Shown: piece by piece, positions 1 through 64,000 of the stretch | Layout: each line of letters begins with the position of its first letter | Position numbering within the stretch: position 1 is the stretch's first letter | IMG/VR virus record: IMGVR_UViG_3300044294_000190 | Span: 9,596 to 73,595 of that record | Reading direction: 5' to 3' (one strand) | DNA: 64,000 nucleotides | Source of the DNA: a virus | Made by a program: the position numbers and the translations under genes | The notes under the pieces: generated by a model | Database searches by the model: none | What the model was told of the DNA's origin: nothing | The model's input: the letters and a program-made list of their open reading frames with translations, nothing else

Positions 1-130
1 GAGGTTGGGCAACCGTTGTCGTTGCCTGCTGGGTAAACGCAGGAAGAACAGTCCTTTGGGTCGTAGGTGGCAACGACGTTTTCTTTGGCGTTGTTTCTAC
101 ACTAAGTTTCCTTTCCCACCAAGAACTCAT
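1..130 (-). CDS. Hypothetical protein, partial (runs off window edge), MSSWWERKL...
   Basis: ATG at 130 overlaps the stop of 127..492 (ATGA coupling); frame is open to the window edge. Confidence 0.6.
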   Translation of the reverse strand, partial: MSSWWERKLSVETTPKKTSLPPTTQRTVLPAFTQQATTTVAQP

Positions 131-492
131 TCAACTACCACTTCTCCAAGTAATGCAATTTTTTCGTTCATGAGTAATTTTTGAACAAGGGCAATTCCAT
201 AAGCAAGAATGATTGACTTGGTTTGATTAACTATTTCCACTACCTCCGGATTGTCATCGGATAGTTCTTGCATTCCTTTGGTTAACACTTCAGAAAACCA
301 TTCTACAGATTCAACGACTTCATTAAAGATACCAAGTCCATATAACATTTCCCATTGATCAGAAACCCATTCCTGTTCCTTGACTTTAACATCCTCTGAT
401 GTTCCAGTAAATCCGTGTTGTTTTGCAATATCTTGTCCAAGGTACATGGAAAGCATCAAATAAAAAGTTCTTTTATCAATGATGTGATTCAT
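127..492 (-). CDS. Hypothetical protein
   Basis: ORF coupled to the polymerase stop; acidic and helical. Confidence 0.7.
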   Translation of the reverse strand: MNHIIDKRTFYLMLSMYLGQDIAKQHGFTGTSEDVKVKEQEWVSDQWEMLYGLGIFNEVVESVEWFSEVLTKGMQELSDDNPEVVEIVNQTKSIILAYGIALVQKLLMNEKIALLGEVVVE

Positions 493-2531
493 TTTCCTTT
501 AGCCTCCGACCAGCTATGCGCTGTATGACAAGATACTTTAAGTGATACCCCCATGATAGATCGATTATGGCCCATGGCGTTTACAAAAAGTTCTTGAACG
601 TCTTCACTTTCGGGAGAAACCGCAACGAGCTCGTCGTGAACCTGCACGACTAACTTAGCATTTGTATCTTTAAAAGCAGAAAAAACTTGAATCATGGCAT
701 CTTTACAAATATCTGCGGCTGAGCCTTGAATAACCGCGTTAATTGCTTGGCGTTCGGCTCTCGATGCAAGTTCAGGATTGGAAGACGTGATGTCAATAAG
801 CCGACGGCGGCGACCACTTAGTGTGGTTACGTACCCTCTTTTTTGAGCAAGCGTAATGGTTTTGTTTTTCCATTGAGTAAGTCCCTTAAAACTTTGCTTA
901 TAGGCAGTCAAGATGTTATGGGCGTGGGTGTCATCAATGCCGGTTGTTCTAGCAAGCTTTGCGTAACCACCGCCGTATGCCGTAAGAAAGTTAACACCCT
1001 TGCCAATCTGTCGTTCTTCAGAAGTAACTTTCTCCAGTGGTTTTTTAAATACAACTGCGGCGGTTGCGGTGTGAATGTCAATATCTTCATTAAAAATTCG
1101 AAGGAGTTCCTTGTCCTGGCTGAACATGGCCATGACGCGCAACTCAATCTGATCGTAGTCAGCAACAAGCATCTTGTACCCGTCCGGTGGTACAAATAGT
1201 TTTCTTACTGTTGACTCTCTAGGAATGTTTTGGAGGTTGGGATCAGAAGAGGAAAGGCGGCCTGTGGATGTCCTGTGTAGGTGAAATGACGGATGGAGTT
1301 TCCCCCTATTAAGTTTTGGAATAAGCCCCTCAACATAAGTGGACTTTAATTTTTGCAATTCCTGCCAGTCAAGAAGAAGGGGAATAATAGGGTGCTTACC
1401 CCGGAGCTTTTCCAAAGACTCACTATCCACAGATGGTGCGTTATTTGGTGTTTTCTTGGGTGGCTTGAGACCAAGACCACCCTTTCGCTTTTTGTTAAAA
1501 AGAAACTGTTGTTTCTCCTTATTTGAGTCGGGGTTAAACCCGGGGTAAGCGATCTCTGAAATGGCTAGCAACGTATCTTTAAGCTTATTATCAAGTTCTT
1601 TGCGCAGGGATTTCAGTGATGAGTAATCAACTGAAATACCTTCTTCTTCCATGTGCATGATGACGTATAGCAAATCCATGTCTTTCTCAAGCACCGGAAT
1701 AAGGGGGCAATCAATCTTAATTTTTGCAATAAGTTTCTTATAGGTGAGCCACGCCCACCGGGCATCTAAATGAACATAGCGAGCAGCAACATCGAATGGA
1801 ACATTATCAATGTTCTTTCCAATTTTTCCTTCTCGATAGGCATTGTGGTTGGAAAAATTATGTTGGATGAGACTGACAAGGGAGAAGCTGCTGATGTTCT
1901 CATCACATATATGTTGAAGCACCATGGTGTCGCAGTAGGGCTTTGATGGCAGTTCACCGTAGTACTTTTGAATGGATCTAGCGTCAAACTTAACGTTGTG
2001 GTTTACTTTTACGCAGTCGCTGAAAAATAATGGTCGCAGAGCTTCAAACACTTCAAAACGATCAAGTTGTTGTGGCGGTAATTCAAACGTTGCTGGAATC
2101 ACGTACTTTGTTTTAGCAAGAGACTCAGAACCATCTTTTAAAACTTTGCGATATCCGGGTGGTGGGACGGTTGATCCATCACCCCTCACCTCTGGTGTAA
2201 TTACTTTGCCAATCTTGTGTCCCATGGGGATTGCCCAGGAGTGTTCTGTCGTAGCAATGCCCATCCAAAACACTTCGTTGCGCTTCGGGTCGAGGGCCAG
2301 CTGAGATAAATATCGTTGTCGTATGACTTCTGTTGATCGAGAAACAATGTCAGCACTGGGGTTCTTGAGTGTTTTGATGTGTTCTGCGCACTCTTTTTCA
2401 AAAAGCTCTAAAACGTCAGAATGACGCTCAAGAACCCCACGTGACTCAATATCAAACGAGAACGCCCCGGCTGCCTTTACAACAGAAACAATTTCGCTGA
2501 TTTCGGAAACGGTGTGGACCGTTAAGGCCAT
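489..2531 (-). CDS. polA: Family A DNA polymerase (3'-5' exonuclease + polymerase, no 5'-3' exonuclease)
   Basis: ExoI FDIES, ExoII HNVKFD, TGRLSSSDPNLQNIP, motif A DYDQIELR, motif B KGVNFLTAYG, motif C QVHDEL. Confidence 0.97.
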   Translation of the reverse strand: MALTVHTVSEISEIVSVVKAAGAFSFDIESRGVLERHSDVLELFEKECAEHIKTLKNPSADIVSRSTEVIRQRYLSQLALDPKRNEVFWMGIATTEHSWAIPMGHKIGKVITPEVRGDGSTVPPPGYRKVLKDGSESLAKTKYVIPATFELPPQQLDRFEVFEALRPLFFSDCVKVNHNVKFDARSIQKYYGELPSKPYCDTMVLQHICDENISSFSLVSLIQHNFSNHNAYREGKIGKNIDNVPFDVAARYVHLDARWAWLTYKKLIAKIKIDCPLIPVLEKDMDLLYVIMHMEEEGISVDYSSLKSLRKELDNKLKDTLLAISEIAYPGFNPDSNKEKQQFLFNKKRKGGLGLKPPKKTPNNAPSVDSESLEKLRGKHPIIPLLLDWQELQKLKSTYVEGLIPKLNRGKLHPSFHLHRTSTGRLSSSDPNLQNIPRESTVRKLFVPPDGYKMLVADYDQIELRVMAMFSQDKELLRIFNEDIDIHTATAAVVFKKPLEKVTSEERQIGKGVNFLTAYGGGYAKLARTTGIDDTHAHNILTAYKQSFKGLTQWKNKTITLAQKRGYVTTLSGRRRRLIDITSSNPELASRAERQAINAVIQGSAADICKDAMIQVFSAFKDTNAKLVVQVHDELVAVSPESEDVQELFVNAMGHNRSIMGVSLKVSCHTAHSWSEAKGK

Positions 2532-2534
2532 CAG

Positions 2535-3257
2535 TTAATCCGCTTGGACAATCTCTGAGGCAATTTCCAGGAGGTCGGTGTGCGACGGAACCTGAATGAT
2601 GTCGGAGGAATATGCCTTGTTGCGAAGTGCCGACATGGTTTCATCGGACAACGCCTGCAGGTTGAACTCCGTCAGGTCACGCTCACGCACGAGTTGAAGC
2701 AGGGTTTGGGTCTGAGCGCCCTTGCCAGTGCGGGAAATTGCCCAGTAGTGCTTGGACAACGGGCCCTGTCGTGGGTCGTTGTGATAGTTGCGAAGCTGGT
2801 CGATGAGACGAACCCCAACCTCCAACGAACGGATATCCGGATCCTCGTTGCTGGTCAACAGCGCCACGTTAAACGCAAACTTGCTGTTGGCACGAAGGCC
2901 TGCCTTGCACAGAGGACAGCCGTTGGGGTGGTTGCTGAGGCAGATGAAAGATTTCTGTCCCTCGCGCTCAACCCAGTGGGTTCGGAATGATGCGTACGGC
3001 TCATCTTCAATGAACTTGATGATCTGTGCATCTTCAGTGATCTTGAGACGCTGTGCGTATGGCGTGGTTGCCTCTTGCACTTTCTGTGCGGCTACCCACC
3101 CACGCTTGATGACCATCGTTGCTGATGCCGTGGTTGGGGCGGGCTTGTCAACGCGCTCCTTCTTCGTCATTGTCGTGACGTTCTTTGCGGTGTCGTCAAT
3201 GGGTTCCATGTCAATGGTGTCATCGACTTCGAACTCTTCACTATATTTGTTTGGCAT
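2535..3257 (-). CDS. Single-stranded DNA-binding protein (gp32-like, Zn-binding)
   Basis: H..C..CPLC motif, SRTGKG-type loop, acidic termini, adjacent to the polymerase. Confidence 0.75.
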   Translation of the reverse strand: MPNKYSEEFEVDDTIDMEPIDDTAKNVTTMTKKERVDKPAPTTASATMVIKRGWVAAQKVQEATTPYAQRLKITEDAQIIKFIEDEPYASFRTHWVEREGQKSFICLSNHPNGCPLCKAGLRANSKFAFNVALLTSNEDPDIRSLEVGVRLIDQLRNYHNDPRQGPLSKHYWAISRTGKGAQTQTLLQLVRERDLTEFNLQALSDETMSALRNKAYSSDIIQVPSHTDLLEIASEIVQAD

Positions 3258-3272
3258 GATATTTGTCCTTTG

Positions 3273-3707
3273 TTACTTTGTCCAGTGTTGTTTGATGTAT
3301 CTCTTGAATTCACTCCATTTAGCTGAACTCAACCTTGGCTGATCGCCAATGAATCGCTCAACTGCTTGGATAATCAACTCTACCTGTGCGCGAGTGTAAA
3401 GACGACGACCCTTGGACTGTTTTCCAGGAAGTTGTTGTGACTTTGGTATCGCGCTTCGGTAGGTTGCGGGAGGAATCCACCCCCGGCTTTCCCACATCCG
3501 CAGGGTGACCGGCTTCCGGCCCAAAAGCCTGGCCAGTTGCCCTACGGTGTAGAACTCTTGACGCACACCGTTGATGGTGTAAATCGTCGGCTTTACGTTA
3601 TCAGAGGGGTCTCCCAAGGTTTCGTACCCTTTTCTATTTTTTGGCTTTTTTGAGCCGGGGTAGTTTGGAAGATCTTTGAAAATGTTATTTAAACTTTCAG
3701 TGCCCAA
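3273..3707 (-). CDS. MerR-type HTH DNA-binding protein
   Basis: FYTVGQLARLLGRKPVTLRMWESRGWIP...RRLYTRAQV; TTG start at 3707 with GGAG SD preferred over the ORF start at 3764. Confidence 0.8.
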   Translation of the reverse strand: MGTESLNNIFKDLPNYPGSKKPKNRKGYETLGDPSDNVKPTIYTINGVRQEFYTVGQLARLLGRKPVTLRMWESRGWIPPATYRSAIPKSQQLPGKQSKGRRLYTRAQVELIIQAVERFIGDQPRLSSAKWSEFKRYIKQHWTK

Positions 3708-4078
3708 GATTCTTTCTCCATGTAAAAAGACTTTATTTGTTCTTGCAATTCTGGGTTTTGCCATGCTAATCCAAGGATTTTGTCCTCATTTAACACTTCT
3801 ACTACTTCTTTAACGACATCCCAATGTCCGTTTTGTTTTGCCCATGCTTCAGCAGCAGATGCGTTAAATACTTTACTAACACGGCGTTCTCGTTTAATTT
3901 CAACATCGTCAATGGTAAGCCAAATGTGTCCGTTGTTATCTGTGGTTCCCAACGTGGTGAGAGCTTCTGTCAACTTGGTTTTCATTTCAGCGTTGCGCTT
4001 CTCAAGAGAGTCGATCATCTCTTTGGCTTTCTTGTACTCACGCACAAGGCCTTTAACGTAGTCTTCATCTAGTGACAT
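3689..4078 (-). CDS. Coiled-coil phage protein of unknown function
   Basis: Compact ORF with SD; N-terminal coiled coil. Confidence 0.65.
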   Translation of the reverse strand: MSLDEDYVKGLVREYKKAKEMIDSLEKRNAEMKTKLTEALTTLGTTDNNGHIWLTIDDVEIKRERRVSKVFNASAAEAWAKQNGHWDVVKEVVEVLNEDKILGLAWQNPELQEQIKSFYMEKESWALKV

Positions 4079-4079
4079 G

Positions 4080-5621
4080 TCATACCTCGCTTGTTTTGAG
4101 AAAATCGCTTAATGTTCCTAATGTTATTTGATAGCTATTACTGTAGTCGTACTCACCGTCGATAAACGCTTTATTGATATTGCGTTTTTCTTGAAGCATT
4201 TCATATTGGCGTTCTTCTACGCTTCCTTCCATAACTAACGCCACAATGTTAACGTGGGTGTGCTCGGACGACAACCTGATAATGCGAGACTCTCTCTGGT
4301 CGAGTTTTCCGGCACTCCAAGGCAAGTCATACGAAATAAGGTAATTGGCTACCGGCAGGTCCAGACCATAGCCACCGGCATCAGATGACAGAAACAGCCG
4401 TACGGAGGGATCGTTCGTAAACGTTTGTTTGGCAACATCTCGTTGGGCATTGTTCATGGTTCCGTCAAAAATAACGCTTCTGGTCAGGTGGGCCGTTGCT
4501 TTTTGTATCAACTTAAGGTTGTAGGTGTAAAACGAAAACAGGACCACTTTGTTTTTGGGATCTTCATTCAATACCGTTTCAAGATATTCAACCAGTGTTT
4601 CTTGTTTTGGAGATTTTAGTTTTGAATAAACAATCCCTCGCTTGACAAGTTTGTTGGCGTATTCACTGCCCTGTTTTGTTGTTGTGTTGTGCAAGTGGGC
4701 AGATAAAAGAACAAGCTGTGGGTTATCGCAAAACATTCTAAGTGCGGTGATTTGAGACATGATGAATCCTTGGTCAGAGTTGTCTTGTCTACCGTAATAG
4801 TGAGTCCAAAGATCAAAACCACGACCAAACGTGCTGATGGCTTTTTGAATTGAATCAAGCAGTTCTCGAGCAATAATCCGATACGCCCTGGCCCCATCTT
4901 TGTCAAACGGAACCGGGATAACGGAGTGAACAATTTTGGGAAGCTGGTCTGCGATGTCTTCTCGACGTTTACGAATCATTACTGGGCGAAGACTGTTTTG
5001 TAACACGTCAAGGTTTCGATAGCGAAGTGGTCTTCCAAACATCCTGTCACGAACAATAAAAGTACGGTCAAACGTATTGAAGTCTCCCAAGATCTTGGAA
5101 TTGACAAACTCCATGATTGAAAACAATTCTTCGGGTCGGTTTTCAATTGGTTGTCCGGTGAGGGCAAATCGATAATGATATGTTTTGCCAATGCGCTTGA
5201 GCATCCGCGAACGCTGCGAGCGTGGAGTTTTAATCATGGTTGCTTCATCAATCACCATTGCCCCAAATGCTTGTTCGGAATAATACGAAAAATCTCGCTT
5301 GAGCGATTCGGGATTCACAATTACATAGCGAGACCCAATAGATTTTCTCCATAAATCAACGCGGGTGTTTTGTGACCCGTCAATTACAGTTGCATGTGCA
5401 TCAGTAAACTTTTGTACCTCACGAAGCCACTGGTACTTGAGCGCCGCCGGAACAACAATCAATGCTCGTTCAATTTCTTTGTTTTCGTACAAGTATTCAA
5501 GTGCGGCAAGTGTCGTCACCGTCTTACCGGCGCCCATCACGAGCGCCAGGAGCATCTGTCCGCGTTCGACCATTACATCAACGGCCTCTTGTTGAAAAGG
5601 GTAAAGTTTTCCTTTAAACAT
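4080..5621 (-). CDS. SNF2-family (SF2) helicase
   Basis: MGAGKT Walker A, DEAT box, ALTGQP, GGYGLDL, QRESRIIR; start moved to MFKGKLYPFQ. Confidence 0.93.
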   Translation of the reverse strand: MFKGKLYPFQQEAVDVMVERGQMLLALVMGAGKTVTTLAALEYLYENKEIERALIVVPAALKYQWLREVQKFTDAHATVIDGSQNTRVDLWRKSIGSRYVIVNPESLKRDFSYYSEQAFGAMVIDEATMIKTPRSQRSRMLKRIGKTYHYRFALTGQPIENRPEELFSIMEFVNSKILGDFNTFDRTFIVRDRMFGRPLRYRNLDVLQNSLRPVMIRKRREDIADQLPKIVHSVIPVPFDKDGARAYRIIARELLDSIQKAISTFGRGFDLWTHYYGRQDNSDQGFIMSQITALRMFCDNPQLVLLSAHLHNTTTKQGSEYANKLVKRGIVYSKLKSPKQETLVEYLETVLNEDPKNKVVLFSFYTYNLKLIQKATAHLTRSVIFDGTMNNAQRDVAKQTFTNDPSVRLFLSSDAGGYGLDLPVANYLISYDLPWSAGKLDQRESRIIRLSSEHTHVNIVALVMEGSVEERQYEMLQEKRNINKAFIDGEYDYSNSYQITLGTLSDFLKTSEV

Positions 5622-6549
5622 TTGTAATCCACCACGGTAGCACTGACGCTTTAGTAACTGCTTCATAGATCTCAGAGTCTGTCATGTCTCCAATATCTTT
5701 AGCAGATGTATGACGATATCTTAACCATGTAACAGGGTATCTGAACGATGGTAAAAACTTTTTTAATTTCTTTGCCGAATTAATGCCTGCCTCGTCGTTG
5801 TCTAAGGCAACTACAAGCTTATTTACGTACATGGAAAGCAGGGAAATCTGGCTCTTGCTGATGTGAGCACCAAAAGAAGCAAGACCACATACTCCGTCCA
5901 TAACTGTGTTCAGCCGGACTACGTCCAGGGGGGATTCAACAAGCACACATGTACCAGAGTTAATAGAGTCAATGCCAAACAATGTTTTTGATTTAGAAAC
6001 GCCAGTTGGATAGTTTAAAACGCGGGATTTGGATTTAGATTGCCAACCCAGTAGTTCTCCTGTGGGAGCAACAATTGGGATCACCCACGCTTGAGTTGAT
6101 GGGTCCCATCGAATACCGTACCGGCGAACTGCTTCCCTGTCGATGTTCTTCTCCTGCAGTCGCGCATCAGATGGAACAGAAAACTTGCTAAAAATAAGCC
6201 AATCAACAGGTACGTTTTTTTCTTCTGATTTTGGTGTTGAAATTCGACCAAGGCTATTGTTAATCAAAAATTTGTGAATCGCAACAATAGAATCCGTTTC
6301 TCCAGTGATCTCAGAAACAAGCTGAGAAAGCGTGCCACGAGCACCGCACGAGTAACAAATCCACAATCCGGTATTTCCATTCATTGACCATGATGGGGAC
6401 TTGTCTTCTTTGCCAGTACGCGAAAAATGTACTGGGCATCTGGCTGAGATTTCCTTTTCCCCTGCTCTAACAACGTCAACGCCAAGGCGGCGTAAAACGT
6501 CAGCAAGGTCAGTAATACCAGTTGTCTGTGTCATTGTCGTCATCAGCAT
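5614..6549 (-). CDS. DNA primase (CHC2 zinc finger + TOPRIM)
   Basis: CPVH...CYSC; LVESPLD; ALDNDEAG; KDIGD. Confidence 0.92.
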   Translation of the reverse strand: MLMTTMTQTTGITDLADVLRRLGVDVVRAGEKEISARCPVHFSRTGKEDKSPSWSMNGNTGLWICYSCGARGTLSQLVSEITGETDSIVAIHKFLINNSLGRISTPKSEEKNVPVDWLIFSKFSVPSDARLQEKNIDREAVRRYGIRWDPSTQAWVIPIVAPTGELLGWQSKSKSRVLNYPTGVSKSKTLFGIDSINSGTCVLVESPLDVVRLNTVMDGVCGLASFGAHISKSQISLLSMYVNKLVVALDNDEAGINSAKKLKKFLPSFRYPVTWLRYRHTSAKDIGDMTDSEIYEAVTKASVLPWWITNV

Positions 6550-7771
6550 CTTCTCCCACTTCGGTAAAATTCATGTTCGCCCAATCCCAGTTAATACGTA
6601 TTTCTCCAAGGGGTGCGGACCTGGCTAGAACAACTCTAATGATGGCCTGTTCTTCAATATCGGGATCTGCTTCTACGCCAAGGACAAGGTCGGAATCCTG
6701 AGCAAATGAAGAGGTGTAACCAATCGCATCTGATGTAATTTTTCTTGACTTGCGATTGTTGAGCTTCCACGACAATACTTGGGTAGTTCCAACAATTGGG
6801 ATGTCTTCATTTTGGGCAACTCGTTTTAGGGACCGAGTGATGTTGGTGAGTGCCTGTGGTGATCCCTTTGGTTCTTCGTTCTCGTCATCCATCAAGTACA
6901 CACCGTCAACAAACAAAATATCCGGTTTATATTCTTTAATTTTTGCGGCAAGTGCCCCAACTGTTGTTAGAGCAGATGTGTCTTCAGTAATGATAAAGGG
7001 GTGCATGTTCTTTCTCATCCTAAGAGTATTAGCAACTTTTTCTAATTCCTTTTCACTCATTGCCCCGCGTAGGATGTTGCTGTAGGGGACGCCCGCGACG
7101 ATTGCGTCGTATCGAGCCGCTTGTTCATCTGCCGACATTTCAAACGATACAAACAGGGGCGTTTTTCCGTGCAGGTGAGCTGCATTTGCCATGTACAAAG
7201 TCATTAATGATTTACCACGCTTTGCCTCACCAACAAAGGTGATTAGCTGCTGTGGACGAAATCCGGATGTAATTCTATCTAGGCCGAGCAATCCGGTTGG
7301 AATGCCGCGTAAACCGTTGGGTGTTTTCTGCAATTCAATGTATTTCTCAACTCGTTGTTCCCATGTCTCAATAAGGTTTACGTCTCGAAGTTTGGTTGTA
7401 TCTGTAGTGGCTTTATTTACGCCTTTTGTAAGCAGTGTAAGTGCGGCATTTACTGCGCCTTGCTCAAGTGCAGGCATCGCCTCCGCAACGGACTCAAGTA
7501 GACTTCTGTGTTTGTAAGACTTGTAAACCTCGTCAATTAACCCACTAAATGGTTCTTTAGAGGCATCAACAAAGGTAATGTCACCAAATTGTTGTTTGAC
7601 TGCTCGAGTGGTTGGTACAGAATTGTGCTCACGCCAATAAATAATGATCCATTCCCAAACATGGCTCCACGCCGATGTGAAATGTATGTTTTTGATACCA
7701 AGCTTTAGGGGGTGCGTAATGTTTTGTTCTTGGATTATCTTGCTAATAAGGAGATGTTCTGCACTAGCCAT
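6509..7771 (-). CDS. dnaB: DnaB-like replicative helicase
   Basis: GIPTG..GLD, GEAKRGKS, SFEMS, FVDGVYLM, SFAQDSD. Confidence 0.93.
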   Translation of the reverse strand: MASAEHLLISKIIQEQNITHPLKLGIKNIHFTSAWSHVWEWIIIYWREHNSVPTTRAVKQQFGDITFVDASKEPFSGLIDEVYKSYKHRSLLESVAEAMPALEQGAVNAALTLLTKGVNKATTDTTKLRDVNLIETWEQRVEKYIELQKTPNGLRGIPTGLLGLDRITSGFRPQQLITFVGEAKRGKSLMTLYMANAAHLHGKTPLFVSFEMSADEQAARYDAIVAGVPYSNILRGAMSEKELEKVANTLRMRKNMHPFIITEDTSALTTVGALAAKIKEYKPDILFVDGVYLMDDENEEPKGSPQALTNITRSLKRVAQNEDIPIVGTTQVLSWKLNNRKSRKITSDAIGYTSSFAQDSDLVLGVEADPDIEEQAIIRVVLARSAPLGEIRINWDWANMNFTEVGEDADDDNDTDNWYY

Positions 7772-8211
7772 TACAAGTTCCAGCTTGTTTTAGGGGTGAC
7801 TACGGTTGCTTTCATGCCAATCTTTCTTGCGTGTTCTTGATCTGCAACGTAAATGGTTTTTATTTCTGGAAAAAACTTTGAGGTTTCGGCCAAGTCATCT
7901 ATGTCGGCGTAGGGGACCACCGTAGTAGATATGTTTCGTTTAATCAACCACCTGTCAATTGCTTCAGCAATGTCAACGGGAAACAAAGTATAAACAGCAA
8001 CGCCAATTTGTTTTCGATTAATGGTATCAATGACGTGTTTTAATGGAATTTCATTTGCTTTCCAATAGGAAAGATATGCATCGTAATCGTTAGCTCGTAG
8101 ACGGATGTTCGCAATGATTTTACCTACTGTATCGGGTGGGGAGGCCAGTACGCCCTCAAAAAGAACCGCGACTCCTGGGGGAGAATAGGCAAAAATGTCA
8201 TTCCTCTCCAT
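7771..8211 (-). CDS. Hypothetical protein (possible degenerate HAD-like fold)
   Basis: Coupled ORF in the replication operon; VAVLFEGVLA resembles HAD motif I without the Asp. Confidence 0.55.
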   Translation of the reverse strand: MERNDIFAYSPPGVAVLFEGVLASPPDTVGKIIANIRLRANDYDAYLSYWKANEIPLKHVIDTINRKQIGVAVYTLFPVDIAEAIDRWLIKRNISTTVVPYADIDDLAETSKFFPEIKTIYVADQEHARKIGMKATVVTPKTSWNL

Positions 8212-8845
8212 TCGCTCTCCACAACCGGTAGTCCTCACCAAGAAATGGAATAAACAAACAACAATCTGTAATGATTGAAGAAAACCTGTTTCCGTAAATT
8301 GATGAAAGTTTATTTATTGGGATATCTGTCGTGATGATTGTGGGCAACTGGTTTTCGTAACGCTTGCTAAGCATAGATGTAAGAGATTTCTTGGCAAACT
8401 CAGACTGTCGTCGCTCTGTACCAAGACCATCCAAAACAAGGATGTCGTAAACGTTGTCGATGTAGTAAATAGTGTCCGCATCTGACGATTCGTCGTCGTA
8501 ATGATCATTGTCAAAGGATGAGTAAGAAGTCTCTAGATATTGCTCTGCCGTAATAAAATATCCGCAAACTTCCGATGTGGCTACGGCACGTTTAAGTATT
8601 GATGTGGCAATGTGTGTCTTACCACTACCTGTACCACCAAACAAATACAGACCAACTCCATTGTTAAGGTTGTCTTTAAGATTGTTTAGCCAGTGGTTGG
8701 CGTATACCAGAACATCCTGGCTTCCGTTTTCTTGATCGTAGTTGTCCAAAGTTGCAGAGATGTATTTCTTAGGTATAAACGTGTTCTTCAAACGCTCTTC
8801 AACGGGGCGTTTGCGCCAATATTTTTGACTCTTCAATTCACCCAT
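8198..8845 (-). CDS. DnaC/IstB-like AAA+ helicase loader
   Basis: GLYLFGGTGSGKTH, LVLDGLGTE, RYENQLPTIITT, YGNRFSS. Confidence 0.88.
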   Translation of the reverse strand: MGELKSQKYWRKRPVEERLKNTFIPKKYISATLDNYDQENGSQDVLVYANHWLNNLKDNLNNGVGLYLFGGTGSGKTHIATSILKRAVATSEVCGYFITAEQYLETSYSSFDNDHYDDESSDADTIYYIDNVYDILVLDGLGTERRQSEFAKKSLTSMLSKRYENQLPTIITTDIPINKLSSIYGNRFSSIITDCCLFIPFLGEDYRLWRANGEE

Positions 8846-9242
8846 TTTTGTTTCCCTTTTTAAAACGTTTGTCAACAGTATACGATTCATAAGAATAAGT
8901 TCTGGACCCAACTTTTATTTTTTCGTATAAAGGATCAAGCCTTAATAAAAAACCACGCCAGGCCGGAAGCGTCGTTGGTAGTGGGGTTTGTTTTATATCG
9001 TGAGCAAACTGATCAATCATTAGCACTATTTCATCGTTTGAAATTCCTTGTTGTCGAAGTTTTTTAAATGCTTTCATTAATGCAACACCATTGACCGGGG
9101 CAGACAAAGTCATTGTTGTCGGCACAACAGTATTTTTGAAATAGTAAACAAGCTCCTTAATCGACGTTTTCTTTTTTGGTTGTTTAACAACCTTTTTTTC
9201 GTCGTCTGCTCCTAGCGCCTTACCCCAAGAATCAGAGTTCAT
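8838..9242 (-). CDS. Hypothetical replication-module protein
   Basis: Coupled ORF between the initiator and the loader. Confidence 0.6.
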   Translation of the reverse strand: MNSDSWGKALGADDEKKVVKQPKKKTSIKELVYYFKNTVVPTTMTLSAPVNGVALMKAFKKLRQQGISNDEIVLMIDQFAHDIKQTPLPTTLPAWRGFLLRLDPLYEKIKVGSRTYSYESYTVDKRFKKGNKNG

Positions 9243-9799
9243 GTCAATGACTCATAAAGTGTTTCATACAAACCCGCTAGCTCTTGTTTAAATAAATCTT
9301 CATTACCTTCTTGAGCTAGCACGGATACGGCTATGGAAAATAAATTGCTGGTGTGGGCGTTTACTAGCACAATTGGTATTGAGTATTTGATTTTTTGTTC
9401 TAGTAAATCATTGGCCCAATGATTAAAAAAACTTTTACGTCGCCCAATCTCATCATCGTAATTACCCGTAGTCCACCCATCTAATACGCACGACCACCCA
9501 GGAAGTGTGATGTCCATGTACCCGCGCCACATACTGGTAGATACCCATTCCGCCCTGACTATAAGTGGTTTCTTTTTCCAGGTAATGGGTGAGTCTCCGT
9601 ATTCATCAAGCTGTACAAAGTTTGCAATGTAATATGTGTTTACTTTTTCGTCATCTATTAAATAAATTGTTTCGCAGTTATCAAGATCTGCACTGTAACA
9701 ACTTTCGCAAAAGGGACCATCACCGTTTTCCGGATACCATGAAAAATCTTCTTCTTCAATTCTTGCTTCGCAAAGTATGCAAGCGTTTTTTGTGGTCAT
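9239..9799 (-). CDS. Hypothetical protein with N-terminal CxxC...CxxC zinc ribbon
   Basis: CILC ... CESC. Confidence 0.65.
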   Translation of the reverse strand: MTTKNACILCEARIEEEDFSWYPENGDGPFCESCYSADLDNCETIYLIDDEKVNTYYIANFVQLDEYGDSPITWKKKPLIVRAEWVSTSMWRGYMDITLPGWSCVLDGWTTGNYDDEIGRRKSFFNHWANDLLEQKIKYSIPIVLVNAHTSNLFSIAVSVLAQEGNEDLFKQELAGLYETLYESLT

Positions 9800-9800
9800 A

Positions 9801-10337
9801 TTAGTTTTCCGGTTTTTTCTTCTTTAACTGTTGTTGCCACCTGGGATCAGTGTTGAACAAATCTAACTCACCTTTAGACCTCCGCCCCCTGGGTCGGTTT
9901 TGTTTTAGGTTAGTCTTTCTTGATTGGGTGTCACCAGTGACACCCCTAAGGGGTGTCTGGCGTGACACTGGGGGGGTGTCTGAAGTGTCACCCCTTTTGG
10001 GGAGGGTGTCTAACGTGTCACCCCCAATTTGAGCAGCTGGATTATTGAAATCAATGACGTACTTGTTACTTAATTGCTTACCACTCTTACCGTGCCGGTG
10101 ATTAAATTTGACCACCCTGATCTCGCTTAGGCGAGCCATCGCTCGGATAACTGTGCGTCGACTGTATCCAGTTCTTTCTGCCAAGTGCTCATACGACGTG
10201 GTCAGCTCCTGGGTTTCATTGTCTAGGTACTGCAACGCCGTGACCAATACGTGGAGTGATACGGAATCATTTTTAATGTAGTCCAACACCCACTTAGGGA
10301 CCGGTATAAATGGTCCTCCAAATTTATTTACGCCCAT
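9801..10337 (-). CDS. Phage replication initiator (N-terminal winged HTH, lambda O-like layout)
   Basis: SYEHLAERTGYSRRTVIRAMARL...SNKY; internal DT repeats encoded by iterons; upstream of the DnaC-like loader. Confidence 0.8.
   Translation of the reverse strand: MGVNKFGGPFIPVPKWVLDYIKNDSVSLHVLVTALQYLDNETQELTTSYEHLAERTGYSRRTVIRAMARLSEIRVVKFNHRHGKSGKQLSNKYVIDFNNPAAQIGGDTLDTLPKRGDTSDTPPVSRQTPLRGVTGDTQSRKTNLKQNRPRGRRSKGELDLFNTDPRWQQQLKKKKPEN
9926..10025. repeat. Iteron cluster (GGGTGTCAC/GTGACACCC), probable replication origin
   Basis: Eight GTGTC/GACAC cores in about 100 bp, in direct and inverted orientation, inside the initiator gene. Confidence 0.75.
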
Positions 10338-10434
10338 ACCTGTTTACTTCCTTTCTTTTGTGATGCTATTATGTATCCCAAGGGTAATATCTTCACCCGA
10401 ATCTGCGGCTGGCCTTCGGGAATACAACCGTGGA

Positions 10435-10490
10435 CCTGTGGGGGTTGTGGCCGGGGGGTTTTCCCTTCTTGACCCCGGCCCCCCCACAGA
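10435..10490 (-). terminator. GC-rich stem-loop separating the structural and replication operons
   Basis: CTGTGGGGG..GGCCGGGG / CCCCGGCC..CCCACAG, immediately after the stop of 10494..11144. Confidence 0.6.
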
Positions 10491-10493
10491 TGG

Positions 10494-11144
10494 TCAGCTC
10501 AAGGTTTTAACAAATTTGATGATTTGATCCCTTGAACCGGTAAACGAATCGAGTACTCCCTGCTCGTTGACGTAAGACAATACAAACATCACGCCAGACG
10601 CGTTAGGATTCGTTTTAAGGGGAATTTCTGGTTGGGGGGTTGTCTCCCTAGGGGTAGGCGTTTTTGACGCATCCTGGGGCTTCCTAGGGGCCTCTGGTGC
10701 CATTCTAGCAGGTGCTTCTTCTAGGTACAGAGGAACCAAGCCGTTACAGAGGTCAACCGTGGACATCCCACGGCTTAGCGAGGCCGTGCAAATCTCTGTT
10801 GTCAATGGGGTGGGGACACCGTCGTGTTCATCCCATAAAACCAGCGTTGTATATTTTGGGTAAAGGTCAAATGCGTCAACCATTAAGTGGTTGGCTTTGA
10901 GTACTTCTCCAGCTGACCCCTCAACAGCAGAATGTATCTTTGATGTTCCGTCGTGTATGACAGTAAATTGCCCTTTTTTAAACACAAGCAGCCAATCCAG
11001 TACATGGGCTTGACCATCCGAAGGTTTGCCATCCCAAACATAAACAATGTGGGAGTCTTCTTGAAGATCGTGCAACCCCGCTTGGATTACCGACGCCTCT
11101 GCTGTTCCTTGTCCCGCAATTAAACAAACACGTGTTCGTTCCAT
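10494..11144 (-). CDS. Hypothetical protein
   Basis: ORF with AGGAG SD. Confidence 0.7.
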   Translation of the reverse strand: MERTRVCLIAGQGTAEASVIQAGLHDLQEDSHIVYVWDGKPSDGQAHVLDWLLVFKKGQFTVIHDGTSKIHSAVEGSAGEVLKANHLMVDAFDLYPKYTTLVLWDEHDGVPTPLTTEICTASLSRGMSTVDLCNGLVPLYLEEAPARMAPEAPRKPQDASKTPTPRETTPQPEIPLKTNPNASGVMFVLSYVNEQGVLDSFTGSRDQIIKFVKTLS

Positions 11145-11153
11145 GTTGTTCTC

Positions 11154-11408
11154 CTATTTGAGTGATTTACGAAAGGCCATGTCACCCATCAAGGTTAGAC
11201 AGCGAAGGACGGTATGGCATGCACCGGCAAGTGTGGCGATAATTAGACCCCCAAGAACCATGTTGTCAAGGTCGACCAGAAAAGATACTGCGTACGACGC
11301 AACAATTCCGGCCAACACCTTAACCCAAGTCATGGGCTCTTTTGGCAAGAGTAAATCCACCACTTGTAAAAGTTTGTAGACAGCTAATGCTCCGAGTATG
11401 TATTCCAT
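11154..11408 (-). CDS. Small multi-TM membrane protein (holin-like)
   Basis: Three hydrophobic segments, basic C-terminus. Confidence 0.5.
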   Translation of the reverse strand: MEYILGALAVYKLLQVVDLLLPKEPMTWVKVLAGIVASYAVSFLVDLDNMVLGGLIIATLAGACHTVLRCLTLMGDMAFRKSLK

Positions 11409-11417
11409 GTTGTTCCT

Positions 11418-13055
11418 TTATGTTTTGCCGGGAATCCAATCATAGACTATTTCGTAGTTGATTGAAGTGTCAATCAGCATAGTGACTGGAAGAAGTTTTG
11501 GCAACACGCGCTCAATTGCATCAATCGTTTTCTTACGGTTTGTCGTATACGTCGAATACGATGCGTAAGTATTGCCAGACCACTGGTGGTCAGAAAATGT
11601 GTTTTGATAAATAAATCCACCAAAGTCAGATGAGCCGTTAAAGTAAATGCCGTATGTTCGCGGCTCCACCATCCACTTCGTAAAAAACATGGTTGCTCCG
11701 GCATTGATTTCAAAAATACCTACTGGGTATGACGCGGAAGCGGATGTAGTTTCTGGCATGAGCATAACTGTTCGACCTTCGGGGGACAAAGCTGCTGGCA
11801 TGATGCGGTTAGCAAGTTTTGTTGTTGACCAATTGTTAAAAGTTGTTGACGAACTTTGCCACTGCGAACCCCAGAATTGTCCCGCGCTAGCAGTAAGATT
11901 GGCCGACATCCAGTAATTAATATCTTTATCTACCGGAACACCAAGCAAGGATGTCAAAGCAAATTGAGCAGATCCAGATCCGGTGTTTGTAATTAATAAC
12001 CCACCACTTGCACTAATGTAAGACACAGATGCTGTTTGGGCGGAAAATTTCCACTTACGTGTCTCCGTGGTAATGACAAACAATGAGTCCGGAATTAGGT
12101 TTGCTTTTTCTGCGTACACACGAAACTTAAAACGTGGAGATGAATTAGATTCAACAACGTCAACCGCGCAACCACTAAGTGCCGTGAGATAGGCCGTGGC
12201 CGACTGGAGAGTTCCTTTTCTCTGCCGGTAATATCCAATGTCTTTTAGAACTTGTCGAATTTTGGAAACTCCAAGTTCCTCAACACTAGATTCCAATCCC
12301 ATTTGCTTTGCCAAGTAATTGACTGAATTTGATTCACACTTGTCAGGGTCGTATTGTCTAACTACTGCATCAATAAGCGTTCTTTCTTTGTCCATTTCAA
12401 AACCAAAGATGTAAAGAAATCTGTACAAAAGACCACGGTAAAGGTTTTCAGGGTCGTTATCTGTTCCATACACATCCGACTGTTGATGGTGGTAGGGAAT
12501 GCGGTTCCATAGTGCATCAATTGATTTGTAATCAAACGGAACTAATTCTTGAATTGCTGCGACTCGTTCGTACCAATTAACACCACTGGGACCCGTTCCA
12601 TTTTGATTCCAATGCAGGAAGAGGGAGTAGTACGCCCATTTACCAGATTCAACACCCACATGATCACTTGCGTACGTGTTGTCAAAGTGTTTTTGTGTCT
12701 TAATTATAATTCCATCAGCAACTGTTTCAGGAGCTCCTGTAGGTGAGTAAACCAAAACAATATTTTGAATGTTTGTATCACCAACGCCATTTAAATTTGG
12801 ATTTGCCAATGCTAAAGGCGACCACGACAAACGAACTCTGCCATGGTCAACCGCTTGGGCAGAAAGAAAGGCTTCAACACCAAGACCAGCAACCGGAATA
12901 AGAAAACCATCAGCCCTAAGAGCAGAGTCAGAATCAATTCGGTTAGTCCCACTCGGAGCAGTTGTGTCTGTTGCTCGTAGGTATGAACCAAATGGGTTTG
13001 CGTCGGGGCTGGCAGCAAGGTCAGCCCGTCTAACCCTAAAAGATACAATAGCCAT
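11418..13055 (-). CDS. Baseplate wedge / fibre-attachment protein (P2 gpI-like domain)
   Basis: LYRFLYIFG..LAKQMG..YRQRKGT; follows baseplate J. Confidence 0.75.
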   Translation of the reverse strand: MAIVSFRVRRADLAASPDANPFGSYLRATDTTAPSGTNRIDSDSALRADGFLIPVAGLGVEAFLSAQAVDHGRVRLSWSPLALANPNLNGVGDTNIQNIVLVYSPTGAPETVADGIIIKTQKHFDNTYASDHVGVESGKWAYYSLFLHWNQNGTGPSGVNWYERVAAIQELVPFDYKSIDALWNRIPYHHQQSDVYGTDNDPENLYRGLLYRFLYIFGFEMDKERTLIDAVVRQYDPDKCESNSVNYLAKQMGLESSVEELGVSKIRQVLKDIGYYRQRKGTLQSATAYLTALSGCAVDVVESNSSPRFKFRVYAEKANLIPDSLFVITTETRKWKFSAQTASVSYISASGGLLITNTGSGSAQFALTSLLGVPVDKDINYWMSANLTASAGQFWGSQWQSSSTTFNNWSTTKLANRIMPAALSPEGRTVMLMPETTSASASYPVGIFEINAGATMFFTKWMVEPRTYGIYFNGSSDFGGFIYQNTFSDHQWSGNTYASYSTYTTNRKKTIDAIERVLPKLLPVTMLIDTSINYEIVYDWIPGKT

Positions 13056-14863
13056 TACACCTCGGTTATCCCACCACTACCGTTCACCGTGATCTCGGTG
13101 AGAAGGAACAACTTGGTGTTATCGGCCTGTACTCCATAAACGTTTGGACTTGCACTAATTAAATCAATACCAGATGTTGATGTGGTGAACTTTGTGATGT
13201 TTACGTAATCAACACCAGAAACGCTCATAATTAATCGATATAGTTCGCCAATTGTAATTTTTTGTCCAAAAGAAACAGCGTCAAATGGGAACAAAGTACG
13301 AACAGCGGATTGGACGTCGTCAACAATTTTGTCTTGAATGTAGGCGGAAAGAACCGCAAGATCACATTCAATTTTCACTTTTTGTAGGCTGACCGACGGC
13401 ATAATTACTGAGTTAACTCCAACCATCTCCCTTGGTCGCAGGTATTCATAAATCAAATCCCGATACGAATTGTTCAAATACAGAGGACTTGTAGTTGCGC
13501 CCTCAGCAAGTGTTCCGTCATATGAATCCTGCGGAGTAAGTGCAAGAATCTCAACCTGGGCATTCATGTACGTTGTTACGGAAGCTGACACACTTGCCGA
13601 TGCCACATTTGCCGACGCAACATCATACAAAAGAGAAGACCCAGTTGACCCAGCTTTTACAACAAACGTACCGTCAAAGGGTTCACCCACTCCAAATATG
13701 GCAATTGTTTCACCAACTGAAAGTCCATGCGCCGAATCAGTAGTCAACGTGGCAACACTTGCTGATAAAGCTTTGTTTGTAATTCTTCCTCGTTTTGCAA
13801 TCTTACCAACATTGACTTTTGCCGTTGCCTTAACAATACCGGGCACACGTAAAGTAAGATCAATGTAATCCTGCAATGACACGGCCCTGTCCTGCGAACG
13901 AAAGGCGGCTGGAATGTTGTTTTTTAGTGACGCAGCACTTTCTGAATCTGAACCACCAAAAGCCCGCGATGTGTTTGGAGTAATAACAATTCCGTCGTAC
14001 GACGGCCCCAAATTGTTAGTAAGTGCTTGAAATTCTTTAATCGCATTGGATGCTACGTTTCCAGCAGAGCCGCGACTGCGACGATATACAATGTTGATTA
14101 ATGCATTATTGGTCGGGACTTTTCCATGAACCCCGTTACCAAAATTTAAGGTAGACGAATCGTCAGAATTAAGATCAACGGAATAAACAAGAGCAGTGCT
14201 TGGGTATTCGATAAGGCGCTCGACGTTTCCATAACGAATTGCGTTTCCACCCACTCCCTCAAAAACGTCAACACGAATAGAACTGTGGACCACTCCAGTT
14301 TTGTCTAACGTAAATTTTTGAGTAGCCAAACCGTTACTAGTAAACGATTGGGAAAAGATTTCTCCCTCAACCACCGGAACAGTCACAGTAATTGATTTTT
14401 GATAAGTGTCATATCCGACAATTGGTGTCCCACTAACGTTAAACGCAATATTACGATCAAGAGTAAAAATAACTTTTTCAGCACCTTCTATTAAGGGTGT
14501 TGCTAAAAACTGGGTTCCCGCTGGAATTAATATTGGTGAAGCATCTGTTGCTTCAGATAAAGACGCGTTTAACTTAATAGAGGACACCGCAGCAGTGCGC
14601 CCAATCGGAATGTAGTCAAGGAGTTTTGCAATAGACAACAACGAATCACGTTGTGTTGCAGTTTCCAAAAATGTTTCTCGAGATGCTCGGTCAACGTAAT
14701 AATGAAGAACATCCCCCATGTAGGCCCACAAATCCACAAGCAACATTCCAAAGTCTGACTGATCTCTGCTCGTCCACTCTGGAAAAATTAACGTGGCGCG
14801 TTCCAACAGCGCGTCTTTAATTGATGCAAAGTCACGATTTGTATAGTCAAAACTTAAAGTCAT
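13055..14863 (-). CDS. Baseplate J/gp47-like wedge protein
   Basis: DYTNRDFASIK, PEWT...DFG, RETFLETA, GGSDSES, RAVSLQDY. Confidence 0.92.
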   Translation of the reverse strand: MTLSFDYTNRDFASIKDALLERATLIFPEWTSRDQSDFGMLLVDLWAYMGDVLHYYVDRASRETFLETATQRDSLLSIAKLLDYIPIGRTAAVSSIKLNASLSEATDASPILIPAGTQFLATPLIEGAEKVIFTLDRNIAFNVSGTPIVGYDTYQKSITVTVPVVEGEIFSQSFTSNGLATQKFTLDKTGVVHSSIRVDVFEGVGGNAIRYGNVERLIEYPSTALVYSVDLNSDDSSTLNFGNGVHGKVPTNNALINIVYRRSRGSAGNVASNAIKEFQALTNNLGPSYDGIVITPNTSRAFGGSDSESAASLKNNIPAAFRSQDRAVSLQDYIDLTLRVPGIVKATAKVNVGKIAKRGRITNKALSASVATLTTDSAHGLSVGETIAIFGVGEPFDGTFVVKAGSTGSSLLYDVASANVASASVSASVTTYMNAQVEILALTPQDSYDGTLAEGATTSPLYLNNSYRDLIYEYLRPREMVGVNSVIMPSVSLQKVKIECDLAVLSAYIQDKIVDDVQSAVRTLFPFDAVSFGQKITIGELYRLIMSVSGVDYVNITKFTTSTSGIDLISASPNVYGVQADNTKLFLLTEITVNGSGGITEV

Positions 14864-15273
14864 AGAATTGATCCTTCACCCAACTCGTCGGGGTTTACAA
14901 TCTGAACAGTAGCTGTACGAACTCCAAATGCTGGGAGGTTGTATGTTACTTCAACCATTACGGTGTTTTCAGCATAAGAAGATAAAGTATCGTTTTTTAC
15001 TTCTACCAACTTTAAGTCAAGTATTTGAGCTCCTGACACGTTTTGTTTTAGACCATTAATCGCTTCATTTTTAAATTCACTAAATACTAAAGAATCGTAA
15101 TTATCAAACAATAGTTTTGAAGTATTGCCCCCGTAACTGGGATTCATTGGTCGTTCAAGAACGTTGGTTGTTAGGTAGTCCACAATTTTTTGAGAAACAA
15201 TGTCTTCGGTTTTTGTAAGCACAGCAAGACCACCGCCACTTGAAATCTGCAAAGGTATTTTTAAAACTGACAT
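14860..15273 (-). CDS. gp25/GPW-like baseplate wedge (sheath initiator)
   Basis: LTTNVLERPMNPSYG motif. Confidence 0.88.
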   Translation of the reverse strand: MSVLKIPLQISSGGGLAVLTKTEDIVSQKIVDYLTTNVLERPMNPSYGGNTSKLLFDNYDSLVFSEFKNEAINGLKQNVSGAQILDLKLVEVKNDTLSSYAENTVMVEVTYNLPAFGVRTATVQIVNPDELGEGSIL

Positions 15274-15276
15274 AAT

Positions 15277-15543
15277 TTAACTCGGATTTACGTTGAGAAT
15301 AAATACATTTGAAAAATCAATTCCATCAGCAGTAACAACTACTTGTTCTCCAATTTTTGGAACCGACCAAACACCATTTACAGGTTTACGCCCTATTTTA
15401 GAAACAGTCACCGCTGTATCCGGTCCAAACCGTGCCGGTATTCTTACTTTTATTTCCCCTGTTGTTGAGTTTGCCAATGATACGATTGCCCTATATACCC
15501 CCACCGGAGCCCTGTTGGTATTGTTATTAGTAAACATAAGCAA
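15277..15543 (-). CDS. Baseplate spike OB-fold (gpV/gp5 N-terminal-like), short
   Basis: GVYRAIV...GEIKVRIP...VPKIGEQVVV. Confidence 0.75.
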   Translation of the reverse strand: MLMFTNNNTNRAPVGVYRAIVSLANSTTGEIKVRIPARFGPDTAVTVSKIGRKPVNGVWSVPKIGEQVVVTADGIDFSNVFILNVNPS

Positions 15544-16684
15544 ACTCTCGTGAACTTACCCATCTATTATTGCTCAAAATTGACGTTGGCGGATCCCGAT
15601 AAATAGAACCAGGGGGCGTTCGTAAACCTTGATCGTTTGTCGCATCCGTTTTTAAGTTTAACGTTGTGACAAAATGCGCGTTATTTACTAGGTGTCTAAC
15701 TTCTGAAACAATCCAGTAACCATCAAATTTTGAGTCATATTTGTTTACAAAAGCCAACCTTCCCGGAAGAGCTGTAGAGATTCCAATTACAGACACTTTC
15801 GCGTTCATTGGAAAGTTAAATCGAGTGTACCGATTTACAAACTGTTTTAACCCGTCTTGAGACACAGCATTCATAGAAATTTCGTGCGTAAATCTAGGAG
15901 TAAGTGTTTTGCCAAGTCCGCTGCTAGAACTGTTTGTTGACGTTACTTCTATCTCTTTTCTAAGAACATCAAACGATTTTAATGACCAATTTGCGTGGCC
16001 TCCATCTGGAGTTACGTCTCCAAACGTACCTTTAAATTCATAAATTGACCCAGGCTGTCTTTGCGCTGTCTCACCAATGCTGACTAATTGGGTTGGAGGC
16101 GTTGACCTAAAGTAAGAAGAAAAAGGATCATAAACATGAATGTGTGTGCCAGAAACCATTACGTAATAGCCAATTGATTCTGCGGTATCTGACAGTAGTT
16201 CCCAATCACTTTTACCAGACTGTTCAACTACTTTAAATGTGTAATTGTTGTTTGGAACGGAATATGACAACTTATAACGCTTTGCTAGGGAGGAAACAAG
16301 TTTTGGCAAAGTTGTATCAATGTACACTGCGCTTTTTATTTGTTTCATGTCGTAACTTGCCCCAAAACACACTACGCGAGCGGCTTGGATAAGCGATTCA
16401 TTAACAATTCCCATTCGAGCGTTGGCTTCAACATCAACATACGCAACATAACCAATAAACGTAACCATATTGCTTTCGTTGTTGCCCAAAGCGATTGAGA
16501 CGGGCAAACCAATGTATTCAGTTACAGCAATACCCGGAAAACCCGAATAGGTAATAATGGCCATGTCATGTTTGTTTTCCGACATGATTAATTCAACAGA
16601 AACGATACGGGTGTCAGGCACAGTGGCCCGATCAATAAACACATTTAAAAGCGGAGCGTCGTTATACGCGTTTCTAAAAATCAT
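15527..16684 (-). CDS. Baseplate hub (gpD/gp27/VgrG-like)
   Basis: QSGKSDWELL..AESIGY, DGYWIVSEVRH; position in the module. Confidence 0.85.
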   Translation of the reverse strand: MIFRNAYNDAPLLNVFIDRATVPDTRIVSVELIMSENKHDMAIITYSGFPGIAVTEYIGLPVSIALGNNESNMVTFIGYVAYVDVEANARMGIVNESLIQAARVVCFGASYDMKQIKSAVYIDTTLPKLVSSLAKRYKLSYSVPNNNYTFKVVEQSGKSDWELLSDTAESIGYYVMVSGTHIHVYDPFSSYFRSTPPTQLVSIGETAQRQPGSIYEFKGTFGDVTPDGGHANWSLKSFDVLRKEIEVTSTNSSSSGLGKTLTPRFTHEISMNAVSQDGLKQFVNRYTRFNFPMNAKVSVIGISTALPGRLAFVNKYDSKFDGYWIVSEVRHLVNNAHFVTTLNLKTDATNDQGLRTPPGSIYRDPPTSILSNNRWVSSREFAYVY

Positions 16685-16932
16685 TGTGGTATTCGAATGA
16701 CCGTGCCAGGAGTAAGGTCTAGGGGAAATTTAACTTGAGGGTTAATGTCTGCAATACGCCAATATTGTGCGCTGTCTCCGTATAACCGAGCTGCAATGTT
16801 TTCAAAAGTATCTCCAGGACCAACTGTATATGTTTGAACACCAACGGAGTAACCAGGTTTTCTTGTAGCCGTTAGCTTTCCGTCTACTGCTGAGTTTTCT
16901 CCGTACGTGTACCTAGACAATGTGTAAAGCAT
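16681..16932 (-). CDS. LysM/gpX-like baseplate protein
   Basis: YTVGPGDTFENIAARLYGDSAQYWRIADINP...PGTVIRIP. Confidence 0.9.
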   Translation of the reverse strand: MLYTLSRYTYGENSAVDGKLTATRKPGYSVGVQTYTVGPGDTFENIAARLYGDSAQYWRIADINPQVKFPLDLTPGTVIRIPQ

Positions 16933-18785
16933 CAAAGATTCTCCGGCCATCCGCTGTTTGAAATTGATAAGTTATTAAACAACTCATCTTTATCAGCTCT
17001 TAAAGTCCAATTTCCTTTTAGTACTTGTCTAGACTTATAACCTGCTTCAAAACGTCTTGCTTGAATACGCATAGTTAGTTCGACTACAAATTCTTCATTT
17101 TTGTAAGGAACAACTACTTGTCCTTGATGTCGTGGTCTAACAAATGTCCAACCCTCATTATCCGTAACCCATTTGTCCCTTATGAAACGCAAGTTAGCAT
17201 GTCGAATTTCTCCATTACTTGTAATTAAAAATGGATCATCTTTAGTTCCCCACCCCTTTAGATACTCAATTTCAGAAGGAAATGGTTGATCGTAGTCAAC
17301 TGGAGTAATTGTGCTTCCTGTTGGAGAATGTCGGTTTTTAGTTACTGTACGCGCTGTATCAGGATTATTTTGATCCGCTCCCTTGGCGTATGTATGCCAA
17401 TACACTTTTATAACTGCCTCATAAAAGAACGTAACTTCTCCACCCGCAGAATTTCCATCTCCTTCATATTGTTTTCTAAATGAAGCACCAGCTTCTGATT
17501 CAAAGAAATCCATTTTAAATTCAAAACGTTGCGTTGAATTAGTAAACACAATATCCTGCAAACTGTCTCGATCACCTTGATTAAACCAGCTTCCCATTGA
17601 AAAGCCCGCTTGATCAACTGCGCCCTTAAAAAACGAATCAACACCTTGTTGAGTTTGTGTGAGAACATTTTGGTTCTCTTCGATTGGACCAACTGAATCA
17701 GCAACACTTGATGCTGGTGTTTGAGACACTGGAATGGTTGCTGTAAGCATTGTTTGTTTTTTATCAAAGCCAATGTACAACGCCTGCATGCTTACCTCAA
17801 CGCTTGCCTGAGACGGAATGTAGTTTTTTGTAAACTTGTGAAAGTTGATGAGCGTTGAAGTAACAAAACCTTCAATAATCATCCATTTAGAAAACATGAC
17901 TCTAACAGGAACTGGCGTAATAAACGCAGTATTTCCAAGATTTGGATTTAACGATTGTTCTGACCAGTTCCAAGTCGGTGTAGTCTCTGCTTCTGTCTTT
18001 TCTTTGTCCTGATCGTCGGCTGTACTTGGGTCAGGTGCAGGTGGGTTTGCCGCTCGGGCGATTAGTGTTTGTTTAACCATGTTCAACATTTCTTGATTAA
18101 ACCCTTGACCAACGACGGCGTCTAAAACCATGATGTCAGCAAGAACCCCAAGACCACAAACCCAACTTGGATCATATTGGTTGTTGATAAAGTATTCGGG
18201 ATCGGTGTTTAAGGTGTTAACAATAAATCCCACGTTCACACTTTTTAGCCCATTTCCAGACCTAAACTTTCGTGAAACCAATTCAGCTTCCCGATTAAAC
18301 AGTAATTTAAAACTGTATGAGGCCTGCCCTGGGATTGGAACAGCCAATTGTGATGGTTCTTGATTGAAAAAGAATTGTGTTTCGTATGCATTTGCATCCA
18401 CTGACCGCACAATTGTGTCCGGTTGAAATTGAAAATTGCAGCGACGATTAAAGATTGTTGGGGGATTATCCATTTTTGCGTAAAATTCAGTTAAGCGTCG
18501 AATGTATCCACGTTTTGTTCTTATCCGCTGCGGACGCCTTACCTTTGAACCAAGGTCTATAAAAGTGTCTCCCGGATAAATAAACAACGGGTTATCTTGC
18601 TGGTTGTTTGGGGTGGCCAGAGGAGTTACATTAAAATTAAATCCTTGACTTTTAAGTTTCGCTTGTACAGCAGCAGTTTTTAATTGTGCTTCTCTTGCGT
18701 CCGCTGACCCACTTGTTGCGTTTTGAATAAGTTCGAGATTCTTTTTTTTCGCTGCTCTTTCAACCGCATCTGCTTGTTTTTCCAT
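16932..18785 (-). CDS. Tail tube initiator / CIS tube-like protein with C-terminal extension
   Basis: CNFQFQPDTI, FKLLFNRE, IEGFVTS; lies between the tape measure and LysM genes. Confidence 0.65.
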   Translation of the reverse strand: MEKQADAVERAAKKKNLELIQNATSGSADAREAQLKTAAVQAKLKSQGFNFNVTPLATPNNQQDNPLFIYPGDTFIDLGSKVRRPQRIRTKRGYIRRLTEFYAKMDNPPTIFNRRCNFQFQPDTIVRSVDANAYETQFFFNQEPSQLAVPIPGQASYSFKLLFNREAELVSRKFRSGNGLKSVNVGFIVNTLNTDPEYFINNQYDPSWVCGLGVLADIMVLDAVVGQGFNQEMLNMVKQTLIARAANPPAPDPSTADDQDKEKTEAETTPTWNWSEQSLNPNLGNTAFITPVPVRVMFSKWMIIEGFVTSTLINFHKFTKNYIPSQASVEVSMQALYIGFDKKQTMLTATIPVSQTPASSVADSVGPIEENQNVLTQTQQGVDSFFKGAVDQAGFSMGSWFNQGDRDSLQDIVFTNSTQRFEFKMDFFESEAGASFRKQYEGDGNSAGGEVTFFYEAVIKVYWHTYAKGADQNNPDTARTVTKNRHSPTGSTITPVDYDQPFPSEIEYLKGWGTKDDPFLITSNGEIRHANLRFIRDKWVTDNEGWTFVRPRHQGQVVVPYKNEEFVVELTMRIQARRFEAGYKSRQVLKGNWTLRADKDELFNNLSISNSGWPENL

Positions 18786-21640
18786 TACGTTGTCCTCAAC
18801 AATTCTCGCTTGATTTCTTGCTGCAAGATCCTAGAAATTTCTTGCGCCACTCGCTGAGCATCTTGTGTGTTGTTACCAGTAGATGTAACGTAGATGTTTG
18901 GAGCAATATTAACACTTGTTCCACCCTGGATGACAACGCCATTACCCTGTTTAGCGGGTGTGTTAATCGTTGAGTCTCCACCACCAAACCCAAGTGGCAT
19001 AGTAATTGTTTTTTGTTCAGCTGGTGTGTCGACCACTGGGTCTCCACCACCAAACCCAAGCTCTTTAGTAATTGCTTGGGCCTTTGGCATAATAGACTCG
19101 GTGTTGGCAAGCGGATTTCCATCAATGTTCCATGGTGAGTAGTTTCCACCGCCAAACAAAATTCGAGCTGCTTTAACGTTTGTTTCTGGGTCATACAGTT
19201 CTTCGTTTTTATCTATCTTAAAATAATTACGTCGCGCAGGACCCATTTTGCCCATCATGTTGATTTGGAACAATCCATATGACAAATCGTCCTTATCATC
19301 CGCCTTTACTCCCGGAATCCATCGAGATTCTCTCCATGAAATAGCAAGCATGTTGGTAATGTCTTTTCCTTTAAAACCACGTTTGTGCAAAAGCCTGGCA
19401 AGGTCATAGGGATCCATCGGCTGTTTAGACCCGGCAAGGTTTGAATAGTTAGTTTCCTCAGTTTTGCTTGAAGAGTTAGTTGCCCCAGTTCGGTTAGCAA
19501 CTCCACGAACGGTTGCCGAGCCTCCACCACCATCCATTTTTGCCGCAGTTGCGGCAAACGGTTCCCCAACAATTGACGAAATACTCACTTGACTAAAGGT
19601 TTCATAGCTGGAACCAAGGGATCCAGAATTCCCAATTACTTTGTCGCCAACAACGGCCCCGCTATGCGGCTTACCCCTAGCGTCAACTTCTACGTTTGCA
19701 GAATCACGCCTTGTTCCAGCCGGTTGCCCCCAAGGCGAGCCCCGTTTTTCGTACTCGAAACGAGAGTCAGGGAGCTCTGCTGGTTGTACGTGCCATGGCT
19801 CATTATTAACATTAGCAAATGTCTTAAGACCAAACCTTTCTGCATTTTTGACCACCCAATCAAGATCGCCCACAAGGTCCGCCGCCAAACCAATTTCGTG
19901 CATAGAACGACCTGGGGGAGCGGCGGGTGGTCCTGAATGGTGTTTCCAACCTTTTCCATCCCAAGTTAAGTCGGCTTTTTCATTACCTCGCACAGGTCGA
20001 TAACGGTCATGAAACAGCTTTGTCTGTTCAGCTTCAGATCGATGACCAGTACCAAGGCCTACGTTGGGGTTAGCGGCGAACAGGCGCAACAAACGATCAC
20101 GGAATTGAGAATTAAGTTTTGCAAAATGCCCAACGTTAGAAAGTTCACCCAGCGTTATTCGCTTAATTGGTTTGTTGTAGCCAATGGGAATTTTTGTCGT
20201 CTGTGGGCTTCCGGTTTTAGCGGTAGGCACAGGGTCACCAGACATCAGTGTTGCGCCTGTTGCTATTGCCCCAGCTGAAATTGCTAGAGACGCTCCTCCT
20301 GTAAAGGGTGTAAGGCCAGCACCAACCACAGCCCCACCAACCATTAAAGCACCACCAAGAATCTTGCGTCCAATGCTTCCTTTAGTAGATACGCCAGTGC
20401 CAACAATTCCAGAAAGTTTGTCTTCAAAAGCTTCAAGTGCCCTGTTTACGCTCTGTATATTTTTTTCCATATCAGCAAAGTTGTCAGCTTGACGTTTGTA
20501 AAATTGTTCGTCTCGATTCTCTTTTACACGAATGGTTTCCTCAGCTTGAGTAGCAAAGTTTTGCTCAATCCCCATTACCGAACGGTGTTTTGCGTCTGAA
20601 GGGTCGTACATTGTTTTGCTACCAGTTTTTTTCTGATAAGACTGGTTGGCTTCGGCATAATCAAGAACTAGGTCAATCATGTCTGGCGGAACGCCGGATG
20701 CTTCAAGCATTGCTCTGGTATTTGACCCTTGTTGGCGGGCCCCAGCCAACCGATCAGCATTTGTAAGACCGGTTCTCTGAACAATTTGTTTAATAACGTT
20801 GTCCATTGAGTTTTGCTGACCACCAAAGCCGTACAAACCCGTGCCAAGCATCATGGTCATTCGGTTGTTAACAGCAGCACTTCCCAATGTTCCAGCCATC
20901 TGAGCCATTTGCTCGGTGCTGTATGAGTAGCCAGACAGAGCACGAAGACCAGCAATACCAGCATGGTTTAGTTGGGCATTAATACCTGTAGATGCTTGCA
21001 AAGAAAGCAACGTATTTATGCCGTTGTAACCAAGTCGAGAACCGCGCATTGGGTCGCGCATATCCTCGATGTATTGCATGTTTGAGATGCCCTTGTTTTG
21101 CTGATAGTAAACCGCAAGCTTGTCAACCGACAAAGAACGCATGTAGTTGTTATCAATGCGGGAATCAAGGGCTTGAATTCCAAGATTTAATGCTTGGAAC
21201 GCAAACATAGCAGCACTAGCTCCACCACCACCACCACCAGGGGCAGCACCACCAGGGGCAGCACCACCAGGAGCACGCGTGTTACCAACAAACACTTGTT
21301 GGACGTTGGTCACCGTCCCGCTTTGGTTTACCCCAGATCCAGGGGGGCCCATTGGTAGCGAAATACCAGCACCAGTGGGGTTCTGTGCCCCAGCACCACC
21401 ACTCTGGGTTCTCTGAATTCCCTGCATCAGTTGCAGGGTCTTATTCAATTTTGTATTGATGTTGGGCAGCGTTTTATTTAAATACTCAAAATCTTTTCTA
21501 ATCTGATTAATTGACGCAGCAACTTTTTCAATAGCTTTAGTGTCAACATTAAACCTGGCGCGCAGATCACCCATCGCTCTGCCGCGACCACCACCCTGCG
21601 AGGGATTTCCCGCAACGCTCGGTTCGTTAGTTGTTACCAT
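18785..21640 (-). CDS. Tape measure protein with M15 D,D-peptidase and lysozyme-like domains
   Basis: Helical N-half; APPGRSMHEIGLAADL...EPWH; AISWRES...SYGLFQIN...YDPETNVKAA. Confidence 0.88.
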   Translation of the reverse strand: MVTTNEPSVAGNPSQGGGRGRAMGDLRARFNVDTKAIEKVAASINQIRKDFEYLNKTLPNINTKLNKTLQLMQGIQRTQSGGAGAQNPTGAGISLPMGPPGSGVNQSGTVTNVQQVFVGNTRAPGGAAPGGAAPGGGGGGASAAMFAFQALNLGIQALDSRIDNNYMRSLSVDKLAVYYQQNKGISNMQYIEDMRDPMRGSRLGYNGINTLLSLQASTGINAQLNHAGIAGLRALSGYSYSTEQMAQMAGTLGSAAVNNRMTMMLGTGLYGFGGQQNSMDNVIKQIVQRTGLTNADRLAGARQQGSNTRAMLEASGVPPDMIDLVLDYAEANQSYQKKTGSKTMYDPSDAKHRSVMGIEQNFATQAEETIRVKENRDEQFYKRQADNFADMEKNIQSVNRALEAFEDKLSGIVGTGVSTKGSIGRKILGGALMVGGAVVGAGLTPFTGGASLAISAGAIATGATLMSGDPVPTAKTGSPQTTKIPIGYNKPIKRITLGELSNVGHFAKLNSQFRDRLLRLFAANPNVGLGTGHRSEAEQTKLFHDRYRPVRGNEKADLTWDGKGWKHHSGPPAAPPGRSMHEIGLAADLVGDLDWVVKNAERFGLKTFANVNNEPWHVQPAELPDSRFEYEKRGSPWGQPAGTRRDSANVEVDARGKPHSGAVVGDKVIGNSGSLGSSYETFSQVSISSIVGEPFAATAAKMDGGGGSATVRGVANRTGATNSSSKTEETNYSNLAGSKQPMDPYDLARLLHKRGFKGKDITNMLAISWRESRWIPGVKADDKDDLSYGLFQINMMGKMGPARRNYFKIDKNEELYDPETNVKAARILFGGGNYSPWNIDGNPLANTESIMPKAQAITKELGFGGGDPVVDTPAEQKTITMPLGFGGGDSTINTPAKQGNGVVIQGGTSVNIAPNIYVTSTGNNTQDAQRVAQEISRILQQEIKRELLRTT

Positions 21641-21789
21641 TACTCCTGCCTATGCCAGCGACTCATGGCCGCCCAATAAATACGTTGACGCACGGTCATC
21701 GTTTTAATATCTTTTAGCGAAAAGCCTTTGTAGACAGAAGCAATTGAATCGTAATCCCAATATGTACCTACTAGATTAGCTGAATAAAA
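21640..21789 (-). CDS. Frameshifted C-terminal segment of the tail assembly chaperone (gpT-like)
   Basis: Start-less frame FYSANLVGTYWDYDSIASVYKGFSLKDIKTMTVRQRIYWAAMSRWHRQE*; its stop overlaps the tape measure ATG. Confidence 0.7.
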   Translation of the reverse strand, partial: FYSANLVGTYWDYDSIASVYKGFSLKDIKTMTVRQRIYWAAMSRWHRQE

Positions 21790-22570
21790 GGGAGGCCCAA
21801 TTCAACATGATTGGAAAGGGCTTTTCACAATGGGCGCAGTGGGCTTCCACCTCCTTGATTTCTGGCCCCGGTTGAGCTTCTACTAATTTAGAAATAATCA
21901 AAGCGCGGTCTTTCATACCAAGGCTCTTTGCCCACTTATTCACATCCTTAGGCTTTTTACCTTCTTCCCATTCCGCACATCGAGCAATCAAAATGGTGTT
22001 TTGTTCAGGAATGTTGTTTGCCTTTTTACTAACTACTTGACTATCCGCACCATTGACCAAACGAAAACGCTGGGTGGTTCCGTTACGCAATTTAATTTCA
22101 ATGGGCTCCTGGGGATTTCCCTTAGGTTTTTTAATTGGAAACTCCGACATTTCAATAAGAACGTCGTTTGACTTTCCACACTGAGGACAATTGATTTGGT
22201 ACTCACGGTTTTCGCCATAGGTTGCACGAACCGTGGTCAAAAACAAAGTGTCACGATCACCAATGATCAGAGCGTCAATAACTTCCGGATGTTTTTCAAT
22301 TTGGATGTTTCCAATACAATAAACGCTTCTCTTTAAAAGAGCCGCCATGTACTGCGCATACAACAAATCACCCTTGGCATCCAACGCCGCAAGGGCCTCC
22401 TCGTCTTCGCCAGTCAATTCCCTGACAGTTGCGGTAGTTTCCCACTCATTAGTTTCAGTATTTAGTACACCACGAAACAACTCAACGGTTGTATTTGGTG
22501 TTAATTCAATTTTGGGGACTGGATCTGCAATAGCAGCCTGAACCGCAAGGGCTTCTGATTGTGTTGCCAT
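21776..22570 (-). CDS. Tail assembly chaperone (T4 gp26/gp51-like, two CxxC)
   Basis: VRELTGEDEE, IGDRDTL..VRATYG, CPQC, CAHC; between tube and tape measure. Confidence 0.8.
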   Translation of the reverse strand: MATQSEALAVQAAIADPVPKIELTPNTTVELFRGVLNTETNEWETTATVRELTGEDEEALAALDAKGDLLYAQYMAALLKRSVYCIGNIQIEKHPEVIDALIIGDRDTLFLTTVRATYGENREYQINCPQCGKSNDVLIEMSEFPIKKPKGNPQEPIEIKLRNGTTQRFRLVNGADSQVVSKKANNIPEQNTILIARCAEWEEGKKPKDVNKWAKSLGMKDRALIISKLVEAQPGPEIKEVEAHCAHCEKPFPIMLNWASLLFS

Positions 22571-22590
22571 ATTATGCTCCTAAGTTGTAA

Positions 22591-23217
22591 TCAGTTTGCT
22601 TCTGCCAGACTATTAATTTCCCCTGCGTTCCACGCCACGAAAAAACCTTCGTGGTGAATGTTTAACTGTTGAATCATAATGCCGTTGTCACCAGCATTCA
22701 AGTCGCTCAAACCGTAAGCACCGGGCCAGCAGTTAAACAGTTTGAATGCCAATTTGATGTTACCAGGCTTGAGATCAGCTGAAGGATCACTGCTATCCCA
22801 AGCATAACGAGCATCCCCAGCGGTGTAGGGGTGGTCAAAGACTTTAACCAGAACGTTGCAACGGTAATTGGTTGAATCACCTTGGGCGCCACCAGGAAAA
22901 CCACCAGTGCCACCGTTGATCCACGAATGAATGAACTTTTGCCACTTCCACAACTGGTCCTGAGTAGCAAACGCTCCACGAGCAAACGAAACTGCTGGGA
23001 AGTCTGACTGACCAACCATCTTGTGCGGATGAGTGTTCATACCACCCTCACGATAGGCAATTAGCTCGTTTTGAACTGACAGACCGCCCATCTGGGCAAA
23101 ACCAAGATCGCCAATGCCAGTCAGCAAGTTTCCAAGAACGCCGGTACCGTCAATGGCTTCAAAACGAATCGTAAACTTAAAGTTACGAAGCGGGTCTGTA
23201 CGTTGTACTTTAGGCAT
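22591..23217 (-). CDS. Tail tube protein (T4 gp19-like)
   Basis: DPLRNFKF, YREGG, FKLFNCWP..YGLSDLNA, HEG. Confidence 0.92.
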   Translation of the reverse strand: MPKVQRTDPLRNFKFTIRFEAIDGTGVLGNLLTGIGDLGFAQMGGLSVQNELIAYREGGMNTHPHKMVGQSDFPAVSFARGAFATQDQLWKWQKFIHSWINGGTGGFPGGAQGDSTNYRCNVLVKVFDHPYTAGDARYAWDSSDPSADLKPGNIKLAFKLFNCWPGAYGLSDLNAGDNGIMIQQLNIHHEGFFVAWNAGEINSLAEAN

Positions 23218-23225
23218 GATATCTC

Positions 23226-24773
23226 CTAGATATTGGTAGTGGCCGTTGATCCACCAGCCCATTGGCTGACGGTAATGACAATGAATTCAGCAGGATTTTG
23301 CAATGCAACACCCACTTCAATATTAACTTGACCGTCTTCTACCGTGGTTGGCGTGTTGTTTGTCGAGTTACAGACGACGTAGAAAGCTTCTGACGTAGTG
23401 TTGCCCTTAAGACCACCGGTTCCCCAGAAAGCCGTAAGAAGTGCTGACACACGGATGGTCAGACCCTCCCACAGACGCACATCGTTCGGCTCAAAAAGTG
23501 CATACGCGGTTGAGTCTTTCAACGTTTGCTTAAGGAAGTTTAACGAACGTCGAACCGTAATAAATTTGTCCGCAGTGTTGCGAGCCAAGGTTCGAGCACC
23601 ATTGATGACGACACCAACGCCGGGGACAATCGTGAACAAGTTGAGTTGCTGGTTCTTGTACAAAGATCCCTGCTCAGTCTCAGTCAGCGTTGCCACCAAA
23701 CCATAAACATTTCGGATGTCAAGACTGTAGCCAGCTGGTGCTTTTGACACACCACGTGCAATTTCGGAACGAACAAAAGCACCAGCCACAGCCCCACCAG
23801 GAAAAGTAGTGCGAATGGAAGCAGCACCAGTCTTAGTTGGATCAAACATCTTTAATGCCGGACCATAAACCGCACCGTAGCTTGACTGGGCGTATGTTGA
23901 AACAACAGACTCCAATGCCGATTTACTAGTGGCGGTCTTTGATGTGTCAATAATTAAGAATGAGTTACCCCGCTCTTGCATTTTTGCCAAACCATCATTG
24001 ACGATGGTTGACGAGGTTTGACCAACCAGATTAAACAAAAGGGTTTGGGTAACGACATCGTAACTATCAAGAGCGGAGGCCCATTCTGTTGAATCCACAG
24101 CGCCGCTGCCCTCCGACCCGTTGGCAAAGTTTCCAGTAGTCACATAGTCGTTAGCACCAAGTCCGGCAATGGTAAGAGCTGCGCTTGAGCTAACGGTTGC
24201 CACGCTGGCAGTCTTAATGTACGACGAGTACAGATCAAGGACAGAGCCAAGGTAACGGGAATTAGATGGGTCAATTGACAACCCAGACCAATTTTCAACT
24301 TCGGTCCCATCAAGTTTTACTGTAACAGCAAACAAAGAGTTGTTAGTAAATTTAGGAGTGGTTGTTGGGGTTTGAAGAGTTGTTTCGTCAAAAGTATAAT
24401 CAACCGTCAAACTGTTGCCCCAACCTCCGGGAGATTTTGAAACCAATGTCCAAAGATTTGCCGCAGCGCCAACTTCTGGAGTTCCCTGCAAAGTAGAGGT
24501 TGCGGTAACTGCAGTCGAGTCAGCAACGCGGGTCACGTACGCGGTTTGACCACCATTTGCAAAATAGTGGTAAACAGCATAGCCAAGATCGTAGTCGTTG
24601 GTTAATTCACCAAATAATTGACGATACTGATTCCACGACGTAACAGCAGTTGGGGTAACTGGTCCACGCTCAGCCGTACCCAAAAATGCGGCGGCGGTTA
24701 CACCACTGTTTGCGTTAATGTTGGTAATAAACGCCGATTCTTTGACGTATACTCCTGGACGCTCGTATGCCAT
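23226..24773 (-). CDS. Contractile tail sheath
   Basis: RPGVYVKE, RGP, YFANGG, GVSKAPAG, GARTL, VRR, FEPND, PAEFI. Confidence 0.96.
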   Translation of the reverse strand: MAYERPGVYVKESAFITNINANSGVTAAAFLGTAERGPVTPTAVTSWNQYRQLFGELTNDYDLGYAVYHYFANGGQTAYVTRVADSTAVTATSTLQGTPEVGAAANLWTLVSKSPGGWGNSLTVDYTFDETTLQTPTTTPKFTNNSLFAVTVKLDGTEVENWSGLSIDPSNSRYLGSVLDLYSSYIKTASVATVSSSAALTIAGLGANDYVTTGNFANGSEGSGAVDSTEWASALDSYDVVTQTLLFNLVGQTSSTIVNDGLAKMQERGNSFLIIDTSKTATSKSALESVVSTYAQSSYGAVYGPALKMFDPTKTGAASIRTTFPGGAVAGAFVRSEIARGVSKAPAGYSLDIRNVYGLVATLTETEQGSLYKNQQLNLFTIVPGVGVVINGARTLARNTADKFITVRRSLNFLKQTLKDSTAYALFEPNDVRLWEGLTIRVSALLTAFWGTGGLKGNTTSEAFYVVCNSTNNTPTTVEDGQVNIEVGVALQNPAEFIVITVSQWAGGSTATTNI

Positions 24774-24811
24774 GATGACTCCTATTACGTAGTTTTAAAG
24801 TGGAAAGATCA

Positions 24812-25477
24812 CTAATTAAAGACCGATAACTGGTGTTTAATTGTACTATTAATTGTGGACACGGGTTTAACAGATGCCAGATATTCATAATCTTCATATG
24901 CCAATTCCGCAGACATCCGCAAGGTAAGTACCTTACGGAAAATACGCTTACGGAACCCAGACTCCATGTCGAGCAGGTCGGCATTGGTCCAGTCCAGTAA
25001 GTCAAACCTTCGGGTAGTCCCATCTGCTGGGATAGTTATTGAATTAAAGCGCATCGGGACAGTCTTTTGTAGAATGCCAGCCGTTAGCTCACGATCATGT
25101 AAAGCCGTTCTGGTGTAGGTCGACACCTGATAAAGTAAGTCCATAGGAATAAAATCTTGGGTTTTTTTAAATGAAGTTCGTGACGATCCTGACACGCTTG
25201 CGCTAGTGCTAGGCCAATAGTCAAAATAGGCAGGGTTTCCGTCCCAGTTATTTGGAGCCCCCGAATAAATCATTAGATCTGAATGCTGACGGTCTGCGGC
25301 ATGAAGAACGTCAATTAATTCGACAGTAATAAATGGGTAATCACGTTCGGTTTCTGATTCTGGATAACGAAAGAATATGCGGACTGGGCGGGTATTATTG
25401 CGGTCATCCGTGATTTTTATATTAGAAAAACGTAGTTTAACAGCTTCGTCCTCTGCTAGCAGGAAGCCAATTTTCAT
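24812..25477 (-). CDS. Tail terminator / sheath stabiliser
   Basis: YPFITVELID, IPMDLLYQV; directly upstream of the sheath. Confidence 0.7.
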   Translation of the reverse strand: MKIGFLLAEDEAVKLRFSNIKITDDRNNTRPVRIFFRYPESETERDYPFITVELIDVLHAADRQHSDLMIYSGAPNNWDGNPAYFDYWPSTSASVSGSSRTSFKKTQDFIPMDLLYQVSTYTRTALHDRELTAGILQKTVPMRFNSITIPADGTTRRFDLLDWTNADLLDMESGFRKRIFRKVLTLRMSAELAYEDYEYLASVKPVSTINSTIKHQLSVFN

Positions 25478-25881
25478 TGCGGCAACCCCAAAAGCTTGTT
25501 TAGATTTTGGTTAATTTTTTTACCCAAGTTTTGGTTAGCAGTAACCACTTCATGTCTAATCAAAGATCTGGCAGGGGGACCGTACTCCAAGCGAAAGGCT
25601 TTTTGTGCCGAGGCGTTGCCCTTAACCCTATATACAAATGCTAAGTCTTTGGAGTCCCACTCAATAGTAAAGTCTTCAGCAATGTCTTCGTATTGTGCTT
25701 CCTTTTGGGGAAGCTCTTTTTGAATGCGAGAGATCTCTGCATCAAGGGCTGGTTCTACAGCAAGTTTAAGATACTCATTAATGTTTAAAACGATGTCCCC
25801 CAAGTACAGCAGCGGGGACGGAACTCCAGAAATGAAGTTAGTAGAACTAGAGGACGTAGTCATAGATTGCCACCATGGCAC
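25474..25881 (-). CDS. Neck-region protein (start may be ATG 25863)
   Basis: LEYG motif; position between head closure and terminator. Confidence 0.55.
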   Translation of the reverse strand: MPWWQSMTTSSSSTNFISGVPSPLLYLGDIVLNINEYLKLAVEPALDAEISRIQKELPQKEAQYEDIAEDFTIEWDSKDLAFVYRVKGNASAQKAFRLEYGPPARSLIRHEVVTANQNLGKKINQNLNKLLGLPQ

Positions 25882-25905
25882 TCCTTAGTTCTAGGCAGTT
25901 GTGAT

Positions 25906-25936
25906 GTGCAACGGCGCGTTGCACGGTTTAATCTTA
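25906..25936 (-). promoter_or_regulatory. Predicted -10 (TAAGAT) followed by a perfect 8-bp hairpin at the transcript 5' end
   Basis: GTGCAACG-N3-CGTTGCAC at 25906-25924; -10 at 25931-25936. Confidence 0.45.
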
Positions 25937-26467
25937 TCAGGAAATTGAAGGCAATGAAGCGGGCCAAGGAAAGTTGTCTACCCTCATTGCCTCTGGACCG
26001 GGATCGTTGGGCATTTCGTCATCTACGTAGACTTCAATGCCTTCAATAACGACTAACACGTCATCTTTTGCTCGACCACGAACGCGATACATGGTTACTT
26101 GGTAATACCTAGCATCGTAAAAAAACATGTCGTTAAGGTGGCGTTGGTACTCAAAGGTGTCGGGAACTCCCGCATCGCGCATGTCGTCAATAGACAAAAC
26201 AACGTTTACCACTTGGACCGGCTGTCGACCTTCTGGAATAGCTCGCTTAGTGTCTTCAGTTTCAGTTATTTGGATAATAGGTATCGGTATTCCCTTTTTA
26301 TACTTTTTCCCACCAGACCCAGCTGGACCTTCATCGTATACATCGTCGTAGGAGCTGCCATTAGCGCCAAACGAAATAAACGAAAACCATGTAATGAATT
26401 CGCCAGTGCGCTTATGGTAATCCCGGTATTGTTTTCGAATTAATGAAAGTTCTCGTCTGGTATCCAT
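25937..26467 (-). CDS. Head closure / neck protein
   Basis: YDDVYDEG; beta-rich; position in the module. Confidence 0.6.
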   Translation of the reverse strand: MDTRRELSLIRKQYRDYHKRTGEFITWFSFISFGANGSSYDDVYDEGPAGSGGKKYKKGIPIPIIQITETEDTKRAIPEGRQPVQVVNVVLSIDDMRDAGVPDTFEYQRHLNDMFFYDARYYQVTMYRVRGRAKDDVLVVIEGIEVYVDDEMPNDPGPEAMRVDNFPWPASLPSIS

Positions 26468-26469
26468 AA

Positions 26470-27321
26470 TTAAATACCGTAAATTGCAGAAGTATTAGAC
26501 CCAACTCCGGGGGGTGTGTCAATAAAAACGTCGTCAAACAGTTTGTCTTCTGGCTCCTCAATTCCAATAATACCGTCGCTAATTTCTGGAAAAATTCTTT
26601 CAATTGGACCAGTTTCACCAAGTTCACGAGCCTTATACAAGGGAACAAGGCGATTTGTAGTCCTAGACACACGACGAAGATTCATAATTTCAATACGATC
26701 CAAACCAATGTTGAGAGCCTTGGCCTGTTTTTCGTAGGCTTTAGACCAGTAGTCAAGCAAACTTTGCACCATGCGGTAACGCTGACTTGCCGGGATGTGC
26801 ACAGACTCAGAAGTCATAACATCAATGTCTCTACTGTATTCCGTCAACAATCCCCACAAAGCATCAACAACTGTTCCCATTCCAATGGTGTCGACAACAA
26901 TGTCAGACATATTTTCCAAAGCAATGGGTAAGTTGTAAACATGTTGTTCAATAGAGTGGCGTGCATAGAACTTCAAGTCACTTGGCAAAACCCATTCGTA
27001 GTAATACCCTTCAACAAGAATTTTGGTTGAAGATGAAAAACTTGTATTAAAACGAATAATTCCATTGCGCTGGTCTAACGAGTAGTACGCGCTTGCAGTT
27101 TTGTCGGTTGTAACGGTTACTGGAGACCCGGTTGTATAGGTTGCAATCCATAGGCTGTCAGCATCAATATTTGGGCTTCCTAGTTCGTAGGTTCTACCCA
27201 CCGCATCAAAAGACACTTGAAAGAATTTAGGAAAATCTCGTAAAAAGCCACGTGCTATATACATGACTTGTTTGACAACGTCCTCATCAAACCCACTGTT
27301 AACTAGATCTTGATGAGCCAT
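26470..27321 (-). CDS. Head-tail adaptor / neck protein
   Basis: Helical adaptor-like C-half (IPASQRY); downstream of the capsid genes. Confidence 0.6.
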   Translation of the reverse strand: MAHQDLVNSGFDEDVVKQVMYIARGFLRDFPKFFQVSFDAVGRTYELGSPNIDADSLWIATYTTGSPVTVTTDKTASAYYSLDQRNGIIRFNTSFSSSTKILVEGYYYEWVLPSDLKFYARHSIEQHVYNLPIALENMSDIVVDTIGMGTVVDALWGLLTEYSRDIDVMTSESVHIPASQRYRMVQSLLDYWSKAYEKQAKALNIGLDRIEIMNLRRVSRTTNRLVPLYKARELGETGPIERIFPEISDGIIGIEEPEDKLFDDVFIDTPPGVGSNTSAIYGI

Positions 27322-27335
27322 GTAACAAGTTTACT

Positions 27336-27500
27336 TTATGTTGAAGGCTGGTCACCAGAGCCAGCGCCGGGAACGGTGTCTTGCAACTGCTGACCAATTG
27401 CTGGTTGTTGTTCCCTGAATCGTTGCAACGTAAATCGACGTACTTTTGTAATGTCCTGGACACTGCCGGACGGTAACGGAAGTAGTTCTTCTTCTCTCAC
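27336..27500 (-). CDS. 54-aa hypothetical protein (not in the ORF track)
   Basis: GTG overlaps the upstream stop; MREEELLPLPSGSVQDITKVRR... Confidence 0.55.
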   Translation of the reverse strand: MREEELLPLPSGSVQDITKVRRFTLQRFREQQPAIGQQLQDTVPGAGSGDQPST

Positions 27501-28141
27501 AATCCAGCCAAAAAGAACGGATTTAAAGGCTCGTCAAACCCCGGACCAGCGTAAGCAGCAAGGTTTTCCCAAAAAGCTCCTTGTTTTACGTACAAAGAAG
27601 ATTGTCCTGTTGCAGGGGAAAACGCTGTTCGCACGTACAAGTCTCCGGATGAACCAACGTTTCCGGGAACAGCCGCTCCACTTCTAATAATGGTTCCAAT
27701 AAATTTACGCTTATCAACGGAGCTTGTTACCCCAAACGTCTCACCAGACTTTCGATACAACGCGTACAGAAGCATCTGTGTGTCTAATAGTGTTGGAAAT
27801 ACAGGATTGGTTGCGTCTGTAGTGCCAGCAACAACAGTCAACACAAACAACGCACCACTTTTCTCCGCTACCACCAAGTCAAAGCGGGGGTCGGAAGCAG
27901 CGACAGTAAGTGACAAAGTTGATCCCGAAATGGCTGCGTACTCACCGTTGATAAGAGCCTCACCAGAAGTTAGCGTGATAAGGCCATTACTAGCAGATGA
28001 GTACGTGGCATCAAAGCCAGAAAAAACACCGTACTTGTTATTACCAAGCACTGAGAAATCGAGTGAATCAGGTTCTGCTTGATCAAGGCTCTGGATTGCT
28101 ACCCCAAAACTACTTGCGTTGGGTACTGTAAATCCAGACAT
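27497..28141 (-). CDS. Virion structural protein (collar/fibre-anchor-like)
   Basis: DPRFDLVV, GSSGDLYVR, C-terminal LNPFFLAG. Confidence 0.55.
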   Translation of the reverse strand: MSGFTVPNASSFGVAIQSLDQAEPDSLDFSVLGNNKYGVFSGFDATYSSASNGLITLTSGEALINGEYAAISGSTLSLTVAASDPRFDLVVAEKSGALFVLTVVAGTTDATNPVFPTLLDTQMLLYALYRKSGETFGVTSSVDKRKFIGTIIRSGAAVPGNVGSSGDLYVRTAFSPATGQSSLYVKQGAFWENLAAYAGPGFDEPLNPFFLAGL

Positions 28142-28148
28142 TTAAACC

Positions 28149-28400
28149 TCAGAGAGTGTCGTAAATATTCCCCGTGCTCTTTAGATAATCATACAAACCA
28201 CGAGGGAGCTTGTATCGGGTTCCGTCTTTAAAATCCCAAGACGATTGACCCCAAAACATTACCCAAGTACCTTTCACGCGTGCAGAAACTGTCCCATCTG
28301 GGTCGCCCCCCGGGACAACCGTTGGTTCAATGATTTCAACAGTGTGAAGATTTTCTTCTTCTTGTTCTACAAACTCTTTAATTATTTTTTTACGTGCCAT
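28149..28400 (-). CDS. Small capsid-adjacent protein
   Basis: AAGGA SD; follows the major capsid gene. Confidence 0.6.
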   Translation of the reverse strand: MARKKIIKEFVEQEEENLHTVEIIEPTVVPGGDPDGTVSARVKGTWVMFWGQSSWDFKDGTRYKLPRGLYDYLKSTGNIYDTL

Positions 28401-28419
28401 ATCGTGTCCTTATTGTGGG

Positions 28420-28460
28420 TTGTGTGAGGTGGGCAGAATTACCTACCCACCCTAACACAA
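28420..28460 (-). terminator. Stem-loop downstream of the major capsid gene
   Basis: TTGTGT..GGTGGG / CCCACC..ACACAA. Confidence 0.5.
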
Positions 28461-28466
28461 GTTAAA

Positions 28467-29546
28467 TCAGGCAATTGCACCGCCCTTGGTGTTGATAACG
28501 ACACGAGACTCGGCGGTAATCATGCCGAAGCCCCAAATCGCGTACCAAGCCAAACCGTGCTCACGACCAAAGTCAATGACACCACCGTCACGGAGTTCAA
28601 CCGGGAGGGCAATGGCGTGACCGAAGGCGTTGTCACCAATCATCAGAGCGCTGTACGACGCGGCAGCAGGCGGTTGCGTACCAGCCGAGCCGCTGTCGAT
28701 GTCAGCCGGGCCCTGGCCTTGCTTGACTTGCGTCGTCTCAATGAAGACAACGTCGTACAGGCGGCCAATTTCACCGAGCATGAAGTTGCCCGGGGCAGCG
28801 TACTTGGTGACTTCAATGAATTCCGGCCAGTCACGGAGCGCACGACTCTGCGACGGATGGACGAAGCACACGTAGGTGTCGCCCAGACGCGGAATGTTCT
28901 GACCAGCCAAGATTTCAACTGCGTCCTTGACGGTTGCAGGAGAGAGATAGCCCGGGCTTGCCGCAGTGCCAACAGTGCCTGCATCGTATGGCGAGATCGT
29001 TGTACGAGCACCTTCCGCAACGTTGCGACCAAACACAACTGACGGAGGAACCGCAGCGCCACCAGCAAACGGAACTGCGCTCTGGTACAGCGTGTTGCGA
29101 GCTTGAATGTCCATGGACTGCGCCATGTGACGACCCAGCAGGCGCGAGGCCGAGGCCATCACGTCATCGAACGCCGCGTTCAAGAGCAGTTCAGTGACTG
29201 CAATGGCTTGACCGTGTTCCGAAACGGTGATCTGGATTTGCGAAGCCGAAAGAGCAACCGGCTCAAGACGAACACCCTCAGTGAGTGTTGCGCCGGTGCT
29301 TTCGTTCACGCCAAGATTCGTGTAACGCATAAAGTTAACCGTGAGACCCGGCATGACACCAAGCTCTGTCTTCTTCACTGCGAATTGCTCAAAGCGCAAA
29401 ACGGGCATCGCCTGGAACAAAATTTCCTTGCTCCAAATTTGCTGGATTGCGGGTGAAAGCGTTGCATCAGACGAGTAACCCGTTGTCGTTACCGACGTAA
29501 GTCCCGCGCCTGTGATTGCTCCACCTTGTGGGGCTGGAAGTGCCAT
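28467..29546 (-). CDS. Major capsid protein (N4-gp56-like, HK97 fold)
   Basis: LTEGV, ITVSEHG, YVCFVHP, GEIGRLYDVVFIET, DFGR; strongly biased codon usage. Confidence 0.92.
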   Translation of the reverse strand: MALPAPQGGAITGAGLTSVTTTGYSSDATLSPAIQQIWSKEILFQAMPVLRFEQFAVKKTELGVMPGLTVNFMRYTNLGVNESTGATLTEGVRLEPVALSASQIQITVSEHGQAIAVTELLLNAAFDDVMASASRLLGRHMAQSMDIQARNTLYQSAVPFAGGAAVPPSVVFGRNVAEGARTTISPYDAGTVGTAASPGYLSPATVKDAVEILAGQNIPRLGDTYVCFVHPSQSRALRDWPEFIEVTKYAAPGNFMLGEIGRLYDVVFIETTQVKQGQGPADIDSGSAGTQPPAAASYSALMIGDNAFGHAIALPVELRDGGVIDFGREHGLAWYAIWGFGMITAESRVVINTKGGAIA

Positions 29547-29579
29547 GTTAGATTCCTCCGAAAGTTAATGGATGTTTTA

Positions 29580-30368
29580 TTAAAACCGACCTTTTGAGGA
29601 TCGAGAGTTAAGTAACCTGTCTCTCATTTTAACATACTGATCCATCGACATGTTACGGATGTCTTCCGCAGTCAACGTTTGGTATTCCGCTTGGGTTTCC
29701 ATAGGTCCAACCGGCGGGGCCGTAACCGGCGCACCTTTCACAGTGCGCGGAGTGGTCGCCTGTTGAACACTAGCAAGTATAGCAGCGCTTCGCTGCTTGA
29801 GGATTTCTACTGATGTTTCAATCTCTTCAGGAGACCCACCAGCAATAAGGTCAATAAGTTCCGGAATGATTGTTTCCTGTTCCTCGTGCATGCGGCGCTG
29901 ACGGTAGGTCTCAAGTTCACGCAACAAACGTTCCTTTTCCAACAATGCCTGTTGCGCCTGGCGCTCCCGCTCAATTTGAGCAAAACGGTTCTGCCACTCA
30001 GCGTCGATGTTCTGGATCTTGGCGTTAAACTCGTCCTCTTTTTTGGACAGAAGCTCTTTGGCGCTTAGTTCCTCAAACTCTCGCTTGCGGCGCTCCTCTT
30101 CTTCTTTTCGTGCCGTTTCCTGAGCCTGTTTAATGGCGTCCTCACGATCACGAGCAAGAATAGCAAGTTGTTCTTCAAGAACCTTGGTTCGACTATCGGC
30201 TTCTTCAAGACGCTTGTACAGTTTGTCTTTTTCTTGCTTACGAATCAGCTCAACGTCTTCTTCAGAAAAGACGCGTTGCTTCTTTCCAGCGACCTCGGCG
30301 GCCTCTGCATGGAATGTTTCTGTCGCCTCTGCTGGGACGACAATTTCATCTGTTTCTCGCTTGCTCAT
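29580..30368 (-). CDS. Capsid scaffolding protein
   Basis: Long coiled coil, Pro-rich linker, C-terminal DIRNMSMDQYVKMR; between portal and capsid. Confidence 0.85.
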   Translation of the reverse strand: MSKRETDEIVVPAEATETFHAEAAEVAGKKQRVFSEEDVELIRKQEKDKLYKRLEEADSRTKVLEEQLAILARDREDAIKQAQETARKEEEERRKREFEELSAKELLSKKEDEFNAKIQNIDAEWQNRFAQIERERQAQQALLEKERLLRELETYRQRRMHEEQETIIPELIDLIAGGSPEEIETSVEILKQRSAAILASVQQATTPRTVKGAPVTAPPVGPMETQAEYQTLTAEDIRNMSMDQYVKMRDRLLNSRSSKGRF

Positions 30369-30419
30369 AATTTCTCCTATGTGTTGTTAAGCGATTACTA
30401 ACTGATATTAAATTACTTT

Positions 30420-32111
30420 TTATTTATCTTCATCAGGTACACGACGTTGGGCGAACCTTGCGCCGTATGCCCTGCTAGTTATTTTGTTCATCAAATCCAG
30501 TTCAATGGGGTTTACCCCAGTCCCTGGCAGTACACCCCCACCTTGGGGATTTCCTGCAGTATTAACATTAGCACCTCCAGCGGAGGTCGTTTGCATTCCA
30601 GATGCTTCAGGCAACAGGCCGGTAGCAAGCATCACTGCCTGCCCAATTTGAGCACGAACAAGATCAAGCGCACCCTGGTCAACAGCGTCATCCATAAGTT
30701 CGTCAAAAATTTCAAGCATTTTTTCATTGGGAAACTCTTCGCCAAGGGCTTTAAGAGCACCCTTTTTTGACTCTAGACCAAGAGCCATTTTTGATTGAAC
30801 CTCGTTAAGTTTAATTAAAGCATCAACAGGTAGAGGATCCGGCCAGTGGATAGTGGTTTTGTACGTGTTGGGGTCAGCCGGATCAAGTTGCGGAAGTTGA
30901 TCGGCCTCTGGTTCTGCCGACTGTGTGGGATCGTAAAGCAACAATTGTGGTTCAAAGATTGCCGCAGTACGAATTACAATTTCATTCAAACGTTCGAGGC
31001 CTTGAGTAAAGTGGGTTTTTTTCATTTGGTAACGATTCATCAATGGCTGATACTGAATAGCAAGAGCAACACCACTGGTGTTTGAAACTGGTTGAAATTG
31101 TCCAAGTGCTGTTTCAGGAACACCCGTAATTTCATGCATTGCTCTCTTAATCATTTGAATGTATTCAAGGGCGCCAGACATTTCCCCCCGAGATTCAAGG
31201 TTAAAAACCTGTGCATCTTTGGGTAGCCCTGCCCACACTTTTTTAGGACCACGTTCAAGTTGGCTTGCCTTTGCACCGGTGATGATGGTTACCGGGGCGG
31301 CATGGTAGTTGATGATGTCAGATACTTCCGTCATCTTTTCGTTGAGTTCACGATTCAGTTGGATGATGTCCCAAATGTCCGACTGTCCCCAAGGCGACGA
31401 CGTAATTGTTACGTTTGGAATGTGGACAACAGGAACCATTCCTAAAGCATTGGGGTACTCGTCAATGAGCTCATCATTGATGTATTGTTGAACAGAACCA
31501 TCGGTCAGTATTTCTGTAAAAGTGTAAACCTGACGAGTTCCTTCAGGAGAAGTCCCCCAAAAACGATACTTTAATTTAAAGCGGATCAAACGTTCACGGT
31601 CATGCGGGTGATATTCCGGAAAGCAGTGAGCAGGGTTGAGGGGAAGGATACGAATACGACCAGCTCGCGGCATGCCAGCAACGTCAACGTATGGTTCGTC
31701 GTAGGCAACTTTTACAAAACAATCACCAGTAACTGACGCAAGTTGGCCCATTTGCCATAGGAGGTAGTGCTTGTTATTGTGGTTGTCCCACACCTCGTGC
31801 AGTAGTCGAGGAATGATCGCTTGATTTTGTTCCGGAACTTTAAATTGCACTCCTTTACCAAAACAAAAGTTGGTAATGAAATCTGACATTGTACGAACGT
31901 AATTCATTGTTACGTTGTTGTCTCCCATTTCGCGGCGGTATGACCAGTGGTGTCCGAGATACCACGCCCACGCGGATGAGTAACGGTTTAGACGCGGGCC
32001 GTGAACTTCAAACTCTTCATCGGCAAGTTCCACCAAACCTAAAGGGCTGATGGCAACAGTCAAGTCGCTAGATGCCGCCCGGTAAGACGGTGACCAAAAG
32101 TCAATGGGCAT
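30420..32111 (-). CDS. Portal protein (SPP1 gp6-like)
   Basis: GMVPVVHIPN, WGQSDI, NTSGVAL, WPDPLP. Confidence 0.9.
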   Translation of the reverse strand: MPIDFWSPSYRAASSDLTVAISPLGLVELADEEFEVHGPRLNRYSSAWAWYLGHHWSYRREMGDNNVTMNYVRTMSDFITNFCFGKGVQFKVPEQNQAIIPRLLHEVWDNHNNKHYLLWQMGQLASVTGDCFVKVAYDEPYVDVAGMPRAGRIRILPLNPAHCFPEYHPHDRERLIRFKLKYRFWGTSPEGTRQVYTFTEILTDGSVQQYINDELIDEYPNALGMVPVVHIPNVTITSSPWGQSDIWDIIQLNRELNEKMTEVSDIINYHAAPVTIITGAKASQLERGPKKVWAGLPKDAQVFNLESRGEMSGALEYIQMIKRAMHEITGVPETALGQFQPVSNTSGVALAIQYQPLMNRYQMKKTHFTQGLERLNEIVIRTAAIFEPQLLLYDPTQSAEPEADQLPQLDPADPNTYKTTIHWPDPLPVDALIKLNEVQSKMALGLESKKGALKALGEEFPNEKMLEIFDELMDDAVDQGALDLVRAQIGQAVMLATGLLPEASGMQTTSAGGANVNTAGNPQGGGVLPGTGVNPIELDLMNKITSRAYGARFAQRRVPDEDK

Positions 32112-32135
32112 TAATTAACCTCGATTGAAAAAGAA

Positions 32136-32402
32136 CTACTTTTTCTTTTTTGCAGGGACTTTTGTAGGTGTTGCGCTCTTCTTTTTGTCCTGCTCAACAG
32201 CGGCAACCGCCAATTTGACAAGCAACGCCGTGTTTTTATCACCAATCTTAGTGGACAGCCACGAAAGGCCCGCCGCAACTGCCGGGATGGCAAGTGCAAC
32301 AACTTCAGTAGACACGTTTGCTTTGACAGCAACGTAAGTTAAAACGCCAAGAACAGAGCCCTTAATAACAGCGTCTTGGTGAAACTTTTGTAAATTGTTC
32401 AT
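32136..32402 (-). CDS. Small membrane protein
   Basis: Two hydrophobic segments, Lys-rich tail. Confidence 0.6.
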   Translation of the reverse strand: MNNLQKFHQDAVIKGSVLGVLTYVAVKANVSTEVVALAIPAVAAGLSWLSTKIGDKNTALLVKLAVAAVEQDKKKSATPTKVPAKKKK

Positions 32403-32425
32403 ATGATCTCCTAATGTTTCTTAAA

Positions 32426-33061
32426 TTATACAGGTTTGGTGGGTTTTTTGGAAATGTCTGATTCTTGTACGTATGTGTGGTATGGAGCACCAGTATACGG
32501 ATCAAATTTAGCAGCTGCCGCCAACGCCTTAATTGCATGTTTCTTTGCGGTTCCAAGAGATGTTTTTGTCTTTGTTTGCAATGCATGCAGTGCCCCCATT
32601 GCGTATTGGGCTCCCGTTCCCAGGGCGTAAACACCGTTTAAATCGGAATACCACGAGTAATTGCCTTCAATAGTGTAGAGCGTCCCATTGACAGCAACGA
32701 TGATTGACGAGCCGTGTTCAGCAATGTGTTCTTTTTCGTCGTTGTCTGGGGCGGCATAACCTTGAAGCTCAAAGCACTCCCTCAACGCCGGAATAAATTT
32801 AGTTGTAATGAATTGATCAAGTTTTCGACCACGCGTCTTTGGCGGAGGTGCTGGAGGTTGAAAAGCATGGTGGAGCAAGTTAATAGCTCTTACGTCACCG
32901 GCGGCCCCCAATAAATATTTACCATTAAACGCAACTTTTCCTGCGTTTTCTTTTAGTGTTACTAATTGAGTGGCATACCCCTCCTCAACAAAATCAGTAA
33001 CTTGAGAATCGGTACAGATGAGCGCAAACCCATCTCCTTGAATGCCAATAATAGTTGTCAT
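32426..33061 (-). CDS. Ntn-hydrolase protease (proteasome beta / HslV-like)
   Basis: N-terminal MTTIIG, DSQ, K, GAAG, ALGTGAQYAMGAL, DPYTG. Confidence 0.85.
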   Translation of the reverse strand: MTTIIGIQGDGFALICTDSQVTDFVEEGYATQLVTLKENAGKVAFNGKYLLGAAGDVRAINLLHHAFQPPAPPPKTRGRKLDQFITTKFIPALRECFELQGYAAPDNDEKEHIAEHGSSIIVAVNGTLYTIEGNYSWYSDLNGVYALGTGAQYAMGALHALQTKTKTSLGTAKKHAIKALAAAAKFDPYTGAPYHTYVQESDISKKPTKPV

Positions 33062-34233
33062 TTTTTATTTTTTGTCTCAATTGTTTTTGCAAAAAGTTCC
33101 GTGTTTTCATATATAGCCCAACCACTATAAATTGGAATTACTTCGTATTTAAATCGGTGTTCTCCGTTTGTTTCGTAAGTAACCACACTAAAACCTTGTT
33201 GCCAATTTTCATAACGTGTAAGCGGCCTTCCATCAAGATCCACACCACCTCTTGTAGACGGTACAGCACCATCAATCCGAGCAAGACAACCTGGAGACGC
33301 AGCCATGATAGTGCGAGGTCCAGAAAAATCTTCACGAGTTTTAAACGCAGTTTCAATTCGATGAATGTGACCATAAATCACGCTCGTTTTTTCATTGTTA
33401 AGGTAAACGTGGGCAGTTGAACCGGATGATTTAACACGATCTCCGTGAATAACGCGAAGTTTTTCGTTAATCCAATAATCTGATGCCGGATATCCAGGCC
33501 GGTATTCAACACCATATTCCTCCATCCTGCACAAATACGGAATAGTAAGTACAGGCCACGAGTCAGGGATATTTCCTTTTCGCAACCCATACGCTGCTGC
33601 CGCATTTGTCAGTAAATATTTTGGCATTCGTTCCTCGTGATTGCCTGCAAGCCAAATGATTTTGGCTTTTGGAGCAGCTGCCCGCATTTGTGCGCAGAAT
33701 GTAGTAGCGCGGTCAATAGCCGCTTGGGTAGTTTGTTGATAAGCAGGAGTGGTCAAATACTTGCCCATTTCAGGCAAATCTAAGTTATCTCCTACGCACA
33801 CAATAGTTTCTGGCTGAATCATTGTAATAGCTTCCATTACCACCGCAATAGCTTTTTCGTCGTGAGTTTCGTACAACACGCCGTCTCTGCCGCGATAGTA
33901 ACCAATTTGTGCGTCTGGAACAATTACGTCTTTTTTAAATGTCCCACGTGTTTTTGTAATTCCTTTTTTCTTTTCAATAATTTGAACGGGACCACGTTGG
34001 ATTACCGGCCACTCAGGTCCCTGCTCCCATTTAGGAGAAAATTGAATTGCCGCAAGGTCCTGTACTTCTGCTTCATTTTGATCGTTTTTAAACATTTGTT
34101 GATACAAAGAAACTTGTTTAATATCACCAATGTCTTCAAGCGAAATGTTTTTTCGTTCAAGCAGCTCAGCAATTTTTCCAAGCAGTTTTTCTTTTTGTTG
34201 CGTTTTTAAAACGTCATTCACTATGTTCGACAC
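33058..34233 (-). CDS. Calcineurin-like metallophosphoesterase
   Basis: PDAQ, GDNLD, GNHE, HGD, GHIHR. Confidence 0.9.
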   Translation of the reverse strand: MSNIVNDVLKTQQKEKLLGKIAELLERKNISLEDIGDIKQVSLYQQMFKNDQNEAEVQDLAAIQFSPKWEQGPEWPVIQRGPVQIIEKKKGITKTRGTFKKDVIVPDAQIGYYRGRDGVLYETHDEKAIAVVMEAITMIQPETIVCVGDNLDLPEMGKYLTTPAYQQTTQAAIDRATTFCAQMRAAAPKAKIIWLAGNHEERMPKYLLTNAAAAYGLRKGNIPDSWPVLTIPYLCRMEEYGVEYRPGYPASDYWINEKLRVIHGDRVKSSGSTAHVYLNNEKTSVIYGHIHRIETAFKTREDFSGPRTIMAASPGCLARIDGAVPSTRGGVDLDGRPLTRYENWQQGFSVVTYETNGEHRFKYEVIPIYSGWAIYENTELFAKTIETKNKK

Positions 34234-34498
34234 AAGAGCACTCCTTGTTTACGTGACGTTGAATTGCTGAAACACTAATGTTTAATTTATTTTTTCGCAT
34301 GATTCGAGCCAACCACACGGTACTGTACGTTTTACCGTGACCACTTCCAGTGTCTTTTCTAATCAATGAAATTGCGTCGTAAAGAGCTTTTTGCTCAGAT
34401 TCGTCCTTCAACGAATTCAGAATTTTTATAAACTTACACTCTCGGTTCAATACCTTTGGTGCGGCTTGTAAATCAGAAATTAAAGAGCTTTTAGACAT
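34214..34498 (-). CDS. Small putative HTH/Zn protein
   Basis: LARIMRKNKLNISVSAIQRHVNKECSC. Confidence 0.6.
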   Translation of the reverse strand: MSKSSLISDLQAAPKVLNRECKFIKILNSLKDESEQKALYDAISLIRKDTGSGHGKTYSTVWLARIMRKNKLNISVSAIQRHVNKECSCVEHSE

Positions 34499-34637
34499 GG
34501 CTCTTCTTCTTTTTGCGGCGATCTACCAGTTCTTTGTCAAGTCGACCAAGAAGAGAAAATAGCAATTCTTCTTCAATTGATCCTGGATAAACTTTGCGGA
34601 GGAAATAGATGATAAGTTTGAGGTCGTCGGTGCTCAC
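34491..34637 (-). CDS. 48-aa hypothetical protein (not in the ORF track)
   Basis: GTG start 7 nt after TAGAGT; MSTDDLKLIIYFLRKVYPG... Confidence 0.5.
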   Translation of the reverse strand: MSTDDLKLIIYFLRKVYPGSIEEELLFSLLGRLDKELVDRRKKKKSHV

Positions 34638-34656
34638 GTAATCAACTCTACCCTAT

Positions 34657-35229
34657 TTAAGGTAGAATGTCAACTATGGGAGCAACATTGTTCTTTTGCA
34701 TGTATTCCACAACCGCTGGGGGCGGGGTCGAGCCCCTTACGTAGCGCAAGTGCCACGGCTCTTCTGGAACAACTTCCCAGCTAAATCCAAACGTGGAAAC
34801 GTTATCAATAAGCCACTTTAAACGCTTGGGTTCGGCGGCAGTATGCACGTCAACAGCAATACCAAGATTATGTTGAGATGTTCCAGGCGCGGCAAGGCTG
34901 GCAAGTTTGGGGTCTTTTTTATACCATTTGACACCGTTAAACATTCGCGTTGCATTGCCGTTTGGTTTTTTTGTGTAGCGTTGTTTAAACGCCGCAAGTT
35001 GAGCATCATACGTGCGATAGGTATCGCCAGCCGAAACGGGCTTCAGTTCAACACCATCAGCCTTTGCTTTTTCGACCATCGCCGCCCACGCAGCAGCCGC
35101 AATCCAATGCAATTTGCCACCACCAACGGCTGGGCGCAACAGCGAATCGGGAAGTCTGCCCGGCTCAACACCCTTTAGATCATCGGGAAGTTTTACAGGA
35201 ACAACGTAGTCCCAAGCAACCTTAGACAT
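34657..35229 (-). CDS. Endolysin, M15 (VanY-like) D,D-peptidase
   Basis: YRTYDAQ, AAPGTSQHNLGIAVD, EPWH. Confidence 0.88.
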   Translation of the reverse strand: MSKVAWDYVVPVKLPDDLKGVEPGRLPDSLLRPAVGGGKLHWIAAAAWAAMVEKAKADGVELKPVSAGDTYRTYDAQLAAFKQRYTKKPNGNATRMFNGVKWYKKDPKLASLAAPGTSQHNLGIAVDVHTAAEPKRLKWLIDNVSTFGFSWEVVPEEPWHLRYVRGSTPPPAVVEYMQKNNVAPIVDILP

Positions 35230-35503
35230 TGTTATCCTCAGTAGTAGTGCTTTCTTCATCTTCTCGATTGCGGCCAGTAGAAATCATCAAACCAGCAAGA
35301 GTGCCGGTAATAAAGGTAGCAATTGACGACAAAACGCTAAAAAACATTTTATCATTTTCTGATTGAACCCCAATTGGTTGAGCTACAAACACCAATGCAT
35401 ACAAAACCCCTGTGGTAGTAATTAACAACACCCCAGCCAATACACAACCTACGATAAACTTAAGTCGTGCGTCAAGGTCTTCTGAGGTAAGCTTATCTTT
35501 CAT
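35222..35503 (-). CDS. Two-TM membrane protein (lysis cassette)
   Basis: Two TM helices; acidic C-terminus. Confidence 0.65.
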   Translation of the reverse strand: MKDKLTSEDLDARLKFIVGCVLAGVLLITTTGVLYALVFVAQPIGVQSENDKMFFSVLSSIATFITGTLAGLMISTGRNREDEESTTTEDNNV

Positions 35504-35688
35504 TCTTCTGTCTCCTGTTCCCAATCAAAATCAATGAGGTCTTTTGAACATGCGCCATCTACCTTGCAATAAGGAGGGTTACAAGCCTCTTCTTCCCATT
35601 TCTCAGGATCTTGGCATTCGTATCTATAGTGGCCGTCATATCCGCATCCAGCAAGAAACAGCAGTAAAACGACAACGACATTTTTCAT
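35500..35688 (-). CDS. Small Cys-rich lipoprotein
   Basis: Signal peptide with LAGC lipobox; four further Cys. Confidence 0.7.
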   Translation of the reverse strand: MKNVVVVLLLFLAGCGYDGHYRYECQDPEKWEEEACNPPYCKVDGACSKDLIDFDWEQETEE

Positions 35689-35939
35689 TAAACCTCTTCT
35701 TTTGGAGCTTTTTTGTCCACCTTTGCAAAAACAGCATTAATTTCATCCGTGTCAAGTTTTCCGTCATCAAGAAATTCTCGAGCCAAACCTTCGGCCACCG
35801 TGGCTACACCAGCAATTCCCGCCATAAACACGGCTTTCCAAACAGGAACTCCGGCAATAGTTCCAGCGCCAATAATCCCAAGGCCGCTTGCGGCAAATGT
35901 CGCAAGCATACGAAGAAGAATATTTTTTAAAACTGACAT
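35688..35939 (-). CDS. Holin-like membrane protein
   Basis: Two TM segments followed by DDGKLDTDEIN. Confidence 0.6.
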   Translation of the reverse strand: MSVLKNILLRMLATFAASGLGIIGAGTIAGVPVWKAVFMAGIAGVATVAEGLAREFLDDGKLDTDEINAVFAKVDKKAPKEEV

Positions 35940-35942
35940 AAC

Positions 35943-36158
35943 TTACTTTTTCGTAACATGCCACTCAATGTGGTCATTTAGTCGAGTGCCTACTTTGTCA
36001 ACGCTTCTCTTAACATTTTTTATTTCATTCATTACAACGTCATGGTCAACTTTGTTTTCATGTCTAAAATCAATCACAAACTTAATGAGATAACCAATAC
36101 CTGCACCAAACAATGGAATGGTTGTGCTTACTATTGCAATCCAAATCGCCTCATTCAT
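35943..36158 (-). CDS. TM + coiled-coil protein (lysis cassette)
   Basis: N-terminal TM; RLNDHIEWH. Confidence 0.6.
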   Translation of the reverse strand: MNEAIWIAIVSTTIPLFGAGIGYLIKFVIDFRHENKVDHDVVMNEIKNVKRSVDKVGTRLNDHIEWHVTKK

Positions 36159-36160
36159 AA

Positions 36161-37309
36161 TTATGCACGTCGTCCCTTTTTACGAATGTTTATTGGAACA
36201 GCATTGGAGTATTTAGTGGGAATACCTTCCGCAGATCCAATTGAAGCATCTGGGTTAAGTGGTCGAATAAAACTACTTGGGCCAGCTTTATATCCAGACC
36301 GTCTAAACCCAGGGGTAATCTTGTGACGAAGCAACCCAACTTTTCCACCATGACCCATATACTCGTCTAAGAAACGTACATCATGGGTATCCGAATCGTA
36401 AGTAGAAAAAGTTTGGCGGTTACCATGGCGGTCAACCATGTCCCATTGTTTTGGCTTTTTCTGACCATCTTTTGCCCATACAACAGCCTGTGCTGTTTTA
36501 CCCGCGTCAACTCGTTGACGCACGCGTTCAACAGGGGTCTGTTCGCTAATACTTCCAGTTAGCCTGTAGTTAGCAGGAACATCGTAGTCAAACTCGCGCT
36601 CACCGGGGCGCAACACTCTGTTCATTGTTTGTTTTGTGTAGTTTGAATGCGTAAGATACGGGTAAGCTTTAGCCAATCCAATGGCTTCATTGTCACGAGA
36701 ACCTTTTATATTAAAGTCGTGAATCCACGGACCAGCCATTGTTGTTTGATGCCACGGAACATCAGACCACATGTTTCCTCGCAAAACAGGAATCATTCCA
36801 GAAGATCGCGCTAATCTAGCACCTTTGCGAGATTCCATAATTGCCAACGCTCCGGCATATTGTGGATTCTCTGCCCAATATGCAGAACGAATCTTTTGCG
36901 CTTGGATTACGGCGTTGTTTTCTGGTGACCCTATGCCAGCATGGCCGCTTTCGGCGTTGCATAACGTTGTGCACTCTGGTGTCCTACAACCAGAGCAGGA
37001 GTCAAAAATTCCACTAGTATCTGCATGAGCAAGAGACATTCCCATTTGATGCGTGGCCCTAACTCGAGGGTCTGGGTGCTCTAAATTTTTTAGAATTTTT
37101 GTATTTTGCCAAGCTCTTCTTCTTGGTCCCGGACCTTGAGAACCACTAATCATCTGCAATCCAGCGCCACCACGAGAAGTCTGTGAGCTCTTAAACAAAT
37201 CCCAATCGTTTTGAACTTTACGTTGCCCTTCAAAAGTAGAAAGAAGTGCTCGGTATTCAGATTCACTTACAGAGTTGACAATGTCCGTCAACGGTTTCTT
37301 ACGTGCCAT
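36161..37309 (-). CDS. Gp88-like Cys-cluster protein
   Basis: C..C...C...C..ESG, LRGNMWSD, NYTK, NYRLTGSISE, DTHDVRFLD. Confidence 0.6.
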   Translation of the reverse strand: MARKKPLTDIVNSVSESEYRALLSTFEGQRKVQNDWDLFKSSQTSRGGAGLQMISGSQGPGPRRRAWQNTKILKNLEHPDPRVRATHQMGMSLAHADTSGIFDSCSGCRTPECTTLCNAESGHAGIGSPENNAVIQAQKIRSAYWAENPQYAGALAIMESRKGARLARSSGMIPVLRGNMWSDVPWHQTTMAGPWIHDFNIKGSRDNEAIGLAKAYPYLTHSNYTKQTMNRVLRPGEREFDYDVPANYRLTGSISEQTPVERVRQRVDAGKTAQAVVWAKDGQKKPKQWDMVDRHGNRQTFSTYDSDTHDVRFLDEYMGHGGKVGLLRHKITPGFRRSGYKAGPSSFIRPLNPDASIGSAEGIPTKYSNAVPINIRKKGRRA

Positions 37310-37311
37310 AT

Positions 37312-37851
37312 TTATTCTCCTATTGGGTAGTCGTATTTATCTTTTTTACCTTCCGACACATGCATAGAACGACGACGAAGATCGTCTTCCTGCAACAGTC
37401 GGCCAACTTCTTCAGGTTTTGCCACGCTGGATTTCTTTTGATCAAGTATTGGTTTTTGAGGACCAAAAGTATCTATTGGATTTTGAAATTGCACTGAAGA
37501 TATGATTTGATTATCATTACCATCTCCGGCAAGGTTTTTTTGCACAGAATACCCGGTTGGCTGATATGTATTTACCCCAAGTACGTTTTTAAGGAATGTA
37601 GTCAAAACAAAAGGATGTCGACGTTCCCGAACCTTGGGCGGCGGGGCAACTTGAAAAACTGCGTTAAATGCATTAATGCGGCTTTGATACATCCCAGGAC
37701 TGTAGACACCCGGGGTGTAATAACCTTGCGGGGATAAACCGTAGCGCTGGGCAATACCCGACTGCAGGTCTTCCGTGTCTGTCAGCCGATCAGTTGGCTC
37801 ATCAGCCTCGCTGACACCAATGTCGGCGCCAGTGTCTGCGCCGCCTTCCAT
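37312..37851 (-). CDS. Hypothetical protein
   Basis: Coupled ORF in the head operon. Confidence 0.6.
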   Translation of the reverse strand: MEGGADTGADIGVSEADEPTDRLTDTEDLQSGIAQRYGLSPQGYYTPGVYSPGMYQSRINAFNAVFQVAPPPKVRERRHPFVLTTFLKNVLGVNTYQPTGYSVQKNLAGDGNDNQIISSVQFQNPIDTFGPQKPILDQKKSSVAKPEEVGRLLQEDDLRRRSMHVSEGKKDKYDYPIGE

Positions 37852-37853
37852 AG

Positions 37854-38261
37854 CTAGTCAGAAACAACCGTGGGGTTCGGGCGGTTCATGTGGCCGCCAT
37901 CGTTGTAAGAGTACTCCCACTGCGGCATTCCATCGCCAGCCATTGCTCCCTCAACAAACTCGCTAAGCACTGACGGCGCTTCAATCCAGGAAGCTGAACC
38001 TACGTGTGCTCGCTCGCGCATGGTGTCTGCGGCGTGTTTGTAGAACATTTCCGCGTTGTTGTGGTTTTGACGCCTTGGTGATGGGGCAGTGTCCATGTAC
38101 GCGCCGACTGCAAAGTCATTTGGAACGTCGGTGTCGGTTGCGACACCCTCCTCAAAGCGGAGGGGACCCTTATTCATCGGGATGCTCGGGGCCATTGAGC
38201 GCTCGAAAAGAATCTCGTCTCGGCTTCGCTCAGGGAACATTGGGGCAGGTGAAACTGTCAT
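37854..38261 (-). CDS. Hypothetical protein, probably virion-associated
   Basis: Strong AAGGAG SD; GC3-biased codons like the capsid gene. Confidence 0.65.
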   Translation of the reverse strand: MTVSPAPMFPERSRDEILFERSMAPSIPMNKGPLRFEEGVATDTDVPNDFAVGAYMDTAPSPRRQNHNNAEMFYKHAADTMRERAHVGSASWIEAPSVLSEFVEGAMAGDGMPQWEYSYNDGGHMNRPNPTVVSD

Positions 38262-38300
38262 GTAACACTCCTTAGATTGACGTGTTACTCAAGAATACCA

Positions 38301-39857
38301 TTAATTAAAGAAAGGGTTTTCTGATACCTGGATGGTGGGTAAGGTGTCGTGAATGGTCATGGAACACGCTATTGCTAGTGAATCTGGGTAGTCGTCAAAT
38401 GCGCCTTTTTCATCAGGGGCTTCTGCCAACATGTACGGACCTCGATAAATTTTTTCAAGGTCGTTCATTTGTTGATTAAAACGCTTCCACATCCTAGAAC
38501 GCCGCGCTCTAGAGTGACCGGGAATGACCAGCTGTTCTCTTTGAATAAGTTCGGTAAGATGCACCCACCGTTCGTTTTGATTTTTTGAGTCCGACGCTAC
38601 GGCAATAATTTCAATTTGGGGCAACAAGATCTGCAGACGCTCGGCAACTGCCCCACCCACTCCTTGGGCATCAACTCCAATTCTTAGTATTTCGTAATTA
38701 CGCAAAAACTCAATGATTTGAAAATATTGCTGCTCCCACTCCTCATTATGGATTTCCAGCCAATTAAGGATTCGATGCTCGTAAAAGCCAAAAGGATCCG
38801 GGTGGTCCCAATCAACCCACACAACCGTCACAACTGTTGAGTCGTTAGATCTAGCTACGTCAATACCAACAACAACTTGAGTACGCCACCATTGTTTAAC
38901 CATGGGCATGGAAGGGTCGTACAACCGCTCTAACCGTTCTTCAGTAACAAACATTCCCTTTTCAAGCATCCATCTATTGCAATACGACATTTGAAATTCG
39001 TCAGAATCTTCCCCAATACGCAACTTTTCTTTAGAAATAAACTTGGCATAATTGTTGTTGTACTTAGCAGCAACTTTCCAATCGTATTCAAAATGACATT
39101 CTCTAAAGTTACGAGTTCTGTTGTTGACTCGTCGTTTGTTGTATTGAATCATTTTGTAAAAGTAAGATTTGTTACGAGTTGCGGTCCCAGTAAGCATGAT
39201 GCTTCCGTTGTTAAACGCCAACATTGGTTTGATGGATTTGGCGATAACAAATTCGTCTGCTTCTTGAGCCTCGTCAATTAATATAAAGTGATAAGTTTTT
39301 GATTCAATTTTTGCTTTAGGGTTACAAGTCTGCATGCGGCAAAGTGATCCAGAACGCTTAAGGGAAATGATCTTTCCTTTCCCGCGAGTGCCCCCCGCCT
39401 GAGTCTTGTCGTCAATTTCTGAGTCGAGAAGGAAATTAAGCGCGTGGTCGCTAGTAAGTTTGCTAACAATGCGACTAAAAACGGTGTCAGCTTGATCTTC
39501 AACTGGAGCAAATACCCCACACCAAAAACCTTTACTAAATTTTGACAACCACGTTGGGTATACAGGAGCAAGTTTTGGCAAGATAACCATCATTGCCGCT
39601 AAAACATTAGAAACTACTTCTGATTTACCACTTTGACGAGTAGCCACTAACGTCATTTCTTCACCATCACCCAAAACAATAGACTCAACCATGCGATATG
39701 CAATGGGTACTTGGTAAGGAAACAATTCAATATTACAAAATTGTTCCGTAAACAAAACTAATTTAGTGACTAATTGATCAACAAACTCAGCTGATGTTTC
39801 GTCTAATTCTTCAGAAATGTCTTCTGGTAATAGTTCTTCATCCAAAACGTCAGACAT
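38301..39857 (-). CDS. terL: Terminase large subunit
   Basis: TRQSGKS, ILIDEAQ, LTGT, VGIDVA, DDYPDSLA. Confidence 0.95.
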   Translation of the reverse strand: MSDVLDEELLPEDISEELDETSAEFVDQLVTKLVLFTEQFCNIELFPYQVPIAYRMVESIVLGDGEEMTLVATRQSGKSEVVSNVLAAMMVILPKLAPVYPTWLSKFSKGFWCGVFAPVEDQADTVFSRIVSKLTSDHALNFLLDSEIDDKTQAGGTRGKGKIISLKRSGSLCRMQTCNPKAKIESKTYHFILIDEAQEADEFVIAKSIKPMLAFNNGSIMLTGTATRNKSYFYKMIQYNKRRVNNRTRNFRECHFEYDWKVAAKYNNNYAKFISKEKLRIGEDSDEFQMSYCNRWMLEKGMFVTEERLERLYDPSMPMVKQWWRTQVVVGIDVARSNDSTVVTVVWVDWDHPDPFGFYEHRILNWLEIHNEEWEQQYFQIIEFLRNYEILRIGVDAQGVGGAVAERLQILLPQIEIIAVASDSKNQNERWVHLTELIQREQLVIPGHSRARRSRMWKRFNQQMNDLEKIYRGPYMLAEAPDEKGAFDDYPDSLAIACSMTIHDTLPTIQVSENPFFN

Positions 39858-39863
39858 AAAACT

Positions 39864-40091
39864 TTAAAATAACGTTAGTTGATCGGGATTTTCTCTCGGC
39901 CTTGGTTTATCAATACTTTCAATAACGTCTCTAACACGCAACAAAAACTCAAGCATTTCTTCAGATTTTACACACTGATACGTCCGCTCGATGGTAAACG
40001 ACTCTTCAAAAAAAGTTTTATTACCAGGCATTCCCACTAGTTGAGCAACGTCTTGTGAAAGTCGTTGTATGTCTTTAAAGTATCTACTCAT
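39864..40091 (-). CDS. Small protein ending in a QLTLF clamp-binding-like motif
   Basis: C-terminus ENPDQLTLF*. Confidence 0.6.
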   Translation of the reverse strand: MSRYFKDIQRLSQDVAQLVGMPGNKTFFEESFTIERTYQCVKSEEMLEFLLRVRDVIESIDKPRPRENPDQLTLF

Positions 40092-40332
40092 TGTTTCCTC
40101 GTTTCTTTATCTCATCCCAGATTACCGTAATTGCTTCAATGTGTTGAGTAACTTCTTCCTCCGGACCCCTATGATATCGCCACTTGTCAAAAGCAGCGCC
40201 AAGCCCCATGATGCTTGAATCAATCCAAATTTTTAGAGATGGGCCGTCCAACAACGCTGCCCGTTGCTGTGCCCTAGTTGGTGTTTGATTGTTAAGTCCA
40301 GATTCTTGTTTTTTAAACAATTTCATTTCCAA
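40084..40332 (-). CDS. Hypothetical protein
   Basis: Coupled ORF. Confidence 0.6.
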   Translation of the reverse strand: MEMKLFKKQESGLNNQTPTRAQQRAALLDGPSLKIWIDSSIMGLGAAFDKWRYHRGPEEEVTQHIEAITVIWDEIKKRGNNE

Positions 40333-40601
40333 TCTCCAATTTCTTGTGATTTAACATCCATCATTCTTCCATTTAAAGCATACAAAAGCCCATCTTGCTC
40401 ATCCATTTTTGTTTGTGATTTTGTACAAATTCCAACCTGAAACACATATTTAAGAACACGTACCTGTAACCCTTTGCCTTTTCTCCAATATCCCCCTAAT
40501 TCGTGAACCCACCCAGAAGATATAACGGGTATTTTTTTAACGCCGTTGTCCCTGATAATCCAATAAAAAGAACCAAACCCATAAACAACATTTAACTTCA
40601 T
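40323..40601 (-). CDS. Hypothetical protein (leaderless)
   Basis: TAGAAT-N6-ATG. Confidence 0.6.
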   Translation of the reverse strand: MKLNVVYGFGSFYWIIRDNGVKKIPVISSGWVHELGGYWRKGKGLQVRVLKYVFQVGICTKSQTKMDEQDGLLYALNGRMMDVKSQEIGDWK

Positions 40602-40610
40602 GTGTAGATT

Positions 40611-41282
40611 CTAGTCAAACAGACGTGGCTGTGCTGGACCCTGATCGGACTGTTGTCGTGGTTTAAACTCAGTTGCCCTTTCAACAGCATTGGCAACGTT
40701 TCCAAATGTTCCTCGTTGAATTTTTGCACCAAGCTCAGATGCCGGTATTTTAGAAAAATGTTTTTCATCGTTGTACGGCATGTATCCAAACTGTTCTAAA
40801 CCGTTAAGGGCTCGATTAATACTTTTACCTTTTGACAGGGCGGTGTAAAATCGTTTGGCGGCATACACTGGAACGTTTGTGTACATGTAGCGGTTTCCGT
40901 TTCGCCTTCCCGCTTTTCCGCGAAAATCCACATACATATCGCCCACTAGAGTATTGGGATTAAAGAAATACTGACAATATGAAAGACGGGTGCTGTCTTG
41001 TCCGTTTGTTCGTTCTCCCAACATTTCTTTTCTCGCGTTGTCATATCCAGGAGTAGCTGCTGTCCAAGGATCAAAGTTTTCCTCAATATTAAACAACGCT
41101 TCTCGAGTAGCTTCGTCGGCAAGCGCAAATTGCGCTAAAGAGTCTTTAATCCGTTGCCTGCCCTGCGCCCCAAGTCCGGGTTTAGTTGCACCACCTTTTC
41201 GTTGTTGCTTTTTAAGGGCAGCCAAATCCGCCCTTACTCGCTGACGACCAAGGTCTCCAAGGCCGGGTTTTCGTCTGGGCAT
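40611..41282 (-). CDS. KTSC-like domain protein with a repeated basic N-terminal motif
   Basis: MYVDFR...YMYTNVP....F..A.SKGK.IN; two GLGxxGRQR repeats; leaderless TATAAT-N6-ATG. Confidence 0.6.
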   Translation of the reverse strand: MPRRKPGLGDLGRQRVRADLAALKKQQRKGGATKPGLGAQGRQRIKDSLAQFALADEATREALFNIEENFDPWTAATPGYDNARKEMLGERTNGQDSTRLSYCQYFFNPNTLVGDMYVDFRGKAGRRNGNRYMYTNVPVYAAKRFYTALSKGKSINRALNGLEQFGYMPYNDEKHFSKIPASELGAKIQRGTFGNVANAVERATEFKPRQQSDQGPAQPRLFD

Positions 41283-41315
41283 TTAACAATTATAGATTAT
41301 TACTTGTTGGTGCAC

Positions 41316-42404
41316 TTAAGAGCAGTTTAAGATTTGCTCCATTACTTGATTCCAATCTTTGCCCCTAGAAGCCATTGTCAACTTTTCTTTGACAATCTCA
41401 TAATTTAGTTCGATGTCATCTTTTCTTACTTTGGGGTTAAGGAGTTCGTTAAAATGACCAAGCCATTCATCCTTATTATGGGCAACCCTTCCAACCATTT
41501 CTTTTTCTAAATATACGTATTCTTCAGAAGGAGATGCAATAAAAGGAACACCCGCCGCAGCGTACTCAAGTCCTTTGATATATGATTTGGCCTGGTTAAA
41601 CGGAATGTTGTTGAGTGGAACAATCCCAATGTCAATATCTTTAAACATTAGAGGATATTCCGCAATTGAACGCATGGGCGAAGTTGAAACAAAATTTACG
41701 TTTACGCCAAGTTGTGTTGCTGCCAACGGCGCATTTACAGTATGTCCAGAGTGGTGAAACTTGAGCCCTTTCTGCTTCAAATATGGTCCTAAAAACGGGT
41801 TGAGCTGCTCAAGGTCTCCGGATCTCCATGGTGTAGCACCGACCCAACCAATCGTTGGAACTCTCATCGCCTTGTCTTTTCTGCGTGTCCATCGATCAAT
41901 GTCAATTCCGTTTCTTACCAAAAAAACGTTTTTACGTTTCTTTGAGTAGTAGTCATACAAAAACGGAGTAGACGTAATAACCGCGTCGGCCATCTCAATA
42001 GTTCTTAGGTAGTGTTGCCTATTGTTTCTTGAATCCCTTTTGGGATCAGTTGTTTCGTACGCACGGTTTGTAGCTGCCAAATCTTCAAAGAAGTCGTCTA
42101 CGTCAACTATTATTTTTTGACCAACTCTTTGTGCAGCAGGAATGGCGTTTGCTACGTCACCAAGCATGATTAGTTTGAGGACAACAATATTCCACCCGTG
42201 CACCGCCTTGTTGTCACTTAGTACGACCCCAAATCCATATTGGTCGTTGATTTGGGGAAACCCCATACCAACTCGCCAACCATATTTTTCAAGTTCTTTC
42301 ATGGGCAACAAACAGCGATACCACGCACAGCCATTTGGTTGTAGTGGTTTTGTTCCCCACGCCCAGTCGAGCGTTAAAAATCCAATTGTTTTACTTTTTG
42401 TCAT
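41316..42404 (-). CDS. GT-B glycosyltransferase
   Basis: GCAWYR, DVDD, ADAVITST, IGWVG, DIGIVPL..FNQAKS.IKGLEYAAAGVP. Confidence 0.88.
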   Translation of the reverse strand: MTKSKTIGFLTLDWAWGTKPLQPNGCAWYRCLLPMKELEKYGWRVGMGFPQINDQYGFGVVLSDNKAVHGWNIVVLKLIMLGDVANAIPAAQRVGQKIIVDVDDFFEDLAATNRAYETTDPKRDSRNNRQHYLRTIEMADAVITSTPFLYDYYSKKRKNVFLVRNGIDIDRWTRRKDKAMRVPTIGWVGATPWRSGDLEQLNPFLGPYLKQKGLKFHHSGHTVNAPLAATQLGVNVNFVSTSPMRSIAEYPLMFKDIDIGIVPLNNIPFNQAKSYIKGLEYAAAGVPFIASPSEEYVYLEKEMVGRVAHNKDEWLGHFNELLNPKVRKDDIELNYEIVKEKLTMASRGKDWNQVMEQILNCS

Positions 42405-42734
42405 CTAAACCATTCTGTTTACATGTCCCATGGCTTGTGCCAACGAATGCTGGTATCGAGGCCAGTGCTCGTTTTTAAATTGTAGAAATTGGTGAACTGC
42501 CGTGATGTATGCGTGAATGTGCGCCGGTGGGTAAAAAAACCCTTCCGTAGAACTTGAAACAAACACTTCAGTGTGATGCCTAAAACGTTCTGCAAGAAAA
42601 TCAGTCATGGTTTTAATAAAAGTTGAATCCATTTCTTGCAAACTAATCAATTCTTGAACTTCAATAAGAGTTATGTACTGATCTCCATTTTGAATTAATG
42701 GACCATTTGCGGTGTCAATAAGTTTGTATTCCAT
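42405..42734 (-). CDS. Hypothetical protein, paralog of 44834..45154
   Basis: YKLIDTANGPLIQNG ... YITAVHQFLQFKN; TGATG-coupled start. Confidence 0.7.
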   Translation of the reverse strand: MEYKLIDTANGPLIQNGDQYITLIEVQELISLQEMDSTFIKTMTDFLAERFRHHTEVFVSSSTEGFFYPPAHIHAYITAVHQFLQFKNEHWPRYQHSLAQAMGHVNRMV

Positions 42735-42895
42735 CACCATTTTCCAATCGGACACTTTTGAGAAGGAATTCTAGCTTTAATACGCATAAAACAACCGCAT
42801 TCTTTGCACTGTCCGGTTGGTTTAAAAAACCTTGGGCAAACTTGACAAATAGAAAAACGTTGTTTAAACCTTGATTCCTCTTGCGTTTCGTTCAT
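42734..42895 (-). CDS. 53-aa CxxC/CxxCGC/CP..KW protein (DUF6171-like; not in the ORF track)
   Basis: RFSICQVCPRFFKPTGQCKECGCFMRIKARIPSQKCPIGKW. Confidence 0.75.
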   Translation of the reverse strand: MNETQEESRFKQRFSICQVCPRFFKPTGQCKECGCFMRIKARIPSQKCPIGKW

Positions 42896-44049
42896 ACAAC
42901 CACCGGCTCGTACTCAAAGTTATCAACATTTGATGCAACAGAACCTCCGCTTGTTTCTCCAAAAATAACACCAAACTTTATTCCTCGAGTATCAGACGCT
43001 GACGCGTTATATGTCATAGTTAAAGTTCCCGATCCGTTGTCCATGGGGGCAGATATAGTTACTGTATTGTCTAATGTGAGTACGTTAACATAAGAGGGTC
43101 GAGCGTTTTGGGATGTGTTGATTTCAGGACTAGTTCCAATAGTAGTTATCACACCATTTATTGATTTTCTCAAAATTAAGCGGTGAAGGTGCGCCGTGGA
43201 ACTACCAGTTTGAAGAGTTGCTTCGTAGTTGCAAGCATAGTAGGTATCTGGGTAGGTTATTTGAACGCAATTTCCATGGTACGTATATGGGGTAACGTGA
43301 TAGTTAATGATGTCGAAATTTGCCCAACATATGCCATTGTGATAATGCTGCCCAGGGGGACATAGTCCACCTTGAGAGGGGTCAACAGCATTACTAAATA
43401 TATAGCAACCACAATTATGAAAAAACCTGTCATAACCTTGACAGCCGGGGGCGGTACTAGCGTCGTAAGGACAACCACCAGTATCAAAACAAGTACAACT
43501 TGGGTAAGTTGGTGTGCAATTAAGTGTTTGGTATGGAGGCCTGCAACAGTTACCACCAGAGACTTCGGTACGTCCAGGTATTGTGCACGTTTTTAAACAC
43601 GTATTTCCGGAAAGAGTCCCACCGTTTGGGCATGTGTAAAAACTGTAGGATCCGCTTGATGTGTACTGGTCGGTAGTTACAGAAAACCAGTTATTTTGAT
43701 CAATTACCCAAAAAGCTGCTCCCCATCCCCAGTTAGAAGAACCTTGTCCAATTCGTACCCTTGCCTTTTTAGTGTTTGTACGAATAGTTGCGAGGGGATA
43801 TGAGGAAGGAGATGTATTGCTTAATAATCGGTTTGAGGAAATTTGCCAACTACCGCGCAATTTTTCCCATAGCAAGTTTTCCGTTGATATCGTTTCGTTG
43901 TTTGCTCGATTAAAGTCGTCAGTTCTTGCACTTAAAGGTTTAACGTCTAATCGATATGTTCTCTTACCCTTGTTACCGGTTAGGGAAGAATCACGAAATC
44001 GTAGTTGAAAAGTTCGTCGGACAGATGCCGACGACGTTGTGTAAATCAC
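42892..44049 (-). CDS. Beta-sandwich tail-associated protein with a Cys-rich insertion
   Basis: Lectin-like flanks; central YTCPNGGTLSGNTC...CNYEAT with many Cys. Confidence 0.65.
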   Translation of the reverse strand: MIYTTSSASVRRTFQLRFRDSSLTGNKGKRTYRLDVKPLSARTDDFNRANNETISTENLLWEKLRGSWQISSNRLLSNTSPSSYPLATIRTNTKKARVRIGQGSSNWGWGAAFWVIDQNNWFSVTTDQYTSSGSYSFYTCPNGGTLSGNTCLKTCTIPGRTEVSGGNCCRPPYQTLNCTPTYPSCTCFDTGGCPYDASTAPGCQGYDRFFHNCGCYIFSNAVDPSQGGLCPPGQHYHNGICWANFDIINYHVTPYTYHGNCVQITYPDTYYACNYEATLQTGSSTAHLHRLILRKSINGVITTIGTSPEINTSQNARPSYVNVLTLDNTVTISAPMDNGSGTLTMTYNASASDTRGIKFGVIFGETSGGSVASNVDNFEYEPVVV

Positions 44050-44375
44050 GTTATTTCACAACCAAAAATTGTAAATGAAAGATTAGCATTTGACGCATAC
44101 ACCGTAAAAACATCGTTGGCACTAGAAGTAACACCTAGGGTAAGGGCCACGGTGTCATTAGCTGCCACTGTTGCGTTAAACGCAATGTAGTGCTGATTAG
44201 CAAGGGCCGTTCCGCCGGGTCGCACAGCAAGACGGTATTGCGCATCAGTTGCTCCTCGATTACACACAGTGATTGTAGACGCAACGGACTGCTTACCAGC
44301 CCCTACCGTGTAGATATCGGTATTAACAGTAGATGCCGGTGCGGATTGAGCAAGAACTTTATATGTTTGAGCCAT
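44046..44375 (-). CDS. Small jelly-roll tail-fibre-associated protein
   Basis: YKVLAQSAP, IYTV, STITVCN, SFTIFGCEIT; related to the flanks of 50549..51226. Confidence 0.7.
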   Translation of the reverse strand: MAQTYKVLAQSAPASTVNTDIYTVGAGKQSVASTITVCNRGATDAQYRLAVRPGGTALANQHYIAFNATVAANDTVALTLGVTSSANDVFTVYASNANLSFTIFGCEIT

Positions 44376-44491
44376 AGGATCCCCTGGATTATTTTACCCC
44401 AAATCACCCGTTGCCGCCAACTCCTGCGCCGCCACCACCTGCGCCGCACGGGTCGGAATGCTACACTCGTTTGATGATGTCGGAGGCAAAA

Positions 44492-44779
44492 ATGATGAAA
44501 AATTTTGATGAAATGACTGACGAGGAAAAACAAGATTTTGTAGCCGCAACTGCGGCAAATAGCCCGGCTATGAACCCAAGCGGATTTGAATTTTTTGCCT
44601 TTGTGGTTGATGGTCAAGTTGCTGCCATGTTCACCCTCACAAAACGGGCAATGGAGAACTACATAGATGCCTTATCGTCAAATCCAACAATCGTAAAACT
44701 TGCAGTTTCTCAAAAAAACGTAGTTGCCGTTGGCTGGGATTACGACGCAGAAACCGGTTCTTTTTCCAAGCCAGAATAG
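44492..44779 (+). CDS. Hypothetical protein
   Basis: GGAGG SD before ATG 44492; FAFVVDGQVA, VGWDYD..GSF. Confidence 0.7.
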   Translation: MMKNFDEMTDEEKQDFVAATAANSPAMNPSGFEFFAFVVDGQVAAMFTLTKRAMENYIDALSSNPTIVKLAVSQKNVVAVGWDYDAETGSFSKPE

Positions 44780-44833
44780 GTCTTTTTCCGTTTTGGAGTT
44801 GTATTAGTATGTGTTTTCAAAGAAGGGAAAAAT

Positions 44834-45154
44834 ATGTCATTTGAAATTAAAGCAACCGATATGGGTCCTGTGCTCATTCACAACGGCAATTTTTTCGCTT
44901 TGGCAAGCGATGATGCGATGATTGAATTGTGCTACGACGACCCGACTTGTTTCGCCACCATCTTTGAGCATTTGACTCAAGAAGTGCGCAACGCATTTGA
45001 TGAGTATCTTGAAGGTTTCGGCATGGGAATCAATCCGCCGAATGCAAAACTGTACTCATACATTTCCGCACTTCAGCAATTTTGGATTTTTAAAAACATC
45101 AAATTTGCCCAGTACCTTGATGCAGTCAATCGTGAAGAGGATGAGCGGGGATGA
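44834..45154 (+). CDS. Hypothetical protein, paralog of 42405..42734
   Basis: FEIKATDMGPVLIHNG ... YISALQQFWIFKN. Confidence 0.7.
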   Translation: MSFEIKATDMGPVLIHNGNFFALASDDAMIELCYDDPTCFATIFEHLTQEVRNAFDEYLEGFGMGINPPNAKLYSYISALQQFWIFKNIKFAQYLDAVNREEDERG

Positions 45155-45315
45155 ACGAAGAATCAAAAAATTCTCTCTATTATAAGGAGCGCTTAGAGAT
45201 TTGCCGACAGTGCCCCCGCTTGTTTAAGCCAACCATGCAATGCAAAGAGTGTGGTTGTTTTATGAGGATAAAGACGCGCTTGAAGTCTGCTTCTTGTCCG
45301 ATCAACAAGTGGTAA
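45151..45315 (+). CDS. 54-aa CxxC protein, paralog of 42734..42895 (not in the ORF track)
   Basis: RLEICRQCPRLFKPTMQCKECGCFMRIKTRLKSASCPINKW. Confidence 0.75.
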   Translation: MNEESKNSLYYKERLEICRQCPRLFKPTMQCKECGCFMRIKTRLKSASCPINKW

Positions 45316-45325
45316 CAAGGTCCGA

Positions 45326-46090
45326 ATGCCGAAAAATAAATTCGAAACTATTATTTATTGGGCTCCTGGAAATTTTGCAAGTGAAGTCTACGATTTGAAT
45401 CATTTGTATCCAGAAGTAAAATCCTTATACGAAGAGTGCCTTGGCAAAAAAGCAAATCTCAAGGACAATGACAACAATTTCTTGATGTGTCCTGCATTTT
45501 CGGATTTGACCAAAAACACCTTCGTTCACAGATCGTCAGTAGATACTCATGCCAGGTTGGATTTCGTGAGAAAACGAGTTACCTATCCCACGGCAAACCA
45601 ACTAGACCAGAACATTTACAAAGTTCCCCTTAATTTCAAGCACTTGCCGTCTCTTGAGGGTCATAACTTGATTCAATACACGTGGCCGATTCTTTTTTTC
45701 TCAGAAGAGGACAGCATGATGGCGACCTTGACCGCGCCATATTTTGAGAGAACCATCAGCCAAAATTACGGCGTGGTAGTTCCAGGCAGATTTGATATTG
45801 GGAAATGGTTTAGGAATATGAATGCAGAATTTCAATTGTGGCCAGGAGTGAATGAATTGAACATTCCAGCCAATGAGGCTCTTTTCTATGTTCACTTTGA
45901 AACGGACAAACAGATAGTTTTCAAGAGATTCATAATGACTCGAGAACTTGAAAGATTGCGAGCCTCAATTGTCAGCGTCTCCCCTTTCAAAAGATTTGCC
46001 AGATTGTCGGAGAGATACAAAGTATTTGAACGGTCTCAGTCAAAACAGAGAATTATAAAATTAATAAAAAAACAACTTGTTGTTGATTGA
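45326..46090 (+). CDS. Phage beta-rich (cupin/dUTPase-like) hypothetical protein
   Basis: MCPAFSD, VVPGRFDIGKWFR, EALFYVHF. Confidence 0.6.
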   Translation: MPKNKFETIIYWAPGNFASEVYDLNHLYPEVKSLYEECLGKKANLKDNDNNFLMCPAFSDLTKNTFVHRSSVDTHARLDFVRKRVTYPTANQLDQNIYKVPLNFKHLPSLEGHNLIQYTWPILFFSEEDSMMATLTAPYFERTISQNYGVVVPGRFDIGKWFRNMNAEFQLWPGVNELNIPANEALFYVHFETDKQIVFKRFIMTRELERLRASIVSVSPFKRFARLSERYKVFERSQSKQRIIKLIKKQLVVD

Positions 46091-46100
46091 GTAATCTTTT

Positions 46101-46571
46101 CTAAGAGTACATCGTTGCGTTGTAGGTTGCCGGATACACGCATGTCGTTCCGCTCAACGAGGCTGCGCTTGAGTTCACTGGACAAGAGTACGACGTGACA
46201 TTCTGGGTAATGTAATACGGCGCGTAGCAGCCACCACTTGTGTTTCCAAGAGGATGCCAACCGGGGGCATAGCACTGGCAACCAAGACTAAAGCAGCCAA
46301 TGCAATTTGAATACGGACAGCCACTACACGAACAACAGCTACTCCAAGTCGATGGGTCGGAGCCCCACGCGCCGCCGCCACTATGGCAACCCTGGACCTG
46401 TTGTTGAGTTGTGGTGGCTGTGGCAGCATAGTTCGCCGGATAATAACATTTTTTGTCGGCATTGTTCAAAACGGCTATTCCAGAATGCGTGTTGCACAGC
46501 CAAAACGTACTTCTTCGAGTCAATCCAAATTTTCTGGACGATCCGCCGCCTATCTTGTTTGTGAATGGCAT
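46101..46571 (-). CDS. Cys-rich small protein at the end of the fibre operon
   Basis: Dense Cys core CCSCSGCPYSNCIGC; YSCP..LSGTTC. Confidence 0.7.
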   Translation of the reverse strand: MPFTNKIGGGSSRKFGLTRRSTFWLCNTHSGIAVLNNADKKCYYPANYAATATTTQQQVQGCHSGGGAWGSDPSTWSSCCSCSGCPYSNCIGCFSLGCQCYAPGWHPLGNTSGGCYAPYYITQNVTSYSCPVNSSAASLSGTTCVYPATYNATMYS

Positions 46572-46583
46572 CGGTTCACCTCA

Positions 46584-47465
46584 TCACGCAAATCTCGTCT
46601 GTGCGGCAAAGACCGAGAATATACCAGTCCCAGTTTTGACCACGGTAAACGTGTACATGTCAACAGAGTTGGTGTTGCCAGAGGTTGGAGCCGTGCCGCC
46701 CTGCCATTTTGTCGTCACCCCAGATGTCGTTCCGTTGATCTGCACTGAGGTTGCATAGTAGGCCGTCCCCCCATTGGTTACCATCCAAGAGACGGTTGCC
46801 ATTTCTCCGTTTACCAACTTGGAGTCGAGCGTCGTTGAAGAATTCCATCTTAAATTCGGCACGAAGTTGGCTGTGGCGTTGTTCAGGTAGTAAATGGTTC
46901 CGAGTTCCACATCAATCGCAGTGGTCCCCGTAGCGCCAATAGACGAAGCCGCATATGTTTCAATTACGGAAGTTGTTTTGATGCTTGAGAATGTGACTGC
47001 TGCATTAGTGGCAACGGACTGACCGATGGCGATGGTCGGACTTGAACCCTCGCCTGGCGTGTGTGTTACAGAGACGCCCGTCCCTGCTGTTACATCAGAA
47101 ACATAGTTGCCAGTCGTGTCTGTTCCAAGCGCAACAGAGTTAGCGGCAACAGTGGCAGTAAGCGTGCCGTTGCCCAAGTTCGTAAGAGTCACCGAGCCCG
47201 TCAAATCTCCAGCAAGGGTGATGACGGGTGAGACGCCAGTAATCGTCGGGCTCGTAAGCGTTTTATTCGTGAGAGTTTGCGTATCAGCGAGAGTGACATA
47301 ACCCGTGGTATCGACAATGTACGAAAGGTCATTCCATGCCGTTGCGCCGTTGCCGATTTTCACCTTCAAGGTGTCGGTCTCGAATCCCATCTCGCCAGCT
47401 TGCAGGGCGGGGTTGGACGAAGTCCATTGTGCCGCCGTTCCTCTGCGAATTTGAATAGTTGCCAC
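46584..47465 (-). CDS. Tail fibre protein (Mtd/hyaluronidase-like N-terminal domain)
   Basis: IQIRRGTAAQWTSSNPALQAGEMGFETDT..KIGNG; TQTLTNKTLTSP; WQGGTAPT. Confidence 0.85.
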   Translation of the reverse strand: MATIQIRRGTAAQWTSSNPALQAGEMGFETDTLKVKIGNGATAWNDLSYIVDTTGYVTLADTQTLTNKTLTSPTITGVSPVITLAGDLTGSVTLTNLGNGTLTATVAANSVALGTDTTGNYVSDVTAGTGVSVTHTPGEGSSPTIAIGQSVATNAAVTFSSIKTTSVIETYAASSIGATGTTAIDVELGTIYYLNNATANFVPNLRWNSSTTLDSKLVNGEMATVSWMVTNGGTAYYATSVQINGTTSGVTTKWQGGTAPTSGNTNSVDMYTFTVVKTGTGIFSVFAAQTRFA

Positions 47466-47686
47466 TACGCCGTGCCTCCGTCAAGTGTTTGAGAAGAATC
47501 CAAGTCAAGTACTTGTGCTTCTACAAGGGTATCATGCAAACCACCGTCAATCTTTGCCTGACTGTAGATCCCCACAAGCGATCCACCGGGAAGCAACAAC
47601 CATTTACCATTGTTGTATTCCCAAGCTTTTCCGCCAACATAAAAAATGTTGCCGTTAGTCGGGGAGTCGGGGAAATCAATCGGCAT
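47465..47686 (-). CDS. Short fibre module protein
   Basis: IDFPDSPTNG..WEYNNGKW; DGG motifs. Confidence 0.65.
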   Translation of the reverse strand: MPIDFPDSPTNGNIFYVGGKAWEYNNGKWLLLPGGSLVGIYSQAKIDGGLHDTLVEAQVLDLDSSQTLDGGTA

Positions 47687-47689
47687 ACA

Positions 47690-49255
47690 TCACCACCTAA
47701 TCGAGCCAGAACCAGTAAAAGTATAAATCCTGTAGCCGCCGCTGGTCACGACCGTCGGAGAACCGGTGGTGGAGGACGCGAGTGGAAACGTATCTGCGTA
47801 GCGAAGGATGACGATGCCAGAGCCGCCTGCACCACCAGTGCCATTGGCATAGTACCAACCACCCCCGCCGCCACTGCCTGTAAATTGTTGACCAGGAAAC
47901 GCCCCCGCATTATTACCATTACCACCACCGCCAGCGCCCCCACTGCCTGGGTCACCGTGACCACCACCACCACCACCGCCAGCCCTGGCGACAGAAGAAC
48001 CAGTTATTGATGAATTTAGACCTATTCCCCCGTTTCTTCCACTGCCCGCTCCGCCAGCACCACCGCCACCGCCACCGCCGTTGCCCGGAGCGGTGGCACC
48101 GCCATAACCCTGACCAGGCGTTCCCGTACCTGGTTGGCTTATTGGAAACTCGTAATTTGCACCACCACCACCACTACCGCCGCTTGATGCATTATTGGTA
48201 CCTGGGGTATAAGCGCCCCTACCGCCACCAATGGAAGTAATTGACGAAAATACTGAATTTGTACCATTGTTTCCGTAACTTTGAGTACCGCTGCCAGCAC
48301 CACCGCCACCAACCGTCACTGTGTATATTGTGTTGGACAATACGGTTATTGCGCTTTCTGCCGCATAGCCACCACCTGACGATTCGCCAGTTACCGACGA
48401 ACGATATCCGCCAGCGCCGCCGCCGCCAGCAGTTCCACCACTGCCACTCGCGCCACCAGCAATAACTAGATACTGAATCGGTATTCCGATAGTGGTGAAC
48501 GACAGCGCGGAAGATTCGCTGGAACCGGTTCCGAGAGCATTGACCGCCTTCAACTTCACTTGATACGAAGTTCCAAAGGACAACCCAGTAATCGTTATCG
48601 GGCTTGTGCCGTCCGCTGGCGACAACGCGACGTACTCGCTAAACGTTGAACCTCCGTTGGTGGAGAGAGCGTATTGGTAGTTGGTAATCGTTGAGCCGCC
48701 GTCCGCTCCAGCCGAGAAAGAAATCGTCACCGTTGTTTCGGTCGTGCTCACCACCGCGAGACTCGTCGGAGCGGCAGTCGGAACGGTGGTGATTGCCGCT
48801 GTCCACGCCGAACCGTTCCATCTTTGCAATGCCTGCGTGTCGGTCATGAACGCGAACTGACCGTTGAACGGACTGGTGATGACCGAATCTCTTAGCGCGG
48901 TGGTGGTGACGGTGATACCAGAAAGACCGGAGGCGAGTTTGTTCTGCGTGACGGAGCCGCTGAGTATCTTTGCTTCGGTCACGGCATCGGAAGCGATTTT
49001 CGCTGCCGTTATCGAACCGTCCGCAGGCGTGAGCGAAATGTCGCCTCCCAATTTCGCGGCAGTCACCGCACCGGCGGCGATCTTGGCCGTGGTGACGGCG
49101 TTACTGGCAAGTTCGCTCGAGCCAACTGAACCAGCCACAATTGAGGGCGTTAAGAAAGAGACGACCTTCCAAGTCGTACCGTTCCAGCGCCACGTTCGAG
49201 TACCCTCAGTGTAGGTCTGGTTGATCGTCGGGTTAGCGGGAAAAGACAGCGGCAC
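47690..49255 (-). CDS. Tail fibre with FN3 and glycine-rich domains
   Basis: FPANPT, VTTAKIA repeats, FN3 (DGGSTITNYQY..Y.V.LKAVN), YLVIAGG..GGSGIVILRY. Confidence 0.8.
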   Translation of the reverse strand: MPLSFPANPTINQTYTEGTRTWRWNGTTWKVVSFLTPSIVAGSVGSSELASNAVTTAKIAAGAVTAAKLGGDISLTPADGSITAAKIASDAVTEAKILSGSVTQNKLASGLSGITVTTTALRDSVITSPFNGQFAFMTDTQALQRWNGSAWTAAITTVPTAAPTSLAVVSTTETTVTISFSAGADGGSTITNYQYALSTNGGSTFSEYVALSPADGTSPITITGLSFGTSYQVKLKAVNALGTGSSESSALSFTTIGIPIQYLVIAGGASGSGGTAGGGGAGGYRSSVTGESSGGGYAAESAITVLSNTIYTVTVGGGGAGSGTQSYGNNGTNSVFSSITSIGGGRGAYTPGTNNASSGGSGGGGANYEFPISQPGTGTPGQGYGGATAPGNGGGGGGGAGGAGSGRNGGIGLNSSITGSSVARAGGGGGGGHGDPGSGGAGGGGNGNNAGAFPGQQFTGSGGGGGWYYANGTGGAGGSGIVILRYADTFPLASSTTGSPTVVTSGGYRIYTFTGSGSIRW

Positions 49256-49258
49256 GAA

Positions 49259-49621
49259 TTATTCTCCTTGAACGAATTCGTCCCAGCGTTGCTCGTCCTC
49301 GTTCCACACCCACATGCCTTCAGCTGGTCTGGCAACTGGCGCCTCCCAGTCGGTGGTCTCCTCGTTCAGCGTCCACGACGCGTACGGCTTGGGAGAGATG
49401 AACGCGTCAAGTTCCTCGTCGTACGCGTAGCCGACGCCAGCGTATCGTCCTCTGAAGTTGCCGTTGTAGGAAGTCTGTTTCCAAACGCCGCCCAGTAGCC
49501 CGGTGCAGAATTCCTGACCGAGCGGTTCCTTGGCGGGGAAGTCGCCTCCCTCAATCGCGTCGTTGTTGACGACGATGACTTGGGTGACGATTCCGTTTTC
49601 TATTTTTGCAAAGTGAGCCAT
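49259..49621 (-). CDS. MAHFA-type partner/chaperone of glycine-rich fibre
   Basis: MAHFAKI..VTQVIVV..WKQTSYN..FRGRYAG.G..YD..DAFI.PKPY.SW. Confidence 0.75.
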   Translation of the reverse strand: MAHFAKIENGIVTQVIVVNNDAIEGGDFPAKEPLGQEFCTGLLGGVWKQTSYNGNFRGRYAGVGYAYDEELDAFISPKPYASWTLNEETTDWEAPVARPAEGMWVWNEDEQRWDEFVQGE

Positions 49622-49637
49622 GTTATTCCTCCTGTGT

Positions 49638-50549
49638 TCACAGTGTTATGGAGCCCGAGCCGTTGAATGTGTATACGTGGTATCCGCCAGCGCCGTTGTT
49701 GTATGACGGGGAGCCAGTCGTTGATGAAGCAGCGGAGTGATTAGAGGTCGACCAGCGAATTATCACAATTCCGCTACCACCATTAGCACCATTCGCGCCG
49801 CACGCCAAACTTCTTCCTGATGCTCCACCGCCGCCACCGCCCGTATTTGCAGTGCCTGGACTTGCACTGTCGCAATTACTGTTTGCATTGCCGCCTCCCC
49901 CTTGTCCACCAGCGCCGCCAATCGAATCCCCATCATGCGCTCCACCACCTCCCCCTCCGCCATATCTTGTTGGTGTACCACTGATGCTGGAAAGAAGTCC
50001 TATCCCGCCAGAACCGCCATTGCCCGAACTGGCATTACTCCCAGAACTCCCTGCACCACCACCGCCACCACCAGCCATACCAGCTCGCGAACCGCCATTA
50101 TTGCCCTGTCCAGCCGTTCCTGTGCCGCCCTGCGCACTGTAATTACGACCAGCGCCACCACCAGAACCACCAGATGTTGGGTTGCCATAATCACCACCAC
50201 CCTGACCTCCACCATACGCTGTCAATGAAAACCCAGTTGAATTTAGACCTTGAGAACCACCATTTCCATCATTACGGGCTCCCCCACCCCCCACAACAAA
50301 AACATGTTGTAGGTTTTTTTCTAGTAATTTTGTGCCAGACAAAACACCGCCAGCCCCACCACCGCCGCCGCCAGCCCAATGGCAACCCCCACCACCACCT
50401 GCAACAATTAAATATTCAACAGATACGCTATTAAACGGCCAGACTGCTACGCCAACATTTTGTTGCTGTGTCGTCAAATCCCACAAACCAGAAGCGACGC
50501 TTGTGCTTATCGTTTGAAGCGGCCCAATTCTCCCACCACGCTTACGCAT
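49638..50549 (-). CDS. Glycine-rich domain fibre protein
   Basis: VEYLIVAGGGGG..ANTGGGGGG..GGSGIVIIRW..HVYTFNGSG. Confidence 0.8.
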   Translation of the reverse strand: MRKRGGRIGPLQTISTSVASGLWDLTTQQQNVGVAVWPFNSVSVEYLIVAGGGGGCHWAGGGGGGAGGVLSGTKLLEKNLQHVFVVGGGGARNDGNGGSQGLNSTGFSLTAYGGGQGGGDYGNPTSGGSGGGAGRNYSAQGGTGTAGQGNNGGSRAGMAGGGGGGAGSSGSNASSGNGGSGGIGLLSSISGTPTRYGGGGGGGAHDGDSIGGAGGQGGGGNANSNCDSASPGTANTGGGGGGASGRSLACGANGANGGSGIVIIRWSTSNHSAASSTTGSPSYNNGAGGYHVYTFNGSGSITL

Positions 50550-51226
50550 CAACTAATCTCCTCGTACGAGCAAACAGCCTCAAGGTCGGAATTTGTCGCA
50601 GCGGTGACGCGTAGCGCGTCACCTTCCTCCAAATAGATGGACTTGGAGATGATGTCCAACGTCGCGTCCGCTGGGACGGCGATGGTGTGGGCGATTTTGT
50701 ACGCGGTGGACGATCTGAAGATGTCCACGGTCACGTCGCAGGCATTGGTTCCGTCGACGTTCGCCACGTACAGGGCGTTCACCTTCAACACCTTGTTGGA
50801 GTTGCTCGCCGTACCCGTAATGTTGATTGTGCCAACCATGGTCGCATGGTATTGGCAAGCGTAGTAAAGGGTGTTCGGCGCGTCGGCGGGAACCTGGAAC
50901 GTGATGTAACCGAGTTCTGTGCCGTTGTTCGTGATGCCCGAAGTTACGACATTCGCGGCGTTGTACGCGCCCGAAGACGTTTGAATCCAGAAAGGGTGAC
51001 CAACCGCATTCACCTGAATGGTGTAGGTTGCGCCGCGAGTAAAGGAAAGCGTCGCGTTGTTCGAGCCTCCGACGACGAACGCCGATGCGCCGCTGTTGGT
51101 GACGACGATGGTTGTGCCCGCACTACTGCCCTCGTTCTTGAGAATCGGCGTGGGCGTGGTCGTGACGGCAAGAACTGCCGTTTTGCCCTTAATTGCCGTT
51201 ACGCCCACGATGTTTGGTGCTGCCAT
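50549..51226 (-). CDS. Jelly-roll fibre-associated protein with an inserted cupredoxin-like domain
   Basis: MAAPNIV..NVDG..YLEEGD flanks; insert GHPFWI..PNTLYYACQYHATMVG. Confidence 0.7.
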   Translation of the reverse strand: MAAPNIVGVTAIKGKTAVLAVTTTPTPILKNEGSSAGTTIVVTNSGASAFVVGGSNNATLSFTRGATYTIQVNAVGHPFWIQTSSGAYNAANVVTSGITNNGTELGYITFQVPADAPNTLYYACQYHATMVGTINITGTASNSNKVLKVNALYVANVDGTNACDVTVDIFRSSTAYKIAHTIAVPADATLDIISKSIYLEEGDALRVTAATNSDLEAVCSYEEIS

Positions 51227-51229
51227 AAG

Positions 51230-52162
51230 TTATCCTCCGAACACAATTGACATGGCGATTGCTTTGCCCGTCGATGCTTTTGCGTTTAACTGTGTCTGTA
51301 TTGACGATGATACGCCATCCAGATATCCGAGTTCTGTGGAGTCAACGGAACCAATCGATGTGCTCGACGGAAGCGTTACCGTTCCCGTGAATGTCGGAGA
51401 AACAGTCGGTGCGTAATTTGGGGTCGTCCATTCAAGACCCGTCGCCGTGGAAGAGTTAGCCGACAACAGTTGCCCATTTGTTCCGACGCTAATTTTTGAA
51501 ACGGTATTGTCTGCTGTGCCGACAAATAGGTCGCCTTTGGCATCAATTGTGTTAATTAATAATTCACTTGCCGTTGCGCCAATTTCAATCCATACCGAAT
51601 TGTAATAGATATATGTAGTTCCATCGTCAGAGTCAAACCACAGCTCTCCTTGAACCGGGGTGGGTGGGGCCGATGATGAAACAGTAACTTTTTGTCCCAC
51701 CCCAGGATTGCCAATCTCAATCCAATAGGAGTCATAATAAACAAACATTTTGGCACTAGTGGAATCAAACCACAAATCCCCAATTACTGGACCGACTGGC
51801 GCGGTATTAGAAACAGTTACCGATGCTCCACCGCCGCCACCGCCAAAGGTTGCCGATGCGGAAACAAACTTTGTACCGTTGTATTTAAGAACATGATCAA
51901 CACTTGCGCCCGATGGGTCAATTTGAATATCGTTGACAAAAAGAGCATTAGCCTTAAATGTGTCGTCTGTTTTTAAAACGTTGGCAGAATCCCTGTAAAG
52001 GTTTGTATCTCCAGCGCCAGATCCGGGACCCCATGTAATGCGTCCACCAGCTTCAAGTTTTAATCTTGCGTAAACATCTGCGTCAATAAAAACGGTGATG
52101 GCATCAGAACCGGTTGATGTCAACTGTTTAACAGTAATGGGTACTGTAAATTTTTGAGCCAC
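51230..52162 (-). CDS. Tail fibre / structural protein with a tandem repeat module
   Basis: Two copies of VS..AP..P..G[DE]LWFDS..YY..WIEIG; DAKGDL; ELGYLDGV. Confidence 0.75.
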   Translation of the reverse strand: MAQKFTVPITVKQLTSTGSDAITVFIDADVYARLKLEAGGRITWGPGSGAGDTNLYRDSANVLKTDDTFKANALFVNDIQIDPSGASVDHVLKYNGTKFVSASATFGGGGGGASVTVSNTAPVGPVIGDLWFDSTSAKMFVYYDSYWIEIGNPGVGQKVTVSSSAPPTPVQGELWFDSDDGTTYIYYNSVWIEIGATASELLINTIDAKGDLFVGTADNTVSKISVGTNGQLLSANSSTATGLEWTTPNYAPTVSPTFTGTVTLPSSTSIGSVDSTELGYLDGVSSSIQTQLNAKASTGKAIAMSIVFGG

Positions 52163-52208
52163 GACCTCAATCGCTTTCTATGTCAGCCCCGCAAGGCTTT
52201 ATATTTTG

Positions 52209-53510
52209 TTAACCAGTTACAACAATGATGTAATCATTTGCCAAAATCGTTCCGTAAAGAACAATTGACAAAGAATTACCGTTGGAACGAGTAACATCAC
52301 CAATAACAGTTGCTCCAGTTAAAACTTCGTAAATCTGGACAACAACATCAGTAGTGCCAAAGTTGTGGGTTACTACAGTGGTGGAGACTCCCGAAGCGCT
52401 AGCGGCACACCCCTGTTTGGCAACGCGAGCAAGGGTCGGAGTGGAAGTGGTGCGACCAGATGCTTCAGCCGCAGCAGAAGCGAGGTTTGTACGAGCGCCA
52501 GACTCAGTAGACGACCCAGTACCACCAGCCGTGACTGCAACATCAGTTGCATCCCACGTACCAGTTGTGATAGTGCCAAGAGTTGTGATGCTTGCTTGAC
52601 CGACGTAAGTAGAAGCAATGTCAACTGCATCAGACGTGATGGCCGTGCGATTGTCAACAACGTTGACATTGAGGACGTTTCCAGTTTTAGAAAGACCGTT
52701 ACCCGCAAGAATTGTTCCAGCAACAGAGAACAATGCCCACGTAAGCCCCGTAGATCCAAGGGCAATTGTTCCGTCGGTTGTGAGCACCCAACCGCTATCT
52801 GCGTTAACCGTACCTTCTTCAACAAAAGTAAATGCACCCGGAGTTACCTCAGCATCAGAGTCAAAATCACTTGCACGAACTGCTGCACCAGACGCTTGAA
52901 CGATATAAATACCATTTTCAGAAGCTGTGCTTTGGTCTTTAACAAGGACACGATCACCAGTAGCAAGGGTGACAGTCGTATCAAGAGTGTCGCCATTTTC
53001 AAGATCAGTGGCAAGGTTGATGGGGGCAGTTGTCGCGGCTCGAACCGACTGCTTAACATCCAAACCAGAACGTGCGGCATCAACGTATCCCTTTGTCGCG
53101 GCATGTGCTGGATCAGTGGGGGGTCCAAACTTTGCTTGACTGTTAGAATCACGAATAACCAATTTGCTTGCAGTGGCATCAGCAGTGGCATCGGCCAACT
53201 TTGTGTAGTCCCCAGATGACATAAGACCGGCTGCCCCAGAACCCGAAAGGTTTGGAGTAACCGTTACAGACCCATTAGACTCACTAACGGTAAGCGCTGC
53301 GGCGTAAGAACCCGCCGATGAAATACTTGTAAGGGCCTTGCGCCATCCCGGCAAACCAGCGTCGTAAACCTTAATAACACCTTCGGTGCTATTAAAAATC
53401 AATCGACCATCAAAATTACCGGTGTTGGGGTCTGTAGCAAGAACCTCAAAAGTGGCATTAAGCAATTGATTTTGGTTAAGATCAATATTTGTCAAAAACT
53501 TTTGAGCCAT
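52209..53510 (-). CDS. Tail fibre / structural protein
   Basis: AATKGYVD, KQSVRAATT, GDRVLVKDQ..ENGIY, FVEEG, VTHNFGT.DV. Confidence 0.8.
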   Translation of the reverse strand: MAQKFLTNIDLNQNQLLNATFEVLATDPNTGNFDGRLIFNSTEGVIKVYDAGLPGWRKALTSISSAGSYAAALTVSESNGSVTVTPNLSGSGAAGLMSSGDYTKLADATADATASKLVIRDSNSQAKFGPPTDPAHAATKGYVDAARSGLDVKQSVRAATTAPINLATDLENGDTLDTTVTLATGDRVLVKDQSTASENGIYIVQASGAAVRASDFDSDAEVTPGAFTFVEEGTVNADSGWVLTTDGTIALGSTGLTWALFSVAGTILAGNGLSKTGNVLNVNVVDNRTAITSDAVDIASTYVGQASITTLGTITTGTWDATDVAVTAGGTGSSTESGARTNLASAAAEASGRTTSTPTLARVAKQGCAASASGVSTTVVTHNFGTTDVVVQIYEVLTGATVIGDVTRSNGNSLSIVLYGTILANDYIIVVTG

Positions 53511-53520
53511 TACAAGGTCC

Positions 53521-53910
53521 TTACGTTAAGTAGGCGTATCCGGAAAACGCCGATGAAAAGTTTACTACAACTTGTGAAGTGTTAGTGTACGTGATTTCTC
53601 CGTATACAACCGTTTGTGCGCTGTCTACAACAAACACCCCCGGATATCCGCCCAAGGCATGGTTTATTGTCCATGTAGTGGCTGGAGTTCCCTGAGTATG
53701 GATATGTCTACCCGTAGCGGGTAGGACAAGATTAAGAACTTGGCTGGGAGAAACACCCGTGATGCTGGCGGAAGGTTGCCCAGTGGTAACAGTTCCAATG
53801 GTCAAAACATTGGGAGGTCCAGCTACGCCCGGCTCAGTAACCTGAATAATGTTAGATTTTTTTTCTTTTACAGAAACGGTTTTACGTTTTCTGGTTATCT
53901 CAACGGTCAT
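53521..53910 (-). CDS. Fibre-associated structural protein
   Basis: HTQG.PA.TWTINHALGGYP..FSGYAYL. Confidence 0.7.
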   Translation of the reverse strand: MTVEITRKRKTVSVKEKKSNIIQVTEPGVAGPPNVLTIGTVTTGQPSASITGVSPSQVLNLVLPATGRHIHTQGTPATTWTINHALGGYPGVFVVDSAQTVVYGEITYTNTSQVVVNFSSAFSGYAYLT

Positions 53911-54617
53911 ACGGGCTCTACCGACACGGCCTCTTCAACAACAAGTGTGCCTTTAACCATTTGGTCCCAGTCACCTGCAGAGTCTTTTACAAACAAATCA
54001 TAGGTGTAACTGCCGGAGGCAATTGTATTAAGATTAGAAATGTGTAATTGCAAGGTTGCTCCCGTCGCCGGGGCAAGGTACCCACGTCTATTAGCTGGAT
54101 TAAGGCTGGCAATGGTGTCTTCACTAGGCGGTGAGTTGTACCAACGAATGTCCAGGACTACTGTTCCACTAGCATCTTTAGCTTGCATAAAAGCATTTTG
54201 AACAATCAAAACATCCCCGTCTTCGTCTTTCCACGAAAAGGTCCGACGATAGTCCGTTCGCTGTGTGTATCGAAGTTCCATTGCGTCGTCATCCTCCAAT
54301 GGGGTGATTGCTCCATAAGTGCTGACGGCAAGTCGGCCCTTAGCTATTGGTTGGTAAACAGAATTAACAGTTGCCCAAACATCATACGACAGATAGCCTT
54401 CAGGCAAATCCAAAGTCTCATCTTCGTTTAAAGACAGCAGTATATTGTGGTTCCTTATAACAGTGGCGTAAATTTCCTTTTTATGGTTGTCATCAACCTG
54501 AATGTAGGCGTTAGGGTCCGATACTTTTAAACACCAGCGAGTTTGTCGACTTTTTACACTAATTTGACGATCCCACGGCAGCCCACGTGTAATAGAATAA
54601 TTAACAGTAGTAATCAT
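53907..54617 (-). CDS. BppU-like Ig-fold protein (two tandem domains)
   Basis: Twice YD[VL]..KG.L.V. Confidence 0.6.
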   Translation of the reverse strand: MITTVNYSITRGLPWDRQISVKSRQTRWCLKVSDPNAYIQVDDNHKKEIYATVIRNHNILLSLNEDETLDLPEGYLSYDVWATVNSVYQPIAKGRLAVSTYGAITPLEDDDAMELRYTQRTDYRRTFSWKDEDGDVLIVQNAFMQAKDASGTVVLDIRWYNSPPSEDTIASLNPANRRGYLAPATGATLQLHISNLNTIASGSYTYDLFVKDSAGDWDQMVKGTLVVEEAVSVEPV

Positions 54618-54913
54618 TGGCCGTGTTTTTTTCTGGGAAAATCGTGCCCAATTTGAACCATCTGTCTACGAATTCTGGCCTCATTATTTTTAACTGCTCG
54701 ATGATCAGATGGGGTGCTTGCAATGTGTACCAACCCGTCTCCTTCAATTCGAAGTTGTATATGACCATTTTTTAACAAAAACCCCGCTACCCTAGTTGAT
54801 CCTTGGGACACTCTTCCCAACATTTCCCTATGAGCATCGTCCCTAGTTAAGCTGCGTATCCTGCCTTCGGTTAGGGCATGCTGATCCCAATTAAGGTGTT
54901 GCTCAGTGCCCAT
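54614..54913 (-). CDS. HicA-like protein with a leader variant (EQHLNWDQH)
   Basis: KNGHIQL..ASTPSD.RA.KN..ARIRR. Confidence 0.55.
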   Translation of the reverse strand: MGTEQHLNWDQHALTEGRIRSLTRDDAHREMLGRVSQGSTRVAGFLLKNGHIQLRIEGDGLVHIASTPSDHRAVKNNEARIRRQMVQIGHDFPRKKHGQ

Positions 54914-55056
54914 CAGTACACCCCCTCACAACAGGCATCTCTGCATCCACAATTAGTGCATTTGTAGTGAGCATGCTCTGGGCGCATCCGACAACCGCAG
55001 CGAACACACTGCTCGCTGGTATCTTCGGAATCTGGGGTGTCAATTACGTCAACCAC
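54913..55056 (-). CDS. 47-aa zinc-finger micro-protein (not in the ORF track)
   Basis: TAGAAT-N6-GTG; CVRCGCRMRPEHAHYKCTNCGCRDACCEG. Confidence 0.65.
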   Translation of the reverse strand: MVDVIDTPDSEDTSEQCVRCGCRMRPEHAHYKCTNCGCRDACCEGVY

Positions 55057-55065
55057 CCCAATATT

Positions 55066-55329
55066 CTACTCGATGTCGGGAGGCACCATATCTGCTGGCA
55101 TACGGTATGGGAGATGGGATCCCATGTGTTGGAGAGCTTCTTTCCAGTCTTCTGGGCTTTCCAAAACCCGAACCACGTGGACGCAGGGATCATGCCCCTG
55201 GTCAAATTCAAACTCTTCCTCAATAGTTAAAGGAACGCCGTCATGGGTGTAGCACACAGGCCACAAACACCACTTTTGAGAGACCCCGTATTCCAACCAC
55301 TCTTCAAAAGTCATTTTCTTTTTACCCAT
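55066..55329 (-). CDS. Hypothetical metal-binding protein
   Basis: WC..VC.THDG.P..DPC.HV. Confidence 0.65.
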   Translation of the reverse strand: MGKKKMTFEEWLEYGVSQKWCLWPVCYTHDGVPLTIEEEFEFDQGHDPCVHVVRVLESPEDWKEALQHMGSHLPYRMPADMVPPDIE

Positions 55330-55338
55330 GTTTTGCCC

Positions 55339-55488
55339 CTAGTTGACTTGTAGTGTTACCTCGTACACACCATACTCGGTCTGTGCAATGGACAAAACCA
55401 TAAACGCTGTATAGCCTTGCGCCTTAGCAAGATTGATTGCTTGGTTTCGGGCGTCGTTTAGCGCCGGGGTTGTGATAGTGTACGTCAC
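55339..55488 (-). CDS. Small hypothetical protein (not in the ORF track)
   Basis: TTGACA-N17-TAACGT-N6-GTG; alternative ATG at 55494. Confidence 0.5.
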   Translation of the reverse strand: MTYTITTPALNDARNQAINLAKAQGYTAFMVLSIAQTEYGVYEVTLQVN

Positions 55489-55494
55489 GACCAT

Positions 55495-55523
55495 ACGTTA
55501 TCAGTGCCTTTGCTCAATGTCAA
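55495..55523 (-). promoter_or_regulatory. Housekeeping-sigma promoter (leaderless)
   Basis: TTGACA at 55523-55518, 17-nt spacer, TAACGT at 55500-55495. Confidence 0.6.
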
Positions 55524-55681
55524 CTATCCTTATGAAACTTTTTAATTTTCTTTTTGGATCTTCGATCCCCGGACGACATCCTATTTTTCTTGCCTAAATG
55601 AGATTTCCACCTGTCGTCTACGTTTTCGTCTTCGTCTTCGTATGACGAAAAAAATTGTTCACTTAGTCGATTTTTGTTCAT
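55520..55681 (-). CDS. 53-aa acidic/basic micro-protein (MNKNRLSEQF...)
   Basis: Overlaps the upstream ORF; LSEQF resembles the leader core. Confidence 0.45.
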   Translation of the reverse strand: MNKNRLSEQFFSSYEDEDENVDDRWKSHLGKKNRMSSGDRRSKKKIKKFHKDS

Positions 55682-55808
55682 TAATACGTAAAATTCCAAG
55701 TGTTGTGTATAGTTTTTGTTCTTTGGGGTTTAAAGGAGTTCCCAAAGATGACAGCAAGCTTTTAATTCGCTGCTTTCCGTAGTCACCCAAACCTAATTGT
55801 TTACTCAT
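55659..55808 (-). CDS. 49-aa micro-protein (MSKQLGLGDYGKQRIK...)
   Basis: Shares the GLGxxG[KR]QR[IV][KR] motif with 40611..41282. Confidence 0.5.
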   Translation of the reverse strand: MSKQLGLGDYGKQRIKSLLSSLGTPLNPKEQKLYTTLGILRINEQKSTK

Positions 55809-55826
55809 ATGTATGGCAATAATACA

Positions 55827-57203
55827 TCATCGGCCCCACCCACCAAATATTCTGTCAAGACGATCCTTTTTATCTTGATTCTTTGGTTTATAATCATCCC
55901 TGCGCATTTGTTCACGAGTAAGTTTTTTAGGGGGGGTCAACTTGGGTTCAGGATCATCCCACAGTTTTAGTTGGTTTTGGGCTTGCTTTCGTTGGTGCAC
56001 AGTTTCGTGATATTTGTACGTATCAACAGCGTGGTTTGCAACCCCACTAAACCCAAGTTGATGCATGCTTTCATGGATAACTGGATTTTCATGAAGAAGT
56101 TGTCCTAAAAACAACGCCCGTGCTTCGTTTTTAAATGTTGGTGCGTTTAGGTAATCGTACGAACCTAACCTTGGTGCCTCGTATTCGGGTTCACTTATTT
56201 TCCTATCTTCGTTTTCTCGCTTTTTTTCTTCTAACCATTTTGTACCACTTTCATGTAAATGCTTGTCAATAAGTTCGTTTATTTTTGGTAATTGACTAAT
56301 TCCGTTGATACCATGCATTCCCACGTGCAGACGAGTTGCGGCGTACAAAGCTTGTTCTTGTTTGTTTGTCCAATACTTAGCCCTTGTGGTGTATCCACCC
56401 CTGCGCACCAAGTCTTCTGTGCGAAGTGGGTGGGAAGGGTGGAGTCTTGACTCGTTTTCAAAATCTAGTTTTTTGGTAACTGCGTAACGTTCAGCTATGC
56501 CGTCAGCAATTCCTTCTGAAGTTGGCGAAATAACTGACTTTCCTCTCCTCTCCTCCATCACCCTTTCCCCACCTACCGAGGACAACCCGGTCCTTCTTTT
56601 TTCAAAAAAAGGTACTCGAAGATGCGAATCAAATGCATGACCAAGTTCGTGAGCAAACGTTTCTTGATCGTATTCCCGTCCACCATGATATTTGTCCAGC
56701 GACTCGGCTCGCATGTTCACTTCATTAAGCAGGGGGTTGTAGGATCCGGCGACGCGCCACTGCATCGACGGAACCGTAATCTTGGCTTTTGTTTGTTCTA
56801 GTTCTTGTTTTGAAAAATTAGTTTTTGCAATGTTTTCGTGTATTTCCTTGGCTCGACTTGATTCTGGTAACAGTTTCTTAATTTTAAAAAGTTGCTGAAT
56901 GTCTGAAAGGCGCTGCTCGTGGGGGTACAAAGGATCGCCAGGTCTATATGTGGCTGTTTCTGGGGCAAACAACATTCCCTGCGGGTACTCTGTGACTTGG
57001 TAGTCGGTAATCTTATCAGGAGTGGTGACTTCCTCTTTAACGTACTCGTAATCTCTGAAAAATGTACCCATTTGTTCAGCTTGCCGCTTTTCAACCTGAG
57101 TTAATCCGGATTCCGGATCTTTCTTTTCTTTGATTGTTTTGTACGCGGTTTCTCCCGACTCAACGGTGTAGGTGTTATTAAACTGTGAACCAAGTTGAGG
57201 CAT
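55827..57203 (-). CDS. Zincin metallopeptidase-domain protein
   Basis: AGSYNP, TFAHELGHAFD, EGIADG; leaderless start MPQLGSQF at 57203. Confidence 0.7.
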   Translation of the reverse strand: MPQLGSQFNNTYTVESGETAYKTIKEKKDPESGLTQVEKRQAEQMGTFFRDYEYVKEEVTTPDKITDYQVTEYPQGMLFAPETATYRPGDPLYPHEQRLSDIQQLFKIKKLLPESSRAKEIHENIAKTNFSKQELEQTKAKITVPSMQWRVAGSYNPLLNEVNMRAESLDKYHGGREYDQETFAHELGHAFDSHLRVPFFEKRRTGLSSVGGERVMEERRGKSVISPTSEGIADGIAERYAVTKKLDFENESRLHPSHPLRTEDLVRRGGYTTRAKYWTNKQEQALYAATRLHVGMHGINGISQLPKINELIDKHLHESGTKWLEEKKRENEDRKISEPEYEAPRLGSYDYLNAPTFKNEARALFLGQLLHENPVIHESMHQLGFSGVANHAVDTYKYHETVHQRKQAQNQLKLWDDPEPKLTPPKKLTREQMRRDDYKPKNQDKKDRLDRIFGGWGR

Positions 57204-57245
57204 TACAAGATTATACCCTAGGTAAATTAACGATAGAATAAGTAA
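57204..57245. promoter_or_regulatory. Back-to-back leaderless promoters
   Basis: Minus-strand TATAAT (57215-57210)-N6-ATG and plus-strand TAGAAT (57234-57239)-N6-GTG. Confidence 0.65.
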
Positions 57246-57929
57246 GTGCCTAATATAAAAAAACCAAACTCGCCACTTTGGCGTGGAAAACCGCTTATTG
57301 TTTACCACGCAAATGCCTTAGAACACAAAGCTCCTCACCTTGCCAGGGGCGTTGGTAAATCATCGTTTCATGCAGGAACGTTAAACGCCGCACTTGACCG
57401 GGCTGCGTATCAAACAAGCAAGCAAATGGATGAATATTATACAGATGATCACTTTCCTGAAATAACAGACGCAGACGAAAACTTTGCTGCAAATCAAAAG
57501 TTATTTGAGCATGGTGAGGGGCCTGAGCCGTCATTCAATCTGCACACATATCAAATCATACGCCGCCCCACAATGCTTACGTTTGAAGACCCGCACGATC
57601 AAGGGTATTCTGATGAACAACTAATACCTGATGACTACGTAGAAGCTTTACAAGTTCCTGAGAAGGGAAAACGCAATGAACCTTTTGTTCACAGATACGT
57701 CAACCGTTGGGAAGACCCCGGCTCCAATTCATTTGTAATTTCAAAGAATGCTGTCAATAGGGGCTATGTCAAACATTTAAGCAGCCAACAATTTAGAATC
57801 CCATACGAGGGTGGTGAAATTGAAGACGTTCACAAATACGTCAAGAGAGAAATGGGTGTTCCAGACGATGGTTACCCACAAATCGGAAAACCGTCTGGTG
57901 GCTATTTAAAGCCCTTTTGGGAACAATAA
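57246..57929 (+). CDS. ADP-ribosyltransferase-like protein (polyvalent-protein ART type)
   Basis: VYHA, FHAGTLNAALDR, HTYQI, YVNRWEDPGSNSFVI. Confidence 0.55.
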   Translation: MPNIKKPNSPLWRGKPLIVYHANALEHKAPHLARGVGKSSFHAGTLNAALDRAAYQTSKQMDEYYTDDHFPEITDADENFAANQKLFEHGEGPEPSFNLHTYQIIRRPTMLTFEDPHDQGYSDEQLIPDDYVEALQVPEKGKRNEPFVHRYVNRWEDPGSNSFVISKNAVNRGYVKHLSSQQFRIPYEGGEIEDVHKYVKREMGVPDDGYPQIGKPSGGYLKPFWEQ

Positions 57930-57931
57930 AC

Positions 57932-58456
57932 ATGGCAGCTAGAGACCATATTAGTAATCCTCAGTTTCAATTGAGGGTTTTTCACATGTCATATGGTAAG
58001 CAGCCACCTCACACAGTAACAAAACACATAGCAACATGGGAAGGAAACAACGTTCACCCAGACGTTCTTCACATGGGAACAGAATCAGCGGCTAGGCACA
58101 CATATAGAAGGTATCTACACGAATACGAAATAGACTCAGACGTAGTAGACCCAGTGACGCACGGAGACGCCAAATACGTCATGGATAGTCGGCCCAAGGA
58201 GTTTGCTGAAAAAATGCGTAACAAACAGCAGGAATTGTGGGAAACAGTCTCAGCACGACCAGAAGACGCGCTCAAGCGCAACGTGGTTTTACCATACAGA
58301 AACTATGTCGAGGACAGCGGAAGCATTTCGTACATCGTTCCTAAACAGCTCATCACGCAGGGCAAAGTTCGTCATGTAGGCACGAAAGACATTCAAGAGG
58401 GTGTTCGTGAAAAATTGGAAAAAGCTGATGCTGAGTACATTAAACATGGCAGCTAA
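57932..58456 (+). CDS. ART-like paralog of 57246..57929, leader-tagged
   Basis: MAARDHISNPQF; VFHMS, LHMGTESAA, HEYEI, YRNYVEDSGSISYIV. Confidence 0.55.
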   Translation: MAARDHISNPQFQLRVFHMSYGKQPPHTVTKHIATWEGNNVHPDVLHMGTESAARHTYRRYLHEYEIDSDVVDPVTHGDAKYVMDSRPKEFAEKMRNKQQELWETVSARPEDALKRNVVLPYRNYVEDSGSISYIVPKQLITQGKVRHVGTKDIQEGVREKLEKADAEYIKHGS

Positions 58457-58865
58457 AGATCATATTAGTGATACTCAATTTCATTTGCATTTGTTTCATG
58501 CAACTGCTAGTGAAAACGTTGACTACATTAAAGCTCAAGGTTTAATTAGCCCATATTTAACAAATGATTGGGAACTTGCAGAACACTACGCACTTTTGCA
58601 AAGCGACTCACGTGGCGGTGGGTTTGAGGTACCATCGTCAATCATTACAGTTAGGGCAAATCCAAGAAATTTGGTTCCCGATAACAATTCTTTTGAAGAC
58701 CCTGTTCATACCTACCAATCAAGAAATTTTGATAAAACACAACTTAGGGACAACAGTGATTGGAAAAACTCGTTAAAACAAACAGGCTCTGTTTTGCACA
58801 TGGGAAAAATTGCGCCACATAATATTTTAGAAATTACCCCTTATGCTGGGCACAAGTTACATTAG
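58446..58865 (+). CDS. ART-fold protein (H-type), leader-tagged
   Basis: MAAKDHISDTQF; LFHAT..I..QGL..YLT..A..YA; GKIAPHNI. Confidence 0.55.
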   Translation: MAAKDHISDTQFHLHLFHATASENVDYIKAQGLISPYLTNDWELAEHYALLQSDSRGGGFEVPSSIITVRANPRNLVPDNNSFEDPVHTYQSRNFDKTQLRDNSDWKNSLKQTGSVLHMGKIAPHNILEITPYAGHKLH

Positions 58866-58867
58866 GA

Positions 58868-59482
58868 TTAGGCCGTGTGGTCATCAATGACCGCATCAAA
58901 TTGGGGTTTTTGATCAAACGATTCGGGATACCAATATTGAGTATTAACTCTATAACGTGGGCGATTTCCCCACTTGGGCATGTCCACCGTAAACGACGGG
59001 TCATGCACCAACAGTCGATTTCCCGGCAACGTAGCCAAATATCCGCAATCAAGCCATACGAAGTTGAAATGCTTGTGTTGGTCCGGAGTCCGTGAGTACA
59101 CATCGTCGTATGGGGCGGCAGTAAACCAATAATGACCTGATTCCCACAATCCTTTCAAATATGCCCTGACTGACAGCTCAGAAAGCGCAGAATACTCTTC
59201 CACCCCAAAAGCATGCCCGTAGCATGCCCAAACTTGTAATTCGCCTAACTGGTGGTTATGGGGGCTGGTTTCATTCTTAAGAAACGCATGAACAGGTAAA
59301 TGTTGGATTAGTGCCCCATTTGACAACAGTGCTGAAATGCCCCAAGCCCTATTTGGTAGAGCTGACAACCCAAACAACAATGCGGGCGTGGTTTCCCCAA
59401 ACCCCTCCTGCATGTCATACAAAAACTCGTTTTTTACGTAGCCGTACATGGGTCGAGGAATGCTTGCAATGTGGTTAGCCAT
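58868..59482 (-). CDS. Hypothetical protein, no leader
   Basis: VKNEFLYD, LPVHAF, PDQHKH, PGNR. Confidence 0.7.
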   Translation of the reverse strand: MANHIASIPRPMYGYVKNEFLYDMQEGFGETTPALLFGLSALPNRAWGISALLSNGALIQHLPVHAFLKNETSPHNHQLGELQVWACYGHAFGVEEYSALSELSVRAYLKGLWESGHYWFTAAPYDDVYSRTPDQHKHFNFVWLDCGYLATLPGNRLLVHDPSFTVDMPKWGNRPRYRVNTQYWYPESFDQKPQFDAVIDDHTA

Positions 59483-59516
59483 GACTTTTTAATTATAAAG
59501 TAAAATGGTTGACGAT

Positions 59517-59939
59517 ATGGCCGCCAGAGAGCATCTCTATGGAGAGCAATTACGTATGTTTATTCAAGCACACGAGTTGATAGATCTACCATCAAGAGAT
59601 GTTGATGACGGTTTAGAAATTCAAGATGAACATCTTCCTAAAACCCTATGGCAAGATGATGACGTACGCCATGCGAAAATAAGAGAAGCTGAAGACTCTG
59701 GGCTAATAGACAGCGTGCTCGACCACGGAGTTTTAAAACCCGTTAATTTAGGGTTTGTGCACCCAGTAAGAACTGATATAAAAACACCAAAAAAACTGTA
59801 CATTTTAGATGGAAACCATCGAATTGCCGCAGCAAACGAAATTGACCCCAGCATGTACGTACCGGTGACGTATTCAGAGAATGAGGAAAAGTTTTACGCA
59901 GATCATCTTAAAGAGCTAGCAAACGAGTTTTTAGATTAA
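59517..59939 (+). CDS. ParB/Srx-like domain protein, leader-tagged
   Basis: MAAREHLYGEQLRMF; SV..HGVLKPV; ILDGNHRIAAA; VPV. Confidence 0.7.
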   Translation: MAAREHLYGEQLRMFIQAHELIDLPSRDVDDGLEIQDEHLPKTLWQDDDVRHAKIREAEDSGLIDSVLDHGVLKPVNLGFVHPVRTDIKTPKKLYILDGNHRIAAANEIDPSMYVPVTYSENEEKFYADHLKELANEFLD

Positions 59940-59953
59940 TAAAGGGTTTATTA

Positions 59954-60343
59954 ATGTCGGCAAAAAACTCTCTCAATGCTATTCAGTTTCACTATAGCCC
60001 TTTTAATGAAGACGAAGATTCTGCTGAAATAACAGCATTTGACGTTAATACGGGGTTAAAGGTCGGAAACCTGGCGTGGAGCGAAAAACAACTTGAGCAC
60101 GTGTCTGTCAGTCCGGCATATCAGCGACAAGGAATTGCAACTGAAATGTGGAAGCGCGCAATGCAAGCGCACAAAAATCAGCCACTTCATTATCCAAAAC
60201 CAATCCCGTCTCGCTTTAGGACTAAACCCGGAGATGAGTGGGCCTGGTCTATTTACAACAAAAATTTGTCAGAACGCCCAGAACCAAACGACTACAACTG
60301 GGATGAAGACGAAGATGAACTACTAAACCGGGAGGAATCATAA
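59954..60343 (+). CDS. GNAT acetyltransferase, leader-tagged
   Basis: MSAKNSLNAIQF; VSVSPAYQRQGIATEMW; SRFRTKPGDEWA. Confidence 0.75.
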   Translation: MSAKNSLNAIQFHYSPFNEDEDSAEITAFDVNTGLKVGNLAWSEKQLEHVSVSPAYQRQGIATEMWKRAMQAHKNQPLHYPKPIPSRFRTKPGDEWAWSIYNKNLSERPEPNDYNWDEDEDELLNREES

Positions 60344-60693
60344 TGCCAATTTTCGGTCCGCAATTTGATGGTTTGCAGCTGCAATACACCCGTTGGAAAA
60401 ACGTTCCGTATTCGGAACACAACATTAGTGTTGTCAAAGCGGAGTCTGGGGGAGCGGTTGCGCGTATGGTTTGGGACTCTGAAGGGAAGATGGGCAATGT
60501 CCACGTTGATTCAAACTTACGAAGAAAAGGCATAGCAACCAAAATGTGGCAATTTGCCCAAAGCCTTTCACAACAAGATCCAACAATTGCCCCTATTAGA
60601 CATTCAGATGTACGAACCAAAGCCGGAGATAGTTGGGCACGTAAGGTTGGAGGAGACTTACCACCACTTAAAGACGGAAAGCTCGTTGACTAA
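60343..60693 (+). CDS. GNAT acetyltransferase (short leader MPIFGPQF)
   Basis: VHVDSNLRRKGIATKMW; HSDVRTKAGDSWA. Confidence 0.75.
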   Translation: MPIFGPQFDGLQLQYTRWKNVPYSEHNISVVKAESGGAVARMVWDSEGKMGNVHVDSNLRRKGIATKMWQFAQSLSQQDPTIAPIRHSDVRTKAGDSWARKVGGDLPPLKDGKLVD

Positions 60694-60983
60694 TGGCTGC
60701 TTCTGAACATATTAATTGGGACCAACATTATGGTAAAAGTTTTAAATGGGGGTATGTTCCCGATGAACAATGGGCTGGACCGTCAGATACTCCAAAAAAC
60801 GAGCGTATTGGATTAATTGCCAAACACACCGCTGTTGACTGGGATGACTGGAAAGATGCAATAGACCATCCAGAAATACAAAAATGGAAAGAAAATTGGT
60901 CCACTATGTACCACACTCTTCCACAATACAAAAAGGACCAACTAAAACATTCAGCAGATATTGAAAATCAACAACATGGTTAA
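60693..60983 (+). CDS. Unknown protein, leader-tagged
   Basis: MAASEHINWDQH; TAATG-coupled. Confidence 0.65.
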   Translation: MAASEHINWDQHYGKSFKWGYVPDEQWAGPSDTPKNERIGLIAKHTAVDWDDWKDAIDHPEIQKWKENWSTMYHTLPQYKKDQLKHSADIENQQHG

Positions 60984-61004
60984 GAAAAAACTGGGTTACG
61001 ACTA

Positions 61005-61376
61005 ATGGCTGCCAAAGACAATATCAATGGTGTCCAATTCAGGTTTGAAAAAGGAAACCCACGTTCGCCCATTGGTAAAGAGCAACGGCACAAGGTTGTT
61101 GCTGAAGACGGATCGGACTACGTCGGAGAGCTCGAATGGTATCCGCGTGGCAGCAGGGCCATTACTAATCTCTTTGTTGAAGGGAATTACCGTAGGCAAG
61201 GAATTGCTACTGGTATGTGGCATTACGCCCATGAGATTGCCAAAACAACCAGGGGCGTACAACCCCCTAGACACTCCACGGATCGCACTGACGATGGTGA
61301 CGCCTGGGCACGTAGCGTCAGTAAACGCCTTCCTCCACGCAAACAAGACTCACGACACAGTTGGGAACAGGAATAA
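61005..61376 (+). CDS. GNAT acetyltransferase, leader-tagged
   Basis: MAAKDNINGVQF; LFVEGNYRRQGIATGMW; HSTDRTDDGDAWA. Confidence 0.75.
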   Translation: MAAKDNINGVQFRFEKGNPRSPIGKEQRHKVVAEDGSDYVGELEWYPRGSRAITNLFVEGNYRRQGIATGMWHYAHEIAKTTRGVQPPRHSTDRTDDGDAWARSVSKRLPPRKQDSRHSWEQE

Positions 61377-61657
61377 TGTCTGCTGCCGACAATTTAAACC
61401 CTAAATTGTTTCATGGGACTTCAAAACCATTTTTGCCACGTACTCGAAAAGTACGCCCATTTAAAAACAGTGGTCGCGTAAAGGACGGGTGGGATCCAAA
61501 TTGGAAGATTGCCCACGCAACTACTGACATCAACGAAGCTCGCCTGTACGGACCTGTTGTATACGAGGTCGCTTATGATGAGCACACCCAGCCCGGGTTT
61601 GGTGAAACCGCGTACTTTAGTGAAAAAGGTTTTAAAATTATAAAGAGAGTTGAATAA
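61376..61657 (+). CDS. Minimal Arr-like ART-fold protein, leader-tagged
   Basis: MSAADNLNPKLFHGT..AHATTDINEARLYG.VVYEV..S..GFKI. Confidence 0.55.
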   Translation: MSAADNLNPKLFHGTSKPFLPRTRKVRPFKNSGRVKDGWDPNWKIAHATTDINEARLYGPVVYEVAYDEHTQPGFGETAYFSEKGFKIIKRVE

Positions 61658-61698
61658 TGGCTGCCAATAAAAACCTGTATGATGAAAAAGGTAAATAA
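61657..61698 (+). other. 13-codon leader-only minigene MAANKNLYDEKGK
   Basis: TAATG overlaps at both ends; matches the start of the leader consensus. Confidence 0.55.
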
Positions 61699-62087
61699 TG
61701 GCTGCTTCTGACCATCTCCATCACGAGCAACTAAGAATGTTTATGCGTCCCCACGAAGTGCAAAAGTTAGTAAAAGAATCCGTTGACCGTCGTTGGATAT
61801 CGGACAGAGAAAGAACGATGCGTAATTTGTGGGCATGGAAGAAAAGAGACATGAAAGAAAGACACAAAGACCTTAATGTATCGGTGAAGACGTCGGGTGT
61901 ACTTAACCCCATTATCATCATTCCTCCTTCGTCCCAGAATTACGCAACAAAGTACCCAAAATACACGATGGGTCAAGGACACCACCGTGTGGTGGCTGCC
62001 CTGAACGCAGAAAAGACGACCAAACAAGAGTATTACGTTCCAGTCGTATACGACCGCGACTTTAACCACATGCATCCGCGACTTTAA
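61698..62087 (+). CDS. ParB/Srx-like protein, leader-tagged (C-terminus altered by a 22-bp duplication)
   Basis: MAASDHLHHEQLRMF; SVKTSGVLNPI; GQGHHRVVAA; VPVVY. Confidence 0.7.
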   Translation: MAASDHLHHEQLRMFMRPHEVQKLVKESVDRRWISDRERTMRNLWAWKKRDMKERHKDLNVSVKTSGVLNPIIIIPPSSQNYATKYPKYTMGQGHHRVVAALNAEKTTKQEYYVPVVYDRDFNHMHPRL

Positions 62088-62097
62088 CCACATGCAT
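62054..62097 (+). repeat. Perfect 22-bp tandem duplication CCGCGACTTTAACCACATGCAT
   Basis: 62054-62075 is identical to 62076-62097. Confidence 0.9.
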
Positions 62098-62126
62098 TAC
62101 ATGATCGAAGCAGCGAGGTTTTTAAG

Positions 62127-62570
62127 ATGACTCCCGCAGGTATACCCGAAGAGGACTGGGTTTTGGTGCGGCGTATCTGCCGGAAGCACGGCGTCGACCC
62201 GCTTCTTATCGTGGCGATAGGCATGGCCGAAACACACTGGTTCACCAAAGGTGACGGCCTGAAAGGCAACGGTCTCGGCGTTGGCTCATACGATTCGGGG
62301 TCTACCTACAAGTATGCTGGTGTCCGCGACCAAGTGACGCGGGCATGCGAAATCCTTATCAAAAACAAGGCTACCACCATCGTTGATATTCTTGACGGGA
62401 AACTCCACGCCTCGGGCCGTTGGGAGAACGGCAAATATGTCGGCCCCGGCGGGTCGGTGAAATGGGCGTCGGCTGACACCGCCGACGGCGGCCCGCATCA
62501 AGGGCAACCGTTTCCGTGGTCGGCTAACGTTGTGAAGATCTATAAGCGTCTCGTGCGGGAGTTGGCGTGA
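62127..62570 (+). CDS. Lysozyme-fold / transglycosylase-like protein, GC-rich, no leader
   Basis: HGVDPLLIVAIGMAET..N.LGVG..W..NV..IY. Confidence 0.6.
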   Translation: MTPAGIPEEDWVLVRRICRKHGVDPLLIVAIGMAETHWFTKGDGLKGNGLGVGSYDSGSTYKYAGVRDQVTRACEILIKNKATTIVDILDGKLHASGRWENGKYVGPGGSVKWASADTADGGPHQGQPFPWSANVVKIYKRLVRELA

Positions 62571-62603
62571 AATTGGTGCGTTGAATGCACGCACTCTTGC
62601 CCG

Positions 62604-62966
62604 CTACTCATAACGCACTGGTATGAACATATCAGGATTAACATCGTTGGCTGCTGCAATCCTGTGGTGTCCATTGTTAATTAGGATTTGTTTACCCTGT
62701 TTCAACGTCACAAAGTGCTTTACTCCTTCATCTTTTACACTTTGATACAAGCTCTTTTTACCCGGTTTTTTGGGAGTATGCACGTCGTGCTCGGATCCGA
62801 TATGGGATTCTCGAAGTTTACCAATGTAAAGCCCCAAATCTTCTCGCATGGTTCTTGAAGACATAAACGGCTCAGAAAGCCATTCTCGGGTTGGAACATC
62901 CATCAGTTCTTTTGCTTGCATAAACATTCGCAACTGGTCTGGGTTGAGGTTGTCTGAGGCTGCCAT
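62604..62966 (-). CDS. ParB/Srx-like protein, leader-tagged
   Basis: MAASDNLNPDQLRMF; SLYQSVKDEGV; NGHHRIAAA; IPV. Confidence 0.7.
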   Translation of the reverse strand: MAASDNLNPDQLRMFMQAKELMDVPTREWLSEPFMSSRTMREDLGLYIGKLRESHIGSEHDVHTPKKPGKKSLYQSVKDEGVKHFVTLKQGKQILINNGHHRIAAANDVNPDMFIPVRYE

Positions 62967-62971
62967 TAAAG

Positions 62972-63427
62972 TTAAAGTATAGTTCCATCCGGCAGTTCTC
63001 GTTCGTCCCAATACGTTTCGGCATGATCTGGACCATATGGACCATGAATGTCGACATACGGGAAAACATTCATTGTTTTTCGCTTTAGGAACCGATGTTG
63101 AGGCTCTATAAGCGGGTATGGAGCCTTTGCATCAAATTGACGATGTGTCAGGTCGACTACGTAAGGCCCGCGAGATGTTTGTACACCGGCAACGGTGTGC
63201 GTGTGGGCATGTGGAAGGCTTTCCCAATCGGTATCTTCAGAGATGTCATAAGTTTGAAAATAGGCATCGTGCCCGTCTTTTACAGCTTCTCCAACATAGT
63301 TTTTTGTTGCATCCCAACACTGCCCGTCAGCGCATTCTGGAGTGTCGTAGGAATAAGGTAAATTCTTTAAATGGGCTTGAACGTGGGCACGTAACTGAGC
63401 CGGAGAAAGGTGGTCTGAGGCTGCCAT
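62972..63427 (-). CDS. Papain/transglutaminase-like Cys-His-Asp protein, leader-tagged
   Basis: MAASDHLSPAQL; GQCWDA, HTVAGV, VVDLTHRQF. Confidence 0.6.
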   Translation of the reverse strand: MAASDHLSPAQLRAHVQAHLKNLPYSYDTPECADGQCWDATKNYVGEAVKDGHDAYFQTYDISEDTDWESLPHAHTHTVAGVQTSRGPYVVDLTHRQFDAKAPYPLIEPQHRFLKRKTMNVFPYVDIHGPYGPDHAETYWDERELPDGTIL

Positions 63428-63906
63428 CAATCCCTACCTTCTATTGGATTGTTACTAGACTCAGTAAACCAAAAACTGTTGGGTGTGTTTTCCTTTTTTT
63501 CAACGTCATAAGTTTTAAACGGTTTCATTGATTTTCTTTTTAAAAATTTACGCCGTGGTTCTACAAGTGGGTATGGTGCTTTTTCATCATATTGACGATG
63601 GGTTAAATCAACGATGTACGGTCCACGAGATGTTTGTACATTTGCGACAGTGTGTCCGGGAAAAAAATGCGTTTTAAAATATTTTTGATGAACATCGTCT
63701 GGCATAACATAGGTGTGTAAGACAACGCTATGACCATCTTTTATTGCTTTTGTTGCATATTCTTCGGATGCTTCGCCGCACTCGCCTTCGGCGCATTCGG
63801 AAGTAGCATAATGTTGAGGCCATTCGGCATAATCATAACGATCATCCAAGTGTTGTTGAACGTGGGCGCGTAGCTGAGCCGGAGAAAGATGATCTGACGC
63901 TGCCAC
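63427..63906 (-). CDS. Papain/transglutaminase-like paralog, leader-tagged
   Basis: MAASDHLSPAQL; GECGEAS, HTVANV, IVDLTHRQY. Confidence 0.6.
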   Translation of the reverse strand: MAASDHLSPAQLRAHVQQHLDDRYDYAEWPQHYATSECAEGECGEASEEYATKAIKDGHSVVLHTYVMPDDVHQKYFKTHFFPGHTVANVQTSRGPYIVDLTHRQYDEKAPYPLVEPRRKFLKRKSMKPFKTYDVEKKENTPNSFWFTESSNNPIEGRD

Positions 63907-64000
63907 TAGGCTTTTCCTTCTATAGGTTCGTTATATGTATGAAATATCATAGGTTTGTCATTAATAAAATCAGATGCCCCAATAAGGCGCACTGGCGTTC
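63906..64000 (-). CDS. Partial CDS (3' end), possibly a further member of the array
   Basis: ...YNEPIEGKA* resembles the NNPIEGRD* end of the next gene; TAGTG coupling. Confidence 0.45.
   Translation of the reverse strand, partial: TPVRLIGASDFINDKPMIFHTYNEPIEGKA

Follow-up and report, generated by a model that had tools for sequence, protein, structure and literature searches.

A portable N-terminal peptide tag on unrelated small enzymes of a group of actinophages, with a possible role in virion loading

We describe a 12-residue sequence (consensus MAAsDHLnPxQ[LF]) found only at N-termini, where it is under selection as a peptide and precedes unrelated folds; it recurs widely in one group of uncultured actinobacterial phages. 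Twelve genes between 54.9 and 63.9 kb of the window (the whole 64,000-nt stretch analysed, positions 9,596 to 73,595 of IMG/VR record IMGVR_UViG_3300044294_000190) open with M-[AS]-A-x-[DE]-[HN]-[LI]-[NSH]-x-x-Q-[FLH]. The best reading of this tag, to which we assign a probability of roughly 0.45, is that it loads enzymes into the virus particle.

Occurrence and conservation of the tag

All 12 full-length tags are present at the starts that an earlier note on this DNA had proposed (the 5′ ends of the tagged genes in Table 1). As that note had also stated, the tag is not hydrophobic and lies on both strands, with about eight or nine genes on the plus strand and about three or four on the minus strand. 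A relaxed core pattern (the tag without its initial Met) matched the whole 73,595-base contig 12 times, each match being immediately preceded by ATG or GTG (12/12); in 100 first-order Markov simulations, the mean was 2.97 matches, and start-preceded matches averaged 0.28 with a maximum of 2. With a stricter pattern, all 11 matches were start-preceded, and none arose in any of the 100 simulations. The predicted N-terminal enrichment over shuffled controls was likewise borne out: the motif occurs in 11 of the 115 called ORFs, each time inside the first 30 residues, vs a mean of 0.7 and a maximum of 4 in residue-shuffled ORFs (200 shuffles). Across the window and 16 related loci, a start codon lies directly before 42 of the 50 core-motif matches in long frames; the remaining eight look like chance.

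Conservation at the protein level, another proposal of the earlier note, was confirmed. The 45 bases 5′ of the tag starts revealed no common sequence when compared, and tags that agree at a residue share its codon in just 42 % of cases (310 comparisons). Because codons and upstream DNA vary and the residues are kept across GC 0.40–0.67 and 1,674 cluster representatives of the ParB-like family, we conclude that the peptide is under purifying selection.

Related IMG/VR contigs (GC 40–67 %) extend the description of a portable tag on unrelated small enzymes: the 83 non-redundant tagged proteins collected from them fall into 22 BLAST families, and in a census of the tagged ParB-like proteins, that family by itself comprised the 1,674 cluster representatives. 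The tagged proteins are all small (55–229 aa, median 129 aa) and as a group not basic (median pI 6.3; 27 % above 8), which counts against virion loading. We found nothing on the tag in Pfam, PHROGs or the literature searched, and a query of 50,697 deposited phage genomes with two tagged proteins returned no match. All tag-bearing contigs with recognisable structural genes belong to one WhiB-encoding myovirus group (actinophages); the proposed restriction to this clade holds among the contigs tested. No tag occurs in Streptomyces phage BRock, a relative that has been cultured, although its capsid (59 % identity), portal and scaffold are shared; these proteins alone thus do not predict the system. 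The contig has an estimated completeness of 78 %, and since it ends just past the last tagged gene, part of the array may be missing.

Tagged proteins and their untagged neighbours

Table 1. Tagged genes and untagged neighbours in the array of the window
Position	Strand	Feature	N-terminus	Basis
54614..54913	-	Tagged HicA-like protein, 99 aa	MGTEQHLNWDQH	Tag profile E 2.6e-5
55827..57203	-	HELGH (zincin-like) protein	MPQLGSQF (probable start)	ORF and HELGH motif; no statistically supported tag
57246..57929	+	Untagged paralogue of 57932 family, 227 aa		No tag match
57932..58456	+	Tagged protein, 174 aa	MAARDHISNPQF	Tag profile; tagged homologue in G003
58446..58865	+	Tagged protein, family 2, 139 aa	MAAKDHISDTQF	Tag profile; 13 tagged homologues
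58868..59482	-	Untagged neighbour, 204 aa, phrog_3704		Conserved in G001, G003, G007
59517..59939	+	Tagged ParB/Srx-like protein, 140 aa	MAAREHLYGEQL	Tag profile; family model, fold search, census
59954..60343	+	Tagged GNAT acetyltransferase, 129 aa	MSAKNSLNAIQF	Pfam Acetyltransf_1 24.6 bits (cut-off 20.7)
60343..60693	+	GNAT paralogue without supported tag, 116 aa	MPIFGPQF	Alignment with tagged GNATs
60693..60983	+	Tagged protein, 96 aa	MAASEHINWDQH	Tag profile; tagged homologue in G001
61005..61376	+	Tagged GNAT acetyltransferase, 123 aa	MAAKDNINGVQF	Pfam Acetyltransf_10 28.3 bits (cut-off 23.6)
61376..61657	+	Tagged Arr-type ADP-ribosyltransferase-like protein, 93 aa	MSAADNLNPKLF then HGT	First row of alignment A8
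61657..61698	+	13-codon mini-ORF	MAANKNLYDEKGK	Start and stop overlap adjoining genes; read from sequence
61698..62087	+	Tagged ParB/Srx-like protein, 129 aa	MAASDHLHHEQL	Pfam ParB_N E 0.0037, below cut-off
62127..62570	+	Untagged neighbour, 147 aa, weak glucosaminidase-like signal		Pfam Glucosaminidase E 0.0047, below cut-off
62604..62966	-	Tagged ParB/Srx-like protein, 120 aa	MAASDNLNPDQL	AlphaFold2 model, Foldseek
62972..63427	-	Tagged Cys-His-Asp family protein, 151 aa	MAASDHLSPAQL	Alignment A7
63427..63906	-	Tagged Cys-His-Asp family protein, 159 aa	AASDHLSPAQL	GTG start

The tag had been placed on at least five folds. Four of these stand (ParB/Srx, GNAT, ADP-ribosyltransferase and HicA-like), and the fifth, a papain/transglutaminase-like fold for the Cys-His-Asp family, is tentative. 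The tag opens all 15 members of this family in alignment A7, in which Cys43, His85 and Asp100 are invariant. The model of the 63906 protein (mean pLDDT 68.7) returned a best Foldseek E value of 0.095, and its best VIA-align matches (SseI, Z 7.4; protein glutaminase, 7.2; arylamine N-acetyltransferase, 7.1; PMT C-terminal domain, 6.8) are consistent with one fold class, with Z scores inside the tool's stated background range. For the ParB/Srx-like 62966 protein (AlphaFold2 mean pLDDT 77.1; residues 1–10 at 57), all Foldseek matches listed were to the ParB/Srx superfamily (KorB, ParB, Noc, sulfiredoxin and SbnI; best E value 2.7e-3).

The 57932 protein probably has an ADP-ribosyltransferase fold: in the ESM Atlas, its nearest named clusters by features were PARP, Arr-ms and Tox-ART-HYD1 (0.86–0.87), and by structure ART-PolyVal (TM 0.53) and RES (TM 0.56), all of which serve as leads only. 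The 58446 protein is possibly ADP-ribosyltransferase-like; profile–profile comparison of its family with the Arr-like family gave a probability of 89 %, which is inflated because the common tag was part of the compared profiles, and the family had no sequence match in the PDB. The A8 profile of the Arr-like family matched the solved rifampin ADP-ribosyltransferases 2hw2 and 9iaf from profile position 12 (E value 2.3e-4), and the relative P0009 scored above the Pfam Arr-ms cut-off with the domain from residue 11, i.e. a known domain begins right behind the tag. The HicA-like protein matched phrog_2089 (E value 9.9e-11) and, by tblastn, mycobacteriophage genes annotated 'HicA-like toxin' (best E value 5e-4); these alignments begin at residue 18–48 and therefore do not cover the tag. 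Tagged homologues of this protein are encoded in G003 and G007. The stop of its gene overlaps the start of the fibre-region gene 53907–54617, at the start of the fibre-region operon, an overlap that was counted for virion loading. The 60693 protein had no match in Pfam or PHROG and no usable match in the ESM Atlas. The 13-codon mini-ORF, judging from its letters, may be a remnant or a free-standing tag.

The 'shorter variants' of the earlier note, MPQLGSQF (57203), MPIFGPQF (60343) and MNKNRLSEQF (55681), and the internal HLSSQQF of the 57246 gene were not upheld, as none reached E ≤ 10 in a tag-profile search of 18,073 candidate starts. MPQLGSQF at 57203 is probably the true start of its gene, since the homologues in G001 and G007 start at the same place (MPQLGSQF / MPNLGEQF); the protein has no match in Pfam or PHROG. 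Tagged and untagged paralogues occur within one family: the GNATs 59954 and 61005 are tagged vs the untagged 60343 (Pfam GNAT families, E value about 1e-3), and in the ADP-ribosyltransferase-fold family, 57932 is tagged and 57246 (27 % identity in alignment) is not.

Genomic context and candidate functions

In G004, homologues of window genes 26470–27321 and 25937–26467 flank a tagged ParB-like gene, with overlapping stops and starts, and at the corresponding place G002 carries a ParB-like gene whose tag is degenerate. A tagged 176-aa gene of G006 has its start at the stop of the gene before it and precedes the portal gene by 175 bases. In a family-blind pattern scan of IMG/VR (26 unique tagged genes), seven adjoin a neck/portal homologue (same strand, gap 0–3 bases) and 15 lie within 3 kb of one, all co-oriented; 10 of the 26 fall in loci without a structural homologue. 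Six of the seven operon-embedded cases are ParB-like and only L070 belongs to another family; hence, the context evidence applies mainly to the ParB-like protein, which is a core gene of the phage group and often stands in the neck/portal operon. In the window, the structural genes and most of the tagged ones (57932–62087) are on opposite strands, and the accessory array that contains the latter might just as well be a region for early host takeover.

The earlier note had proposed that the tag packages enzymes into the virion. The portable tag stands, and the packaging is suggested circumstantially by late-operon context, the enzyme set and the T4 and P1 precedents. We propose that the 12-residue N-terminus would act as a portable, exposed targeting peptide, docking during particle assembly on a head or neck component that is conserved in these actinophages. 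Docking would enclose the small enzymes (ParB/Srx-like, GNAT, ADP-ribosyltransferase-fold, HicA-like and Cys-His-Asp proteins of 55–229 aa) in the virion, and they would enter the next host cell along with the DNA. The ParB-like protein was probably the first bearer of the tag, and the accessory enzymes of the variable array would have gained the same label. We infer virion presence, a docking partner and injection because the tag is exclusively N-terminal, spans 22 families with synonymous codon variation and persists across the GC range; because it directly precedes domains and is modelled with low confidence; because tagged and untagged paralogues coexist, as in T4 Alt vs ModA/ModB; because tagged genes of relatives stand in late structural operons; because the enzyme set overlaps domains of polyvalent proteins predicted to be packaged; and because all tagged proteins are small. 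No objective support emerged for the further idea that the tag imitates the C-terminus of the scaffold.

Hub-binding motifs are typically short terminal peptides common to unrelated enzymes, as the tag is; it could be a docking peptide for a non-virion partner, for instance a host hub (sliding clamp, RNA polymerase or ribosome) or a chaperone, inhibitor or regulator encoded by the phage, that brings the enzymes together or restrains them. The ParB-like tag runs on to Q11-L12-x-[ML]14-F15 (among 101 in-register representatives: Q in 98, L in 83, M or L in 94 and F in 86), which we take to resemble the clamp-binding consensus, a 75-aa protein adjoining the terminase gene has a C-terminal NPDQLTLF, and the window array is mostly accessory and on the strand opposite the structural genes. 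However, the [ML]-F positions are missing in the GNAT, Arr-like, Cys-His-Asp, HicA-like and other families, a clamp motif leaves the best-conserved M-A-A-x-D-H-L unexplained, residues 15–17 of the ParB-like model belong to a strand within the fold and are not a free peptide, and placement in neck/portal operons is not accounted for; we regard such a partner as somewhat unlikely.

The tag might instead be a stability, processing or modification signal (a degron, or a site of cleavage or N-terminal modification) timing the activity of toxin-like enzymes, possibly via the HslV-family peptidase of the phage or the array GNATs; operon context is left unexplained by a degron as well. In 95 of the 101 ParB-like representatives, the second residue is Ala, Ser or Pro, which favours removal of the initiator Met and a uniform new N-terminus; the HslV-family peptidase gene lies close to that of the portal (Pfam Proteasome 32 bits; phrog_1040, E value 2e-26), and the array holds three small GNATs. 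Such a signal is nevertheless improbable, given that G006 (rated 100 % complete) has about five tagged genes without an HslV-like gene, none was seen in G002 or G004 either, and nothing links the GNATs to N-termini. We give still less weight to a start cassette with no targeting role, spread by recombination and kept for translation initiation or by descent: tagged genes do cluster in arrays, where 5′-end exchange is plausible, and the mini-ORF sits between two of them, but the codon variation, the unconserved upstream DNA and the persistence of the residues argue against it. Least probable of all is a role in export, whether through a host secretion pathway or to leave the infected cell, which would fit an N-terminal position on toxin-like domains; the tag has neither a hydrophobic core nor a twin arginine, its 12 residues are short relative to known export leaders, and no secretion genes were seen among the genes examined.

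Comparison with known loading systems

In PVC/eCIS, unrelated effectors carry an N-terminal leader through which they are loaded into a contractile particle; these leaders are longer, are not known to follow a strict motif and load a DNA-free tube. The phage tag is likewise N-terminal and on unrelated proteins, but it belongs to a complete phage, with genes for capsid, portal and terminase.

Virion loading by a short peptide has a precedent in the capsid-targeting sequence (CTS) of the T4-type internal proteins, described in PMC3012670 as an N-terminal peptide that steers internal proteins into the scaffolding core for injection with the DNA. As outlined there, it resembles the phage tag in being the sole conserved part of diverse small proteins from variable loci. 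No sequence relation between the two was detectable (two tagged proteins against 50,697 phage records), and the tag belongs to another lineage, that of actinophage myoviruses, which encode their scaffold as a separate protein. The head-module genes tested included no recognisable prohead protease, which leaves T4-style cleavage and removal of the tag without a visible agent. The putative cargo also differs in consisting mostly of recognisable enzymes. One review describes T4 Alt as injected and its paralogues ModA and ModB as not.

For P1 DarB, an N-terminal signal of >9 and <30 residues is reported to suffice to send a reporter into a myovirus head (PMC9024508), and Dar cargo includes the ParB-domain protein DdrB (PMC9024508; PMC5512222). 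Both features recall the tagged set, although the DarB signal is described in these papers for one very large protein and the tag is common to many families.

A parallel in content is offered by the polyvalent proteins of phages and conjugative elements. Iyer et al. 2017 describe ART, RimI-like GNAT, ParB and metallopeptidase domains in them, predict that these domains are delivered to the host along with the DNA, and interpret solo copies located close to late genes as pointing to deployment in the capsid. The head-module genes tested showed no MuF-like carrier domain. The functional repertoire of the tagged set is the same, and the 57932 protein can be likened to polyvalent proteins through its ART-PolyVal lead; in contrast to a common polypeptide, the domains here are separate small genes with a common 12-residue tag.

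A shared N-terminal peptide and its distribution

Twelve ORFs in the window (54.9-63.9 kb) begin with M-[AS]-A-x-[DE]-[HN]-[LI]-[NSH]-x-x-Q-[FLH], a 12-residue tag whose consensus is MAAsDHLnPxQ[LF]. With the Met left out, the core pattern has 12 matches in the whole contig (G000), all 12 lying right behind a start codon; 100 Markov simulations gave a mean of 2.97 matches, 0.28 of them behind a start, and a stricter pattern was observed 11 times but never in simulation. The enrichment at N-termini that an earlier note had predicted was found, the motif occurring in 11/115 real ORFs versus a mean of 0.7 in residue-shuffled ORFs (200 shuffles). Its start corrections are likewise supported, since the tag is precisely where homologues start, both in other contigs and in the protein database. 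The four shorter variants it had listed (MPQLGSQF at 57203, MPIFGPQF at 60343, MNKNRLSEQF at 55681 and the internal HLSSQQF of the 57246 gene) found no support, as none reached E ≤ 10 when the tag profile was run against 18,073 candidate starts.

The 45 bases upstream of the tag starts have nothing in common. Identical residues share the same codon in only 42 % of 310 pairs between tags, so selection acts on the peptide itself. A DNA repeat or promoter cassette as the cause of the tag was rejected, as the upstream DNA is unrelated and the codons vary. A scan for promoters and terminators was of no help (5 promoter-like sites vs 17.6 expected; 8 terminator-like sites vs 11.9 expected).

A profile of the tagged ParB-like family retrieved 1,674 representatives of 50 %-identity clusters (among 1.84 billion), 743 of them at E ≤ 1e-10. 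The tag was detected at E ≤ 0.01 in 106 of 149 representatives taken from the best-listed 150, 101 times in register with residue 1; the remainder are mostly shortened variants retaining L-N-P-x-Q-L. An IMG/VR scan seeded with the same family yielded 16 loci bearing further tagged genes from other families, and a family-blind degenerate DNA pattern gave 53 IMG/VR matches, 31 of which (26 unique proteins, on contigs of GC 0.40-0.67) were judged by stated criteria to be real tags. By whole-contig scanning, G000 and the related contig G001 have 12 tagged genes each, G003, G006 and G007 about five each, and G002 and G004 one each. With the first 14 residues masked, BLAST sorts the 83 non-redundant tagged proteins into 22 families. 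The idea of a portable tag is thus upheld by a pattern that is highly non-random and far broader than the earlier note could see.

Restriction to one phage clade, also predicted, held as far as the comparison went: wherever a tag-bearing contig has structural or replication genes that can be recognised, it shares them with the window. The nearest cultured relative, Streptomyces phage BRock, has no tag match at E ≤ 5 and no tagged families; the single BLAST match to BRock from the 83 tagged proteins is partial (38 residues) and was judged spurious. Nothing was found in deposited phage genomes with ParB-like and Arr-like queries. A pattern scan of GTDB representatives matched 30 stretches with no relative among them, which is weak evidence because the patterns are narrow, and a tag-profile search of 5.8 billion proteins gave only 28 matches at E ≤ 10 among 5,656 candidates, since a 12-residue profile is too weak for a database of that size. 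The tag strings are absent from searchable papers, and the literature on capsid targeting, cargo proteins and freshwater actinophages is silent on the motif.

Tagged proteins and neighbouring features

Tagged proteins are 55-229 aa long, with one recognisable domain in each that has an assigned fold, and a profile search for longer ones found nothing above 229 aa. The tag itself and most of the tagged families have no model in Pfam or PHROGs.

Tagged genes and neighbouring features of the window (genes by start position or coordinates; A8, alignment of the tagged Arr-like family)
Feature	Position	Strand	Remarks
HicA-like, tagged	54913	-	
Gap of 42 bases	57204-57245		separates the zincin-like gene 57203 (-) from the first plus-strand array gene, 57246; starts divergent
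Probable ADP-ribosyltransferase fold, tagged	57932	+	Atlas leads PARP, Arr, ART-PolyVal, RES
Possible ADP-ribosyltransferase fold, tagged	58446	+	profile match score inflated by shared tag
ParB/Srx-like, tagged	59517, 61698	+	G-H-H-R loop kept
ParB/Srx-like, tagged	62966	-	G-H-H-R loop kept
GNAT, tagged	59954, 61005	+	above Pfam cut-offs
GNAT paralogue, tag unsupported	60343	+	
No fold assigned, tagged	60693	+	no usable ESM Atlas match
Arr-type ADP-ribosyltransferase family, tagged	61376	+	A8 profile vs solved Arr 2hw2, E 2.3e-4, from position 12
13-codon ORF (MAANKNLYDEKGK)	61657-61698	+	starts on the stop of the Arr-like gene, ends on the next ParB-like start
Gap of 33 bases	62570/62604		between convergent gene ends
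Cys-His-Asp family, tagged	63427, 63906	-	invariant Cys43, His85, Asp100
HslV-family (proteasome-type) peptidase	32426-33061	-	two genes upstream of portal, beside metallophosphatase gene
75-aa protein	39864-40091	-	directly upstream of large terminase gene; C-terminal end NPDQLTLF

Across 14 ParB/Srx-like sequences the G, second H and R of the G-H-H-R loop are invariant and the first H nearly so. The AlphaFold2 model has a mean pLDDT of 77, and the Foldseek matches shown all belong to the ParB/Srx superfamily (KorB, ParB, Noc, sulfiredoxin, SbnI), the best E value being only 2.7e-3; the Pfam ParB_N score is under the cut-off. A predicted fold with a G-x-x-R-containing loop thus places the three window proteins in this superfamily. 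Assignment of the 61376 family to the Arr type comes from profile similarity, through A8 and the relative P0009 (28.8 bits vs a Pfam cut-off of 25, match from residue 11) rather than the window protein scored alone. Because the known domain of this family starts directly past the tag, and the first ten residues have mean pLDDT values of 57 and 70 in the two models, the tag is an appendage and not part of a common domain. For the Cys-His-Asp family, the best structural matches (SseI, protein glutaminase, arylamine N-acetyltransferase and the PMT C-terminal domain; Z 6.8-7.4) agree among themselves but stay within the background of the tool. The 13-codon ORF resembles a tag with no protein attached, be it a remainder of a deletion or a free-standing peptide. 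Neither of the two tabulated gaps yielded a convincing promoter or terminator.

The phage and the gene context in its relatives

The phage is contractile-tailed, with an SPP1-type portal, a capsid protein and a terminase among the genes identified; its sheath and capsid proteins show 33 % and 59 % identity, respectively, to those of BRock. The window's capsid gene is at 28467-29546, its scaffold gene at 29580-30368 and its portal gene at 30420-32111. In the high-GC relatives G002, G006 and G010, the capsid match is split in two around an insertion that the window capsid does not have (open frames of 450-570 aa vs 359 aa). We infer an actinobacterial host because relatives carry WhiB genes (4/5 records tested; none in the window's own, incomplete contig) and because the HicA-like gene matches only phages of Mycobacterium, Gordonia and Microbacterium. 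Culturable actinomycetes are the probable hosts of the high-GC relatives of G002, G004 and G006. The contig is 73,595 bases long, with a completeness rating of 78 %, and the window covers its bases 9,596-73,595. Almost all genes of the window lie on the minus strand, and the tagged region is placed between the tail-fibre genes and the contig end, which falls 94 bases past the last tagged gene. In G003 and G007 (92-97 kb) a block of small genes, WhiB among them, lies between the array and the genes for replication; this block is missing from G000, so the array may continue past its end.

In G004, a tagged ParB-like gene (12076-12483) sits between homologues of window genes 26470-27321 and 25937-26467, its start overlapping the stop of the upstream gene, and in G002 a ParB-like gene with a degenerate tag (33617-34279) occupies the equivalent slot. 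We call the two flanking genes neck genes by their position between capsid and sheath only; Pfam and PHROGs gave no name to window genes 24812-28400. The slot between or beside them is recurrent (G004, G002 and the pattern-scan loci L055, L064, L070, L073, L083 and L092) and is occupied by a tagged ParB-like gene, except in L070, where the tagged gene encodes a 111-aa protein of unassigned family; in the window nothing separates the two neck genes. G006 has a tagged gene for a 176-aa protein shortly before the portal gene; the start of this tagged gene lies on the stop codon of its upstream neighbour. Among the 26 unique genes of the family-blind scan, seven adjoin a same-strand neck or portal homologue at a distance of 0-3 bases (six ParB-like, only the L070 gene being from another family), 15 have a structural homologue no more than 3 kb away, in every case with the same orientation, and 10 are in loci without any structural homologue. 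In the window, the tagged HicA-like gene and the leading gene of the fibre-region operon overlap.

The ParB-like gene behaves as a core gene of the group and is missing in BRock. It is common to G000, G003, G006 and G007 without a BLAST match in BRock, as are 14860-15273, 16932-18785, 18785-21640, 25937-26467, 27497-28141 and 46584-47465, a comparison too coarse to single out a partner of the tag.

Candidate functions and known systems

The late gene context, the polyvalent-protein repertoire and the T4 and P1 precedents together make a virion cargo-loading signal the best single explanation of the tag, a plausible reading to which we give a probability of roughly 45 %. The late context consists of the neck and portal placement of tagged genes in relatives, chiefly ParB-like ones. 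Against loading, most tagged window genes form an accessory block of opposite orientation, the tagged proteins are not basic as a group, and the head-module genes scanned include no recognisable prohead protease. The main alternative is that the tag docks onto a partner outside the virion. The sliding-clamp-binding consensus is a Q-L-x-L-F-like pentapeptide, and the ParB-like tag runs on into a similar Q-L-x-M-F; however, this continuation is absent from the GNAT, Arr-like, Cys-His-Asp, HicA-like and other families, and a clamp-binding motif was rejected as an explanation of the whole tag. The NPDQLTLF end of the 75-aa protein near the terminase gene resembles both the tag core and the clamp consensus.

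A degron or processing signal tied to the phage's HslV-family peptidase would suit the presence of that gene, conserved in G003 and G007 (58-60 % identity), but is weakened because G006, rated 100 % complete, is tagged yet has no HslV-like gene; none was found in G002 or G004 either, and the genes tested showed no partner ATPase. That the shared N-terminus is a neutral start cassette is contradicted by its codon variation and its conservation over a wide GC range. Mimicry of the scaffold was unsupported: the C-terminal scaffold stretch is conserved in G000, G003, G007, G006, G002 and the tagless BRock, and falls outside the five best internal matches of the tag and core profiles in each of five genomes.

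A fuller version of the loading reading, which we hold more tentatively, is that a large uncultured group of actinobacterial myoviruses would use a 12-residue N-terminal address label, independent in origin of the T4 and P1 signals, to load interchangeable single-domain toxin-like enzymes into the virion for co-injection. The cargo would comprise ADP-ribosyltransferases, acetyltransferases, ParB/Srx proteins, HicA-like proteins and a probable deamidase or peptidase, and acquiring or losing the tag would be all it takes for a gene's product to be delivered or not. Such a system would be the 'atomised', non-covalent equivalent of polyvalent proteins. If loading is correct, this would be the third independent case of N-terminal capsid targeting, after T4 and P1, and the first where a single short motif is visibly shared, throughout a phage group, by many recognisable enzyme families. 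It would provide a sequence rule predicting injected accessory proteins in uncultured actinophages, explain the gene-by-gene shuffling of phage first-strike enzymes and offer a short handle for packaging foreign proteins in actinophage particles. Even with a non-virion partner, the peptide is a clear experimental target because it has no annotation although more than a thousand protein clusters conserve it.

Sec and Tat signal peptides need a hydrophobic core or a twin-arginine with a hydrophobic core; the tag, which is polar and acidic and contains no hydrophobic stretch, has neither, in agreement with the earlier note. T4 and P1 offer published precedents for N-terminal capsid targeting, and the T4-type capsid-targeting sequence (CTS) is likewise a short conserved N-terminal peptide on unrelated small proteins, here 12 window genes and 22 BLAST families. 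Two tagged proteins used as tblastn queries found no match at E 0.01 in 50,697 phage records, T4-like phages included. The T4 CTS is removed by a prohead protease; no such protease family was seen among the head-module genes scanned here. T4 internal proteins are present in the virion and injected; for the tagged proteins, gene context makes this a prediction. Polyvalent proteins, in the account of Iyer et al. (2017), draw on a repertoire of ART, GNAT, ParB and metallopeptidase domains that is matched here, the metallopeptidase being a HELGH protein (55827-57203) read from sequence only. They carry 2 to 15 effector domains per polypeptide, unlike the short proteins of the array, which are single-domain where a fold is assigned. 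Virion loading would combine N-terminal capsid targeting with an unfused polyvalent-protein repertoire.
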